Part shown: positions 1 through 38,612 of the stretch, in pieces | Position numbering within the stretch: the stretch's first letter is position 1 | How the letters are laid out: every line of letters begins with the position of its first letter | DNA from: Candidatus Bathyarchaeota archaeon | GTDB taxonomy: Archaea > Thermoproteota > Bathyarchaeia > TCS64 | Assembly: GCA_043826455.1 (NCBI GenBank) | Contig: JBDRQD010000076.1 | Location: 1 to 38,612 of the forward strand | Length of the DNA: 38,612 nt | Direction of reading: 5' to 3' | Position numbers and translations under genes: made by a program | The notes under the pieces: generated by a model | The model's database searches: none | What the model was told of the DNA's origin: nothing | Seen by the model: the letters and a program-made list of their open reading frames with translations, nothing else

Positions 1-468
1 GGGAAAGCCAACTACGCCTTCATGATGGACAGGTTCAAACGGCTCCAGGTCGGGGACCTGGAGTGGAGCAGCAGCATAAGGGAGTGGCTCCGCGAGCGGG
101 AGAGCCCCGGCAGTTGCATCTACTGCGGCTCACGGGAGAAGCTCACCGTGGACCACATGATACCCCTCAGCCGCGGAGGTCTGGACCACCCAGACAACGC
201 CGTAATGGTCTGCGGCCAGTGCAACTCATCCAAGGGAGACAAGAGGCTCTACGAGTTCTTCGGCTTGGAGAAGCGGAACCAGGTTCCCAGGATAGCCGAG
301 GGAAAGTACCTGAAGCTCCTCCACATGGAGCTGGACAGGCGCGGCCTACTGAACGCCGGCAGAGACAACATCACAGCCCTCTGCAGCGGCTGCGACCTCG
401 GCTACAGGTGCCCCGAGGCGGGCGACCTCACCGTCTACTGCCTGGAGGGCATGTTCAAGAAGAGCTGA
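1..468 (+). CDS. HNH endonuclease family protein, 5'-truncated, with C-terminal Cys cluster
   Basis: Frame is open from base 1 (GKANYAFMMDRF...), so the true start is probably upstream of the window. Motif CIYCGSREKLTVDHMIPLSRGGLDHPDNAVMVCGQCNSSKG is a Zn-binding HNH signature. Confidence 0.85.
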   Translation, partial: GKANYAFMMDRFKRLQVGDLEWSSSIREWLRERESPGSCIYCGSREKLTVDHMIPLSRGGLDHPDNAVMVCGQCNSSKGDKRLYEFFGLEKRNQVPRIAEGKYLKLLHMELDRRGLLNAGRDNITALCSGCDLGYRCPEAGDLTVYCLEGMFKKS

Positions 469-470
469 CT

Positions 471-923
471 CTAACTTCTCTTCACCTTGGGCAGAAACAT
501 GCCCACCCTCTCGGTGTACCTCAGCCACTCCTCGCCGAATCTCTCCTTCAGCAGCGCGTCCTCCCTCTCCGCCCTGTACCTGGCGGAGGGCACCGACAGC
601 AGAAGAGTGTATACCACAGACAGCCAGCTACTCAGGTAGAGGCCCACGCCCAACGCCATCAACAGGAAGCACAGGTACAGGGGGTGCCTGCAGAACCCGT
701 AGGGGCCCCGGGTCACCAGGTGGTCAAGCACAGGCTCCGTGCTCCCCAGGAACCCTCCTCGCAGGTAGGCGAGGACGTAGAAGAACAGGGCCACGCTCAC
801 AACAAGAAGCCCGGAGCCCGCCAGCCTCATAGCCGGGTCAACCGATCTGTCAGTGAACCCCACCAGCAGGTTGCCCGTGAACACCGCCACGAACTGGAGG
901 GCGGCCACATCCACCTTAACCAT
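471..923 (-). CDS. Isoprenylcysteine carboxyl methyltransferase / phospholipid methyltransferase family membrane protein
   Basis: LVTRGPYGFCRHPLYL and AEREDALLKERFGEEWLRYTERV motifs, with hydrophobic helices. ATG at 923 is preferred over the ORF-track start at 962. Confidence 0.8.
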   Translation of the reverse strand: MVKVDVAALQFVAVFTGNLLVGFTDRSVDPAMRLAGSGLLVVSVALFFYVLAYLRGGFLGSTEPVLDHLVTRGPYGFCRHPLYLCFLLMALGVGLYLSSWLSVVYTLLLSVPSARYRAEREDALLKERFGEEWLRYTERVGMFLPKVKRS

Positions 924-1006
924 CAACCTATCCTCCACCCACGCCCGGATATAGGTTGCCACCCGAACACGTTAATACGCGCCCCGCACCGGTTCAACCT
1001 GAAACC

Positions 1007-1894
1007 ATGAGCATGGAGCACATCACCGAGCACGTGGCCTTCATCCCAGGCGCCGTCAACGTCGGCGTAGTAAAGTCAGGAGCCGGGGCCACAGTCATCG
1101 ACACCGGCCTCGACAAGGACTCCGGCCGAGCCATAAGGAAAGCCCTAGAGGACGAGGGCCTCGCCCTCAAAGCCATCATCAACACCCACAGCCACGCCGA
1201 CCACTTCGGCGGCAACGACTACCTGACGCGAAACCTAGGCGCAGAGGTCTACGCCCCCGAGGTGGAGTCCGGCATCATTCAGAACCCTATCCTGGAGCCC
1301 CTGTACCTGTTCCACGGCGCCGCACCCATCAGCAGCCTCCGCAACAGGTTCGTCCTGGCCAAGCCCAGCCCCGTCCACCACATCCTCCAGCCCGGCAAGA
1401 TAACCATTATCGGGGTCGAGATGGAGATCGTGGCCCTCCCCGGCCACAGCCTCAACCAAGTGGGCGTCCTCGCCGACGGCGTCCTCTTCTGCGCCGACAC
1501 CGTGTTCAGCGAACGCGTCATCGACAAGTACAGGGTCCCCGTGGTCCAGGACGTGGACAGTCACCTCAAGACCCTCAAGGCCCTGGGCGAGACCGGCCAC
1601 AGCCTCTACGTGCCGGGGCACACCAAACCCACCGAGAGCATAACCGGCCTTGTTGACAGAAACCTGAAGGCAACCGAAACCATCCTCAACGACGTATACA
1701 GCCTACTGGATGAGCCCAGGACCAGCGAGCAGGTACAAGCCCAGCTCTGCACCTCCTACGGCCTGGACCTGGACGTGGTCCAGCAGTACTACCTCATCCA
1801 CACCACCGTCATGGCCTACCTGGGCCACCTCCACGAAGAGAAAAAGATCACGGCAGAGCTTAAGGACAACAGCCTGCGCTGGAAGAGAGCCTAG
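1007..1894 (+). CDS. Metallo-beta-lactamase fold hydrolase with C-terminal winged-helix-like domain
   Basis: IDTG, THSHADHFGG, LPGHS, AD and PGH motifs. ATG at 1007 lies ~30 nt after a TTAATA box. Confidence 0.85.
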   Translation: MSMEHITEHVAFIPGAVNVGVVKSGAGATVIDTGLDKDSGRAIRKALEDEGLALKAIINTHSHADHFGGNDYLTRNLGAEVYAPEVESGIIQNPILEPLYLFHGAAPISSLRNRFVLAKPSPVHHILQPGKITIIGVEMEIVALPGHSLNQVGVLADGVLFCADTVFSERVIDKYRVPVVQDVDSHLKTLKALGETGHSLYVPGHTKPTESITGLVDRNLKATETILNDVYSLLDEPRTSEQVQAQLCTSYGLDLDVVQQYYLIHTTVMAYLGHLHEEKKITAELKDNSLRWKRA

Positions 1895-3168
1895 CCTACC
1901 ACAGGCTCCACGCCCAGCTTCTCCTCAGCCCTGGGCTCCCTGACCCTCAGCCAGAACAGGGCCGCGGAGACCAGGCCTACAACCATGCTCAGCTGGAAGG
2001 GCAGCTGGGGGCTCACCGTGTCCCAAAGGTAGCCCCCCAGCACCGAGCCAGGCGCAGCCACCACAGCCGTCAGCGTCCCTATAGTACCCAGCACAGTAGC
2101 ACGCTTCTCCGGGGGCACCAGGTCGGCTATCAGGGCGTTCCAGCTGGGGCCCCCGGCCTCCATGCCGCTCCCCCCGATGGCTATGCCGGCGGCGTTGAAC
2201 ACCCGGACAGCGAAGTAGGCGTTGAAGCCCCCCGCCAGCGTCACCAGGCCCTGGCTGATGGGGGACACAGTGCGGCCCAGCATGATGTTGTTCTTCCTGC
2301 CGTACCTGTCGCTCAGCATCCCCCCGGGCAAGGCCAACAAGGTGGCGACCGCCCCCACGGCGGTGTTGACTAGGCCTAGCTGCGCCGGGCTCAGCAGGAG
2401 CACCTCCAATGCGTACAGGTTGATGAGGTCGAAGACGAGCCGCGAGCTGAAGCTGCCGATGATGGCCACCACGATCATCACCTTGATGGTCTCAGGGAAC
2501 TCCCTGAACATCTTGCCCGTGGGCACCAGAGGCGCCTTACTGTCACGGTGCCTGCCCTCGATGGTCTCGTGGAGGATCATGTGCCGCACCACCGTCATGA
2601 TGAGCCCCACCACCACCTGGAGGACCAGAAACACCTTGATCCCGAACTCGTACCCGTAGCTCTCTATGGCCAGGCCCCCGATGAGGGGCCCCACCATGTT
2701 GGGTATGTTGGTTATCGTGTTATAGGCCCCGTACCCGGCCCCCCTCCTCTTCTCGGGCAGGCTGTCGGCCACGATGGCCGAGAACGCCGGCATGTAGAGG
2801 CTGGCCATCCCGTTGATGAGGGCCGCAGGTATAATCCATTCCCAGCTGGGCGCCAGGAAGTAGATGAGAGGCGAAAGCGTCCGGATCAGGGTCCCGTAGA
2901 CGATGATCTTCTTCCGGCCGTACCTGTCAGCCAGGATGCCCCCGGGCAGCTGGAACAGGAGACGCTCAGCCGTGGTGATGGCGGTTATCAGGCCGATGAT
3001 GGTGACTGTGGCCCCCAGGTTGTCCTTCATGTACTTGGGCCAGAAGGGGCTCCACCCCTGCTGAACCAGGCTCCAGAGGCTGGTGGTGAGGGAGATGGCC
3101 AGGATGTTCCTGTTGCTGAACACGTCCCGGACCATGCTCCAGTATTCCCGCGCCCCCAAACCCTTCAC
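1891..3168 (-). CDS. Major facilitator superfamily transporter
   Basis: About 12 hydrophobic segments, with duplicated motif A (GGILADRYGRKK and GGMLSDRYGRKN). Confidence 0.9.
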   Translation of the reverse strand: MKGLGAREYWSMVRDVFSNRNILAISLTTSLWSLVQQGWSPFWPKYMKDNLGATVTIIGLITAITTAERLLFQLPGGILADRYGRKKIIVYGTLIRTLSPLIYFLAPSWEWIIPAALINGMASLYMPAFSAIVADSLPEKRRGAGYGAYNTITNIPNMVGPLIGGLAIESYGYEFGIKVFLVLQVVVGLIMTVVRHMILHETIEGRHRDSKAPLVPTGKMFREFPETIKVMIVVAIIGSFSSRLVFDLINLYALEVLLLSPAQLGLVNTAVGAVATLLALPGGMLSDRYGRKNNIMLGRTVSPISQGLVTLAGGFNAYFAVRVFNAAGIAIGGSGMEAGGPSWNALIADLVPPEKRATVLGTIGTLTAVVAAPGSVLGGYLWDTVSPQLPFQLSMVVGLVSAALFWLRVREPRAEEKLGVEPVVG

Positions 3169-3177
3169 CGACGAATG

Positions 3178-3229
3178 TAGAGGGTACCTACGTTACTATG
3201 ATTTAGAGGTTACCTAGGCTAGGAACCTC
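3178..3229. promoter_or_regulatory. Repeated, palindromic operator-like elements in the divergent MFS/amidase intergenic region
   Basis: TAGAGGGTACCTA (3178-3190) and TAGAGGTTACCTA (3204-3216) are 26 bp apart. The second copy overlaps an inverted repeat GAGGTT(A)CCTAG-G-CTAGGAACCTC (3206-3229). Confidence 0.4.
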
Positions 3230-3295
3230 CTTCGCAGCCCAAATCGAGTAGCGGGACGATTACAGTTTAAACGCAGTTCAGCCCCATTGAAGACC

Positions 3296-4750
3296 ATGAC
3301 CCAGAGCCCTAACGTGCTCGAGCTAACCATCAGCGGCTTCCACACGGCCCTCAGGGACGGCGCAGCGACCTGTCAGCAGCTGACGGAAACCTACCTAGAC
3401 AGGATCAGCAGACTCGACCAGGCCACCGGCCTCAACTCCATGGTGGTCATCAACCCCCGCGCCACAGCCCAGGCCGCGGCCCTAGACCAGGAGCTCAAGA
3501 AGGGTACGCTGAGGCCCCTCCACGGCGTCCCCGTCATCGTCAAGGACAACTACGACACCCACGACCTGCAGACAGCCGCAGGCAGCATAGCCCTCAAGGG
3601 CTCGCTGCCCCCCGACGACGCGTACCAGGTGAGAAAGTTAAGGGAGGCTGGCGTAGTGGTCCTGGGGAAGAGCAACATGGCCGAGTGGGCCTTCAGCCCC
3701 TACGAGACCGTGAGCAGCATCGCCGGCACCACCAGGAACCCCTACGACCTGAGCCGTGTGCCGGCGGGCAGCAGCGGCGGCACAGCCGCCGCCGTCGCCG
3801 CCAACCTGGGCCTCATAGGCTTGGGCACCGACACCGGCAACAGCATCCGAGGCCCCAGTAGCCACTGCTGCCTCGTCGGGGTACGCAGCACCATGGGCCT
3901 CACCAGCCGCGACGGCATAGTGCCCCTCTACCTCCGGAACGACGTCGGGGGTCCCATATGCCGCACCGTGGAGGACGCGGCAAGGGTCCTGAACGTGATA
4001 GCCGGCCACGACCCCGCCGACCCCATAACCGCCCTCAGCCGCGGTAAAGTGCCTGCCAGCTACACGGATCACCTCCGCCCGGACGGGCTGGAGGGCGCCC
4101 GGATCGGCGTCTTCAGACACTACACGGACCAGTCCACCACCGACCCGGAGGTACTCAAGGTCTTCGAGAAGGCCGTCGATGACCTGGACAGCGGCGGAGC
4201 CGAGGTGGTGGACCCCATCAAGGTCCCCGGCTTCGAGGAGCTCACCCAGGACCTCTGGTGTACCACCTTCAGGAGAGACCTGGACAAGTACCTATCCACA
4301 CTGAAGAACCCGTCCCACAGGAGCCTCAGGGAGATCGTGGACAGCGGCCAACACGGAGACCATGTAGCCGACAGGCTCAGGAGGATGCTGGACGCTCCCG
4401 AGCCCACGTGCGGCGACGTCTACACGGAGCCCAGGAACATACGTCTGAGGAAGACGATCCTCAAGGCCATGAATGATGCAGGGGTAGACGCCATCGTTTA
4501 CCCCACGTGGAGTAACCCTCCGAGGCTCGTAGGGGACCTGGAGAGCCCCCACGGCGACAACAGTCAGAGGATACCCCCTCACACGGGGATGCCGGGCATC
4601 AGCGTTCCAATGGGTTTCACATATGGCTGTCTCCCCGCGGGTCTGCAGATCGTGGGCGGCCTCTTTGACGAGGACGGGCTCCTGGGCATGGCTTACGGGT
4701 ACGAGCAGGCAACGGGCCACAGGAGGCCCTCGGAGCTGTTCTCCAGCTAG
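3296..4750 (+). CDS. Amidase signature family protein
   Basis: [12 protein letters not shown] (catalytic Lys), [13 protein letters not shown] and [12 protein letters not shown] (Ser-cisSer). ATG 3296 is ~25 nt after TTTAAA (3266-3271). The ORF track gives TTG 3287. Confidence 0.9.
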
Positions 4751-4855
4751 CTTCTTTTAAAGAAATCATGGATTCAACGTTAAGTAACCGGTTACAGTAC
4801 CATTAACGGGACAGTAGGCACGGTTATTATCTGGCGCATAGACAAGTCTCCATAG

Positions 4856-5128
4856 GTGAAGGTGACAAACATCAAGGTCTCCAAAGAGCTGTCCAGCCAC
4901 ATACACGAGCAGAGGGCCCAGGGCAAGACAGAGGAGATCAACGTCATAATAACCCTCAAGAAGGCTGTGGAGCCCTCCCGCCTAAAGGCCATGGGCCTGA
5001 GAGTGACAAACGTGTCCCAGGCCGGCCTCTGGGTCGCAGGGGCCATCACCGCGGACAACCTGGAGAGGCTGCTGAAGCTCCCAGAGGTGGAGCAGGCGGA
5101 CCTGGACGGAGAGATCAGGGCCCTCTAG
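4856..5128 (+). CDS. Small protein resembling a stand-alone subtilisin propeptide (inhibitor I9-like fold)
   Basis: VIITLKK...VAGAITADNLERLLKLPEVEQADLDGEIRAL aligns by eye with the downstream protease N-terminus VIVTFKE...VSASLPDSAIEDLKKNPRVESVEPDGEIYAF. Confidence 0.65.
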   Translation: MKVTNIKVSKELSSHIHEQRAQGKTEEINVIITLKKAVEPSRLKAMGLRVTNVSQAGLWVAGAITADNLERLLKLPEVEQADLDGEIRAL

Positions 5129-5174
5129 AGCCTGACCCTGTGCGAGGCTTGACCGGTGCGCCAGGAGAAAAACA

Positions 5175-6386
5175 TTGGTAGAGAGAAAACCGGTCATCGT
5201 GACCTTTAAGGAGAAGGCCGACCCGGACATCGTCCAAAAATCAGCCGAGAAAGCCAAGGTATCCTTCTACGCTATGCCAACCCTCAGGATGGCTGAGCTT
5301 GCACCGGATGTGGAGCCCGAGTCCCTGGGAATCGTCATCGAGTCAGTCAACGCCGTATCAGCAAGCTTGCCCGACTCCGCTATAGAGGACCTCAAGAAGA
5401 ACCCCAGGGTGGAGAGCGTGGAGCCCGACGGCGAGATATACGCCTTCGAGCAGCCCGCCCTAATGGACCCCACTCTTCGCCCGGAGCTTCTCCCCATCGA
5501 CAGGAGGCTCATCTTCCCCCTGCGGTGCGGGTACACCGACGCCATCCCGTGGGGGGTGGACAGGATCGACGCCGAGCGGGCCTGGGAGGTGACCCAGGGC
5601 AAGGGCATCAAGGTAGCCGTCGTGGATACGGGCATCGATTATACACATCTGGACCTCAGACCCAACTACAGGGGAGGGATAAGCTTCGTCCCCACTGAGC
5701 GCAGCCCCATGGATTACAACAGGCACGGAACTCACGTCTCGGGCACCATCGCCGCGGCCAGGAACTGCTTGGGCGTCGTAGGTGTGGCGCCCTCAGCGTA
5801 CCTCTACGCTGTGAAGGTGCTCAACTCCAGGGGCTCGGGGATGTGGAGCTACCTGCTGGCAGGGCTGGAGTGGTGCGTAAGGAACCGCATGGACGTGGTG
5901 AACATGAGCCTGGGCGCGAGCACGGCTCCGACAATAATCGAGAGGATATGTGACTTCGCCTACCGCAACAACATACTGCTTGTGGCGGCCGCGGGGAACA
6001 CCGGCGGCGCTGTGGGTTACCCCGCCAGGTACAGGTCCGTGATAGCCGTCTCGGCCACAACTGCAAGCAACACGTTGGCAGCCTTCTCGTCCAGGGGCCC
6101 AGAGGTGGAGCTCTGCGCCCCGGGCGACCAGGTGTACTCCACCCTCCCAGGGAACAAGTACGGCATCCTGTCCGGCACCAGCATGGCGGCGCCCCACGTC
6201 ACAGGCGTCGGAGCACTCGCCATATCCTCCCACAGGTACGCCATCCCCATGAAGGGCGTGGAGATCATACGGAAGCTTCTGTGCTGGACGGCCGACAACC
6301 TGGGCTTACCCGGCAGAGACCCACTGTATGGATACGGTCTGGTGGACGCGGAGCAGGCGTCCTTCGAGAGGCGTCTGCCTCCCTAA
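5175..6386 (+). CDS. Subtilisin-like serine protease (S8) with I9-type propeptide, no obvious signal peptide
   Basis: Catalytic triad motifs VAVVDTGID, HGTHVSGTIAA and GTSMAAPHV, with oxyanion AAAGN. AGGAGA RBS precedes the TTG start. Confidence 0.95.
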   Translation: MVERKPVIVTFKEKADPDIVQKSAEKAKVSFYAMPTLRMAELAPDVEPESLGIVIESVNAVSASLPDSAIEDLKKNPRVESVEPDGEIYAFEQPALMDPTLRPELLPIDRRLIFPLRCGYTDAIPWGVDRIDAERAWEVTQGKGIKVAVVDTGIDYTHLDLRPNYRGGISFVPTERSPMDYNRHGTHVSGTIAAARNCLGVVGVAPSAYLYAVKVLNSRGSGMWSYLLAGLEWCVRNRMDVVNMSLGASTAPTIIERICDFAYRNNILLVAAAGNTGGAVGYPARYRSVIAVSATTASNTLAAFSSRGPEVELCAPGDQVYSTLPGNKYGILSGTSMAAPHVTGVGALAISSHRYAIPMKGVEIIRKLLCWTADNLGLPGRDPLYGYGLVDAEQASFERRLPP

Positions 6387-6398
6387 CCCCCTTTTTTT
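6387..6398 (+). terminator. Archaeal oligo-T terminator candidate
   Basis: CCCCCTTTTTTT immediately follows the protease stop, at a convergent gene junction. Confidence 0.45.
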
Positions 6399-7641
6399 AG
6401 AACTCCTCGATGGTCACAGGCTTCACATGGGTTCTGAACGCACTGTCCAGTGTCTCAACGTATGAGGAGTCTGACACTTCAACAAGCCCGTAGGCCCAGA
6501 GCTTCCTCAGGTCCACGACGCCCATGATGAGGCTGCTGAGCCACTCCACGCTTAGGGTCAGCTCCACGTCGAAGCCTCCGCCGTCCACCACCTCGGGCCT
6601 GCCTCCCGTGAAGTGGACCAAGGTGCTCCCGTGGTTCCCCGGCAAGAAAGTGTCCACCACGTTGAGCCTGAGCCTCAGGTCTACGCCCCCGAAGCTGTGG
6701 TTCTCTAGCTGGCGGAGGAGCCCCCGGGTGTCCAGCACCCTGTACATGATGCCCACGCCCTGAACATTGGTCTCCTGGCTCGTGTAGAAGATGTGGGGCT
6801 CACCGTTCCTGGGGTCGTCCATGAGGAAGTGGATGTCGTCGTCCATGGTGCAGAGCACTACTCTCTCCACCTGGTCCAGCTGGGTGCGGAGGAAGGCCAT
6901 GAGGCCGAGGAGGGCGTCCCTGCTCAGGTAGATGAGGGTCTGGACCTCTATGTCCTGGAGGAGCATGTGGTCGGGGTCCAGCTTCTTGAACCCGAAGGCT
7001 AGGAACCCCTCCACCTCACCGCTCCTCTTATAGCCCACCACCTTCGACCTCTTCAGCAGCCTCTCGAAGTAGGGGAGCTGCTTCTCTATCATGCCGTGGG
7101 TCCCGTGGGCGTACCTGTTGTAGCACTCCAGCAGCAGGGGGGCGTCGCCATCCCTCATCCAATCAACGTTATCTTTGTTGACCCGAGGCAGGTCCCCGGG
7201 CCTGAACCTGTACTTGTTCATCTTGCGGCCGTACCCGTACCCCATCCGCCTGTAGAAGTCGGGCCTGAAAGGGTAGAGCACAGCCAAGGCCGCGCCCCGC
7301 TCCAGGTAGTGGCGGTGGAACCACTCCATCATGTCCTTGGACACGTGCTCCTTCTTGCGGGCCAGGTCCACGAATACGTTGCCCACTCCCCCGGTGAACA
7401 CACTGCTCTCATAGACCGTCATGTAGAAGTCGTGGAGCCTCATGCCTCCCACCATGGCGCCACCACGGTAGCAGCCGTAGTACTTGACCGGGCCCTCCTC
7501 CTGGTTGGTCTTCCTCATCCGCTCCACCCAGCCCTGCCTCCGCTCCTCCGTCACGTCGCTAAACATGGCAGGGTACGCGTCCAGAGTCATACGGGCGTAC
7601 TCGTCGAACTCCTCCCTCTTAACGAGCCTGACCTCACTCAT
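6397..7641 (-). CDS. Eis-like GNAT acetyltransferase (tandem GNAT plus SCP2-like domain)
   Basis: GGVGNVFVDLARKKEH, LYPFRPDFYRRMGYG and MYRVLD motifs, about 414 aa, ending in ...EEF like Eis proteins. Confidence 0.85.
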   Translation of the reverse strand: MSEVRLVKREEFDEYARMTLDAYPAMFSDVTEERRQGWVERMRKTNQEEGPVKYYGCYRGGAMVGGMRLHDFYMTVYESSVFTGGVGNVFVDLARKKEHVSKDMMEWFHRHYLERGAALAVLYPFRPDFYRRMGYGYGRKMNKYRFRPGDLPRVNKDNVDWMRDGDAPLLLECYNRYAHGTHGMIEKQLPYFERLLKRSKVVGYKRSGEVEGFLAFGFKKLDPDHMLLQDIEVQTLIYLSRDALLGLMAFLRTQLDQVERVVLCTMDDDIHFLMDDPRNGEPHIFYTSQETNVQGVGIMYRVLDTRGLLRQLENHSFGGVDLRLRLNVVDTFLPGNHGSTLVHFTGGRPEVVDGGGFDVELTLSVEWLSSLIMGVVDLRKLWAYGLVEVSDSSYVETLDSAFRTHVKPVTIEEF

Positions 7642-7686
7642 GAACCAGAGTATAGCCGGGAAAAAGATAAAATGTGGTAAGGAAAG

Positions 7687-8544
7687 CTACGAAAACTCCC
7701 GCAGCAGTCCTGAGATGTCGGGCTTCAGAGGCTGCTTAACCAGCGGGCCTTCGCTCAGGGCGGGGAAGCTCTCCTCGTAGGTGGGCCGGTCCTCCACGTA
7801 GAAGACGCCCAGGGGTATCCTGTTGCCCCACTCCAGGGCCTTCTGGTAAGCTGCGTTAAAGTCGCCCACGTCGTGGCCTTCGTCCTCTAGCTTGTAGACC
7901 TGCTGCTTGTAGAATTCGTAGGTGTTCACCCTGTTGAAGGACACACATGGCTGGAGCACGTCCACCAGGGCGAAACCCTTGTGCTGAATGGCCTGCTTCA
8001 GGACCTCCGTCATTTGCTTGGGCTCCCCCGCGAAGGCACGGGCCACGAAGGACGCGTTGCCCGTGAGAGCCTGGGTCAGCGGGTTGACGCCCGGCTCCGC
8101 GCTGCCTCGCGGCGAGGTCTTGGTGACGAAACCCTGCCTGCTGGTGGGGCTGGTCTGGCCCGTGGTGAGCCCATAGATGAGGTTATCGTGCACAATGTAG
8201 GTCATGTCCACGTTGCGTCGCGCCGCGTGGGGGAAGTGGCCCATCCCTATGTTGAAGGCGTCCCCGTCCCCGGCGAAGCCCAGCACTGTGAGCCCGTGGT
8301 TGGCCACCCTTATGGCGGTGGCAGCGGGCAGCACCCTGCCGTGGATGACGTGGAGGGCGTTCACCTTCAGGTAGTCGGTGATCTTGCCGTGGCACCCGAT
8401 CCCTGAGACGGCCACCACCTCATCCGGCCTCAGGCCAAGCTGGATGATGGCCTGCTTCACGGTCATGAGTATGGCGAAGTTGCCGCAGCCCGGGCACCAG
8501 GTGTTGGCGGCCCCCGTCTCCAGGTCCCTCATGGTTAGGCTCAT
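7687..8544 (-). CDS. korB: 2-oxoacid:ferredoxin oxidoreductase beta subunit (substrate not determinable)
   Basis: WCPGCGNF, SGIGCH, HGR, TPP-binding GDGD...DNLIYGLTTGQTSPT and QPCVSFN. Confidence 0.92.
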   Translation of the reverse strand: MSLTMRDLETGAANTWCPGCGNFAILMTVKQAIIQLGLRPDEVVAVSGIGCHGKITDYLKVNALHVIHGRVLPAATAIRVANHGLTVLGFAGDGDAFNIGMGHFPHAARRNVDMTYIVHDNLIYGLTTGQTSPTSRQGFVTKTSPRGSAEPGVNPLTQALTGNASFVARAFAGEPKQMTEVLKQAIQHKGFALVDVLQPCVSFNRVNTYEFYKQQVYKLEDEGHDVGDFNAAYQKALEWGNRIPLGVFYVEDRPTYEESFPALSEGPLVKQPLKPDISGLLREFS

Positions 8545-10265
8545 CTCAGCGCCTCCTTCACCCTGTCCCTGATCTCCCCCGGGTTGAAGGGGCGACCGTC
8601 GTACCTCAGCCCCACGTGCTTGAAGCTGTACCCGGTGTTGAGCTTGATGAGGGTCCCCAGCTGGGCTGAGCGGTTGTTCTCGAAGAGGATGCAGTCTCCC
8701 TTCAGGTACTTGTCCAAGCCCTGGGGGAATGGCTCCGCGAAGACCACCTGCACGAACTTAGCCTTTACCCCCTCCTCCTTCACCAGCCTCAGCGCCTCGA
8801 GGGCGGGGCCCTTGGTGCTCCCCCAGCCCACCAGGGTGACCTCCGGCCTCTTGTCCCCGTAGACCCGGATGGGCTCCAGCTTCTCGACGGCCTCCCTGAT
8901 TTGATCGGCCTTCCTGAACCGTTTGTCCATCATCTGGTTAACCGGCTCGACCTGTGAGGTGCTGTAGCCCTGCTCGTCGTGCTCGTTGCTGTTGCCCCTC
9001 ACCAGCAGGCCGTCTGCGCCTGGGAAGGCCCTGGGGGACACACCGTCCTCTGTGTCCAGGTACCTCTTATACTCCTCTGGGCCGCTCCAGGACTCCACTA
9101 GCTTACCCCTGTCCATCCTGACCCTTGACATGTCTAGGCTCGGTATGGTCTGGTTGCCCTCCAGCACGTTCTTGTCCCCCACCACGATGACGGGCACCTG
9201 GAAACGCTCCGCCAGGTTGAAGGCCTCCGCGGTGAGGTAGAAACACTCCTCGGGGTCACCCGGGGCCACCACCACCCTCTGGAACTCGCCGTGAGCACCG
9301 TACACGGCGAAGAGGAGGTCTCCCTGGGCCGAGTAGGTGGCCAGGCCCGTGCTGGGCCCCGGCCTCTGCCCCAGCATGACGACCAGAGGGGTCTCCGTCA
9401 TGGCGGCCAGGCTGAGGCTCTCGGTCATGAGGCAGAAGCCTCCTCCGCTGGTGGCGGTCATGCTGCGCACACCCGTGTAGGATGCGCCCACGGCCATCAT
9501 CGCCGCGGCGATCTCGCTCTCAGTCTGGATGACTGCCATGCCGGTCTCCTTGTCGTGGCCGGCCAGGTAGTGGAGGACAGGGCTCGCCGGGGTCATGGGG
9601 TAAGCCGAGTAGAACTTGCACCCGGCCGCCACGGCTCCCAGGGCTACGGCCTCGTTCCCCGTGAGCCACAGCCTGTCAGGCCTCTCCCCGGGCTCCAGGC
9701 TGCACCTGAAGCCGTAGTTCCACTCAAGGACGTACTCGTAGCCCCTCTGGATGGCCTCGTTGTTCATCTGTATGATCTTCTCTCGGCCCTCAAAGGTCTC
9801 TGCCACCACCTCCTTGAGCGCCCCAACGTCCAGGCCGATGAGGGCGGCCACGGCGCCCAGGCCCACCGTGTTCCTCATGATGTCGGGGCCACCCAGCTCC
9901 TTCACCATCTCAGTCATGGGCACAGTGTAGAGGGTCAGGTCCCTCTCCTTGCCTAAACCATCCTCTAGTTGATCCTTTTCGTCGTGGATGACGCCTCCGC
10001 CCCGGTTCACCTCATCCAGGTGGAGGAGCACCGACTCCCTGTTCAGCGCCACCAGCAGGTCCGCGTGGGGCGTCTGACTGTACACCGGCCTCGCCGATGC
10101 CCTGAGCTGGTAGAAGTTGTGGCCCCCACGGATGAGGCTCGGGTAGTCGATGGCCCCGTAGCAGTGGAACCCGCACCGCATGAGGGCCTTACCCAGGAGC
10201 ATGCCGCTCCTGCTTATGCCCTGCCCTGCCTCCCCGCCGATGATCACACTGACGGTGTCATCCAT
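8541..10265 (-). CDS. korA: 2-oxoacid:ferredoxin oxidoreductase alpha subunit (gamma-alpha fusion type)
   Basis: GGEAGQG, SLIRGGHN, GNEAVALGA, YPMTPAS, ESEIAA, TATSGGG and QRPGPSTG. ATGA overlap with the beta gene. ATG 10265 is preferred (ORF track 10286). Confidence 0.92.
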   Translation of the reverse strand: MDDTVSVIIGGEAGQGISRSGMLLGKALMRCGFHCYGAIDYPSLIRGGHNFYQLRASARPVYSQTPHADLLVALNRESVLLHLDEVNRGGGVIHDEKDQLEDGLGKERDLTLYTVPMTEMVKELGGPDIMRNTVGLGAVAALIGLDVGALKEVVAETFEGREKIIQMNNEAIQRGYEYVLEWNYGFRCSLEPGERPDRLWLTGNEAVALGAVAAGCKFYSAYPMTPASPVLHYLAGHDKETGMAVIQTESEIAAAMMAVGASYTGVRSMTATSGGGFCLMTESLSLAAMTETPLVVMLGQRPGPSTGLATYSAQGDLLFAVYGAHGEFQRVVVAPGDPEECFYLTAEAFNLAERFQVPVIVVGDKNVLEGNQTIPSLDMSRVRMDRGKLVESWSGPEEYKRYLDTEDGVSPRAFPGADGLLVRGNSNEHDEQGYSTSQVEPVNQMMDKRFRKADQIREAVEKLEPIRVYGDKRPEVTLVGWGSTKGPALEALRLVKEEGVKAKFVQVVFAEPFPQGLDKYLKGDCILFENNRSAQLGTLIKLNTGYSFKHVGLRYDGRPFNPGEIRDRVKEALR

Positions 10266-10336
10266 TAACCCTGAACACTTCATCACAGATACTCCTAGAA
10301 CATGGGATCATGGGGACCGGAAAATATGAACATATA

Positions 10337-10354
10337 GTGAACCTTACGGTTCAC
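10337..10354 (-). terminator. 7-bp stem hairpin with GNRA tetraloop downstream of metV
   Basis: The minus-strand RNA reads GUGAACC-GUAA-GGUUCAC, starting 10 nt after the metV stop and followed by U-rich sequence. Confidence 0.45.
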
Positions 10355-10363
10355 ATGAAAGGG

Positions 10364-10999
10364 TTAGAAGATGTGGTGCTGGGTTAGAACCTTCTTGGAG
10401 TTGTCCCTGGGGGGCCTGAACATCTCGAAGAGCTCCATGCGGTTCTGCTCCTTAAGCCTGTCGTAGATTAAGATCCAGGCGCAGTCGTTCTCGTACTTCC
10501 CGACCTCGCACTTGCCCTCCACCTGGCCCCCGCAGGGCCCGTTGAGTATCCCCTTGGCGCACCTGGTTATGGGGCAGACGCCCCCCGTCTCGTCCAGGAT
10601 GCACTCGCCGCAGGCCTTACACACGTCGTGGAACTTGCCCAGGCGCTCCGTCTGTCCTATGAACAGGGTGTCCAGGGCGGGCAGCACTATCTTCTTCGAG
10701 TAGTCGCCGATGGTCTGGACCCCGGCTCCGCAGCTCATGACGATGACCGCGTCGGCCTCCTTCACCTGGTCCCTGAACTCCTTGAGCTCCTTGCGGGTTA
10801 TCCTCAGGTCGCAGGGGTCCTCAACCACTGCCGAGCCGACGGCCCGGTCCCCCAGCTTCTTCACCATCTCGGCCACCTGCTCCTCGCCGCCCGTCATGCA
10901 ACTCGTGGAGCAGGTTCCGCAGCCCACCACGAACAGCTTCTTGAAGGGCTTCAGCATCTCGGTTATCTCTTCCTCTGGTTTCGCCTTCGTTATTATCAT
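10364..10999 (-). CDS. metV: Methylenetetrahydrofolate reductase-associated Fe-S/Zn subunit MetV (MTHFR C-terminal domain protein)
   Basis: GCGTCSTSCMTGG, SCGAGVQ and CKACGECILDETGGVCPITRCAKGILNGPCGG...KCEV...CAW. GAGGTGA RBS at 11006-11012. Confidence 0.92.
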   Translation of the reverse strand: MIITKAKPEEEITEMLKPFKKLFVVGCGTCSTSCMTGGEEQVAEMVKKLGDRAVGSAVVEDPCDLRITRKELKEFRDQVKEADAVIVMSCGAGVQTIGDYSKKIVLPALDTLFIGQTERLGKFHDVCKACGECILDETGGVCPITRCAKGILNGPCGGQVEGKCEVGKYENDCAWILIYDRLKEQNRMELFEMFRPPRDNSKKVLTQHHIF

Positions 11000-11010
11000 C
11001 TCATATCACC

Positions 11011-11934
11011 TCAGAACTGCTCCAGCAGCGGCTCAAATATGCGCTCATACAGCACAGCCATGACGTGGATTCCCGCCGCCTTGGTGGTCTTCCTGATCTC
11101 CTTGATGAAGGGCCCGAAGAACTCCAGGTTCACCTCATCGTAGAGAGCGCTCCTCCTCACCTTGTCCGGCTCCTCCTTGGCCTTAGCCATGGAGGCCAGC
11201 AGGTCCGGCGGCACCTTTACCCCGGGGATGTTCTTGTCGAAGAAGTCGGCTATGCCGAAGCTCTTCAGCGGGAACACTCCTATGAGGACGGGGCACTTGT
11301 ACCTTTCCACTTCTTTGAGGAATGTCTTGGTCTTCTCGATGTCGAACATGGTCTGGGTCTGTATGAAGTCGGCTCCGATCCTGGTCTTGCGGCCTATCTT
11401 GAGGACCTCAGGCATCAGTGGGTCGGCGTTGGGGTTGGCTGCTATGCCCACGTTGATCTCCACCTTCCCGTGGATCTCGTTCCCGGCCAGGTCCACTCCC
11501 TCGTCTATCATCTTGTGGAGCAGGTACACGAACTGGGCGCTGTCAAGGTCGTAAACCGACAGGGCCCCCTTGTTGTCGCCGAGGACCGTGTGGTCCCCTG
11601 AGATGGTCAGTATGTTCTTTATCCCCAGGTAGGACGCCGCCAGGACGTCGGAGACTATGGCTAGCCTGTTCCTGTCCCTGATGGTCATCTGGTAGACGGC
11701 CTCTAGGCCCACCTCCTTCTGTATCACCCAGGACGGGACCAGGCTGTTCATGTAGGCGTAGGCCAGGGGGTTGTCGGTCACGTTGGCCGCGACGACGTAG
11801 GGCTTCATGGCCCTTGCGCTGACGAGGATCTCGTCCAGGCTTGTTACTTTCTCAGGCTCCAGCTCGCCGGTCAGGACGAACTTTTTTGCTTTAATGTCCT
11901 TGACTAGCTGGCTGTAGGCTGGTCGATTGATCAC
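11011..11934 (-). CDS. metF: Methylenetetrahydrofolate (methylene-H4pterin) reductase MetF
   Basis: FVLTGELEP, NVTDNP, RDRNRLAI, NILTISGDH, YDLDS, GADFIQTQ and GIHVM. GTG at 11934 lies 6 nt from AGGAGGA (ORF track start 11955). Confidence 0.92.
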   Translation of the reverse strand: MINRPAYSQLVKDIKAKKFVLTGELEPEKVTSLDEILVSARAMKPYVVAANVTDNPLAYAYMNSLVPSWVIQKEVGLEAVYQMTIRDRNRLAIVSDVLAASYLGIKNILTISGDHTVLGDNKGALSVYDLDSAQFVYLLHKMIDEGVDLAGNEIHGKVEINVGIAANPNADPLMPEVLKIGRKTRIGADFIQTQTMFDIEKTKTFLKEVERYKCPVLIGVFPLKSFGIADFFDKNIPGVKVPPDLLASMAKAKEEPDKVRRSALYDEVNLEFFGPFIKEIRKTTKAAGIHVMAVLYERIFEPLLEQF

Positions 11935-11955
11935 GTCTAATCCTCCTGTTAGCAT

Positions 11956-12086
11956 AATATGCCGACGTGTTTTTAGAATTTTTTATCAACTGTTATTAAA
12001 TCTAGCTATTTTTACATAAATGTTGTAAATGCTATAAATAATATACTACCATGTAGCAAGATAATAGATCCAAAGGAGAGAACACG
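11956..12086. promoter_or_regulatory. AT-rich divergent promoter region for metFV and cdhABCDE
   Basis: Strongly AT-rich against GC-rich flanks. Contains TATA-like TATAAATA, inverted repeat TTTACA-N7-TGTAAA (12011-12029) and an AAGGAG RBS before cdhA. Confidence 0.7.
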
Positions 12087-14432
12087 TTGGCGAACAAGAA
12101 CGTCAAGCTCAAGTTCGATGAGCTCTCATCCGCCCTCGGCACCTTCAAGGGCCTAGAGATCCAGATAGGCCGAATCGTGGACGAGGAGTGGGAGGAGCCC
12201 ATGGGACCCACACCCATGCCCTCGGTGGGCACCCTAAGGAGCTGGGACAGGAAGCTCCTAAACCGTTACAAGCCCTTCTACATGCCCTTATGCGACCTGT
12301 GCTGTCTATGCACCTTCGGTAAGTGCGACCTTACAGGCGACAAGAAGGGCGCCTGCGGCCTGACCATGGCTGGCCAGCAGTCCAGAATAGTACTCATAGC
12401 CTGCTGCATAGGCGCATCCACCCACGCCGCCCACGGCCGTCACATGCTCAACCACCTCATGGAGGAGTACGGCAGAGATACACCCCTTGAGGTTGCGCTG
12501 AACACCAACGTCGAGGCGCCCCACGTCCGGCTGGTGTGCGGCATCAAGCCCAAGACCATAGGGGACCTGGAGGAGGCTCTGGACTACGTGGAGACCCAGA
12601 TAGTGCAGCTGGTGGCCGCCGCTCACACCGGGCAGGAGGGAGACAACATCGACTTCGAGTCCAAGGCCTTCCACGCGGGGATGCTGGACCACGTGGCCCT
12701 GGAGGTGGCCGACCTCATGCAGATAGCTACGCTCGGCCTGCCCAAGGGAGACCCCGAGGCGCCCCTGGCTGAACTGGGCTATGGCACCATCGACGCGAAG
12801 AAGCCGGTGATCATGTGCATAGGCCACAACGTGCTGCCCAGCGTGGACATCATCGACTACCTCATGAACCACGACCTCTTCGACCAGGTGGAGGTGGGCG
12901 GCCTCTGCTGCACAGCCCACGACATGAGCAGATACAATAAGCGCTCCAAGATCGTCGGCCCCATCTCGTGGCAGCTCAAGTTCATCAAGTCCGGGATACC
13001 CGACCTCATAGTAGTGGACGAGCAGTGCATCCGCACAGACGTAATGGACCAGGCCCGGGAGATCGGCGTCCCCGTCCTCGCGGCCAGCGAGAAGAGCTGC
13101 CTGGGCCTACCCGATAGGACCCACGACCCGGCCGAGGCCGTGATAGAGGATCTGGTGTCGGGGAAGACGCCGGGCGCCCTGGTCATCGAGCCCAGGAAGG
13201 TGGGCGAGATAGCGGTGAAGACCGCCATGGCTGTCAGGAAGAGGCGCGGAGAAAACAAGCTGGTTAACCTGGGCGAGCTATCGGAGATCGCTGCCAAGTG
13301 CCGTACATGTGTGGAGTGTGTCAGGGCGTGTCCCAACATGCTGCCCATAATGGACGCCATGGTGGCCGCCAAGGAGGGTGACTATGGGCCGCTGGCTGAG
13401 CTCAACGACCTGTGCGTGGGCTGCGGCCGATGCGAGAGCGCCTGCCCGGTGGATCTACCCATCGTGACCATGATCACACAGGCGTCCAAGGATGAGCTCA
13501 TCAACGAGAAGTACCCCATAAGGGTGGGCAGGGGAGCCATCCAGGACGTGGAGATCAGAGAGGTGGGCAGCCCCATTGTCTTCGGGGAGATACCCGGTGT
13601 CGTGGCCCTGGTGGGCTGCGCCAACTATCCGGCGGGGGGCGGCGACGTGGCCGCAATGGCCGAGGAGTTCCTGAAGCGCCGCTTCATCGTGGTGGCCTCT
13701 GGGTGCTCAGCCATGAACATAGCCATGACCAAGGACGAGGACGGCCAGAACCTCTACGAGAAGTACCCGGGCAACTTCGACGCCGGGGGCCTGGTGAACG
13801 TGGGAAGCTGCGTCTCTAACGGCCACATAACGGGGGCCGCCATCAAGATCGCTAACATCTTCGCTAAGCGTCCCCTGAGGGGTAATTACGAGGAGATAGC
13901 AGACTACATCTATAATCGTGTCGGTGCTGTGGGTGTCGCTTGGGGCGCCATGAGCCAGAAGGCGGCTGCCATAGCATCCGGCTGCTGGAGGCTGGGGATA
14001 CCTGTGGTTGTTGGCCCACACGGCTCCAAGTACCGGCGAATGCTCCTGGGTGACAAGGACAAGGAGGAGGACTGGAAGGTCTACAATGCCAGGGATGGCG
14101 AGGAGGTGTACGTGGGACCGGTTCCCGAGCACCTCTTCTACGCGGCCGAGACCCTGGAGGAGGCCTTGGTACTCATCTCCAAGCTGGTCATGAGGCCCAA
14201 CGACACCAGCAAGGGCCGCGCGGTGAAGCTCAGCCACTACATAGACCTCTACAAGAAGCATTACGGGGCAATGCCCGACGACCTACACCTGTTCGTCCGC
14301 CGCGGCCAGGACATACCCTTCACCATGAAGGATGAGATAGTGAAGATACTGGAGGCGAAGGACTGGGTGGAGGACAGGATAGCGTCACCCGACCCGACCC
14401 TGCTTGACAGGATGGTGAGGAGGCGAGAGTGA
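12087..14432 (+). CDS. cdhA: CO dehydrogenase/acetyl-CoA synthase complex alpha subunit (Ni-CODH, archaeal type)
   Basis: CDLCCLCTFGKC, IGHNV, GLCCTAHD, DEQC, two ferredoxin motifs (CRTCVECVRAC and CVGCGRCESAC), GCANYP and GSCVSN. Confidence 0.98.
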   Translation: MANKNVKLKFDELSSALGTFKGLEIQIGRIVDEEWEEPMGPTPMPSVGTLRSWDRKLLNRYKPFYMPLCDLCCLCTFGKCDLTGDKKGACGLTMAGQQSRIVLIACCIGASTHAAHGRHMLNHLMEEYGRDTPLEVALNTNVEAPHVRLVCGIKPKTIGDLEEALDYVETQIVQLVAAAHTGQEGDNIDFESKAFHAGMLDHVALEVADLMQIATLGLPKGDPEAPLAELGYGTIDAKKPVIMCIGHNVLPSVDIIDYLMNHDLFDQVEVGGLCCTAHDMSRYNKRSKIVGPISWQLKFIKSGIPDLIVVDEQCIRTDVMDQAREIGVPVLAASEKSCLGLPDRTHDPAEAVIEDLVSGKTPGALVIEPRKVGEIAVKTAMAVRKRRGENKLVNLGELSEIAAKCRTCVECVRACPNMLPIMDAMVAAKEGDYGPLAELNDLCVGCGRCESACPVDLPIVTMITQASKDELINEKYPIRVGRGAIQDVEIREVGSPIVFGEIPGVVALVGCANYPAGGGDVAAMAEEFLKRRFIVVASGCSAMNIAMTKDEDGQNLYEKYPGNFDAGGLVNVGSCVSNGHITGAAIKIANIFAKRPLRGNYEEIADYIYNRVGAVGVAWGAMSQKAAAIASGCWRLGIPVVVGPHGSKYRRMLLGDKDKEEDWKVYNARDGEEVYVGPVPEHLFYAAETLEEALVLISKLVMRPNDTSKGRAVKLSHYIDLYKKHYGAMPDDLHLFVRRGQDIPFTMKDEIVKILEAKDWVEDRIASPDPTLLDRMVRRRE

Positions 14433-14977
14433 TGGCGGCCAAGATGAACACCGGGCAGACCGCGGAGATCGCTGGCCCCAAGAAGGCCAACATCTTCCCC
14501 AACACCGACGTGGCCGCTAACCTCATAGCAAAAGCCAAGCGGCCTCTGCTCGTCATAGGGTCAGAGTCAACCACCGTGAAGACCAACGACGGCGACCTAT
14601 TGGACTCAGCCATCAGGGCCATGAAGAACAGGAAGCTGTCCGTGGTGGCCACGGGCCACCTGGTGGGCGAGTTCAGGAAGAGGGGCGTAGACAAGGCCTA
14701 CAGCATGTCAATATTTGTACTGGGTAAGCACCTTAGCGACCCGGAGTGGAAAGGCTTCGACGGCAAGGGGCCCTACGACGCCGTGGTCTTCGCCGGGTTC
14801 GCCTACTACATGGAGTGGCTGGTGGAGTCCGGCCTGAAGAACTTCAGCAAGCTCAGGACCATCAGCCTGGAGAGGAGCTACCAGCCTAACGCCGAGTGGA
14901 GCCTGGGCTGGATGCCGGAGCCCGACTGGAGGGAGACAATAGATAAGATAGTTTCACGTTTAGAGGAGGGAAAGTAA
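14429..14977 (+). CDS. cdhB: CODH/ACS complex epsilon subunit
   Basis: AKRPLLVIG, DPEWKGFDGKGPYD and YQPNAEWS, positioned between cdhA and cdhC. Confidence 0.95.
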   Translation: MMAAKMNTGQTAEIAGPKKANIFPNTDVAANLIAKAKRPLLVIGSESTTVKTNDGDLLDSAIRAMKNRKLSVVATGHLVGEFRKRGVDKAYSMSIFVLGKHLSDPEWKGFDGKGPYDAVVFAGFAYYMEWLVESGLKNFSKLRTISLERSYQPNAEWSLGWMPEPDWRETIDKIVSRLEEGK

Positions 14978-14978
14978 A

Positions 14979-16412
14979 GTGTCGATGTTTGATGACATCC
15001 CCGTGGATGTAGGCATCATCTACGAGGGTGAAAGGATCAGGGGCCGCGACATGCAGATCGAGCTGGGGGGCCCCAGAGAGACCTACAAGTTCGAGCTGGT
15101 CCAGGCCAAGCCGATGGACGAGATCGAGGACGGCAAGATGACCATCATAGGGAAGGACATCCATGAGCTCCCCGAGGGCACCAACACGCCCTTCGGCATG
15201 GTCATCGAGGTGGCCGGCGCCGAGATAGAGAAGGACCTGGAGGGCGTCATAGAGCGCAGGCTCCACGAGTACGTCAACTTCATAGAGGGCTTCATGCACC
15301 TGAACCAGCGCTACGACATACAGATGAGGCTCAGCAAGAAGAGCTTCCAGAAGGGCTTCAACAGCTTCAAACACCTGGGCACGGTGCTGATGCGCCTCTA
15401 CAAGAGCGAGATGTCCTTCACGGAGAAGATGCAGATCACCTTCATCACCGACCCCGCCAAGGTGGAGGAGTGGTACACCAAAGCCATGGAAATATACGAG
15501 GCCAGGGACGCCCGAGCACGCGGCATGAGCGACGACGAGGTGGAGGTCTTCTACGGGTGCAGCCTCTGCCAGAGCTTCGCCCCCACCCACCTGTGCGTCA
15601 TCACGCCTCAACGGTACGCCAACTGCGGAGCCATCAGCTGGTTCGACGGCAGGGCCACCTCCAAGGTGGACCCCAAGGGGCCCGTGTTCGAGATATCCAA
15701 GGGCGAACTCATAGACACCGTGAAGGGCGAGTACAAGGACGTCAACAGGGTCATAAGGGAAAAGAGCCTGGGAGAGATCGAGCGCGTACAGCTGTACACC
15801 GCCTTCGACTACCCCCACACAAGCTGCGGCTGCTTCGAGGGCTGCGCCTTCTACATCCCCGAGGTGGACGGCTTCGGCGTAGTCCACCGCAACTACAAGG
15901 GCCAGACAGTCAACGGCCTGGACTTCGTCACCATCAGCGACCTGACAGCCGGCGGCAGGCAGGTGGACGGGTTCCACGGCCTCAGCATAGAGTACATGAG
16001 GAGCCCCAAGTTCCTCCAGGCCGACGGCGGCTGGGACCGGGTCGTCTGGATGCCCAAGGACATCATGGAAAGGATCAAGGAGTATATGCCCCCCGAGATA
16101 GTGCCCAAGATAGCGACCGAGGAGAGCGTCCCGGACCTGGACGGCCTGAAGAAGTGGCTCCGGGAGAAGAGCCACCCCATAGTAGGGACCTGGAAGGCCG
16201 AGGCTGAGAAGCCCGCCCCTGCGGCGGCGCCCCAGCCGGGGCAGCAGCAGGTGCCCATGACCGGGTTCACCGTGCCCACCTTGGAGCTCCCCGCCAGCGC
16301 GTTACCCATGTCCGCGTTGCAGGGTCTGCCCCCGGGGATGTCCATCAAGATCATCCTGAAGAACGCCAAGATCAAGGCAGAGCGGGTCATCATCAAGACG
16401 GTGAAGGAGTAG
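14979..16412 (+). CDS. cdhC: Acetyl-CoA synthase (CODH/ACS beta subunit, A-cluster)
   Basis: YEGERIR, FYGCSLCQSFAPTHLC, CGAISW and PHTSCGCFE. Start could be ATG 14985. Confidence 0.98.
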   Translation: MSMFDDIPVDVGIIYEGERIRGRDMQIELGGPRETYKFELVQAKPMDEIEDGKMTIIGKDIHELPEGTNTPFGMVIEVAGAEIEKDLEGVIERRLHEYVNFIEGFMHLNQRYDIQMRLSKKSFQKGFNSFKHLGTVLMRLYKSEMSFTEKMQITFITDPAKVEEWYTKAMEIYEARDARARGMSDDEVEVFYGCSLCQSFAPTHLCVITPQRYANCGAISWFDGRATSKVDPKGPVFEISKGELIDTVKGEYKDVNRVIREKSLGEIERVQLYTAFDYPHTSCGCFEGCAFYIPEVDGFGVVHRNYKGQTVNGLDFVTISDLTAGGRQVDGFHGLSIEYMRSPKFLQADGGWDRVVWMPKDIMERIKEYMPPEIVPKIATEESVPDLDGLKKWLREKSHPIVGTWKAEAEKPAPAAAPQPGQQQVPMTGFTVPTLELPASALPMSALQGLPPGMSIKIILKNAKIKAERVIIKTVKE

Positions 16413-16417
16413 CCGCC

Positions 16418-17746
16418 ATGACTAAACCAGACAAGCTCACTCTGCCCATCAGCCGGGACCTCCTGGAGCGGCTGGCCAAGTTCCAGGAGATAGAGCTGGA
16501 GGACGTGGAGATGGAGCTGGACGAGATAGAGCTAGACATCGAGGGCGGCGGAGGAGGCATGCATCCCGCCCAGATGGCGCGGCTGGCCTACGAGTTCTCC
16601 CTCATACGGGACTCGGCCAGCAGGATCACCCAGGTCCTGGGAGGCTACACGCCCGTGGGGATGCCTCAGCCCATGCAGAGCCAGCAGGCCGCGGCTCTCG
16701 CCCCCATGGCTCCAGCGCCGAAGCCTACGAAGCTGATCCCAGCCAAGGTCACCATACCCAAGGCCGACTACGTGGGGCAGGTGGTGGAGGTGAAGCTGGG
16801 GGCCACCAAGGCCGAGGGAGGGACAAGGTCAAGGTCCTACACAATCGGAGGCGAGAAGGCCCCCGCCTTCTACAACTTCCAGGCGCCGCCCCCCAACAAG
16901 CCCATAATAGCCCTGGACGTCTTCGACTGGCCCAAGGTGCGCCTGTCCAAGGCGGTGAAGATGCACTTCGAGGAGGTCCTGGAGGACACCGGGGAGTGGG
17001 CCCGGGTGTGCGTCGAGAAGTTCGGCGCAGAGATGGTTAACCTCCACCTGCTCACCATCGACCCCCTCATCGAGGACGCGCCCCCCAAAGCGGCCGTCAA
17101 GAAGGTGGAAGAGGTGCTGGAGGCAGTGGACGTGCCCATAAGCATAGGCGGCTGCGGTGACCCCAAGAAGGACCTGGCTGTCTTCACGGCCATCTCGGAG
17201 AAGATCGAGGGGGAGCGGCTGCTCATCAACTCGGTGACCCTGGACATGGACATAGAGAAGTCGGCCAAGCTCATCAAGGACCACGACAACTGCGTCATCG
17301 CCTTCACCAGCATGGACGTGAACAAGGCCAGGGAGCTCAACAGGAAGCTCTACGACTTCGTCCCCAAGGAGCAGATAATCATGGACACCACCACCGCTGC
17401 CCTGGGCTACGGCCTGGACTACGCCTTCACCGTCATGGAGAGAAGCCGCCTGGCCGCCCTCAAGGGCGACCCCGAGCTCAACCACCCCCTCTCATCAGGC
17501 ACCACCAACGCGTGGGCCGCCAGGGAGAGCTGGATGAAGATGGGCCCAGAGTTCAGCCCCAGGGAGCTGAGAGGCCCCATATGGGAGACCATCACAGGGC
17601 AGACGCTGCTCCTGGCCGGCGTAGACTACTTCATGATGATGCACCCGGCCGCGGTCAACGCCCTAAAGACCATGATCGACGGCCTCATGAAGGGCGACAA
17701 GCCCACGGACCCGGCTGACTGGGTCACGCTGAAGGTGGGAGGCTAA
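16418..17746 (+). CDS. cdhD: Corrinoid Fe-S protein small subunit (CODH/ACS delta)
   Basis: EVKLGATKAEGGTR, ALGYGLDYA, NAWAARESW, RGPIWE and MMMHP. Confidence 0.96.
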   Translation: MTKPDKLTLPISRDLLERLAKFQEIELEDVEMELDEIELDIEGGGGGMHPAQMARLAYEFSLIRDSASRITQVLGGYTPVGMPQPMQSQQAAALAPMAPAPKPTKLIPAKVTIPKADYVGQVVEVKLGATKAEGGTRSRSYTIGGEKAPAFYNFQAPPPNKPIIALDVFDWPKVRLSKAVKMHFEEVLEDTGEWARVCVEKFGAEMVNLHLLTIDPLIEDAPPKAAVKKVEEVLEAVDVPISIGGCGDPKKDLAVFTAISEKIEGERLLINSVTLDMDIEKSAKLIKDHDNCVIAFTSMDVNKARELNRKLYDFVPKEQIIMDTTTAALGYGLDYAFTVMERSRLAALKGDPELNHPLSSGTTNAWAARESWMKMGPEFSPRELRGPIWETITGQTLLLAGVDYFMMMHPAAVNALKTMIDGLMKGDKPTDPADWVTLKVGG

Positions 17747-17750
17747 GAGG

Positions 17751-19163
17751 ATGCCCGCGAAAGAACTGAGCCCCATTGAGATATACAGGAGCCTACCAGG
17801 CACCAACTGCAAGGAGTGCGACGAGGCCAACTGCATGGCCTTCGCCGCCAAGCTGGTGAACAGGGAGGCTACCCTGGAGGAGTGCAAGCCCCTCCTGGAC
17901 CCGGGCAAGGCTGAGGCCTACAACAAGCTCTGGGCCCTTCTGAAGCCGGCCGTGAAGGCCGTGGAGGTGGGCACAGGGGACAACGCTTTGACCCTGGGGG
18001 GCGAGTACGTCCTCTACAGGCACGAGTTCACCTACTTCCACCAGCCCGCTATAGCCGTGGACGTGAGCGACGAGATGGGGGACGAGGAGTTCGAGACCCG
18101 GATGCACGTCCTCAACGACTTCAACTACCACTACATAGGCATGGAGCTCACCCTGGACATGGCGTCAGTCCGGTCCAGCAGCGGAAACGCTGCCCGGTTC
18201 AGGGACGCCGTGAAGAAGGCCGGGGAGCTGACCCGCAAACCCATGATGCTCTGCGCCCTTGACCCGACTGTGATGGAGGCCGGGCTCCAGATAGCAGCCG
18301 ACAGGAGACCCCTCATATACGCGGCCACCAAGGACAACTGGCAGATGATGGCCGAGCTGGCCCTCAAGTACGGGTGCCCCCTGGTGGCGTCCTCGCCCCT
18401 GGACCTGGACGGCCTCAAGAGCCTGGCCCTCACCCTAGAAGCCTACGGTGTCAAGGACATTGTGCTCGACCCGGGAACCCAGCCCAACAGGTACATGTCC
18501 ACCAACCTTGACGCTTTCACCGTCCTCAGGTGGGACGCCATCAACGAGGACGAGGAGGGCCTCGGCTACCCCCTCCTGGGGGTGCCCATGGCGGCGTGGA
18601 CTGAGGCCTCCGAGGACCCGGTGCTCAGCGAGTGGAGCGAGGCCCAGCTTGCCGCGGCCCTCATCACCCGGTTCACCGACATGATAGTGGTCCACGGCAT
18701 CAGCGGCTGGGCCCTGCTGCCCCAGGTGTTCCTTAGGAGCAACCTGTACACGGACCCCAGGAAGCCGGTCTCAGTGGAGGCTGAGCTGATGACCATAGGG
18801 ACTCCGGACGAGAACTCGCCGGTGCTGCTCACTACCAACTTCGCCCTCACCTACTACACAGTGGCCTCCGACATCGAAGGCGACAAGATAAACTGCTACC
18901 TGCTGGTGGTGGACAGCGAGGGCATGAGCGTGGAGAGCGCCGTGGCCGGCAGGAAGATGACCGCCGAGACCATCGCTGAGGCCCTCACCAACTTCAAGGT
19001 GGGGGAGAAGGTGAAGCACCGCAGCCTCATCATACCCGGCAGGGCGGCCAGGCTGAGCGGCGAGGTGCAGGAGCTGTCCGGCTGGAACGTGGCCGTGGGG
19101 CCCCTGGACTCCTCGGGTATAGCCTCCTACATCTCGGACAAGTGGAACCCTTACCCCGAGTAG
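17751..19163 (+). CDS. cdhE: Corrinoid Fe-S protein large subunit (CODH/ACS gamma)
   Basis: LPGTNCKECDEANCMAFA, YTDPRKPVSVE, TTNFALTYYTV and IIPGRAARLSGE. Confidence 0.97.
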   Translation: MPAKELSPIEIYRSLPGTNCKECDEANCMAFAAKLVNREATLEECKPLLDPGKAEAYNKLWALLKPAVKAVEVGTGDNALTLGGEYVLYRHEFTYFHQPAIAVDVSDEMGDEEFETRMHVLNDFNYHYIGMELTLDMASVRSSSGNAARFRDAVKKAGELTRKPMMLCALDPTVMEAGLQIAADRRPLIYAATKDNWQMMAELALKYGCPLVASSPLDLDGLKSLALTLEAYGVKDIVLDPGTQPNRYMSTNLDAFTVLRWDAINEDEEGLGYPLLGVPMAAWTEASEDPVLSEWSEAQLAAALITRFTDMIVVHGISGWALLPQVFLRSNLYTDPRKPVSVEAELMTIGTPDENSPVLLTTNFALTYYTVASDIEGDKINCYLLVVDSEGMSVESAVAGRKMTAETIAEALTNFKVGEKVKHRSLIIPGRAARLSGEVQELSGWNVAVGPLDSSGIASYISDKWNPYPE

Positions 19164-20180
19164 CTACACCCATTTTATGTATCCGCTGGGGGAGCCCGCT
19201 CCCCCAACAACAACCTGGTTAGAGGGGTTTTTGCCCCTCACCTCTTCCAATACGCCTCGGAACTCCACGCGGTCCCCCGCCTCAAAGACGCCACCGTAGA
19301 GCCCCTCGTAGCTGACAAGCCTGGTAACCTCGGCGCTGACACCTTCAAGCTCCGCGTCTCTTACGGCGTAAACAGCTGGCAGGTAGATGGACTCGCCATC
19401 ATCAACCACTGTCGCTGTGCCCCGGACCTCCCCCCGTCTGCGGTATGTGTTATCGCCGTAGCTCTCGGTGATCTCCTTGTCCGTTCTGGTGGGGTGGATG
19501 GAGAAGTAGGTGCTCTCATAGTACCCGTAGTTCCACCTGGTTTTAGCCACCCGCCGCAGCTCATCCACCGTCAGAGGGAACTTGCTAGCCCTCTCCCGAC
19601 ACCAGGCGTCCACCTCCTCTGGGGAAGGGGGCTGGATGCGGTCCCCCTCCTCCCTGAGCCTGGCCATGGCGTCCCTCAGCCTCTCTGAGGGCTTCCTGCC
19701 GTACACCGTCAGGTCTATGTCCGAGAAGTCGGGGTTGTGGATTCCCGTGAGCAGTGAGCCCGTCACGCCCAGCTCCTTGACCCCCGCCTCACCTGTCAGC
19801 AGGTCAGCTAGACCCAGAAGCCTCTCCTCTAATGGGTCCCGGGCTCCCCTGGACCTGATCTCCCTCAGCCCCCTCTGGGCCCAGAAGTACTTCTTGACGC
19901 TTGCCCTGGGGACCCAGGAGACGGTGAAGCCCCGGACCGGGCAATCGATCAGATACTGGGGAAGGTTGCGCCTCAGGTACTCGTAGGTGTTCTCCACCTG
20001 AGCCACGTGATAGAAGGGCAGAGCCCGGGAGTACCGAGTCGTCCCGCGGCCCCACTTACCCACGGGGGCCGTGACGTACTTCAGGTACGCCGTGTACCCG
20101 TCCGGCGGGTGCAGGTACCCAACAACGCAGAAGAGGTACCCCTCCGCGGTCTCCACGAAGTCCCTGTCCTTAGGCTTCAA
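19164..20180 (-). CDS. Archaeal predicted nucleotidyltransferase (Pol-beta superfamily, COG1665-like), paralog 1
   Basis: GVTGSLLTG...SDIDLTVYG nucleotidyltransferase motif, N-terminal DFVET..G..F.V.GY.HP...AYLKY, and C-terminal OB-like GDRVEFRGVLEEV. Begins 4 nt after the rimK-like stop. Confidence 0.8.
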   Translation of the reverse strand: MKPKDRDFVETAEGYLFCVVGYLHPPDGYTAYLKYVTAPVGKWGRGTTRYSRALPFYHVAQVENTYEYLRRNLPQYLIDCPVRGFTVSWVPRASVKKYFWAQRGLREIRSRGARDPLEERLLGLADLLTGEAGVKELGVTGSLLTGIHNPDFSDIDLTVYGRKPSERLRDAMARLREEGDRIQPPSPEEVDAWCRERASKFPLTVDELRRVAKTRWNYGYYESTYFSIHPTRTDKEITESYGDNTYRRRGEVRGTATVVDDGESIYLPAVYAVRDAELEGVSAEVTRLVSYEGLYGGVFEAGDRVEFRGVLEEVRGKNPSNQVVVGGAGSPSGYIKWV

Positions 20181-20184
20181 AGGC

Positions 20185-21063
20185 TCACCGGCTCAGCAAT
20201 GATAGGACGTGGCTGACAACGGCCTCAGTGATGTCCACGTCGGTCACTGTCTGGAGGCCCTCCCAGCCCGGGGTGCTGTTAAGCTCAACCACGTAGGCCT
20301 CCCCCGTCTCCGAGACTATGACGTCCACGCCCGTGTACTCCAGGTTTAGGGCCTCCGCCGCCCTGAGGCTCATCTCCGTCACCTCGGCGTCAGGCTTGTA
20401 GGGCTTGGCCTTGCCTCCGCCGGATATGTTGGTCTTCCAGCCCTGGGCCACGCGGCGCATGGAGGCCGTCACCTGTCCTCCTATGACGAAGACTCTGAGG
20501 TCCTCCCCGGGGTGATGTATGAACTTCTGGAGGTAGTAGACGCTCTTGGTCATCTCCAGGGCCCTGAGGACCCTGTGGGCCACATCGGGGTCGGAGACCC
20601 TGGTTATCCCCATTCCCAGACTGCCGAAGAGGGGCTTCACCACCACGTCTCCCCCCAGCTCCTGAAATCCCTTCATGGCCTCTGTGAAGCTCTCGGTGAC
20701 GATGGTCCTGGGTGTCCTGATGCCTGCGTCCTCCAGCAGCGCCGATGTGTAGTACTTGTCCACGGTCCTCTCGATGCTCAGGGCCGGGTTCACCACCAGC
20801 ACTCCCATGTCCTCCAGCCTGTGGAGGGCGTCCATCCTGTAGAAGACCTGCTCCGCTGAGCCGCCAGGGACGCGTCGGACGATTACGGCGTCATAGTCGT
20901 CCACCCCGTAGCCCTTCACCGAGAGCCGGGGCACGCCGCCTATCTCTGACCTGAACCTGGTGACGGGGAGGAGGTAGGCCTCGGCTCCCCTCCTCCTGAG
21001 CTCCTTGAGGAGCCCCCGTATGTGCCACTCGTCCGCGTCTGAACCGATTACTCCTACCTTCAA
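20185..21063 (-). CDS. mptN: RimK-family ATP-grasp alpha-L-glutamate ligase (MptN/Orf5-like; methanopterin or methanofuran glutamylation)
   Basis: GGSAEQVFYRMDALHRL, DKY, VVKPLFGSLGMGI, DLRVFVIG, WKTNISGG and ELNSTPGW, directly downstream of fwdC. The substrate is inferred from context only. Confidence 0.8.
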   Translation of the reverse strand: MKVGVIGSDADEWHIRGLLKELRRRGAEAYLLPVTRFRSEIGGVPRLSVKGYGVDDYDAVIVRRVPGGSAEQVFYRMDALHRLEDMGVLVVNPALSIERTVDKYYTSALLEDAGIRTPRTIVTESFTEAMKGFQELGGDVVVKPLFGSLGMGITRVSDPDVAHRVLRALEMTKSVYYLQKFIHHPGEDLRVFVIGGQVTASMRRVAQGWKTNISGGGKAKPYKPDAEVTEMSLRAAEALNLEYTGVDVIVSETGEAYVVELNSTPGWEGLQTVTDVDITEAVVSHVLSLLSR

Positions 21064-21067
21064 CTAT

Positions 21068-21910
21068 TCACGCCTTCTCAGCCACTAGGATCTCGGCGCT
21101 GCCGCCGACAGCCATGTCCCCCCGGTACCTGCACATGGGGGCGTCGATGAACCTGGCGGCCTCCTCGACTCCCAGGTTCTCCGAGAGCTGCCTGAGGTAG
21201 AGCCTCATGAAGGTAGGCGTGTAGGTGGTCTCGTAGATGTAAGTGGGCAGCACCTCGCGGACGCCTCCGAAGCACGCGATGAAGCCGCCGTTGCCCTTGG
21301 CCTGGGCTCCGGCTCTCTTCCCCAGCTCACCGAAGACGAACACCTCTCCGCCGTTCATGTGGACACCGGTGAAGGGGCCTGTGTCGCCGCCGACGACCAC
21401 CATGCCGCGCCTCATGAAGCTGCACGCCTCCGAGCCTACGCTTCCCTTCACCAGGGCGCATCCTCCGGTCACGCCCTCGCTGCTGCCCCTGTAGGCCGCG
21501 GCGGCCTGGTTCCCGGCGTCGCCGAGGACCCTGATGAGGCCGCCTTTCATCTCGGCGCCCAGCCAGTCTCCGACGCTGCCTGTGATGGTGAGGTCTCCGC
21601 CGGCCATCTGGGCCCCCGTGTGCATCCCGGCGTCTCCCTGGACCACGACTCGGCCCGAGGTCATGCCTTTGCCGATGTACTTCACGTGGCCCGCGTCGCC
21701 GTCCACCACTATGTGCTGGTCTTCAGGCGTCTCGGCCACCTTGCCTTCCACGTTGAAGAACTCGCTGAGACTGTGTGTCTTGTTTCCCCGGTAGACAAGG
21801 AGGGCCTTCACCTCTTCCAGGGTCTTCCCAGCGATCACGTCGGGTGAGATAACCTCCGCCTCCACTGGTATCCTGGAGGAGCCCTTGGGTGTCAGTACTA
21901 GTTGCTTCAT
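21068..21910 (-). CDS. fwdC: Formylmethanofuran dehydrogenase subunit C
   Basis: IPVEAEVISPD and repeated Gly-rich beta-helix units (G..M.GG.I.V.G), including AAAAYRGSSEG. Confidence 0.95.
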   Translation of the reverse strand: MKQLVLTPKGSSRIPVEAEVISPDVIAGKTLEEVKALLVYRGNKTHSLSEFFNVEGKVAETPEDQHIVVDGDAGHVKYIGKGMTSGRVVVQGDAGMHTGAQMAGGDLTITGSVGDWLGAEMKGGLIRVLGDAGNQAAAAYRGSSEGVTGGCALVKGSVGSEACSFMRRGMVVVGGDTGPFTGVHMNGGEVFVFGELGKRAGAQAKGNGGFIACFGGVREVLPTYIYETTYTPTFMRLYLRQLSENLGVEEAARFIDAPMCRYRGDMAVGGSAEILVAEKA

Positions 21911-21911
21911 T

Positions 21912-22838
21912 TTAGATGCCTCCCAGGCTTTCTTTGAGACTCATCTTGAACTTCCCCAGTTTGCCGTCGAAGTTCACGGCCGTGATCCATTTGACCCCCT
22001 TCACCCGGGTGGCCGCGTCCACGCCGACGCCCATGGCCTTCACCACCTGCTTCTCCTCCAGTCCGTTGATGACCACCTCCAGAACCGAGTTGACGCCCTC
22101 CGGTATCTTACTGCCCTTCAACGTGTTCTTGATGCTGGGGCAGAACGGTGTGTTGGTGGACGCCTTCAGGAACTTGTAGGTGGACCCCACCTTGCTGCCG
22201 CTCCTGCAAAGGCCCCCTGGGAAGGGCGTCACCACCCCCGGCAACATGTGGATGGCGTCTATGGCGGCCTCCGCCGCCTTCAGTGTGGCCTCCTGGCTGT
22301 CCCCCATTATCAGGAAGTTGCCTCCGGCCACCGCCTTCTTGGCTCCAACTTTCTCCTCCACCAGGAACTCGCCCTCCATGACGGGTATCCTCCAGAAGCG
22401 GCGCCTCTGCTGCCAGCCGTCCCCCATCCTCATCTTCACCTGGTAGCTGTCGCCGAAGAACCTGAGGCTCTTGCCTATGTCCAGCATCTCGTCGGCCTCC
22501 TCCTCGGGCAGCCCGTTGAAGACTGCAGTGCTGGGGCACGTTAGGACGCACTGGCCCAGCCTGTTGAGCATGGACTCGGCCAGCTTGCCTTTGCTGAATC
22601 CGTAGACCATGACGGCGGTCCCGGGGCGGCCGTCCGGCGTAGCCTCGGGCGCCACCTCTGCCTCTATCGCGGCCTCGCAGTCGCAGGCTATGACGCTGGT
22701 GGCGAACCCGGACATGGATGTCGCAGCCGTGTTGGCCCACCTCCGGGATGCCGCCGTTATGATTATGCGGCTCCCCCACATGCTGAAGCCCTCCGCGAAG
22801 GTGTCCTCTATCTGGACCCCGTTGTGTGTGAAGCTCAT
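21912..22838 (-). CDS. ftr: Formylmethanofuran:tetrahydromethanopterin N-formyltransferase
   Basis: NGVQIEDTFAE, TPDGRPG, GQCVLTCP, FFGD, GGNF, PFPGG..RSGSKVGS and EVVINGL. Confidence 0.97.
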   Translation of the reverse strand: MSFTHNGVQIEDTFAEGFSMWGSRIIITAASRRWANTAATSMSGFATSVIACDCEAAIEAEVAPEATPDGRPGTAVMVYGFSKGKLAESMLNRLGQCVLTCPSTAVFNGLPEEEADEMLDIGKSLRFFGDSYQVKMRMGDGWQQRRRFWRIPVMEGEFLVEEKVGAKKAVAGGNFLIMGDSQEATLKAAEAAIDAIHMLPGVVTPFPGGLCRSGSKVGSTYKFLKASTNTPFCPSIKNTLKGSKIPEGVNSVLEVVINGLEEKQVVKAMGVGVDAATRVKGVKWITAVNFDGKLGKFKMSLKESLGGI

Positions 22839-24541
22839 CACGCCGCACCTCCCACGGCCTTGTGCACTCGCTGAACCGGCAGGTAGGCGTCCTCCACGGG
22901 GTAGTTGCGCAGGCTCACCGTGTAGTACTTCTTGAACTCAGCCTCAACGTCCTTCATAAGCTCCTTCTCCAGGCCCTCGGGCACCTTGGCGTCCACCCAG
23001 TGGGTGGCCCCCATGGGGGTGGCAACCACCTCGCCGTCCTTTACCACAACTTCTCCTCCCTTAACTGTGTACGCTGCCCTGCTGAAGGCCTTCTCCAGCT
23101 CTTTGTACTGGCTGGGGCGCCACGTCTCCGGGTTAATCTTGTAAACGGCCACGTCGGCGTCCGCGCCTACTCCCAGGTGGCCTTTGTCCTTGAGGCCCAG
23201 GGCCTTGGCTGTGCCGGCCCTGGTGGTCACGGCTATGTCGCTGAAGGTGTACTCTCGGTAGTTGTTGGTCAGGTCCGTCCTCTTCATGATGGCCTTGTTC
23301 ATGTCGTTCATGGCGTCGGTCCTGGCCTTCCTGCTCATGAGCCAAGCCATGACCTGGGGGTAGAAGGTGAAGGGACCTCCGTTGGGGTGGTCCGTGGTCA
23401 TGTAGACCCTCCACGGGTCCTTCACCAGCAGCGCCAGCTCCATGCCTATGCCCCACTGCACCGAGTTAGCCGGGTTGTTAGCCTTGAACGTGTAGGGCAC
23501 GACGCCGGCTCCGGCCTCCATCTCCACATCGCTGTTAACCCACTTGTTGCCAGTCATGTTCCACAGATTGAACTGCCAGGGCCCGTCCCCCGTCATCGTC
23601 GTGGTGTCGGTGAATATGGCCTGGCCCAGGTCCAGGGTCACGTGGGGGTTGCTGTTCACATACTCGGCGATCTCCGGCGCCCCGGACTTGACGTTCCCCC
23701 AGTTGCTTCCGGCGAGGGCGTTGAACTGCACGTGGACCACGTGGACCGTGGTCTTCCTCTCGTCGGAGGGCTTCACCGCCCTGGCCACCTCCATGGTGTC
23801 TATTGTCGTCTTGTAGTTGCCCGGCATTCCTAGGTTGTTGCAGTGGAGGTGGATGGTGTGGGGCAGCCCCAGCTCCTCATTCACCTTGGCCAGGCTTGTG
23901 ATGATCTGCCTAGGCGTGATGCCGTAGTCCTCCACCTTGCCGTCCAGGCCGTGGACGTTGCGGCCCCACTTCCAGTTCTCCACGCCGCCGGGGTTCACGA
24001 TCTTCACCGCGTAGCCCCGGGTGGCCCGGAGCAGCCACGCCACGAAGGCCTTGAGCCGGTCGTGGTCGCCGTCCCGCACGTACTTGAGGGTGAAGTAGTT
24101 GTTCCCGAACAGGGTGAACGCCGCCTTGTCGATTATGGGCGTGTCGTTGAGCTCCTCGTGGACGTGGCGGGCGCTCAGGGGGGGCATGGCCGCCTCCATG
24201 ACGCTCGTGTAACCCATCTGAGCGTACCTGTAGCCTGTGACGAAGGTGGAGGGACAGCTGTACCCAACGCCTCCTCTGGTGACCGGACCCTTGGGGACCT
24301 GGTCCTTCCTGTGGTCCTCGGGCCTCATGAGGCGCCCGATGTTGATCTTGCTCCCGGCTATGTGGCTGTGGAGGTCCACGCCCCCCGGCATCACCGTCAT
24401 CCCGGATGCGTCAACCACCTCGGCTCCCCTACCCACCTTCTCCACCACCTTGCCGCCGCTGAGGCTGATATCCATCTTCTCCCCGTCAACTCCGTTGAGG
24501 GGGTCGAAGACGAAGCCGCCCTTAATCAGTACGTCCTTCAT
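22838..24541 (-). CDS. fwdA: Formylmethanofuran dehydrogenase subunit A (amidohydrolase)
   Basis: GGVDLHSHIAG, KIVNPGGVE, HLHCNNLG, HVQF, MTGDGP and TTDHPNGGPF. Confidence 0.98.
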   Translation of the reverse strand: MKDVLIKGGFVFDPLNGVDGEKMDISLSGGKVVEKVGRGAEVVDASGMTVMPGGVDLHSHIAGSKINIGRLMRPEDHRKDQVPKGPVTRGGVGYSCPSTFVTGYRYAQMGYTSVMEAAMPPLSARHVHEELNDTPIIDKAAFTLFGNNYFTLKYVRDGDHDRLKAFVAWLLRATRGYAVKIVNPGGVENWKWGRNVHGLDGKVEDYGITPRQIITSLAKVNEELGLPHTIHLHCNNLGMPGNYKTTIDTMEVARAVKPSDERKTTVHVVHVQFNALAGSNWGNVKSGAPEIAEYVNSNPHVTLDLGQAIFTDTTTMTGDGPWQFNLWNMTGNKWVNSDVEMEAGAGVVPYTFKANNPANSVQWGIGMELALLVKDPWRVYMTTDHPNGGPFTFYPQVMAWLMSRKARTDAMNDMNKAIMKRTDLTNNYREYTFSDIAVTTRAGTAKALGLKDKGHLGVGADADVAVYKINPETWRPSQYKELEKAFSRAAYTVKGGEVVVKDGEVVATPMGATHWVDAKVPEGLEKELMKDVEAEFKKYYTVSLRNYPVEDAYLPVQRVHKAVGGAA

Positions 24542-25821
24542 CGCTTAGCCTCCTTCAAGCCCATGAGAATCATGTTTAGGACCTCCTCGTCCGATTGGAC
24601 TCCCTTAGGCGGTTCCACAAGCTTCTTCAGTCTTAAGGGTATCCCGTCCATCCTGTAGGCGGTGCCCTCGGCCTCTATGCCCGCGGTGGCCACAGGTATA
24701 GCCACTTTGCTCATCATGGTGGTGGGCGTCGTCTTCTGCTCCAGTGTAACCACGGGCATCTTGGCCAGGTTGGCCGCCGCATCGACCGGGAAGGTAGATG
24801 CGGGGTCCGACGCCACAACCAAGGTAGCGTCCACCTCGCCCCTGGACAGGAGGTCCACCGAGGTGAACTCCCCCGGGTTGTACCGGGGGTACCCGCGGCT
24901 GAAGTCCACCGCGTAGGGGTACCCCGTCTGCCATGTGGTCACCGTGTTGGCCCCGGCCACGTTGTAGTGGCCCCTCATGGGGGTGAGCACGAACTTGGTG
25001 TGGCGGTTAAGCTCTGCGACCAGGCCCACCGCGGCGTCTATGTTCATGTGTCTGCCGTCACTCTGGGTGAGGCCCAGGCCGAAGAACACGATGCCGAACC
25101 TTGCCTTCTTCATCTGGTCGGCCAGCTCCCTCACCTCTGCCATGGGAACCCCCGCCACATCCTCGACGGGTAGCTCCTGGCCCCTGACGCAGGCTCTTAA
25201 CGCCTGCAGCAGCTCGAAGTCCGAGCCCGGCCTGACCTTGATGAACTGGTCCGCCAGCTTCGTTGAACCTGTCTCCCTCACGTCCACAGCTATGATCTTT
25301 CTCCCCTTCCTCCCCTCGGGTACGTACATGCCCTTGGGCATTCCGCTGTACCTGGTGATATGCCTGATGTGGGCCTCCGTGGGGTTGCTGCCCCAGAATA
25401 TCACAAAGTCGGCCCTGTTCCGTATCTCGCCTAGGCTTGCCTTGGACTCCCCCACCTGCTGCAGCGCAAGGATGGTGGGGCCGTGGCAGACCGAGGACGT
25501 GTTGTCAATAATACCTCCGGTCGTTTCAGCGATCTCCACTGCCTTGCTTATGGCTCCGCACTCCGTGGAGCTGAGGCCGTAGACGAGGGGCCTCTCCGCC
25601 TTAGACAGCAGGCTCACGGTCTCTTTCACTGCTTTCTCCAGGGACACCTTTTTACCGTCAATCGTGGGGTGCTCCAGCCTGTTGGCGCCGTGGTTCATGA
25701 ACTTGGACCTGGATATGCCGCACGCGTTCTTCACCTCAGAGATGTGGCCGTCCTCGACGCTCACCTCCAGGTCGTCGCATAGGCACCCGCAGAATGGGCA
25801 GACTACATCCTCATACTTCAC
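24538..25821 (-). CDS. fwdB: Formylmethanofuran dehydrogenase subunit B (Mo/W-bis-PGD, Cys-type)
   Basis: CPFCGCLCDD [4Fe-4S] motif, SSVCHGP metal ligand, MRGHYNVAG and GTAYRMDG. Confidence 0.97.
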   Translation of the reverse strand: MKYEDVVCPFCGCLCDDLEVSVEDGHISEVKNACGISRSKFMNHGANRLEHPTIDGKKVSLEKAVKETVSLLSKAERPLVYGLSSTECGAISKAVEIAETTGGIIDNTSSVCHGPTILALQQVGESKASLGEIRNRADFVIFWGSNPTEAHIRHITRYSGMPKGMYVPEGRKGRKIIAVDVRETGSTKLADQFIKVRPGSDFELLQALRACVRGQELPVEDVAGVPMAEVRELADQMKKARFGIVFFGLGLTQSDGRHMNIDAAVGLVAELNRHTKFVLTPMRGHYNVAGANTVTTWQTGYPYAVDFSRGYPRYNPGEFTSVDLLSRGEVDATLVVASDPASTFPVDAAANLAKMPVVTLEQKTTPTTMMSKVAIPVATAGIEAEGTAYRMDGIPLRLKKLVEPPKGVQSDEEVLNMILMGLKEAKR

Positions 25822-26219
25822 AGCGCTTTTCCTCCTCTCATGGAGTCCACGATCTCCTGGATGGTGGGCACCTTACCGCCGTCAGCGGCCGAGACCGTGG
25901 CTTTGATCCCCTTGAACTGGGGCATCCCCGTCCCATCCGTGGATGATGCGTAGAGTTGGTTGGCCCAGGGCCCGTAGGGGAAGAAGACCATCCCCCGATC
26001 CAAGCCACTGTCGCCAGTCCAGTATACTGTGACGCACCCGTGCTCGGTGGAGACCTTGACCAGCCCGCCCTTCACCAGGCCGATGCTGGACGCGTCCTCG
26101 GGGTTGAGGGACACAGCATTAACGCTCTGAATGTACCTCTCGGAGAGCTTCCCCTCCTCCAGGCCCACCCCCTGCCTGGCCGTCCTCCCCGAGATGAGAG
26201 TCACCTCGATCCTGTTCAT
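25818..26219 (-). CDS. fwdD: Formylmethanofuran dehydrogenase subunit D (molybdopterin dinucleotide-binding)
   Basis: LISGRTARQG, FFPYGPWAN and TDGTGMPQFKG. Confidence 0.95.
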   Translation of the reverse strand: MNRIEVTLISGRTARQGVGLEEGKLSERYIQSVNAVSLNPEDASSIGLVKGGLVKVSTEHGCVTVYWTGDSGLDRGMVFFPYGPWANQLYASSTDGTGMPQFKGIKATVSAADGGKVPTIQEIVDSMRGGKAL

Positions 26220-26234
26220 CCTTGAGCCACCGCG

Positions 26235-27182
26235 CTACTTCATGGACTGCCTGATTATCTCGTCGTTGACCTCGCCGTAGGTGAAGGTGGCGCCGGTCCT
26301 AGAGGATGTGAGGCTGATGGCCGCGGGGGCGAACAGGGCCGGGTCGATCCTGGTGAAGTCAAAGTCCACGGCCTTGTATATCTCGTAGCTGGTCTTACCG
26401 TAGTCCTTGCAGTTGGTGGATGGGGCCTTCTCGGCTATCTTCTTCAACGCGTCCTCCGCCTCGTCCACCACGTAGCTGGTGACCCCGCCGTAGGTCAAGG
26501 CGTCCTCGGCCCTGCCCATGGCCTTCCCGGGGTCCCGGTGGACCGGCATGATAGGGGCAATTCCCGCCCCATACAGCACCTTCTTAGGGTCCAGGCCCAG
26601 TATGTCGAGCCTGAAGAGACCCGTCTCCACGATCCTCCCCGATATCTGGACCATGCCAGCCACGGACCTGGTGGAAGTCAGCACCATGTACACGTTCTCG
26701 GGCTTCACGCCGCACCTCTCAGCGATGTAGTAGGCGGCCGCGTCCGGCGGCTTCTCCTCGGTCTCCAGCAGGATGACGGCTACATCCGCCTCATCCTTGT
26801 ACTCTATCTTCTGGAACACCTCCTTGGGCTTGAGGGAGAGAGCCCTGGCCGGCCCGGAGCTGTCGGCGCTGTAGCCCTCCGGCTTTATCTTCCAGCCCGC
26901 GAGCTGGGCCCCGAACAGTGCTATGGCGGGGTGGTCGGTTGACACCACCACGGCGGGCAGCTTCACTCCTCCATAGTCGGCGTACTGGAGCTGAGCCGTC
27001 CCCGCTCCCCCCATGGCTATGCGGGTAACCATCAGCCCCGCCTCGTAGCCTCCGTGGGCCTCCAGCCCCGTGTCGATGACCTTTGCTCCCGAGGGCAGCT
27101 TCTCCACGCCAACCCTGTAATAGTCCTTTCTTCGGATCAGCTCCTCCGCGAGCACCTGAGCAAGCTTGTTTACGCTCACCAC
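26235..27182 (-). CDS. mch: Methenyltetrahydromethanopterin cyclohydrolase
   Basis: SVNKLA, QLAGW, SGPARAL, QISGRIVE and FTRIDPALFAPA. Confidence 0.96.
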   Translation of the reverse strand: MVSVNKLAQVLAEELIRRKDYYRVGVEKLPSGAKVIDTGLEAHGGYEAGLMVTRIAMGGAGTAQLQYADYGGVKLPAVVVSTDHPAIALFGAQLAGWKIKPEGYSADSSGPARALSLKPKEVFQKIEYKDEADVAVILLETEEKPPDAAAYYIAERCGVKPENVYMVLTSTRSVAGMVQISGRIVETGLFRLDILGLDPKKVLYGAGIAPIMPVHRDPGKAMGRAEDALTYGGVTSYVVDEAEDALKKIAEKAPSTNCKDYGKTSYEIYKAVDFDFTRIDPALFAPAAISLTSSRTGATFTYGEVNDEIIRQSMK

Positions 27183-27314
27183 GTTTAGAACACCGATCTG
27201 ATTATGTAGCCCGCAATTAAAACATCTGCGGTCAATACATACTATATTTAAATTAATTATAATAAATAAGGCGATGTTTATCGTTAAAATACATTAAAAT
27301 ATGTTATAGCCCTT
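27183..27314 (-). promoter_or_regulatory. AT-rich promoter region of the mch-fwd-ftr operon
   Basis: Very AT-rich stretch (e.g. TATATTTAAATTAATTATAATAAAT) upstream of mch, with several TATA-like hexamers. Confidence 0.6.
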
Positions 27315-27617
27315 CTACACGGACTTCCTGTCCATGTAGTCCACCACCAGACCCTCCTTGGTCAGCTCAAATATGACGCCGTCCTTCCCCTGCCTCCTCT
27401 CCACGCAGAACCCGTACTCCAGGAGCCTCACGTGCCAGTCCAGGGACTTGACATCCAGCCCGGTGGCCGATGAGAGGGCCTCCAAGGTCCTGTGCCCCTC
27501 CTTCATGGCTCTAAGGATGTCTCTCCTCACAGGACTGTTGATTGCTCGTAGGTACCTGCGGTGCCTCTCCTTGGTGTCCTCCATGGAGTCGGACACGGTC
27601 TTGCTCTTGTCAGACAA
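27315..27617 (-). CDS. ArsR-like winged helix-turn-helix protein
   Basis: LRAINSPVRRDILRAM...LSSATGL....LDWHVRLLE.G.....FELTKEG pattern. Confidence 0.75.
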   Translation of the reverse strand: MSDKSKTVSDSMEDTKERHRRYLRAINSPVRRDILRAMKEGHRTLEALSSATGLDVKSLDWHVRLLEYGFCVERRQGKDGVIFELTKEGLVVDYMDRKSV

Positions 27618-27677
27618 CGCCTACCACATGGAAGGGCTTGTGCCACGAATAAAACATTGGTGATGAAGAGGGGGCGA

Positions 27678-28187
27678 CTACTCGGGGAGGGCGATGAACC
27701 TCTTGACCCTCATCTGCTTCAAGGGGTCCGAGATCTGCTCCCTCTGGGGGTGCTCAGTGTCCAGGATGAGCACAGTGTCGAAGCCCTCCTTCTCGCCGGC
27801 GACGGCTATGAACTGGCCTCCCACCAGCTTCTTGCTTGAGGCCACGGCGGCCACCTCCATGGCGGCCTTCACACCGGACCCGAACATCATGAGGGTCTCC
27901 CTCATGGCCCTGTCGTCCTGGATTGGGAGACTGGCCTTCTCCACCGGCACCACGTTCAGCTTCTTCATGTCCTTCTTGGTGTCATCGTCGTAGGTGAACT
28001 CGGTGACGCTGACCACCTGGACCTGCTTACCGAGGACCTCCGCCAGCTTCAGGGCGGCCTTCCCCTTGTGGCTGGCTATCACCACCTTTGACGCCCCCTC
28101 GGGAGAGGTGTGCTTCTTCACGGCTTCGAAGACCACGCCGGTCTTCGTCTTCTTGTTCACGTACAGGATGCTGCTATCTGCGTCCAA
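27678..28187 (-). CDS. Pyruvate-kinase C-terminal (alpha/beta)-like domain protein, COG1751-like
   Basis: KVVIASHKGKAALKLAE, ETLMMFGSGVKAAMEVAAVA and IAVAG...GFDTVLIL resemble archaeal PK_C-like proteins. Confidence 0.65.
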   Translation of the reverse strand: MDADSSILYVNKKTKTGVVFEAVKKHTSPEGASKVVIASHKGKAALKLAEVLGKQVQVVSVTEFTYDDDTKKDMKKLNVVPVEKASLPIQDDRAMRETLMMFGSGVKAAMEVAAVASSKKLVGGQFIAVAGEKEGFDTVLILDTEHPQREQISDPLKQMRVKRFIALPE

Positions 28188-28224
28188 GAACCATCGAGTA
28201 AAGGTAATGGAGCTACGGCTATAA

Positions 28225-28325
28225 CGTTTTTCCGGCCGCCACGTGAAGCGAACAGATATTCGTTAAATTTAACGCGTTTTTCTGACTGAAAACTAAATAA
28301 ATGTAAATAAGTATTATATTTACAG
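28225..28325. promoter_or_regulatory. Divergent promoter with two palindromes
   Basis: Perfect 14-bp palindrome CGTTAAATTTAACG (28261-28274) and TGTAAATA-N7-TATTTACA (28302-28324). Confidence 0.6.
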
Positions 28326-28766
28326 GTGGTTGAGTTGAGCGTCCAACTGAGCTCCGAGTTCTGCGGCCTCCCCTGCAGGGTCCTCATGAACAAGACTCCT
28401 CCTATTGCCAGGGCAGAGGATCATCTCGTGGAGGTGACCAGCAGGCTACTGGGGGTGAACTTCAAGGCCGTGATCGTGTACGAGGACGACGAACCCGTCG
28501 GCCTCATAACCCTCAAGGATATAATGAAATGGCTGCTGGTGGCCGAGGACAAGAGCAAGCTAGTCATGGGGGACCTAGTGTCCGTCCCGTTGATCACCGT
28601 GGGCGTGGACACCACCCTTGAGGACGCCGTGAGCGTCATGAGGAAGTACCACATCAACTACCTGGGAGTACACGAGGACAAAGCCATCAGAGGCCTCGTC
28701 ACCGAGCAGGGCATCAAGGAGTTCTGCGAGCTGTACCCCCACTACCTCAGGCGCTACGCCATGTAG
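28326..28766 (+). CDS. Stand-alone CBS-domain pair protein
   Basis: PVGLITLKDI, PLITV..DTTLEDAVSVMRKYHINYL.V and GLVTEQ. The start may be TTG 28335 after AGGTGG. Confidence 0.85.
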   Translation: MVELSVQLSSEFCGLPCRVLMNKTPPIARAEDHLVEVTSRLLGVNFKAVIVYEDDEPVGLITLKDIMKWLLVAEDKSKLVMGDLVSVPLITVGVDTTLEDAVSVMRKYHINYLGVHEDKAIRGLVTEQGIKEFCELYPHYLRRYAM

Positions 28767-29714
28767 TCATGGCCGCCACCCGGTGAGAAGGAGTACGAAC
28801 AGGGATGCAGCCGTCAGGTCAGCCGTTGTACCCGGGTTCAGCGCGCCATTCGTCCTCTGTAGTTCCTCGTCCAGTTCAATGAGCATGCATCTGCCACGGT
28901 CCGACGCCGCGCCCCCGGCGTCAAGGATGCTCTGAGCCCTCTCACTTACAGTCCTCGCAGCTTCTGGGCCCCTCTTCCGCTGGATCAGGGAGTCGGGGTG
29001 CTCCGAGAGTAGGCAGAGGAACGTGTTTACCACAGAGTCGTTGACGCTTACCCCCCTAGACAGATGCTCCGCGAGGTGCCCATACCCCTCTGAGACCACT
29101 ATGTTGAACCCTGTGACCCACTCGCTGCATATGGAGTCTCGCCCAGAGCAGGTCTCGAAGATGTCATGCGGCGTGATGCCATGCTTCAAGATGTAGTCCA
29201 GTGACACTGGGTCTGTGACGTCCAGCTCATCCACGTCGCCCAGGTTCTCCCTCGACATGGCCATACCAATGGCCTTGTAGATGTCCACGGCGTCCTGTGG
29301 AGCCGCAGCCCCAATGATCTCCCTTATGGAGGCTCTGAGCTTAAAGGGTTCAACCACGCCACCCTCAGCTACGGCCCCCGCGGCGGCAGCTATGGGTGAG
29401 AACAGGAGGATCACACCAAGGTGGACGTTGCCGCCCCTCTGCCACGCCAGCATCTCCTCGACGGCGCCGAGGATCGACCCACCCATGCCCAGGCCGCCCC
29501 AGTCTCCTCCCCCAGCCTTGATCAAACTGCTCCGGCCAGCCAGATCCCTCATCCAGGGCATCATGGAGACGCTGGCCGCCAGAAAATGCTCGTAGCTGGT
29601 GCCCGGAAAGTCCCTTAGGCGGTGGACGTTTCCCGGTTTGGGGTACGCCGAGACCTCTAGGAGGGCCGCGAGGGACGCGCACCGCCCCACCAAGTCACCC
29701 ACTCCGCCTTCCAT
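28767..29714 (-). CDS. citG: CitG-family triphosphoribosyl transferase (Orf7-like)
   Basis: LLEVSAYPKPGNVHR, NVHLGVILL, PDSLIQRKRG and NPGTTADLTAA. ATG 29714 follows GGAGG (ORF track 29729). Confidence 0.9.
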   Translation of the reverse strand: MEGGVGDLVGRCASLAALLEVSAYPKPGNVHRLRDFPGTSYEHFLAASVSMMPWMRDLAGRSSLIKAGGGDWGGLGMGGSILGAVEEMLAWQRGGNVHLGVILLFSPIAAAAGAVAEGGVVEPFKLRASIREIIGAAAPQDAVDIYKAIGMAMSRENLGDVDELDVTDPVSLDYILKHGITPHDIFETCSGRDSICSEWVTGFNIVVSEGYGHLAEHLSRGVSVNDSVVNTFLCLLSEHPDSLIQRKRGPEAARTVSERAQSILDAGGAASDRGRCMLIELDEELQRTNGALNPGTTADLTAASLFVLLLTGWRP

Positions 29715-29741
29715 GTGTGTCCCCTCCATAAATCGTTGCTC

Positions 29742-29753
29742 ACTTTATAAAGT
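29742..29753. promoter_or_regulatory. Palindromic, potentially bidirectional TATA box
   Basis: ACTTTATAAAGT is a perfect palindrome centred almost exactly between the divergent starts at 29714 and 29779. Confidence 0.6.
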
Positions 29754-29778
29754 TCCACCGGGCCAAGATAATACTTGC

Positions 29779-30780
29779 ATGGACCGTCTCTCAGGCTTCA
29801 CCGAGGGGGACTACCTCAGGACCGTCGAGGGCCTGTTCTTCGCCGTGAAGGGCGGCGTTCACCCAGACAACATGGTGATAGCATACCTCCGCTACATCCC
29901 TGACCCCCGGGGGGGAAGGTCTAAGGGAGGAGTCCACTATCGTAGGGTGAGCGACATAGGCGAAACCACGAGGTACCTGGAGGAGCACTACCCCATGTAC
30001 CTCAACCACATTAGGAGGCTCAACATGACCCTGCAATCTGTCCCTGTTCACCGCGTAGCCGGCGTGTACAAGCCCAGGGAGAGACTAGGAGAGATTCTTG
30101 AAAACCCGGCCACGCTCCTTGAGAAGATTTTAGTCCGGTTCGCGGAGGCTATCGCCGACGAGAGCCGCGTCCCCTTAAGCGGCTTCGGCGTATCCGGCTC
30201 GCTTCTTATAGGGCTGGACATTGAGGGCTCCGACGTTGATCTGAACGTCTACGGGCTTGATGAGGGGCGGAAAGTCTACGAGGCCCTAAAGAAGCTGAGA
30301 AGAACCGGGGGATGGGTGTCGCCCTACGACGACGAGACCGTGAAAAATGTGCTATTCTCTCGGTGGGGCGACCTGGGGCGCCTCAAGGAGCTGGCTGAGG
30401 TGGAGAAGCGGAAGGTCCTACACGGCAGGGTCATGGGCACGGACTACTTCGTGAGGCTTCTGCGAGACGAGGAAAGCTATCTTTCTAAGCCGATGGACGT
30501 CGTGACACTCAAAGCCAGGGTCGCGGACTCGTCTGGGTCCATTTATACGCCGTGCACATACAGAGTCGATGAAGTGGAAACGCTGTCTGATCCCATCCAG
30601 GGGGAAATCACTGAGCTCGTGAGCTACCGGGGCAAGTTCACGGAGCAGGCCGAGGCCGGGGACTGGGTCAGGGTGAGGGGCACCCTCGAGGAGGTCCAGG
30701 GTCCAGATGGTGCCCATTTCAGGGTCATCCTTGGGGGAGAGGGAGACTACCTGCTGCCCCTGTTTTTGGATAATTTTTAG
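29779..30780 (+). CDS. Archaeal predicted nucleotidyltransferase (Pol-beta superfamily, COG1665-like), paralog 2
   Basis: GVSGSLLIG...SDVDLNVYG motif, colinear with paralog 1 along its length. The real start is ATG 29779, since the ORF-track extension to 29599 overlaps citG. Confidence 0.8.
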   Translation: MDRLSGFTEGDYLRTVEGLFFAVKGGVHPDNMVIAYLRYIPDPRGGRSKGGVHYRRVSDIGETTRYLEEHYPMYLNHIRRLNMTLQSVPVHRVAGVYKPRERLGEILENPATLLEKILVRFAEAIADESRVPLSGFGVSGSLLIGLDIEGSDVDLNVYGLDEGRKVYEALKKLRRTGGWVSPYDDETVKNVLFSRWGDLGRLKELAEVEKRKVLHGRVMGTDYFVRLLRDEESYLSKPMDVVTLKARVADSSGSIYTPCTYRVDEVETLSDPIQGEITELVSYRGKFTEQAEAGDWVRVRGTLEEVQGPDGAHFRVILGGEGDYLLPLFLDNF

Positions 30781-30846
30781 TAAACCGTCGACGACTCTAT
30801 AGGGAACTGCCTGTTGGTATTTATAAAAGAAGCAGAGCTGCTGAGC

Positions 30847-31461
30847 ATGCTGCACAAGTCGGGCTTCACAAGGGACGGAATAGTCGAAGTCATACTGGTT
30901 ACCAGGGGCGCTGATGGCTCAGTGAACGCCGCCGCCATGGGGGTGAAACTAACAGGAGACCTGCTTGAGATCAGGCCATATAAGACCAGTGAGACCTATA
31001 GGAACCTCAAATATGGCGGAGAGGCGGTGATAAACGTCACCCACGATCCGTACCTGTTTTTGGCGACGGCATTCAAGGACGAGGTCCCTGGACAGCCTCA
31101 GATGTGCGCTGACATGAGTCTCCAGGAGGCAGACTCGTGCATCTACGTGGAGGTCCAGGGCGAAGCCGGCTACTCAGACGCCCAGGCGTCGTTCAAGACT
31201 AAGCCCATCAAAACGGTGATAAAAAGGGAGCACCCCATCGTCTTTAGTAGGGGAAGAGCCGAGGCAATAGAGGCAGTGATCCACGCGACCAGAGTGAAGG
31301 TGTTCCAACTGCAGGGCAGGACAGGCGAGGTGCAGGCGCTGACCAGAAAGATAGCTGAGTGCGCGGAGACCGTGGGGCGGGTGTCGCCAGAGAACTCGCC
31401 CGAAAGCCGCGTCATAAACGAGCTAAGACAGATGATGAAGAACTGGGGGGTACCACTGTAG
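30847..31461 (+). CDS. DUF447-family protein (flavin-binding split-barrel-like), methanopterin biosynthesis-associated
   Basis: EVILVT...NAAAMGV, S.TYRNL, NVTHDP.LF and RGRAEAIEAVIHATR. ATG 30847 follows TTTATAAAA (30820-30828). Confidence 0.8.
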   Translation: MLHKSGFTRDGIVEVILVTRGADGSVNAAAMGVKLTGDLLEIRPYKTSETYRNLKYGGEAVINVTHDPYLFLATAFKDEVPGQPQMCADMSLQEADSCIYVEVQGEAGYSDAQASFKTKPIKTVIKREHPIVFSRGRAEAIEAVIHATRVKVFQLQGRTGEVQALTRKIAECAETVGRVSPENSPESRVINELRQMMKNWGVPL

Positions 31462-32411
31462 AGATCAGTTTAACCACGCCTTCAAGGCTTCAGTTCGGCA
31501 TAGTCGACATGCGGGGAGACCTGGGCAGGATCCACGGCAGCGTCGGCGTAGCCATCCAGCGTCCACGGCTCACCGTCAAGGCCGTTGAGAGCAGCGAGAC
31601 CCGGATCATTGGTGCGCGCTCCAGCAGGGCCAGCGACATCTTGAGCACCCTGATGAGAGACCACGGCATAACATCGGGTGTCCAGGTTGAGATACTGGAG
31701 GACATCCCGGAGCACACAGGCTTCGGCTCAGGGACGCAGCTAACCATAGCCCTGGGGACCATTTTATCCAAGATGTTCGACCTGGGGCTGACACCTCAAA
31801 GCATCGCGGAACGGATGGGCCGGAGCAGAGTATCCGGCATAGGCGCATACGCGTTCCTCGGCGGCGGCTTCATAGTGGACGGGGGCCACGCCTTGGAGAG
31901 GCGGGACTCCGTGCCGCCCCTCATATTCAGGCGAGACGTTCCCGAGGATTGGGTATTCGTGGTGGGCGTCCCCCGCATAAACCGGGGCGTCAGCGGTGAC
32001 AACGAGAAAGACGCCTTCAGGAGGCTGGGGCCTCCGCCTGCCCAGACAGTCGCAGAGGTGTCAAGGATAGTTCTGATCCAGTTGATCCCCTCCATCATCG
32101 AGGGGGACATCGAGAGGTTCGGTGACGCCATGACCAAGCTGGACTCCATGTTCGGCGACTACTGGCTGAAAGTCCAGGGAGGAAGGTACAGCCACCCCAG
32201 GATCGAGGAAGGCGTAAACTATCTGCTTGAGAACGGGGCCGTGGGGGCCGGCCAGAGCTCCTGGGGGCCGGCCTTCTACGGCCTAGTGGACGGGGAGGCT
32301 CAGGCCGATCAACTTGCCCGGAGCCTGTCCCGCTTCCTGAACACGGTGGGCGAGGGTCTGGCGTTCACCACCAAGGCTGACAACTTGGGCGCCCAAGTGA
32401 GTGTGAAATAG
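31458..32411 (+). CDS. mptG: Beta-ribofuranosylaminobenzene 5'-phosphate synthase (GHMP fold); start codon uncertain
   Basis: TPSRLQFG..D..G..GR..GSVG, IPEHTGFGSGTQL, RVSGIG..AF.GGGFIVDGG and GQSSWGP. The homologous region begins near 31458, but the only canonical start is GTG 31359. Confidence 0.9.
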   Translation, partial: VEISLTTPSRLQFGIVDMRGDLGRIHGSVGVAIQRPRLTVKAVESSETRIIGARSSRASDILSTLMRDHGITSGVQVEILEDIPEHTGFGSGTQLTIALGTILSKMFDLGLTPQSIAERMGRSRVSGIGAYAFLGGGFIVDGGHALERRDSVPPLIFRRDVPEDWVFVVGVPRINRGVSGDNEKDAFRRLGPPPAQTVAEVSRIVLIQLIPSIIEGDIERFGDAMTKLDSMFGDYWLKVQGGRYSHPRIEEGVNYLLENGAVGAGQSSWGPAFYGLVDGEAQADQLARSLSRFLNTVGEGLAFTTKADNLGAQVSVK

Positions 32412-32423
32412 GCGGGGCCTAGG

Positions 32424-33989
32424 ATGAGGGTTCTAGTCTTAACGGGGAAGCTCGCCGAGGAGGCCGTCAGGCGCACGGTCAAGGGATTGAGCGACGTGGA
32501 CGTGTTAGCTCTACCCGTGTCCGTCGCATCCTTCCTCACGCCCAGGTACGTGGCTGACGTTCTCGGCAAGATGAGCCTGGACCGCTACGGCATGATTCTC
32601 ACCCCTGGGACCGTCAGCGGCGACGTGTCCTGCGTGGAGGAGGCGACGGGCGTCCCAACATTCAAAGGGCCCGTCCACTTCGTTGACCTGCCCACGGTCC
32701 TGTCCTCAGACATCCAGTTATCGAAGACCGTTCCGGCCTCAGACTTCATCAGGGACCTGGCTGAGCAGAGAGCATCCGAGGAGATAGAGGCGGCTGAGCG
32801 TGACTGGGCTGACATCCTGAAGCTCAGAGGCGGGATCACTCTGGGTGAGGGCGCAAGGCGTCTACCTGTGAGCGACGGGCTCCCTATGAGGGTTATAGCG
32901 GAGGTGGTCAACGCCCCCACCCTCACACTCACGCAGATCGTGGACAGAGCCAAGTACTACCAGTCCCAGGGCGCCCAAGTAATCGATATAGGGATGCTGG
33001 CAGGCAACCCGAGGCCCGAGACCTTGGCACCCATCATCGACGCACTCAGAGACGCCGTGGACCTGCCCCTCAGCGTAGACACCCTGGACCCCTCAGAGAT
33101 CAGGGCAGCCGTTGACGCAGGCATCGACATGATACTCAGCGTCGACGCAGGCAACCTGGACGCGGCGGCGCCCCACATCGGCGACCAGGCTGTAGTCGTC
33201 CTCCCCACAGACATGAGCAGAGGCCACCTGCCCAGGACAGCCAGGAAGAGGGTTCACGCTCTAGCCCAGAACATTGAGAGAGCCAGGGAGCTGGGCCTCA
33301 ACAAGGTCGTCGGCGACCTGGTGGTGGAACCCCTCCTGAGGCCGGGGCTCCTCACGGCGCTGGAGAGCTACCGGCTCTTCAAGGATAACCACCCAGAGGT
33401 GCCGCTACTCTTCGGCATAGGCAACGCCACGGAGCTCATAGACGCGGACTCCACAGGGGTGAACGCGGCCCTGACGGCTTTGGCCCGCGAGGCTGGGGCC
33501 TGTATGCTCCACGTGCCGGAGTATAGCGTCAAGGCCAGGGGCAGCGTGGCTGAGGTGGTTCGTGCCTCCCGGATGATGTACGTGGCGGAGAGGAGGGGGT
33601 CTGTGCCCAAGGACCTGGGCCTCGACCTGCTGGTGCTGAAGGAGAAGCGTTGGAAGGAGGAGGCCTACGATTCGAGCCTTGAGTCGTCGGCGGAGGTGGT
33701 CCTGGGCTCAGAGATTGACGAGTATAAGCCTGACGAGGCGGGGTGGTTCAAGGTGCAGGTGGACCGGGGCGCCGGCAAGATCGTTGCTCTCCACTATCCC
33801 CCGGGGAGAGAAGAGCCGGCTACCATAGTCAAGGGGGGCGACGCCCGGGAGGTATACCAGACCATCATCAGGCTAGGCCTCGTCACCAGGCTGGACCACG
33901 TGGCGTACCTGGGTAAGGAGCTGACGAAAGCTTCCATCGCCCTCAGGCTGGGGCGATCATACCAGCAGGACGAGGACCTCTTCGACTAA
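32424..33989 (+). CDS. Dihydropteroate synthase-related protein (Orf20/MJ0107-like) with N- and C-terminal extra domains
   Basis: VLTGKLAE, LPVSVAS, VIAEVVNAP, GAQVIDIG, PLSVDTL, GIGNATELIDADSTGVNA, and C-terminal LDHVAYLGKEL.KA.IAL.LGRSYQQD. Confidence 0.88.
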   Translation: MRVLVLTGKLAEEAVRRTVKGLSDVDVLALPVSVASFLTPRYVADVLGKMSLDRYGMILTPGTVSGDVSCVEEATGVPTFKGPVHFVDLPTVLSSDIQLSKTVPASDFIRDLAEQRASEEIEAAERDWADILKLRGGITLGEGARRLPVSDGLPMRVIAEVVNAPTLTLTQIVDRAKYYQSQGAQVIDIGMLAGNPRPETLAPIIDALRDAVDLPLSVDTLDPSEIRAAVDAGIDMILSVDAGNLDAAAPHIGDQAVVVLPTDMSRGHLPRTARKRVHALAQNIERARELGLNKVVGDLVVEPLLRPGLLTALESYRLFKDNHPEVPLLFGIGNATELIDADSTGVNAALTALAREAGACMLHVPEYSVKARGSVAEVVRASRMMYVAERRGSVPKDLGLDLLVLKEKRWKEEAYDSSLESSAEVVLGSEIDEYKPDEAGWFKVQVDRGAGKIVALHYPPGREEPATIVKGGDAREVYQTIIRLGLVTRLDHVAYLGKELTKASIALRLGRSYQQDEDLFD

Positions 33990-34825
33990 CCGCTGAACCG
34001 GACCACCGTTATGGGGTGGTGCCTCACGGACTCCAGCATCTCCCATGTTACCCCCGTTAAGGACGTCTCCATCTCCCTGGACATGCTCCACACGGTCCTG
34101 CCGGCTCCTCGGCCACACAGCCTGTGGTGGAGTCTGGCCAGCCAGAGAGCCCTGTCGGGGTTCACACTGCTCCCGGACGCGGCTAGGGGCGTCTGCCGCG
34201 CCTGCAGCCTCAATACCTTCCCGATGATGAAAACCAGGAAGCCTCCGAGGTGCACGAGACCGGGGAACTCCACTCTCCTGGGGGCGATGTGGAGGTTCCT
34301 CCAGGAGTAGGTGGTGTCGCCGTCAACGATCATGACGGTGACCCGTTTACCTGTGCGCTCGCGGACTGCTTCCTGGATTTTAGACGCGACCTTAGTGGCG
34401 TCTCTCAGCGGTAAGCTGACGTATGAGTACGGGAGGTTGCTCGCGTCGATTCCCCCCTCGCTGTAGTGGCGCATGGACTGGGGGAGGCCGACAGTTCTTA
34501 GGGCCACCTGCTTGTGGGCGGCGCCCTCCTCCGCGGGGTAGTTCCTCAGGTTGACGATGGTCTGCTCCTTTAGCCCAGTGATAGTGCCGAGGGGGCCGCC
34601 CCACACTCGCCTAGTCCAGGGGCCTGCTAGGAGCCTGGCGACGTACCCCGGCTTCACCGCGGCCTCGTCAACCAAAAAGCCTGAGGCTGTGGATAGCGCC
34701 TTCTCGCTGACGATGATGATGTCTTCGTCCTCGACTAGTCCTCGGACCTTTTCAATGATCTCTGATGTGTAGTCTGTTCCCGGTCTCCAGTAGTGGGTCC
34801 TGATGCTGACGGCCTTGACCTTCAT
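33986..34825 (-). CDS. CofE-like (F420-0:gamma-glutamyl ligase family) protein
   Basis: YWRPG, IIVSEKALSTASG, EGGIDASNLP, VMIVDGD and PITVVR. The substrate is unknown. Confidence 0.75.
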   Translation of the reverse strand: MKVKAVSIRTHYWRPGTDYTSEIIEKVRGLVEDEDIIIVSEKALSTASGFLVDEAAVKPGYVARLLAGPWTRRVWGGPLGTITGLKEQTIVNLRNYPAEEGAAHKQVALRTVGLPQSMRHYSEGGIDASNLPYSYVSLPLRDATKVASKIQEAVRERTGKRVTVMIVDGDTTYSWRNLHIAPRRVEFPGLVHLGGFLVFIIGKVLRLQARQTPLAASGSSVNPDRALWLARLHHRLCGRGAGRTVWSMSREMETSLTGVTWEMLESVRHHPITVVRFSG

Positions 34826-34843
34826 TCTGGGCCCTTCGCTCGG

Positions 34844-35641
34844 CTATGGCCTGTATCTCTCGATGAGGTAGCGCTTGAGCTCATCCACGGCTCTGACGGC
34901 CTTTGAGTCTGCGTCGTAGTCGAGGACGGGTGTGCCCGCCATGTCGGCGTCCGTCACGGCCTCGTCATAGGGAATGTAGGCGACAACGGGCACCCCCAGT
35001 TCCTCCATCTTCAGCTTGATGAACTCCCTGTCCTTGGGCCTGGCCACCTTGTTCCCCACGGCCAGCACCTCCTTGACCTCGATCTCCTCGGCCAGCCTCA
35101 TGATGCGCTTGATTGTGTCCACGGACTTCATCCTGGGTTCCAGGACAACAAGCATGGCGTCCATCCTCCTGGCCGTGCCTCTGCCCAGGTGCTCCAAGCC
35201 GGCCACCATGTCCATGACCAGGACCTCGCCTCGTTGGATGAGCATGTGCTGGACGAGGACCCTGAGGAGGGCGTTGGAGCCGCACATGCAGCCAGTGCCT
35301 CCACCCTTCACGGTGCCCATAACAAGGAGCTTTACGCCGTCTGGTGCCTCCACCCCGAACCTGTCCACTATGTCGTTGACCTTGGGGTTCATGTTGAATA
35401 TGGGTGCGTAGGCCTCCTCCGCAGAGACGCCGGTCCTTTCCTTGACTAGGGCCTCGTTCTCTGACAGGGGCACCATCCTGTCGGCTTCGTCCTGGGGCAC
35501 GCCGAGGCTGACGGCAAGGTTCAGGTTAGGGTCCGCGTCCACGGCCAGCACATTGTATCCGTCCCGGGCTAGGAGCCTGGAGAGGGTGGAGGACACGAAG
35601 GTCTTGCCGACGCCCCCTTTTCCAGCGACAGCGATCTTCAC
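34844..35641 (-). CDS. cooC: CooC/AcsF-type nickel-insertion ATPase
   Basis: GKGGVGKT, DADPNLNL, GGTGCMC and DMVAGLEHLGRGT. Confidence 0.93.
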   Translation of the reverse strand: MKIAVAGKGGVGKTFVSSTLSRLLARDGYNVLAVDADPNLNLAVSLGVPQDEADRMVPLSENEALVKERTGVSAEEAYAPIFNMNPKVNDIVDRFGVEAPDGVKLLVMGTVKGGGTGCMCGSNALLRVLVQHMLIQRGEVLVMDMVAGLEHLGRGTARRMDAMLVVLEPRMKSVDTIKRIMRLAEEIEVKEVLAVGNKVARPKDREFIKLKMEELGVPVVAYIPYDEAVTDADMAGTPVLDYDADSKAVRAVDELKRYLIERYRP

Positions 35642-35653
35642 GGCCTCAGTCTC

Positions 35654-36430
35654 CTAGTAGCCGGCTTTGGCCATGATCTTCTTCACGGACTGGTACGCGG
35701 GAGAGTCGTCCGGTAGCTCTAGGAGGGATCGTCCTGCTATGTTGTACTCTGCGATCCGCTCTTCGCTGAGCACCCTGCCCAGGTACCTGTATGGCTGCTT
35801 CTCTGCCTCTGCCTCCAGCGCCTCGGTGAACCGGTACCCGCCCACTAGGTAGTAGTTCTCGAACTCTATGTCCACTTCCTTCATGATCTTGTGGCTGCGC
35901 TCCGCGTTGTCGAAGCTCTTCTTGCTGGGGTCCAGGATGTTGAAGACGTCCTTCACCTTCTTGGTTATCCTCCTGTTCAGGTGCTCCACCCCGGCGGGGC
36001 TGTCGACGATGACGTACACGTAGTTGCTCGACCACATGTCCATTATCTGGCCCAGGCTCCGGTCCGGGAGGCAGTAGCAGCCCTCGATCCACTTGGTGCC
36101 GACGCCTATGAAGTCGAAGAAGCTCCGCCCCTCGTAGAGGCACTCCTGGAACAGGAAGGGCTCGATCTTGTCCGTGGGGGTCATGCCCGTCATGCGGGTC
36201 ATCTTCCTCTCCTGAAGAATCTCGGACAGCACGTCGGCTATGGACCGTTTCCCCTCACCCTCAAGGTCGAGTCCCAGCATCTCGGCCAGGCTCTCATCCG
36301 GGTCGGAGTCCACCAGCAGGATGGGCTCCACGCCTCTCTCGTGGAGGTACCTGGCCATGAGGGCCGTGAAGGTGGTCTTACCCGTGCCACCCCTGCCCGT
36401 GACGACTATGGTTCCCTTATGCTCTACCAT
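35654..36430 (-). CDS. cooC: Second CooC/AcsF-type nickel-insertion ATPase
   Basis: GRGGTGKTT, DSDPD, EGCYC and DSPAGVEHLNR. Confidence 0.88.
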   Translation of the reverse strand: MVEHKGTIVVTGRGGTGKTTFTALMARYLHERGVEPILLVDSDPDESLAEMLGLDLEGEGKRSIADVLSEILQERKMTRMTGMTPTDKIEPFLFQECLYEGRSFFDFIGVGTKWIEGCYCLPDRSLGQIMDMWSSNYVYVIVDSPAGVEHLNRRITKKVKDVFNILDPSKKSFDNAERSHKIMKEVDIEFENYYLVGGYRFTEALEAEAEKQPYRYLGRVLSEERIAEYNIAGRSLLELPDDSPAYQSVKKIMAKAGY

Positions 36431-36497
36431 GAACCGTCTCCTACACTTCCCTAGTAAATGGAGATCATATCATATATAGTCGATTAAAGGGCATCGG

Positions 36498-38333
36498 TCA
36501 AGCCGAGGACGGGAAGTACTCCTTGTCCCCCGGCAGGTACAGGGCCTTACTATACTCCTCTATGAACTCCACGTCCACCAGGAGGTCAACGTAAACCATC
36601 TTACTGGCCACCTCCGCGGCCTCCCTCCTCTTATCCACGGACATTAGGGTCGCATAGGCTCCGGACAGTGAGCCGTTGCCTATGGGGTGGAACTCTCCGT
36701 TGGGGAACTCGGGGAATATGCCCAGCCTGGTGGCGCTGCCCATGTCGGTGTAGGTGCCGAAGGCGCCGGCCAGGTATATGCTCTTCACGTCGCGGATGCC
36801 TATCCTCAGCTTCTTCATGAGCACCGTTATGGCTCCACAGGCAGCAGCCTTGGAGTCTATGACGTAGTCCAGGTCGGCCTGGGTCAGCATGATGTCCTTG
36901 CCTATGGAGGTCTCCGCGGCGGGGACCACTAGGTATTCTAGGCCCCACTTCCCCGTCCTAACGTAGGGCGCGGAGGCCACCAGCTTCCCAGAGAAGTCCA
37001 GTATACCAGCCTTGAAGGTCTCGGCCACCAGGTCTATGAGCCCCGAGCCGCATATCCCCTTGGCGGGGGCGCCGCCTATGACGGACACCTGCGCCTTCTT
37101 GGTCCCAGGGTCTATCCAGACATGGTCTATGCCTCCTGTGGCGGCCCTCATTCCGTGGCGCACCCCCTCACCCTCAAATGCGGGTCCCGAGGCGCAGCTG
37201 CAACTGAACAGCCACTTGTCGTTGCCGAAGACTATCTCGCCGTTGGTGCCCAGGTCCACCATGAGGCTCATTTCCTCCGATCTGTGCATGCCGCTGGCTA
37301 TTACGTCGCCCACGGCGTCGCCCCCCAGGTACCGGCTCACGTTGGGCACACAGTAGATGTAGGCCTCGGGGTTTACTTTGAGTCCCACGTCCCGGGCCTT
37401 GATGATGATGGGGTCACGGGGTACCTCCACGTTGGCGATCTCCAGGTAGCCCGACTCGAGGCCCGCGAACAGGTGGTTCATCACCGTGTTTCCGCCTACT
37501 GTGACATCGGAGACCTCGCTGGGGTTTACGCCCGTCTCCTTGAAGAGCCCGGAGATCACGTCGTTCAGCGCAGCAACCACTGTCCTCTGGAGCTTTTTCA
37601 GCCCATCCTCCGTCCTAGCTATGGCTACTCTAGTGACCAGGTCCTCGCCATAGGTGATCTGCTTGTTCATGCCTGAGGCCGTGCTTAGAATCTTCCCTGT
37701 GTTGAGGTCCACGAGGACGGCTACGAGGGTGGTGGTGCCAATATCGATGGCCAAACCATAGTTTCTGTCTGTGGTGTCCCCCTGCTCGGCGCCGATGATC
37801 TCGGGGTACCCGTTAGTTCTGGAAACCGTCACCGTGACGGCGTCGCCCTTCAAAGCGTTAACCGCCTCGTAGACGTTGTCCGAGACTCTCGGGGCCGTCC
37901 CCTGGTAGTTCAGCAGGTTCAGGCGCCTGTAGGAGAGCAGTGAGCCCGCTGTGCCTCGCTGAGGGCTCAGGAGGTGCTTGGACGTGGCCGGTCTTGGCTC
38001 AGGTATCTGGAGCTCGCCGCTGATGAGTATCTTGGGGTTCTCCACTCTGCTCTCGGTGGGTATGGTGAACTCGCAGTCCTCTATTAGGCGGACCATGCAG
38101 GCCAGGTGGTAACCCTGCTCTAGCTCCTCGTGGGAGAGGAGTTTATCCGGCGTCGTCGACCGTTTCTCGACCCTGCCCCTCTCTAGGATAACCCTGCACT
38201 TGCCGCAGAACCCCTTGCCGCCGCACAGGGCCTCTATGTGGACGCCCTCCTCCCGCATCCTATCTAGGAGGATGTCCCCTCTCTCTGCGGGTATCTCCCT
38301 GTTGATGGGATTCAGTAGTACCCTAATGGTCAC
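36498..38333 (-). CDS. RACo/AcsV-type ATP-dependent reductive activator of corrinoid proteins ([2Fe-2S] plus ASKHA/DUF4445)
   Basis: CGGKGFCGKC...LAC, AIDIGTTT, DLGTNGEI, ASGPAFEG, GICGSG, LAGAFG and GNGSLSGA. Confidence 0.93.
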   Translation of the reverse strand: MTIRVLLNPINREIPAERGDILLDRMREEGVHIEALCGGKGFCGKCRVILERGRVEKRSTTPDKLLSHEELEQGYHLACMVRLIEDCEFTIPTESRVENPKILISGELQIPEPRPATSKHLLSPQRGTAGSLLSYRRLNLLNYQGTAPRVSDNVYEAVNALKGDAVTVTVSRTNGYPEIIGAEQGDTTDRNYGLAIDIGTTTLVAVLVDLNTGKILSTASGMNKQITYGEDLVTRVAIARTEDGLKKLQRTVVAALNDVISGLFKETGVNPSEVSDVTVGGNTVMNHLFAGLESGYLEIANVEVPRDPIIIKARDVGLKVNPEAYIYCVPNVSRYLGGDAVGDVIASGMHRSEEMSLMVDLGTNGEIVFGNDKWLFSCSCASGPAFEGEGVRHGMRAATGGIDHVWIDPGTKKAQVSVIGGAPAKGICGSGLIDLVAETFKAGILDFSGKLVASAPYVRTGKWGLEYLVVPAAETSIGKDIMLTQADLDYVIDSKAAACGAITVLMKKLRIGIRDVKSIYLAGAFGTYTDMGSATRLGIFPEFPNGEFHPIGNGSLSGAYATLMSVDKRREAAEVASKMVYVDLLVDVEFIEEYSKALYLPGDKEYFPSSA

Positions 38334-38422
38334 CGGCGAATCATATCCATTGCTGCGTTATGGTTTAAAACAGTTGATGAAAACGGGTAAATATTATACA
38401 TGGTCGCTCCAAGAATCATTTG

Positions 38423-38612
38423 ATGATTCTGGGTATCTGCGGCAGCCCCAGGCCTCAGGCCACGGAGTACGCTCTGAAGCAGGCTCTGGGGATGCTGGAG
38501 GAGATGGGCCACGAGACAGTGTTCTGGGGCGTAAGAGGGAAGCAGATCGGTTTCTGCACCCACTGCGACCACTGCCTCGGTGGGAAAGGCTGCGTAATAG
38601 ACGACGACGTGC
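38423..38612 (+). CDS. Iron-sulfur flavoprotein (Isf)/flavodoxin-like protein, 3'-truncated
   Basis: Not in the ORF track. Manual translation gives MILGICGSPRPQATEYALKQAL...IGFCTHCDHCLGGKGCVIDDDV, with GSPR and CX2CX2CX5C. TATA-like TAAATATTATA lies ~25 nt upstream. Confidence 0.88.
   Translation, partial: MILGICGSPRPQATEYALKQALGMLEEMGHETVFWGVRGKQIGFCTHCDHCLGGKGCVIDDDV

Follow-up and report, generated by a model that had tools for sequence, protein, structure and literature searches.

A DUF447-mptG-TIGR00284 gene block in a Bathyarchaeia genome and its likely role in the synthesis of a methanopterin-type cofactor

Enzymes of the MptG family make beta-RFA-P from pABA and PRPP, and reduction comes after pterin coupling in the order of the methanopterin pathway. 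White is said to have reported in 1996 that ring opening depends on both FMN and F420, with PRPP donating the ribosyl group. To our knowledge, no enzymes have been assigned to the steps that lead from pterin coupling to finished methanopterin. In the CitG/CitX system, alpha-ribosylation is followed by phosphodiester formation. The "archaeal-like" H4MPT/methylofuran island of methylotrophs comprises mptG, orf5, orf7, orf19, orf20, afpA/dmrB, orf21 and orf22, with the order orf19-orf20-afpA-orf21-orf22 given in a passage of PMC3615186. Orf21, Orf22, Orf9 and Orf5 are equated with MfnE, MfnB, MfnF and MyfB, respectively, in parts of PMC8141765, and since these four are already named, DUF447 is by elimination probably orf19.

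We analyzed 38,612 nucleotides from the genome of a sediment archaeon of the Bathyarchaeia (assembly 97.7% complete), referred to here as the window, in which an initial annotation had placed citG-like, nucleotidyltransferase, DUF447, mptG, DHPS-like and CofE-like genes within 6 kb. All six are real and intact, with uninterrupted open reading frames and GC3 values of 0.71-0.81 (Table 1). The start codon of DUF447 is either TTG 30814 or ATG 30847; no ATG, GTG or TTG lies around the expected start of mptG, whose translation could begin at CTG 31443, which is in frame, or at GTG 31359. The intergenic region between the citG-like and nucleotidyltransferase genes is, judging from its sequence, likely to be their shared promoter region; a sigma-70 scan of it returned one site against 1.3 expected and is hence uninformative.

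Table 1. Features of the block and its surroundings in the window.
Feature	Position	Strand	Evidence or remark
Second nucleotidyltransferase paralog, outside block	19164-20180	-	NTP_transf_2 match
RimK/MptN-like ligase, outside block	20185-21063	-	NF040720, 270 under cut-off 350
CitG-like (orf7-type) protein	28767-29729	-	PF01874, 226 bits
Divergent intergenic region, 49 bp, AT-rich, TTTATAAA at 29744	29730-29778		Sequence
Nucleotidyltransferase-like protein, putative Pol-beta-type, predicted C-terminal OB fold	29779-30780	+	Invariant GS + DxD
DUF447, predicted FMN-binding split barrel + helical C-terminal domain	30814-31461	+	PF04289
mptG, beta-RFA-P synthase family	31443-32411	+	TIGR00144; start uncertain, overlaps DUF447 stop
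DHPS-like TIGR00284/Orf20-type protein	32424-33989	+	TIGR00284
CofE paralog	33986-34825	-	PF01996, 70 bits

Among 40 DUF447 regions of other Bathyarchaeia, the DHPS-like gene is present in 37 and mptG lies directly 3' of DUF447 in 29, which is clustering beyond chance. The six genes do not form a single operon: transcription of the citG-like gene diverges from that of its neighbour, and a separate minus-strand run, acsV-cooC-cooC-cofE-like, ends with the CofE-like gene. To speak of the whole late methanopterin pathway is an overstatement, since candidates for the phosphatase and methylase are absent from the block and the pterin reductase AfpA is encoded elsewhere (over its cut-off on contig C18). 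We agree with the annotation that the window holds no candidate for a phosphatase or a pterin methyltransferase, and no conserved phosphatase was found among neighbouring genes.

Among bacteria, the locus of Azoarcus resembles the window in holding mptG, CitG-like, DUF6513/DHPS-like and DUF447 genes together, plus a flavoprotein; Azospirillum has the same set minus the CitG-like gene and the flavoprotein in the stretch read. Across 21 bacterial DUF447 loci, orf20 adjoins DUF447 in 20, AfpA/DmrB is found in 18 (compared with 9 of the 40 archaeal regions) and mptG was seen in two. The window differs in its added nucleotidyltransferase and CofE paralog, neither of which was detected in the 21 loci, and folB, present in 11 of them, is lacking in this genome by pathway type (no FolE/FolK). 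In genomes with such loci, CitG occurs in five of five and the nucleotidyltransferase in one of five, there outside an H4MPT context. This rarity fits a bacterial cofactor without phosphate and hydroxyglutarate, as described in parts of PMC8141765.

A gene-by-gene search of the same 101 Bathyarchaeia genomes separated the block into two groups. DUF447 was found in 47, mptG in 48 and TIGR00284 in 53 genomes. DUF447 and mptG occur together in 46 (DUF447 alone in one, mptG alone in two; phi 0.94), and DUF447 and TIGR00284 in 47 (alone in zero and six, respectively; phi 0.89), although these values overstate the association because related genomes are not independent. The corresponding phi of DUF447 with CitG, the nucleotidyltransferase and mch is 0.47, 0.33 and 0.20. 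Gain and loss of DUF447, of mptG and of the DHPS-like gene coincide, and this trio is a module of its own. All three genes are missing from 48 genomes, of which 25 keep CitG and 29 the nucleotidyltransferase; all 25 trio-less genomes that keep CitG have mch, and CitG is absent from each of the 14 in which mch is missing as well. Survival of the CitG-like and nucleotidyltransferase genes without the trio means that they probably act later in the pathway. In a phylum sample, a TIGR00144 match accompanies DUF447 in 33 of 33 genomes (24 of them outside the class), while eight of 41 TIGR00144-positive genomes lack DUF447, six of these with matches under the cut-off. Taken together, the block very probably serves a methanopterin-type cofactor.

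The DUF447 protein exceeds the PF04289 cut-off (76.8 bits against 24), and its model (pLDDT 96) matches 2iml, 2nr4 and 2ptf at E-values of 1e-12 to 1e-14 (2iml, 5.6e-14). It belongs to the same sequence family as 2iml (A. fulgidus), 2nr4 (M. mazei MM1853), 2ptf (MTH_863) and 3b5m (R. baltica), with a common fold (TM 0.5-0.7) at 22-25% identity; the titles of these PDB entries name no function. The check on FMN binding suggested by the annotation has an answer at the family level, since the titles of 2iml, 2nr4 and 2ptf all state that FMN is bound, and from these homologous crystal structures FMN binding is predicted for the window's protein. E25, G43, R146 and E153 are invariant in 81 diverse homologs, and the first, third and fourth of these suggest, at the level of sequence, a specific substrate site. 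A protein on contig C77, considered as a second DUF447 (24.5 bits), was rejected and reads as a flavin-reductase-like split barrel. One paper ties DUF447 to cannulae and offers no evidence. Among the DUF447 papers listed, no title or abstract opening assigns it a role in methanopterin synthesis, and earlier proposals may exist elsewhere or in supplements.

Gain and loss with mptG and the DHPS-like gene makes DUF447 a candidate for the ring-opening enzyme, and its earlier designation as the best local candidate for the reductive step holds up: homologs hold FMN, tracking of mptG is near-exact and AfpA fills the reduction of the dihydropterin. Co-occurrence places DUF447 in the module and cannot fix its step; in combination with the fold, we lean towards the ring-opening reductase of methanopterin synthesis. 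Haloferax volcanii counts against this: DUF447, CitG and an mptG-like gene are present there with no TIGR00284 match, and haloarchaea do not make methanopterin according to a passage of PMC8305020. DUF447 could instead reduce free RFA-P to 1-(4-aminophenyl)-1-deoxyribitol 5-phosphate, with the TIGR00284 protein coupling afterwards. Its slightly tighter tracking of mptG than of TIGR00284 and its frequent position directly upstream of mptG agree with this, as do haloarchaea, which retain DUF447 and mptG-like genes without TIGR00284. The bacterial loci, where DUF447 adjoins orf20 and seldom mptG, and the order of the pathway point the other way, and we regard reduction before coupling as very unlikely.

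It is somewhat less improbable, and still unlikely, that DUF447 is an accessory flavoprotein that supplies reduced flavin or maintains oxygen-labile dihydropterin intermediates in the reduced state, with the ring opened by another enzyme or by the DUF6513 or DUF4346 domain of the TIGR00284 protein. The closest folds beyond its own family are plain NAD(P)H:flavin reductases, AfpA/DmrB occurs in the same clusters, and both extra domains of the TIGR00284 protein carry invariant residues and have no known job. Against an accessory role stand the near-strict co-loss with mptG and not with AfpA-type genes, the separate flavin-reductase-like split barrel already encoded on C77, and the invariant charged residues. 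The ring-opening role remains our preferred reading of DUF447.

The other two members of the trio are recognizable by family. The MptG protein exceeds the TIGR00144 subfamily cut-off (190.6 against 113.5) and falls under that of the NF040726 equivalog (225.4 against 328). In 32 aligned sequences R24 is invariant and H12 is replaced by Q. The spacing of D17 and R24 equals that of D19 and R26 of MTH0830, an Asp and an Arg of the pABA loop separated by seven positions according to parts of PMC6787355; the comparison is by spacing, with MTH0830 itself outside the alignment. The DHPS-like protein matches TIGR00284 over its full length (384 against a cut-off of 256.65) and consists of DUF6513, a pterin-binding TIM barrel and DUF4346. 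It fails the FolP test (TIGR01496, 38.6 under 162.6), and its barrel is about equally near DHPS (52.6 bits) and methyl-THF methyltransferase (49.4 bits). In the pterin site D219 and D298 are kept, and the Asn of DHPS is Ser239; the barrel also has a methyltransferase-like GxGN motif, and its alignment to DHPS stops before the C-terminal strands. The TIGR00284 protein is presumed to be the coupling enzyme for pterin and RFA-P.

MptA, MptD, MptE, FolE and FolK were not found in the assembly, with lineage-specific HMMs for the first three giving none either; FolC is over its cut-off. By this criterion (MptA, MptD and MptE, or FolE and FolK) de novo synthesis of methanopterin is incomplete in the genome, and the block alone cannot make the cofactor by known chemistry. 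MptA and MptE are found in none of 18 other genomes of the same family, are both missing in 30 of the 46 trio genomes (this one included) and are lost jointly (phi 0.97 across the 101 genomes). The gene for an ECF vitamin-transporter subunit follows the DHPS-like gene in 14 of 27 MptE-negative trio loci and in none of 13 MptE-positive loci, which suggests pterin salvage; one genome has MptE plus an ECF subunit beside TIGR00284. The relatives' membrane proteins resemble FolT-type S components (13 of 14 members match PF07155 and PF12822, and an atlas look-up agrees), and a related ECF clade adjoins folC. The clade beside TIGR00284 (support 99, from a quick tree) had been considered methanopterin-specific; this is weakened, as it also contains proteins of mch-less genomes with unrelated neighbours.

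No FolT-type subunit and no member of that ECF family occurs in the window or genome, and the genome's six PF12822 matches include no candidate pterin importer. Ten of the 30 MptE-negative trio genomes, all of one family (f1), also lack that ECF family. These absences would agree with de novo synthesis of the pterin head by non-orthologous enzymes that escape recognition, in which case a metallo-beta-lactamase at C48:188457-189440, which we take to resemble MJ0301, could be the coupler in place of the TIGR00284 protein, whose Ser239 and GxGN motif depart from DHPS. The joint loss of MptA and MptE speaks against this, as does the fact that beside MptE-negative loci no replacement enzyme family is enriched, only the transporter subunit; the C48 protein has no NCBIfam match and neighbours that are not pterin-related. 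We consider a de novo head doubtful, and on balance favour salvage of the pterin in this genome. Since no known pterin pyrophosphokinase is found in these genomes, the TIGR00284 protein could conceivably take the pterin of folate or pteroate that has been imported and attach it to RFA-P; it would run the DHPS reaction in reverse with PPi from MptG and free pABA for MptG, after which DUF447 would open the ring and CitG and the nucleotidyltransferase would add the tail via a triphosphoribosyl intermediate. A full auxotrophy ladder in Bathyarchaeia (de novo producers, core-plus-tail salvagers and tail-only salvagers), fed by ECF transporters, with the block devoted to salvage and TIGR00284 to pterin transfer, seems improbable as a whole.

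The putative tail genes recall CitG/CitX and MdcB/MdcG of triphosphoribosyl-dephospho-CoA synthesis, in that a CitG-family gene lies next to the gene of a putative Pol-beta-type nucleotidyltransferase. Unlike in those systems, genes for citrate lyase and malonate decarboxylase are absent from the window, and the nucleotidyltransferase partner bears a predicted OB fold and has no PDB sequence match. The CitG-like protein, a single copy in the genome, scores 51-59 bits against the CitG/MdcB equivalogs (cut-offs 272-282), and of the 66 genomes that carry both its gene and a nucleotidyltransferase gene, 33 have the two within 500 bp of each other. The nucleotidyltransferase-like protein, of a family found in 77 of the 101 genomes, matches no Pfam or NCBIfam model, and no PDB entry by sequence, by profile or by Foldseek at E<=0.001. 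It shares 32% identity with the paralog at 19164-20180, which matches PF01909, and G140-S141 and D152-x-D154 are invariant in 46 aligned homologs. In its AlphaFold model (pLDDT 91), residues 108-229 resemble Pol X/TRAMP/TdT (Z 6.7-7.0) and 236-333 OB folds (Z 7-8.6), both middling values. Homologs are also found on 21 plasmid records of Streptomyces, where the context is unrelated. We consider the CitG-like protein a likely transferase of the alpha-ribosyl-phosphate unit, although PRPP as the reported ribosyl donor would conflict with a CitG that uses ATP; the nucleotidyltransferase may, more tentatively, form the phosphodiester to 2-hydroxyglutarate.

The CofE paralog scores far under the TIGR01916 cut-off (45.3 against 180.65), and the genome's true CofE lies at C25:20816 (273 bits against 70). 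It keeps CofE's Lys, Asp-x-Ser-Asn and Asp-x-Asp-Thr stretch, with K42, D127 and N130 common to both. Its occurrence in four of the 40 DUF447 regions had suggested a local add-on, a view revised since it is present in 77 of the 101 genomes (in 11 of 66 it lies no more than 500 bp from citG). By inspection, its presumed substrate would be analogous to those of CofE and MptN, a phosphodiester-linked alpha-hydroxy acid, and it is a possible glutamyl ligase of the cofactor. The MptN-like gene, which together with the nucleotidyltransferase paralog closes an mch-fwdDBA-ftr-fwdC run on the minus strand, competes with it for cofactor glutamylation.

We propose that a C1 carrier of the methanopterin type would receive its aryl-ribitol side chain from two separable modules. 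In the core, MptG would form beta-RFA-P, the TIGR00284 protein would couple it to an activated dihydropterin, and DUF447 with reduced FMN would convert the C-riboside by ring opening into the 1-deoxyribitol; in the simplest mechanism, the aryl nitrogen would expel the ring oxygen to give an aza-quinone-methide, followed by hydride transfer. In the tail, some phosphatase would act before the CitG-like protein adds alpha-ribosyl (tri)phosphate, and the nucleotidyltransferase would pass this unit on to 2-hydroxyglutarate, both by analogy with CitG/CitX. AfpA would reduce the dihydropterin, and the head, for which the genome has no known route, would be salvaged. Literature on methanopterin with CitG/nucleotidyltransferase, ribitol, orf19/orf20 or MptA/D/E salvage yielded nothing relevant, and older or supplementary proposals may exist.

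Nested gene loss sorts the candidates, assigning DUF447 to the core and the CitG-like and nucleotidyltransferase proteins to the tail. If two thirds of the core-carrying Bathyarchaeia do lack synthesis of the pterin head, they would depend on their neighbours for it, and this dependence would bear on cross-feeding in sediments and on the difficulty of culturing Bathyarchaeia.

The gene block that the initial annotation described is genuine and serves a cofactor that is already known. All six of its ORFs are present and uninterrupted, and their family labels are borne out at the level given, with nearest named homologs mostly from Bathyarchaeota (source assembly: completeness 97.66%, contamination 7.21%). 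Mutants in several island genes were reportedly without the cofactor in Chistoserdova's work of 2005. The plus-strand genes are separated by gaps of at most 33 bases, the CitG-like gene diverges from them across 49 bases, and the CofE-like gene, convergent with a 4-base overlap, is the end gene of an acsV-cooC-cooC run. The other C1 genes of the window (cdhABCDE, metVF, mch, fwdDBAC, ftr, two cooC and acsV) imply the need for a methanopterin-type carrier. FolC scores over the cut-off in the source genome while the folate pathway is absent, which suggests folate uptake, and with the metVF-type genes it indicates that folate and methanopterin may both serve as C1 carriers.

Features and their coordinates in the window and in compared loci
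Feature	Record	Position	Strand	Remark
metVF-type MTHFR genes (PF02219, DUF5981)	window	10364-19163		divergent from cdhABCDE
RimK/MptN-like ligase, then second nucleotidyltransferase paralog	window	19164-21063		at end of fwd/ftr run
RimK-like gene	window	20185-21063		
Small HTH gene	window	27315-27617		between mch and block
169-aa protein	window	27678-28187		between mch and block; no Pfam or NCBIfam match; same place in 4 same-genus genomes
CitG-like	window	28767-29729	-	
Nucleotidyltransferase	window	29779-30780	+	GS/DxD motif type
DUF447	window	30814-31461	+	
mptG	window	31443-32411	+	expected N-terminus (31443-31461) without nearby standard start codon; in-frame CTG overlaps DUF447 end
TIGR00284 (DHPS-like)	window	32424-33989	+	
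CofE-like	window	33986-34825	-	
AfpA, then separate 2x[4Fe-4S]-type ferredoxin	source contig C18 (L158)	26489-27400		pair resembles split DmrX
DUF1464 (PF07318)	L058	4166-5272		in cluster of 5/13 MptE-positive, 0/27 MptE-negative loci
Winged-helix family	L103 (also L106, L107)	10015-10494		recurs near ECF and nucleotidyltransferase genes
mer-DUF447-mptG-metE-metE operon with npdG	Halobellus plasmid L073	4842-9674		no DHPS-like gene in this stretch
Nucleotidyltransferase homolog, histidine phosphatase, aminoglycoside-phosphotransferase-like gene	Streptomyces albus plasmid L155	4168-8029		one run

Across Bathyarchaeia, gene losses are nested: the pterin head (MptA, MptE) goes first, then the core (mptG, DUF447, TIGR00284) and then the tail (CitG, nucleotidyltransferase). 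We searched 101 genomes gene by gene (100 at ≥85% completeness plus the source genome) and found mch in 82, the nucleotidyltransferase family and CofE-like genes in 77 each, CitG in 74, TIGR00284 in 53, mptG in 48, MptE in 19 and MptA in 18, counts that form a pattern rather than a statistical test because related genomes are non-independent. DUF447 was found in 49 genomes and counted as 47 once two with only matches of ≤25 bits were discarded; it occurs together with mptG in 46, with three mismatches, and with TIGR00284 in 47/47. The 48 genomes with no core gene keep CitG in 25, all with mch, and the nucleotidyltransferase in 29; CitG is kept in none of the 14 that lack both core and mch. Among 111 genomes sampled across the phylum, each of the 33 with DUF447 has a TIGR00144 match, and eight more, six of them below cut-off, have TIGR00144 without DUF447.

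Most core-bearing Bathyarchaeia are headless and probably salvage the pterin. In the source genome, searches for MptA, MptD, MptE, FolE and FolK gave zero matches, as did MptA, MptD and MptE HMMs made from Bathyarchaeia sequences; MptA and MptE are both missing from 30/46 core-bearing genomes, so this loss is not an assembly gap. When all ORFs of 40 DUF447 regions were clustered and compared between MptE-negative and MptE-positive loci, one family was enriched in the former: a membrane protein, identified as an ECF S component, directly after TIGR00284, ~3.3 kb from DUF447, in 14/27 MptE-negative loci (six families) against 0/13 MptE-positive ones. The wider family occurs in 72/101 genomes, and in 0/10 of family f9, where MptE is present in 10/10. 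Paralogs lie beside citG, the nucleotidyltransferase or mch in five core-less genomes (G100, G085, G069, G035, G006), beside folC-like genes in three (G039, G080, G044), and beside cofE in 9/40 loci (L091, L092, L093, L095, L096, L102, L109, L112, L113), where salvage of F420 or F420-0 is possible. Genome G073, with both MptE and the ECF subunit, is a counterexample; some family member occurs in 7/19 MptE genomes, the clade also takes in proteins from genomes without mch, and the source genome has no member of the family. The recurring winged-helix family is a possible regulator, and DUF1464 is a candidate for an unassigned early step. The TIGR00284 barrel is about equally near DHPS and methyl-THF methyltransferases, which leaves room for a pterin-exchange mechanism, though we consider this improbable. 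MJ0301 is said to have been described by Xu in 1999 as the coupling enzyme.

Of the 46 other genomes that match DUF447 clearly, 40 were surveyed for synteny over ≤20 kb around the gene; the six omitted have it on short contigs or close to a contig end. TIGR00284 is present in 37 regions and mptG in 31, in 29 of which it immediately follows DUF447; CitG-like and nucleotidyltransferase genes are present in 14 each and CofE-like genes in four. Among 21 bacterial loci retrieved with Azoarcus DUF447, orf20 adjoins DUF447 in 20, dmrB in 18 and a CitG-like gene in 13; nucleotidyltransferase and CofE-like genes are found in none.

Since DUF447 is lost along with the core, it should act after synthesis of RFA-P, the MptG product, and before ribosylation. 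This interval reportedly holds, from White's work of 1996, coupling, a reductive opening of the ring that FMN and F420 stimulate, and dephosphorylation. The DUF447 model is a flavin split barrel (pLDDT 96) and the titles of three solved homologs state that they are FMN-bound, which makes reduction a natural fit. Dihydropterin reduction, the remaining step that depends on flavin, is assigned to DmrX/AfpA/DmrB in passages of PMC6193120 and is covered by AfpA on contig C18 of the source genome (236 bits, cut-off 192). The proposal that DUF447 is the ring-opening reductase has the backing of fold and core co-loss, and DUF447 is a credible but unproven candidate. Two other roles are less probable, as an accessory flavin supplier or as an enzyme acting on free RFA-P. 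In the control, Haloferax, DUF447 occurs with an mptG-like gene and CitG but TIGR00284 is missing; methanopterin synthesis by haloarchaea is doubted in parts of PMC8305020. Gene order and elimination point to DUF447 being orf19 (sections of PMC3615186 and PMC8141765).

The CitG-like protein and GS/DxD nucleotidyltransferase are reminiscent of the CitG/CitX pair, in which an alpha-linked triphosphoribosyl intermediate forms first and a phosphodiester second. Among the matches listed, the two genes lie within 500 bases in at least 33/66 genomes and within 3 kb in at least 44, with 52 weaker nucleotidyltransferase matches outside the list used for these distances. Most Bathyarchaeia having the family carry two to five paralogs. 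Five DUF447-bearing bacterial genomes have CitG in 5/5 and the nucleotidyltransferase in 1/5, the single match lying among unrelated genes, which accords with a bacterial cofactor made without phosphate and hydroxyglutarate, as stated in part of PMC8141765. Homologs on 21 Streptomyces plasmid records count against specificity.

The CofE paralog is mostly single-copy in Bathyarchaeia, retains K42, D127 and N130, and adjoins citG in 11/66 genomes, so that cofactor glutamylation is a plausible candidate role; in the source genome's family it accompanies cooC genes instead. The RimK-like gene could serve methanopterin or methanofuran, Orf5 being a methylofuran ligase in the relevant passages of PMC8141765.

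The link of the block genes to methanopterin was already known in outline. The present analysis contributes the nested ordering of losses and the finding that most Bathyarchaeia with the core are headless and probably salvage the pterin.

What the first reader, a model, noticed from the sequence alone, without database searches (positions are those of the whole stretch)
28767..30780. CitG plus Pol-beta nucleotidyltransferase pair: candidate enzymes for the unassigned methanopterin tail (ribosyl-phosphate-hydroxyglutarate)
Seen: a CitG homologue and a GS..SDxD nucleotidyltransferase are head-to-head, immediately upstream of DUF447-mptG-DHPS-like genes. No citrate lyase, malonate decarboxylase or ACP gene is in the window. 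Known: CitG/MdcB use ATP, releasing adenine, to attach an alpha-linked 5-triphosphoribosyl group to a hydroxyl. Their partners CitX/MdcG then let a hydroxyl attack that triphosphate, releasing PPi to form a phosphodiester. H4MPT carries ribitol-alpha-ribofuranosyl-5-phosphate in diester linkage with 2-hydroxyglutarate, and to my knowledge the enzymes for these steps are not firmly assigned. Inference: the same two-step chemistry is repurposed here, with CitG triphosphoribosylating the ribitol and the nucleotidyltransferase coupling 2-hydroxyglutarate or another cap. This would give a function to an uncharacterised archaeal family.
Basis: partly seen in the sequence, partly recalled or inferred. 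Interest (0 to 1): 0.9.

Follow-up and report, generated by a model that had tools for sequence, protein, structure and literature searches.

The report
Candidate methanopterin tail enzymes: CitG-like plus nucleotidyltransferase
A CitG-like gene and an uncharacterised nucleotidyltransferase sit back to back at the head of a methanopterin-synthesis operon and travel together across archaea and some bacteria, which makes them good, still untested, candidates for the unassigned steps that build the cofactor's side chain.

Summary
A CitG-family gene (28767-29729, minus strand) and a Pol-beta-type nucleotidyltransferase, NT1, lie head to head. NT1's real start is 29779, not 29599. NT1 leads the operon NT1-DUF447-mptG-DHPS-like inside an H4MPT Wood-Ljungdahl island of a Bathyarchaeia genome.

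The genome (97.7% complete) has no CitX, MdcG, citrate-lyase/malonate-decarboxylase ACP or CitF.

In 251 Thermoproteota genomes:
- The NT family and CitG co-occur: both 111, NT only 9, CitG only 5, neither 126.
- The NT family tracks mptG-or-mch: both 114, NT only 6, marker only 9, neither 122.
- The NT-CitG link repeats in 201 genomes of an Anaerolineae-type bacterial class: both 11, NT only 2, CitG only 1, neither 187.

Further findings:
- NT1 has an old paralogue, NT2, at 19164-20180.
- One relative is an HPPK-NT1 fusion.
- 23 genomes keep CitG, NT and mch but lack mptG and the DHPS-like gene. ECF S-component-like genes lie beside CitG there, which suggests late-step or salvage work.

Limits:
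- NT1 shows no detectable relation to CitX or MdcG, so the parallel is chemical only.
- No biochemistry exists.
- I could not search classical methanogens or methylotrophs.

This scan had already noted the same idea on other DNA: 38 notes in at least 34 genomes.

The parts
28767..29729 (-). CitG-like gene (ATP:acceptor triphosphoribosyl transferase family), a divergent archaeal subfamily
   Evidence: PF01874 E 8.4e-67. NCBIfam CitG/MdcB equivalogs score only 26-59 bits against cut-offs of 272-477. hhalign to E. coli CitG gives 98% probability. Motifs EVS..PKPGNV.R, GGN.NLG, PD[ST]LI.RK and LNPGTTADL are conserved in 29 orthologues.
29730..29778 (.). 49-bp divergent intergenic spacer with palindromic TTTATAAA (29744-29751), a possible shared archaeal TATA box
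   Evidence: Sequence read. The promoter role is inferred.
29779..30780 (+). NT1: three-domain protein with a small N-terminal beta-barrel plus helices (1-105), a Pol-beta nucleotidyltransferase domain (108-229) and a C-terminal OB fold (235-333)
   Evidence: AlphaFold model pLDDT 89.4, pTM 0.85. VIA Z 7.3-7.7 to Pol X, Trf4, TdT and TUT7 for residues 108-229, and Z about 8 to SSB/MCM/RPA OB folds for 235-333. N-domain best Z is 5.0. Motif checked. No Pfam or NCBIfam family above threshold.
30814..31461 (+). DUF447 protein, next gene in the operon
   Evidence: PF04289 E 1.6e-21. It follows NT1 in 35 of 38 related archaeal loci.
31359..32411 (+). beta-RFAP synthase family gene (MptG). The family match starts near 31470.
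   Evidence: TIGR00144 190.1 bits against cut-off 113.5; NF040726 224.9 bits, below its 328 cut-off. Genome search places it at 31470-32402.
32424..33989 (+). Dihydropteroate-synthase-like protein (TIGR00284)
   Evidence: 384.1 bits against cut-off 256.65.
19164..20180 (-). NT2: old paralogue of NT1 (34% identity), lying next to an ATP-grasp ligase gene
   Evidence: E 6e-31. PF01909 E 5.3e-7. The NT2-type clade holds 29 of 29 NT2-labelled sequences, support 0.984.
20185..21063 (-). RimK-type ATP-grasp ligase beside NT2
   Evidence: PF08443 E 7.3e-30. NT2-RimK-FwdC order recurs in the related loci whose upstream flank reaches that far, such as L006, L007, L014 and L028.
33986..34825 (-). CofE-like (F420_ligase family) gene convergent on the DHPS-like gene; possibly part of the same cofactor cluster
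   Evidence: PF01996 E 2.4e-19. The same position is kept in many related loci.
26235..28766 (.). mch (26235-27182, -), ArsR-type HTH (27315-27617, -), PK_C-like protein (27678-28187, -) and CBS-pair protein (28326-28766, +): the conserved block upstream of CitG
   Evidence: Pfam and NCBIfam. The same order is seen in loci such as L005-L008, L014, L028 and L036.

Best explanation
The CitG-like enzyme and NT1, probably together with the paralogue NT2, are late-acting enzymes that build or rebuild the side chain of a methanopterin-type C1 cofactor.

Most likely mechanism:
- The CitG-like enzyme uses ATP, releases adenine and puts an alpha-linked 5-triphosphoribosyl group on the terminal hydroxyl of the aminophenyl-ribitol part of the pterin conjugate.
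- That product is formally an NTP analogue. NT1, a Pol-beta-type nucleotidyltransferase, uses it as donor and lets the hydroxyl of a cap attack the alpha-phosphate. In classical methanopterin the cap is 2-hydroxyglutarate. PPi leaves and the phosphodiester forms.
- NT2 may form a pair with NT1 or attach a second or different cap.

Shown by computation: gene identities, fold and catalytic motif, gene order, co-occurrence, the failure to find canonical CitG partners, and the HPPK fusion.

Inferred: every substrate and both reactions.
For: 1. Family and fold. CitG family with its motifs kept. NT1 has a Pol-beta nucleotidyltransferase core with the G[ST]GS...SD[ILV]D motif kept in nearly all of 179 relatives.

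2. No canonical partner. CitX, MdcG, ACP and CitF were not found in G000, which is 97.7% complete, while E. coli rang as control for CitX, ACP and CitF. MdcG had no control match over its cut-off, so that negative is weaker.

3. Gene order. Divergent CitG|NT1 occurs in 35 of 36 Bathyarchaeia-type loci, followed by DUF447 and mptG. The nucleotidyltransferase nearest CitG is NT1-type in all 19 fetched loci that hold CitG. An NT homologue lies directly upstream of CitG in 5 of 5 complete genomes of family f29 (with CitG places).

4. Co-occurrence in 251 Thermoproteota.
- NT against CitG: both 111, NT only 9, CitG only 5, neither 126.
- NT against mptG-or-mch: both 114, NT only 6, marker only 9, neither 122.

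5. Independent bacterial sample. In 201 genomes of the class of G274: both 11, NT only 2, CitG only 1, neither 187. All 5 bacterial NT1 genomes tested have CitG.

6. Link to pterin synthesis. P0157 is an HPPK (PF01288, E 3e-40) fused to NT1. HPPK-domain ORFs occur in 13 of 32 bacterial loci and are directly beside NT1 in 4 of them.

7. Late or salvage position. 23 genomes have NT, CitG and mch but neither mptG nor the DHPS-like gene. In 10 of the 18 regions I fetched from them, an ECF S-component-like membrane gene sits beside CitG.

8. Named controls. CitG and the mptG family ring in the same four archaea (M. jannaschii, M. acetivorans, S. acidocaldarius, H. volcanii). None of the four rings for CitX, ACP or CitF.
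Against: - NT1 shows no detectable sequence relation to CitX (hhalign 0.39%) or MdcG. The solved CitX structure (7dcm) is not among the top 50 structural matches of the NT1 model.
- NT1 carries an OB fold, which most often binds nucleic acids.
- The family has 1-6 copies per genome and two old orthogroups, more than the scheme needs.
- 29 genomes have NT and CitG without mptG, so the module is not strictly tied to de novo synthesis.
- Lineages without mch also carry the trio NT, CitG and mptG (f15 9 of 10 mch-negative; f22, f27, f29 all). The cap therefore need not be 2-hydroxyglutarate.
- H. volcanii rings for CitG, the mptG family and mch. Passages of PMC8305020 state that haloarchaea use tetrahydrofolate and judge the mptG-like gene not isofunctional.
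- From memory only (paper not seen): R. H. White's cell-extract work drew PRPP, not ATP, as the ribosyl donor for this step.
- No expression or biochemical data exist.
Confidence: 0.5

Rival explanations
1. The module works on the methanopterin-type cofactor, but by different chemistry. The ribosyl-5-phosphate comes from PRPP through another enzyme. The nucleotidyltransferases instead nucleotidylate (for example adenylylate) a phosphate or hydroxyl of the intermediate or of the cap to activate it. This resembles CofC/CofD in F420 synthesis. The CitG-like enzyme then has another acceptor.
For: - The NT core most resembles ordinary NTP-using enzymes such as Pol X, TUTases and Trf4 (Z 7.3-7.7), not CitX.
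- Two or more paralogues fit an activate-then-transfer scheme.
- A CofE-like gene lies in the cluster.
- PfkB-type and Kdo/RIO-type kinase-like genes lie beside the NT genes in some lineages.
- Recalled, not seen: PRPP dependence in White's extract experiments.
Against: - The tightest partner of NT1, by co-occurrence and by adjacency, is CitG itself: 111 genomes with both against 14 discordant.
- NT1-type is the copy next to CitG in 19 of 19 loci.
- The alpha-configuration of the ribose in methanopterin fits inversion from beta-ATP, which is CitG chemistry. This point is established knowledge that I recall, not a result here.
Confidence: 0.2
2. The pair is mainly a salvage or repair module. 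It re-tails or recycles imported or damaged methanopterin fragments, and de novo tail synthesis is done by other enzymes.
For: - 23 genomes keep NT, CitG and mch without mptG or the DHPS-like gene.
- An ECF S-component-like gene lies beside CitG in 10 of the 18 fetched regions.
- No such gene was found in G000 with the one query tried.
Against: - In the window and in 35 of 38 related loci, NT1 is the first gene of the de novo operon NT1-DUF447-mptG-DHPS-like.
- Salvage and de novo use of the same late enzymes do not exclude each other.
Confidence: 0.12
3. As in citrate lyase and malonate decarboxylase, the CitG-like product is a prosthetic group that the nucleotidyltransferase attaches to a serine of a protein. 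The target would be a C1-pathway enzyme or an unknown carrier, not a free cofactor.
For: - This is the only proven role of CitG-type enzymes (established knowledge).
- The N-terminal barrel and OB domain of NT1 could bind a protein.
Against: - No ACP-type carrier was found in the genome.
- NT1 is fused to HPPK, a small-molecule pterin enzyme.
- The module occurs in lineages that share mptG but not the C1 enzymes: f22, f27 and f29 have no mch.
Confidence: 0.05
4. NT1/NT2 are RNA-directed nucleotidyltransferases, for example tailing a tRNA or small RNA, and their linkage to cofactor genes is incidental.
For: Pol-beta core plus OB fold. Structural neighbours are TUTases, Trf4 and SSB-like domains. 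10 of 96 relatives weakly hit the MTPAP-like palm family.
Against: Co-occurrence with mptG or mch (both 114, NT only 6) and absence from all sampled genomes of seven large families that lack those genes. Operon position. HPPK fusion.
Confidence: 0.03

Closest known systems
CitG + CitX (citrate lyase) and MdcB + MdcG (malonate decarboxylase) prosthetic-group synthesis
   Same: One partner here is a true CitG-family homologue (PF01874; hhalign 98% to E. coli CitG). It is paired with a transferase gene. The proposed logic is the same: make an alpha-linked 5-triphosphoribosyl compound from ATP, then let a hydroxyl displace PPi to give a phosphodiester.
   Different: - The partner is not CitX or MdcG by any sequence test. 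It is a 333-aa barrel + Pol-beta + OB protein.
- No ACP, CitF, CitX or MdcG was found in the genome.
- The CitG-like protein fails all four NCBIfam CitG/MdcB equivalog cut-offs.
- The acceptor is presumed to be a pterin cofactor intermediate, not dephospho-CoA or a protein.
Orf7, the CitG-like gene in the 'archaeal-type' dephospho-H4MPT gene clusters of methylotrophic bacteria
   Same: A CitG-family gene beside mch and an ATP-grasp ligase. I saw this order twice:
- mch-orf5-orf7 in passages of PMC3615186.
- mch, alpha-L-glutamate ligase, triphosphoribosyl-dephospho-CoA synthase in a table of PMC11533326.

From memory (Chistoserdova, Rasche and Lidstrom 2005, not held), mutants in several of these genes lack dH4MPT.
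   Different: Those clusters, as listed in the passages I saw, name no nucleotidyltransferase. I could not search methylotroph genomes for NT1/NT2. Their cofactor lacks the phosphate-hydroxyglutarate end (established knowledge, recalled).
CofC/CofD in coenzyme F420 synthesis (phosphodiester made through a nucleotide-activated intermediate)
   Same: A cofactor side-chain phosphodiester is formed with the help of a nucleotidyltransferase-type activation. A CofE-like gene lies in the same cluster here.
   Different: No CofC or CofD family match on NT1 or NT2. In the favoured scheme the activated donor is made by CitG chemistry, not from GTP.
Uncharacterised archaeal 'predicted nucleotidyltransferase' family, which earlier notes of this scan call the M. 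jannaschii MJ1086 family
   Same: Same three-domain family. It has 907 clusters at E up to 1e-3 in the representative library. Source names are only 'predicted nucleotidyltransferase' or 'hypothetical protein'.
   Different: I could not confirm the MJ1086 membership. Of the 120 rows listed, 9 carried an organism name: 8 Bathyarchaeota-type and 1 MAG labelled Thermofilum.

Membership tests
CitG/MdcB (triphosphoribosyl-dephospho-CoA synthase, PF01874) | Full-length match to the family profile | tested here: met
   PF01874 E 8.4e-67, profile positions 2-283 of 284. hhalign to E. coli CitG gives 98% probability over 253 columns.
CitG/MdcB (triphosphoribosyl-dephospho-CoA synthase, PF01874) | Reaches the curated equivalog score for CitG or MdcB | tested here: not met
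   58.6, 51.3, 51.1 and 26.3 bits against cut-offs of 280, 282, 272 and 477. Only the C-terminal third or so aligns.
CitG/MdcB (triphosphoribosyl-dephospho-CoA synthase, PF01874) | Genomic partners: CitX or MdcG, the ACP subunit, and citrate lyase or malonate decarboxylase | tested here: not met
   PF03802, PF10620, PF06857 and PF04223 gave no match in G000 (97.7% complete). E. coli rang as control for CitX, ACP and CitF. The MdcG search had no control match over its cut-off, so that negative is weaker.
CitG/MdcB (triphosphoribosyl-dephospho-CoA synthase, PF01874) | ATP-dependent triphosphoribosyl transfer with adenine release | not testable with these tools
   Needs an enzyme assay.
CitX (PF03802) / MdcG (PF10620) phosphoribosyl-dephospho-CoA transferases | Sequence match of NT1 to the family | tested here: not met
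   No Pfam hit even at E up to 10. None in 96 relatives. hhalign of the NT1 profile against E. coli CitX gives 0.39% probability, E 0.15. The genome search with PF10620 was silent although NT1 and NT2 are present.
CitX (PF03802) / MdcG (PF10620) phosphoribosyl-dephospho-CoA transferases | Structural likeness to solved CitX (7dcm) | tested here: inconclusive
   7dcm exists but is not among the 50 best VIA matches of the NT1 model. No direct pairwise superposition was possible.
DNA polymerase beta-like nucleotidyltransferase superfamily | hG[GS]-x(9-13)-Dh[DE]h motif and the palm-like core fold | tested here: met
   GVSGS...SDVDL in NT1. The motif is kept in nearly all of 179 relatives. PF01909 hits 81 of 96 relatives and NT2; NT1 itself is sub-threshold at E 0.11. 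VIA Z 7.3-7.7 to Pol X, Trf4, TdT and TUT7 over residues 108-229.
OB-fold domains | Five-stranded closed barrel resembling SSB/RPA/MCM N-domains | tested here: met
   VIA Z 7.5-8.6 over residues 235-333. Foldseek probability 0.99-1.0 to SSB chains, with E-values above 1e-3. This shows fold only and says nothing about the ligand.
Methanopterin biosynthesis enzymes | Gene linkage and co-occurrence with known pathway genes (mptG, DHPS-like, mch) | tested here: met
Methanopterin biosynthesis enzymes | Loss of the cofactor in mutants, or activity on a pathway intermediate | not testable with these tools
   Needs genetics and LC-MS.
Methanopterin biosynthesis enzymes | Presence in classical H4MPT-making methanogens | not tested
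Earlier scan notes claim an M. jannaschii member (MJ1086), which I did not verify.

The most novel reading that the evidence does not exclude
NT1 and NT2 are 'cap transferases'. They take the CitG-made 5-triphosphoribosyl pterin conjugate as an NTP-like donor. Different paralogues attach different caps, which would generate the known and unknown diversity of methanopterin-type side chains across archaea and some bacteria.

The variant module CitG - ECF S-component - NT1 - NT2 would let many Bathyarchaeia and relatives that lack mptG and the DHPS-like gene import a tail-less pterin core and re-tail it. Those lineages would then be methanopterin-core auxotrophs.
Probability: 0.3. Interest if true: 0.85.

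Novelty: new variant of a known kind. Interest (0 to 1): 0.72.

Why it matters
Methanopterin is the C1 carrier of methanogenesis, anaerobic methane oxidation, the archaeal Wood-Ljungdahl pathway and bacterial formaldehyde oxidation. Several side-chain steps still have no enzyme:
- Kaster et al. 2011 (PMC3087415, passages and table seen) list 'estimated 7 unknown proteins'.
- My searches of the held library found no later assignment.

If the assignment is right:
- It fills two of these gaps.
- It gives a function to an uncurated family of about 900 sequence clusters.
- It extends CitG chemistry from protein prosthetic groups to a free cofactor.

The mptG-less, DHPS-less genomes that keep the module with a transporter-like gene would also point to cofactor cross-feeding in sediments.

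The pair also occurs next to each other in complete genomes of a family that looks like cultured thermoacidophiles (f29). The idea may therefore be testable by genetics, not only in vitro.

Tried and rejected
- Complex prediction of CitG-like with NT1, with alignments of 29 rows each, gave 'no answer' (score 0.00, controls not run). It says nothing either way.
- PDB sequence search with NT1 found nothing; best E was 0.66.
- Foldseek against the PDB gave no match at E up to 1e-3, only OB-fold rows.
- The N-terminal domain folded alone (pLDDT 91) gave only weak small-barrel matches to Sm, KOW and SH3-like domains, best Z 5.0. No clear relative emerged. This does not show a new fold.
- Pfam and NCBIfam scans of NT1 and of 96 relatives gave only generic nucleotidyltransferase families.
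- A profile search for names and the protein atlas returned only Bathyarchaeota/Thermoproteota-type labels. Both list only the best hits and cannot show absence from methanogens.
- The genome search cannot be centred on a named control genome. Methanogens, haloarchaea and methylotrophs therefore stayed unsearched for the NT family.
- Chistoserdova et al. 2005 is not held.
- Searches for 'methanopterin biosynthesis'+CitG, COG1665 and MJ1086 found no paper.
- A wide orf7 search was swamped by viral ORF7 papers.
- I considered that the long ORF from 29599 is the true gene. I rejected it because it overlaps CitG by 131 bases and no homologue has that extension.
Full report
**What is there**

The window is contig C76 of a 2.95-Mb genome, 97.7% complete and 7.2% contaminated. 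Its nearest protein relatives are labelled Bathyarchaeota.

Pfam and NCBIfam scans of 35 ORFs show one large C1 island. In order it holds:
- MetF/MetV-like genes and the CODH/ACS subunits cdhABCDE.
- A nucleotidyltransferase, NT2 (19164-20180, -), and a RimK-type ATP-grasp gene.
- fwdC, ftr, fwdA, fwdB, fwdD and mch.
- An ArsR-type regulator, a PK_C-like protein and a CBS-pair protein.
- The CitG-like gene (28767-29729, -) and the nucleotidyltransferase of the finding, NT1 (+).
- DUF447, an mptG-family gene, a DHPS-like gene (TIGR00284) and a CofE-like gene.
- Two CooC-type ATPases and RACo.

**Checking the observation**

The CitG call is solid. PF01874 matches at E 8.4e-67. An alignment of 29 orthologues matches E. 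coli CitG with 98% hhalign probability over 253 columns and shares its motifs.

It is a divergent subfamily. All four curated CitG/MdcB equivalog models score far below cut-off.

Homologues fix the start at the ATG at 29779, which leaves a 49-bp divergent spacer with a palindromic TTTATAAA.

The G-S...SDxD motif is real. It is kept in nearly all of 179 relatives.

**Anatomy of NT1**

With a 25-row alignment, AlphaFold gives a confident model (pLDDT 89.4, pTM 0.85) with three domains.
- Residues 108-229 are a Pol-beta nucleotidyltransferase core. VIA Z is 7.3-7.7 to Pol X, Trf4, TdT, TUT7 and MEAT1.
- Residues 235-333 are an OB fold. Z is about 8 to SSB, MCM and RPA domains.
- Residues 1-105 form a small barrel plus helices. 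Folded alone (pLDDT 91), this part has no clear solved relative; best Z is 5.0.

No curated family covers the protein. The family is sizeable: 907 50%-identity clusters at E up to 1e-3, and 541 at E up to 1e-10.

**Is it a CitX or MdcG?**

No test says so.
- There is no Pfam hit at E up to 10.
- None appeared in 96 relatives.
- hhalign against E. coli CitX gives 0.39% probability.
- The solved CitX structure (7dcm) is not among the 50 best structural matches.

The resemblance to the CitG/CitX pair is therefore one of proposed chemistry, not of ancestry.

**Canonical partners**

In the whole genome, CitX, MdcG, the ACP subunit and CitF were not found. E. coli rang as control for CitX, ACP and CitF.

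Among the 14 named control genomes, CitG rings in E. coli and in four archaea: M. jannaschii, M. acetivorans, S. acidocaldarius and H. volcanii. The same four, and only those, ring for the mptG family. None of them rings for CitX, ACP or CitF.

One caveat applies. Passages of PMC8305020 state that haloarchaea use tetrahydrofolate, and they doubt that the Haloferax mptG-like gene is isofunctional.

**Gene neighbourhoods**

A pattern-based scan of one genome per species returned 79 loci. Of these, 47 are Bathyarchaeia-type and 32 are bacterial (Chloroflexota and Acidobacteriota MAGs).

In the archaeal loci:
- CitG is the divergent upstream neighbour of NT1 in 35 of 36 with room.
- DUF447 follows NT1 in 35 of 38.
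- mptG lies within 1.5 kb in 36 of 38.

In the bacterial loci:
- 26 of 32 hold at least one H4MPT-pathway gene in the flanks.
- Typical orders are fwdDBA-ftr-fwdC-mch-RimK-(CitG)-NT1-NT2, or NT1...DHPS-like-NT2-DUF447-mptG.
- CitG is within 10 kb in 8 of 32. All 5 bacterial genomes that I searched whole have it.

**Phyletic profile**

The same even draw of 251 Thermoproteota genomes was searched five times. Hits were:

| Query | Genomes with a hit |
|---|---|
| NT superfamily (E up to 1e-10) | 120 |
| CitG | 116 |
| mptG family (E up to 1e-20) | 88 |
| mch | 62 |
| DHPS-like | 63 |

Cross-tabulation:

| Comparison | Both | NT only | Other only | Neither |
|---|---|---|---|---|
| NT against CitG | 111 | 9 | 5 | 126 |
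| NT against mptG-or-mch | 114 | 6 | 9 | 122 |

Whole families lack all of them: f14 0 of 34, f18 0 of 17, f20 0 of 22, f23 0 of 19, and also f25, f31 and f34. Relatives are not independent, so I give counts and no test.

A second, bacterial sample gave NT 13, CitG 12 and mptG family 12. It comprised 201 genomes of the class of the genome holding L075.
- NT against CitG there: both 11, NT only 2, CitG only 1, neither 187.
- Completeness of these genomes was not told.
- Four complete genomes have a high-scoring mptG-family gene without CitG or NT.

I could not test methanogens or methylotrophs, because the genome search needs a handle.

**Paralogues**

G000 has two copies. Sampled genomes have 1-6.

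A tree of 68 sequences splits cleanly into an NT2-type clade (29 of 29 NT2-labelled, none NT1-labelled, support 0.984) and the NT1-type rest. Archaea and bacteria occur on both sides.

NT1-type and NT2-type genes are usually adjacent to each other. The copy nearest CitG is NT1-type in all 19 fetched loci that hold CitG.

In five complete genomes of family f29, a distant NT homologue (E 1e-19 to 1e-29) lies directly upstream of CitG (with CitG places). Among the places listed, CitG and an NT gene are within 300 bases in 21 of 82 genomes and within 3 kb in 29 of 82. This is a lower bound, since only 150 of 314 NT matches were listed.

**Two further links**

First, representative P0157 (505 aa) is HPPK (PF01288, E 3e-40, residues 8-134) fused to NT1 (residues 169-493). 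HPPK-domain ORFs occur in 13 of the 32 bacterial loci. They are directly beside NT1 in L049, L054, L057 and L071.

Second, 29 genomes have NT and CitG but no mptG.
- 24 of the 29 also lack the DHPS-like gene.
- 23 of those 24 have mch.

I fetched the CitG/NT regions of 18 of the 23. In 10 of them an ECF S-component-like membrane gene lies beside CitG, usually between CitG and NT1. The evidence is PF07155 or PF12822, or phmmer to such a gene; one case is weak at E 1.6e-4. No such gene separates CitG and NT1 in the mptG-positive loci.

This pattern fits enzymes that act after the mptG and DHPS-like steps and can serve salvage of an imported precursor. The counts here are mine.

**Mechanism**

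- The CitG-like enzyme keeps the family motifs, so triphosphoribosyl transfer from ATP is the economical guess.
- Its product would be an NTP look-alike, and a Pol-beta nucleotidyltransferase is the natural enzyme to transfer it to a hydroxyl with loss of PPi.
- This also gives the alpha-ribosyl linkage and the phosphodiester found in methanopterin. That structure is established knowledge that I recall.

Amendments:
- The transferase is an unrelated family, not a CitX or MdcG homologue.
- There are two old paralogues whose division of labour is unknown.
- The module is not limited to de novo synthesis.
- The cap need not be hydroxyglutarate, since lineages without mch carry the same trio.

Nothing here shows substrates or activity.

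**What is in print**

Kaster et al. 2011 (PMC3087415; passages and table seen) state that the non-pterin part needs at least nine steps, and they list 'estimated 7 unknown proteins' for methanopterin.

My searches of the held library found no paper that assigns the ribosyl-phosphate or hydroxyglutarate steps, or that links this nucleotidyltransferase family to methanopterin.

Two papers show the mch / ATP-grasp / CitG-like order in methylotrophs: PMC3615186 passages and a PMC11533326 table.

The key genetic paper on the bacterial CitG-like orf7 (Chistoserdova et al. 2005) is not held. I cite it from memory only. It may already propose the CitG part of the idea.

**Earlier notes of this scan**

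The same idea was noted 38 times in at least 34 other genomes. Some notes call the family the 'M. jannaschii MJ1086 family', which I could not verify.

**Verdict**

Involvement of the pair in methanopterin-type cofactor side-chain metabolism is likely (about 0.8). The specific two-step chemistry is plausible (about 0.5). The hydroxyglutarate cap in this organism is a guess.

Noticed in passing
Thermoproteota sample; regions L082, L091-L097, L099, L103: 35 of 62 mch-positive genomes have no mptG-family match. 23 genomes have mch, CitG and NT but neither mptG nor the DHPS-like gene. In 10 of 18 fetched regions an ECF S-component-like gene lies beside CitG. These may be methanopterin-precursor auxotrophs.
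   Followed up: partly
P0157 (representative protein); loci L049, L054, L057, L071: HPPK (PF01288) is fused to an NT1-type nucleotidyltransferase in one 505-aa representative. HPPK-domain ORFs of about 500 aa lie directly beside NT1 in four Chloroflexota loci. I did not identify what the rest of those ORFs encodes.
   Followed up: partly
window 19164-21063 (-): The NT2 paralogue sits next to a RimK-type ATP-grasp ligase, upstream of fwdC-ftr-fwdABD-mch. The same NT2-RimK-fwdC order recurs in related loci.
   Followed up: partly
window 33986-34825 (-): A CofE-like (F420_ligase family) gene is convergent on the DHPS-like gene. It scores far below the CofE equivalog cut-off and keeps this position in many related loci. 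It may add residues to the methanopterin-type tail rather than to F420.
   Followed up: no
window 27315-28766: An ArsR-type regulator, a 169-aa PK_C-like protein (weak Pfam hit, E 0.0037) and a CBS-pair protein form a conserved block between mch and CitG in many Bathyarchaeia loci. Their role is unknown.
   Followed up: no
window 29744-29751: A palindromic TTTATAAA lies in the 49-bp spacer, about 28 bases before the NT1 ATG. It could serve both divergent genes. The second Met of CitG (29712-29714) may be the real start.
   Followed up: no
L085, L086, L087 (families f22, f37, f27): The NT2-NT1 pair is flanked by a PmbA/TldD gene and a 519-557-aa protein with a Kdo/RIO/APH-type kinase-like domain. 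In L087 that protein also has a weak Pol-beta-like N-terminus.
   Followed up: no
L097 (G150) and L084, L101, L102 (genus g43): In G150 a winged-helix + PfkB-family kinase gene lies between the S-component-like gene and NT1. In three genomes of one genus an aldo/keto reductase gene precedes NT1-CitG.
   Followed up: no
G310, G352, G392, G426: Four bacterial genomes (single large contigs) have a high-scoring mptG-family gene (E 1e-76 to 1e-80) but no CitG or NT match. This may be a different use of the beta-RFAP synthase family.
   Followed up: no
G133:C195:2954-4507 and G029:C4:2340-3273: A DHPS-like frame holds 6 stop codons and an mch frame holds 4 stop codons in two sampled genomes. These are possible pseudogenes or assembly errors.
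   Followed up: no
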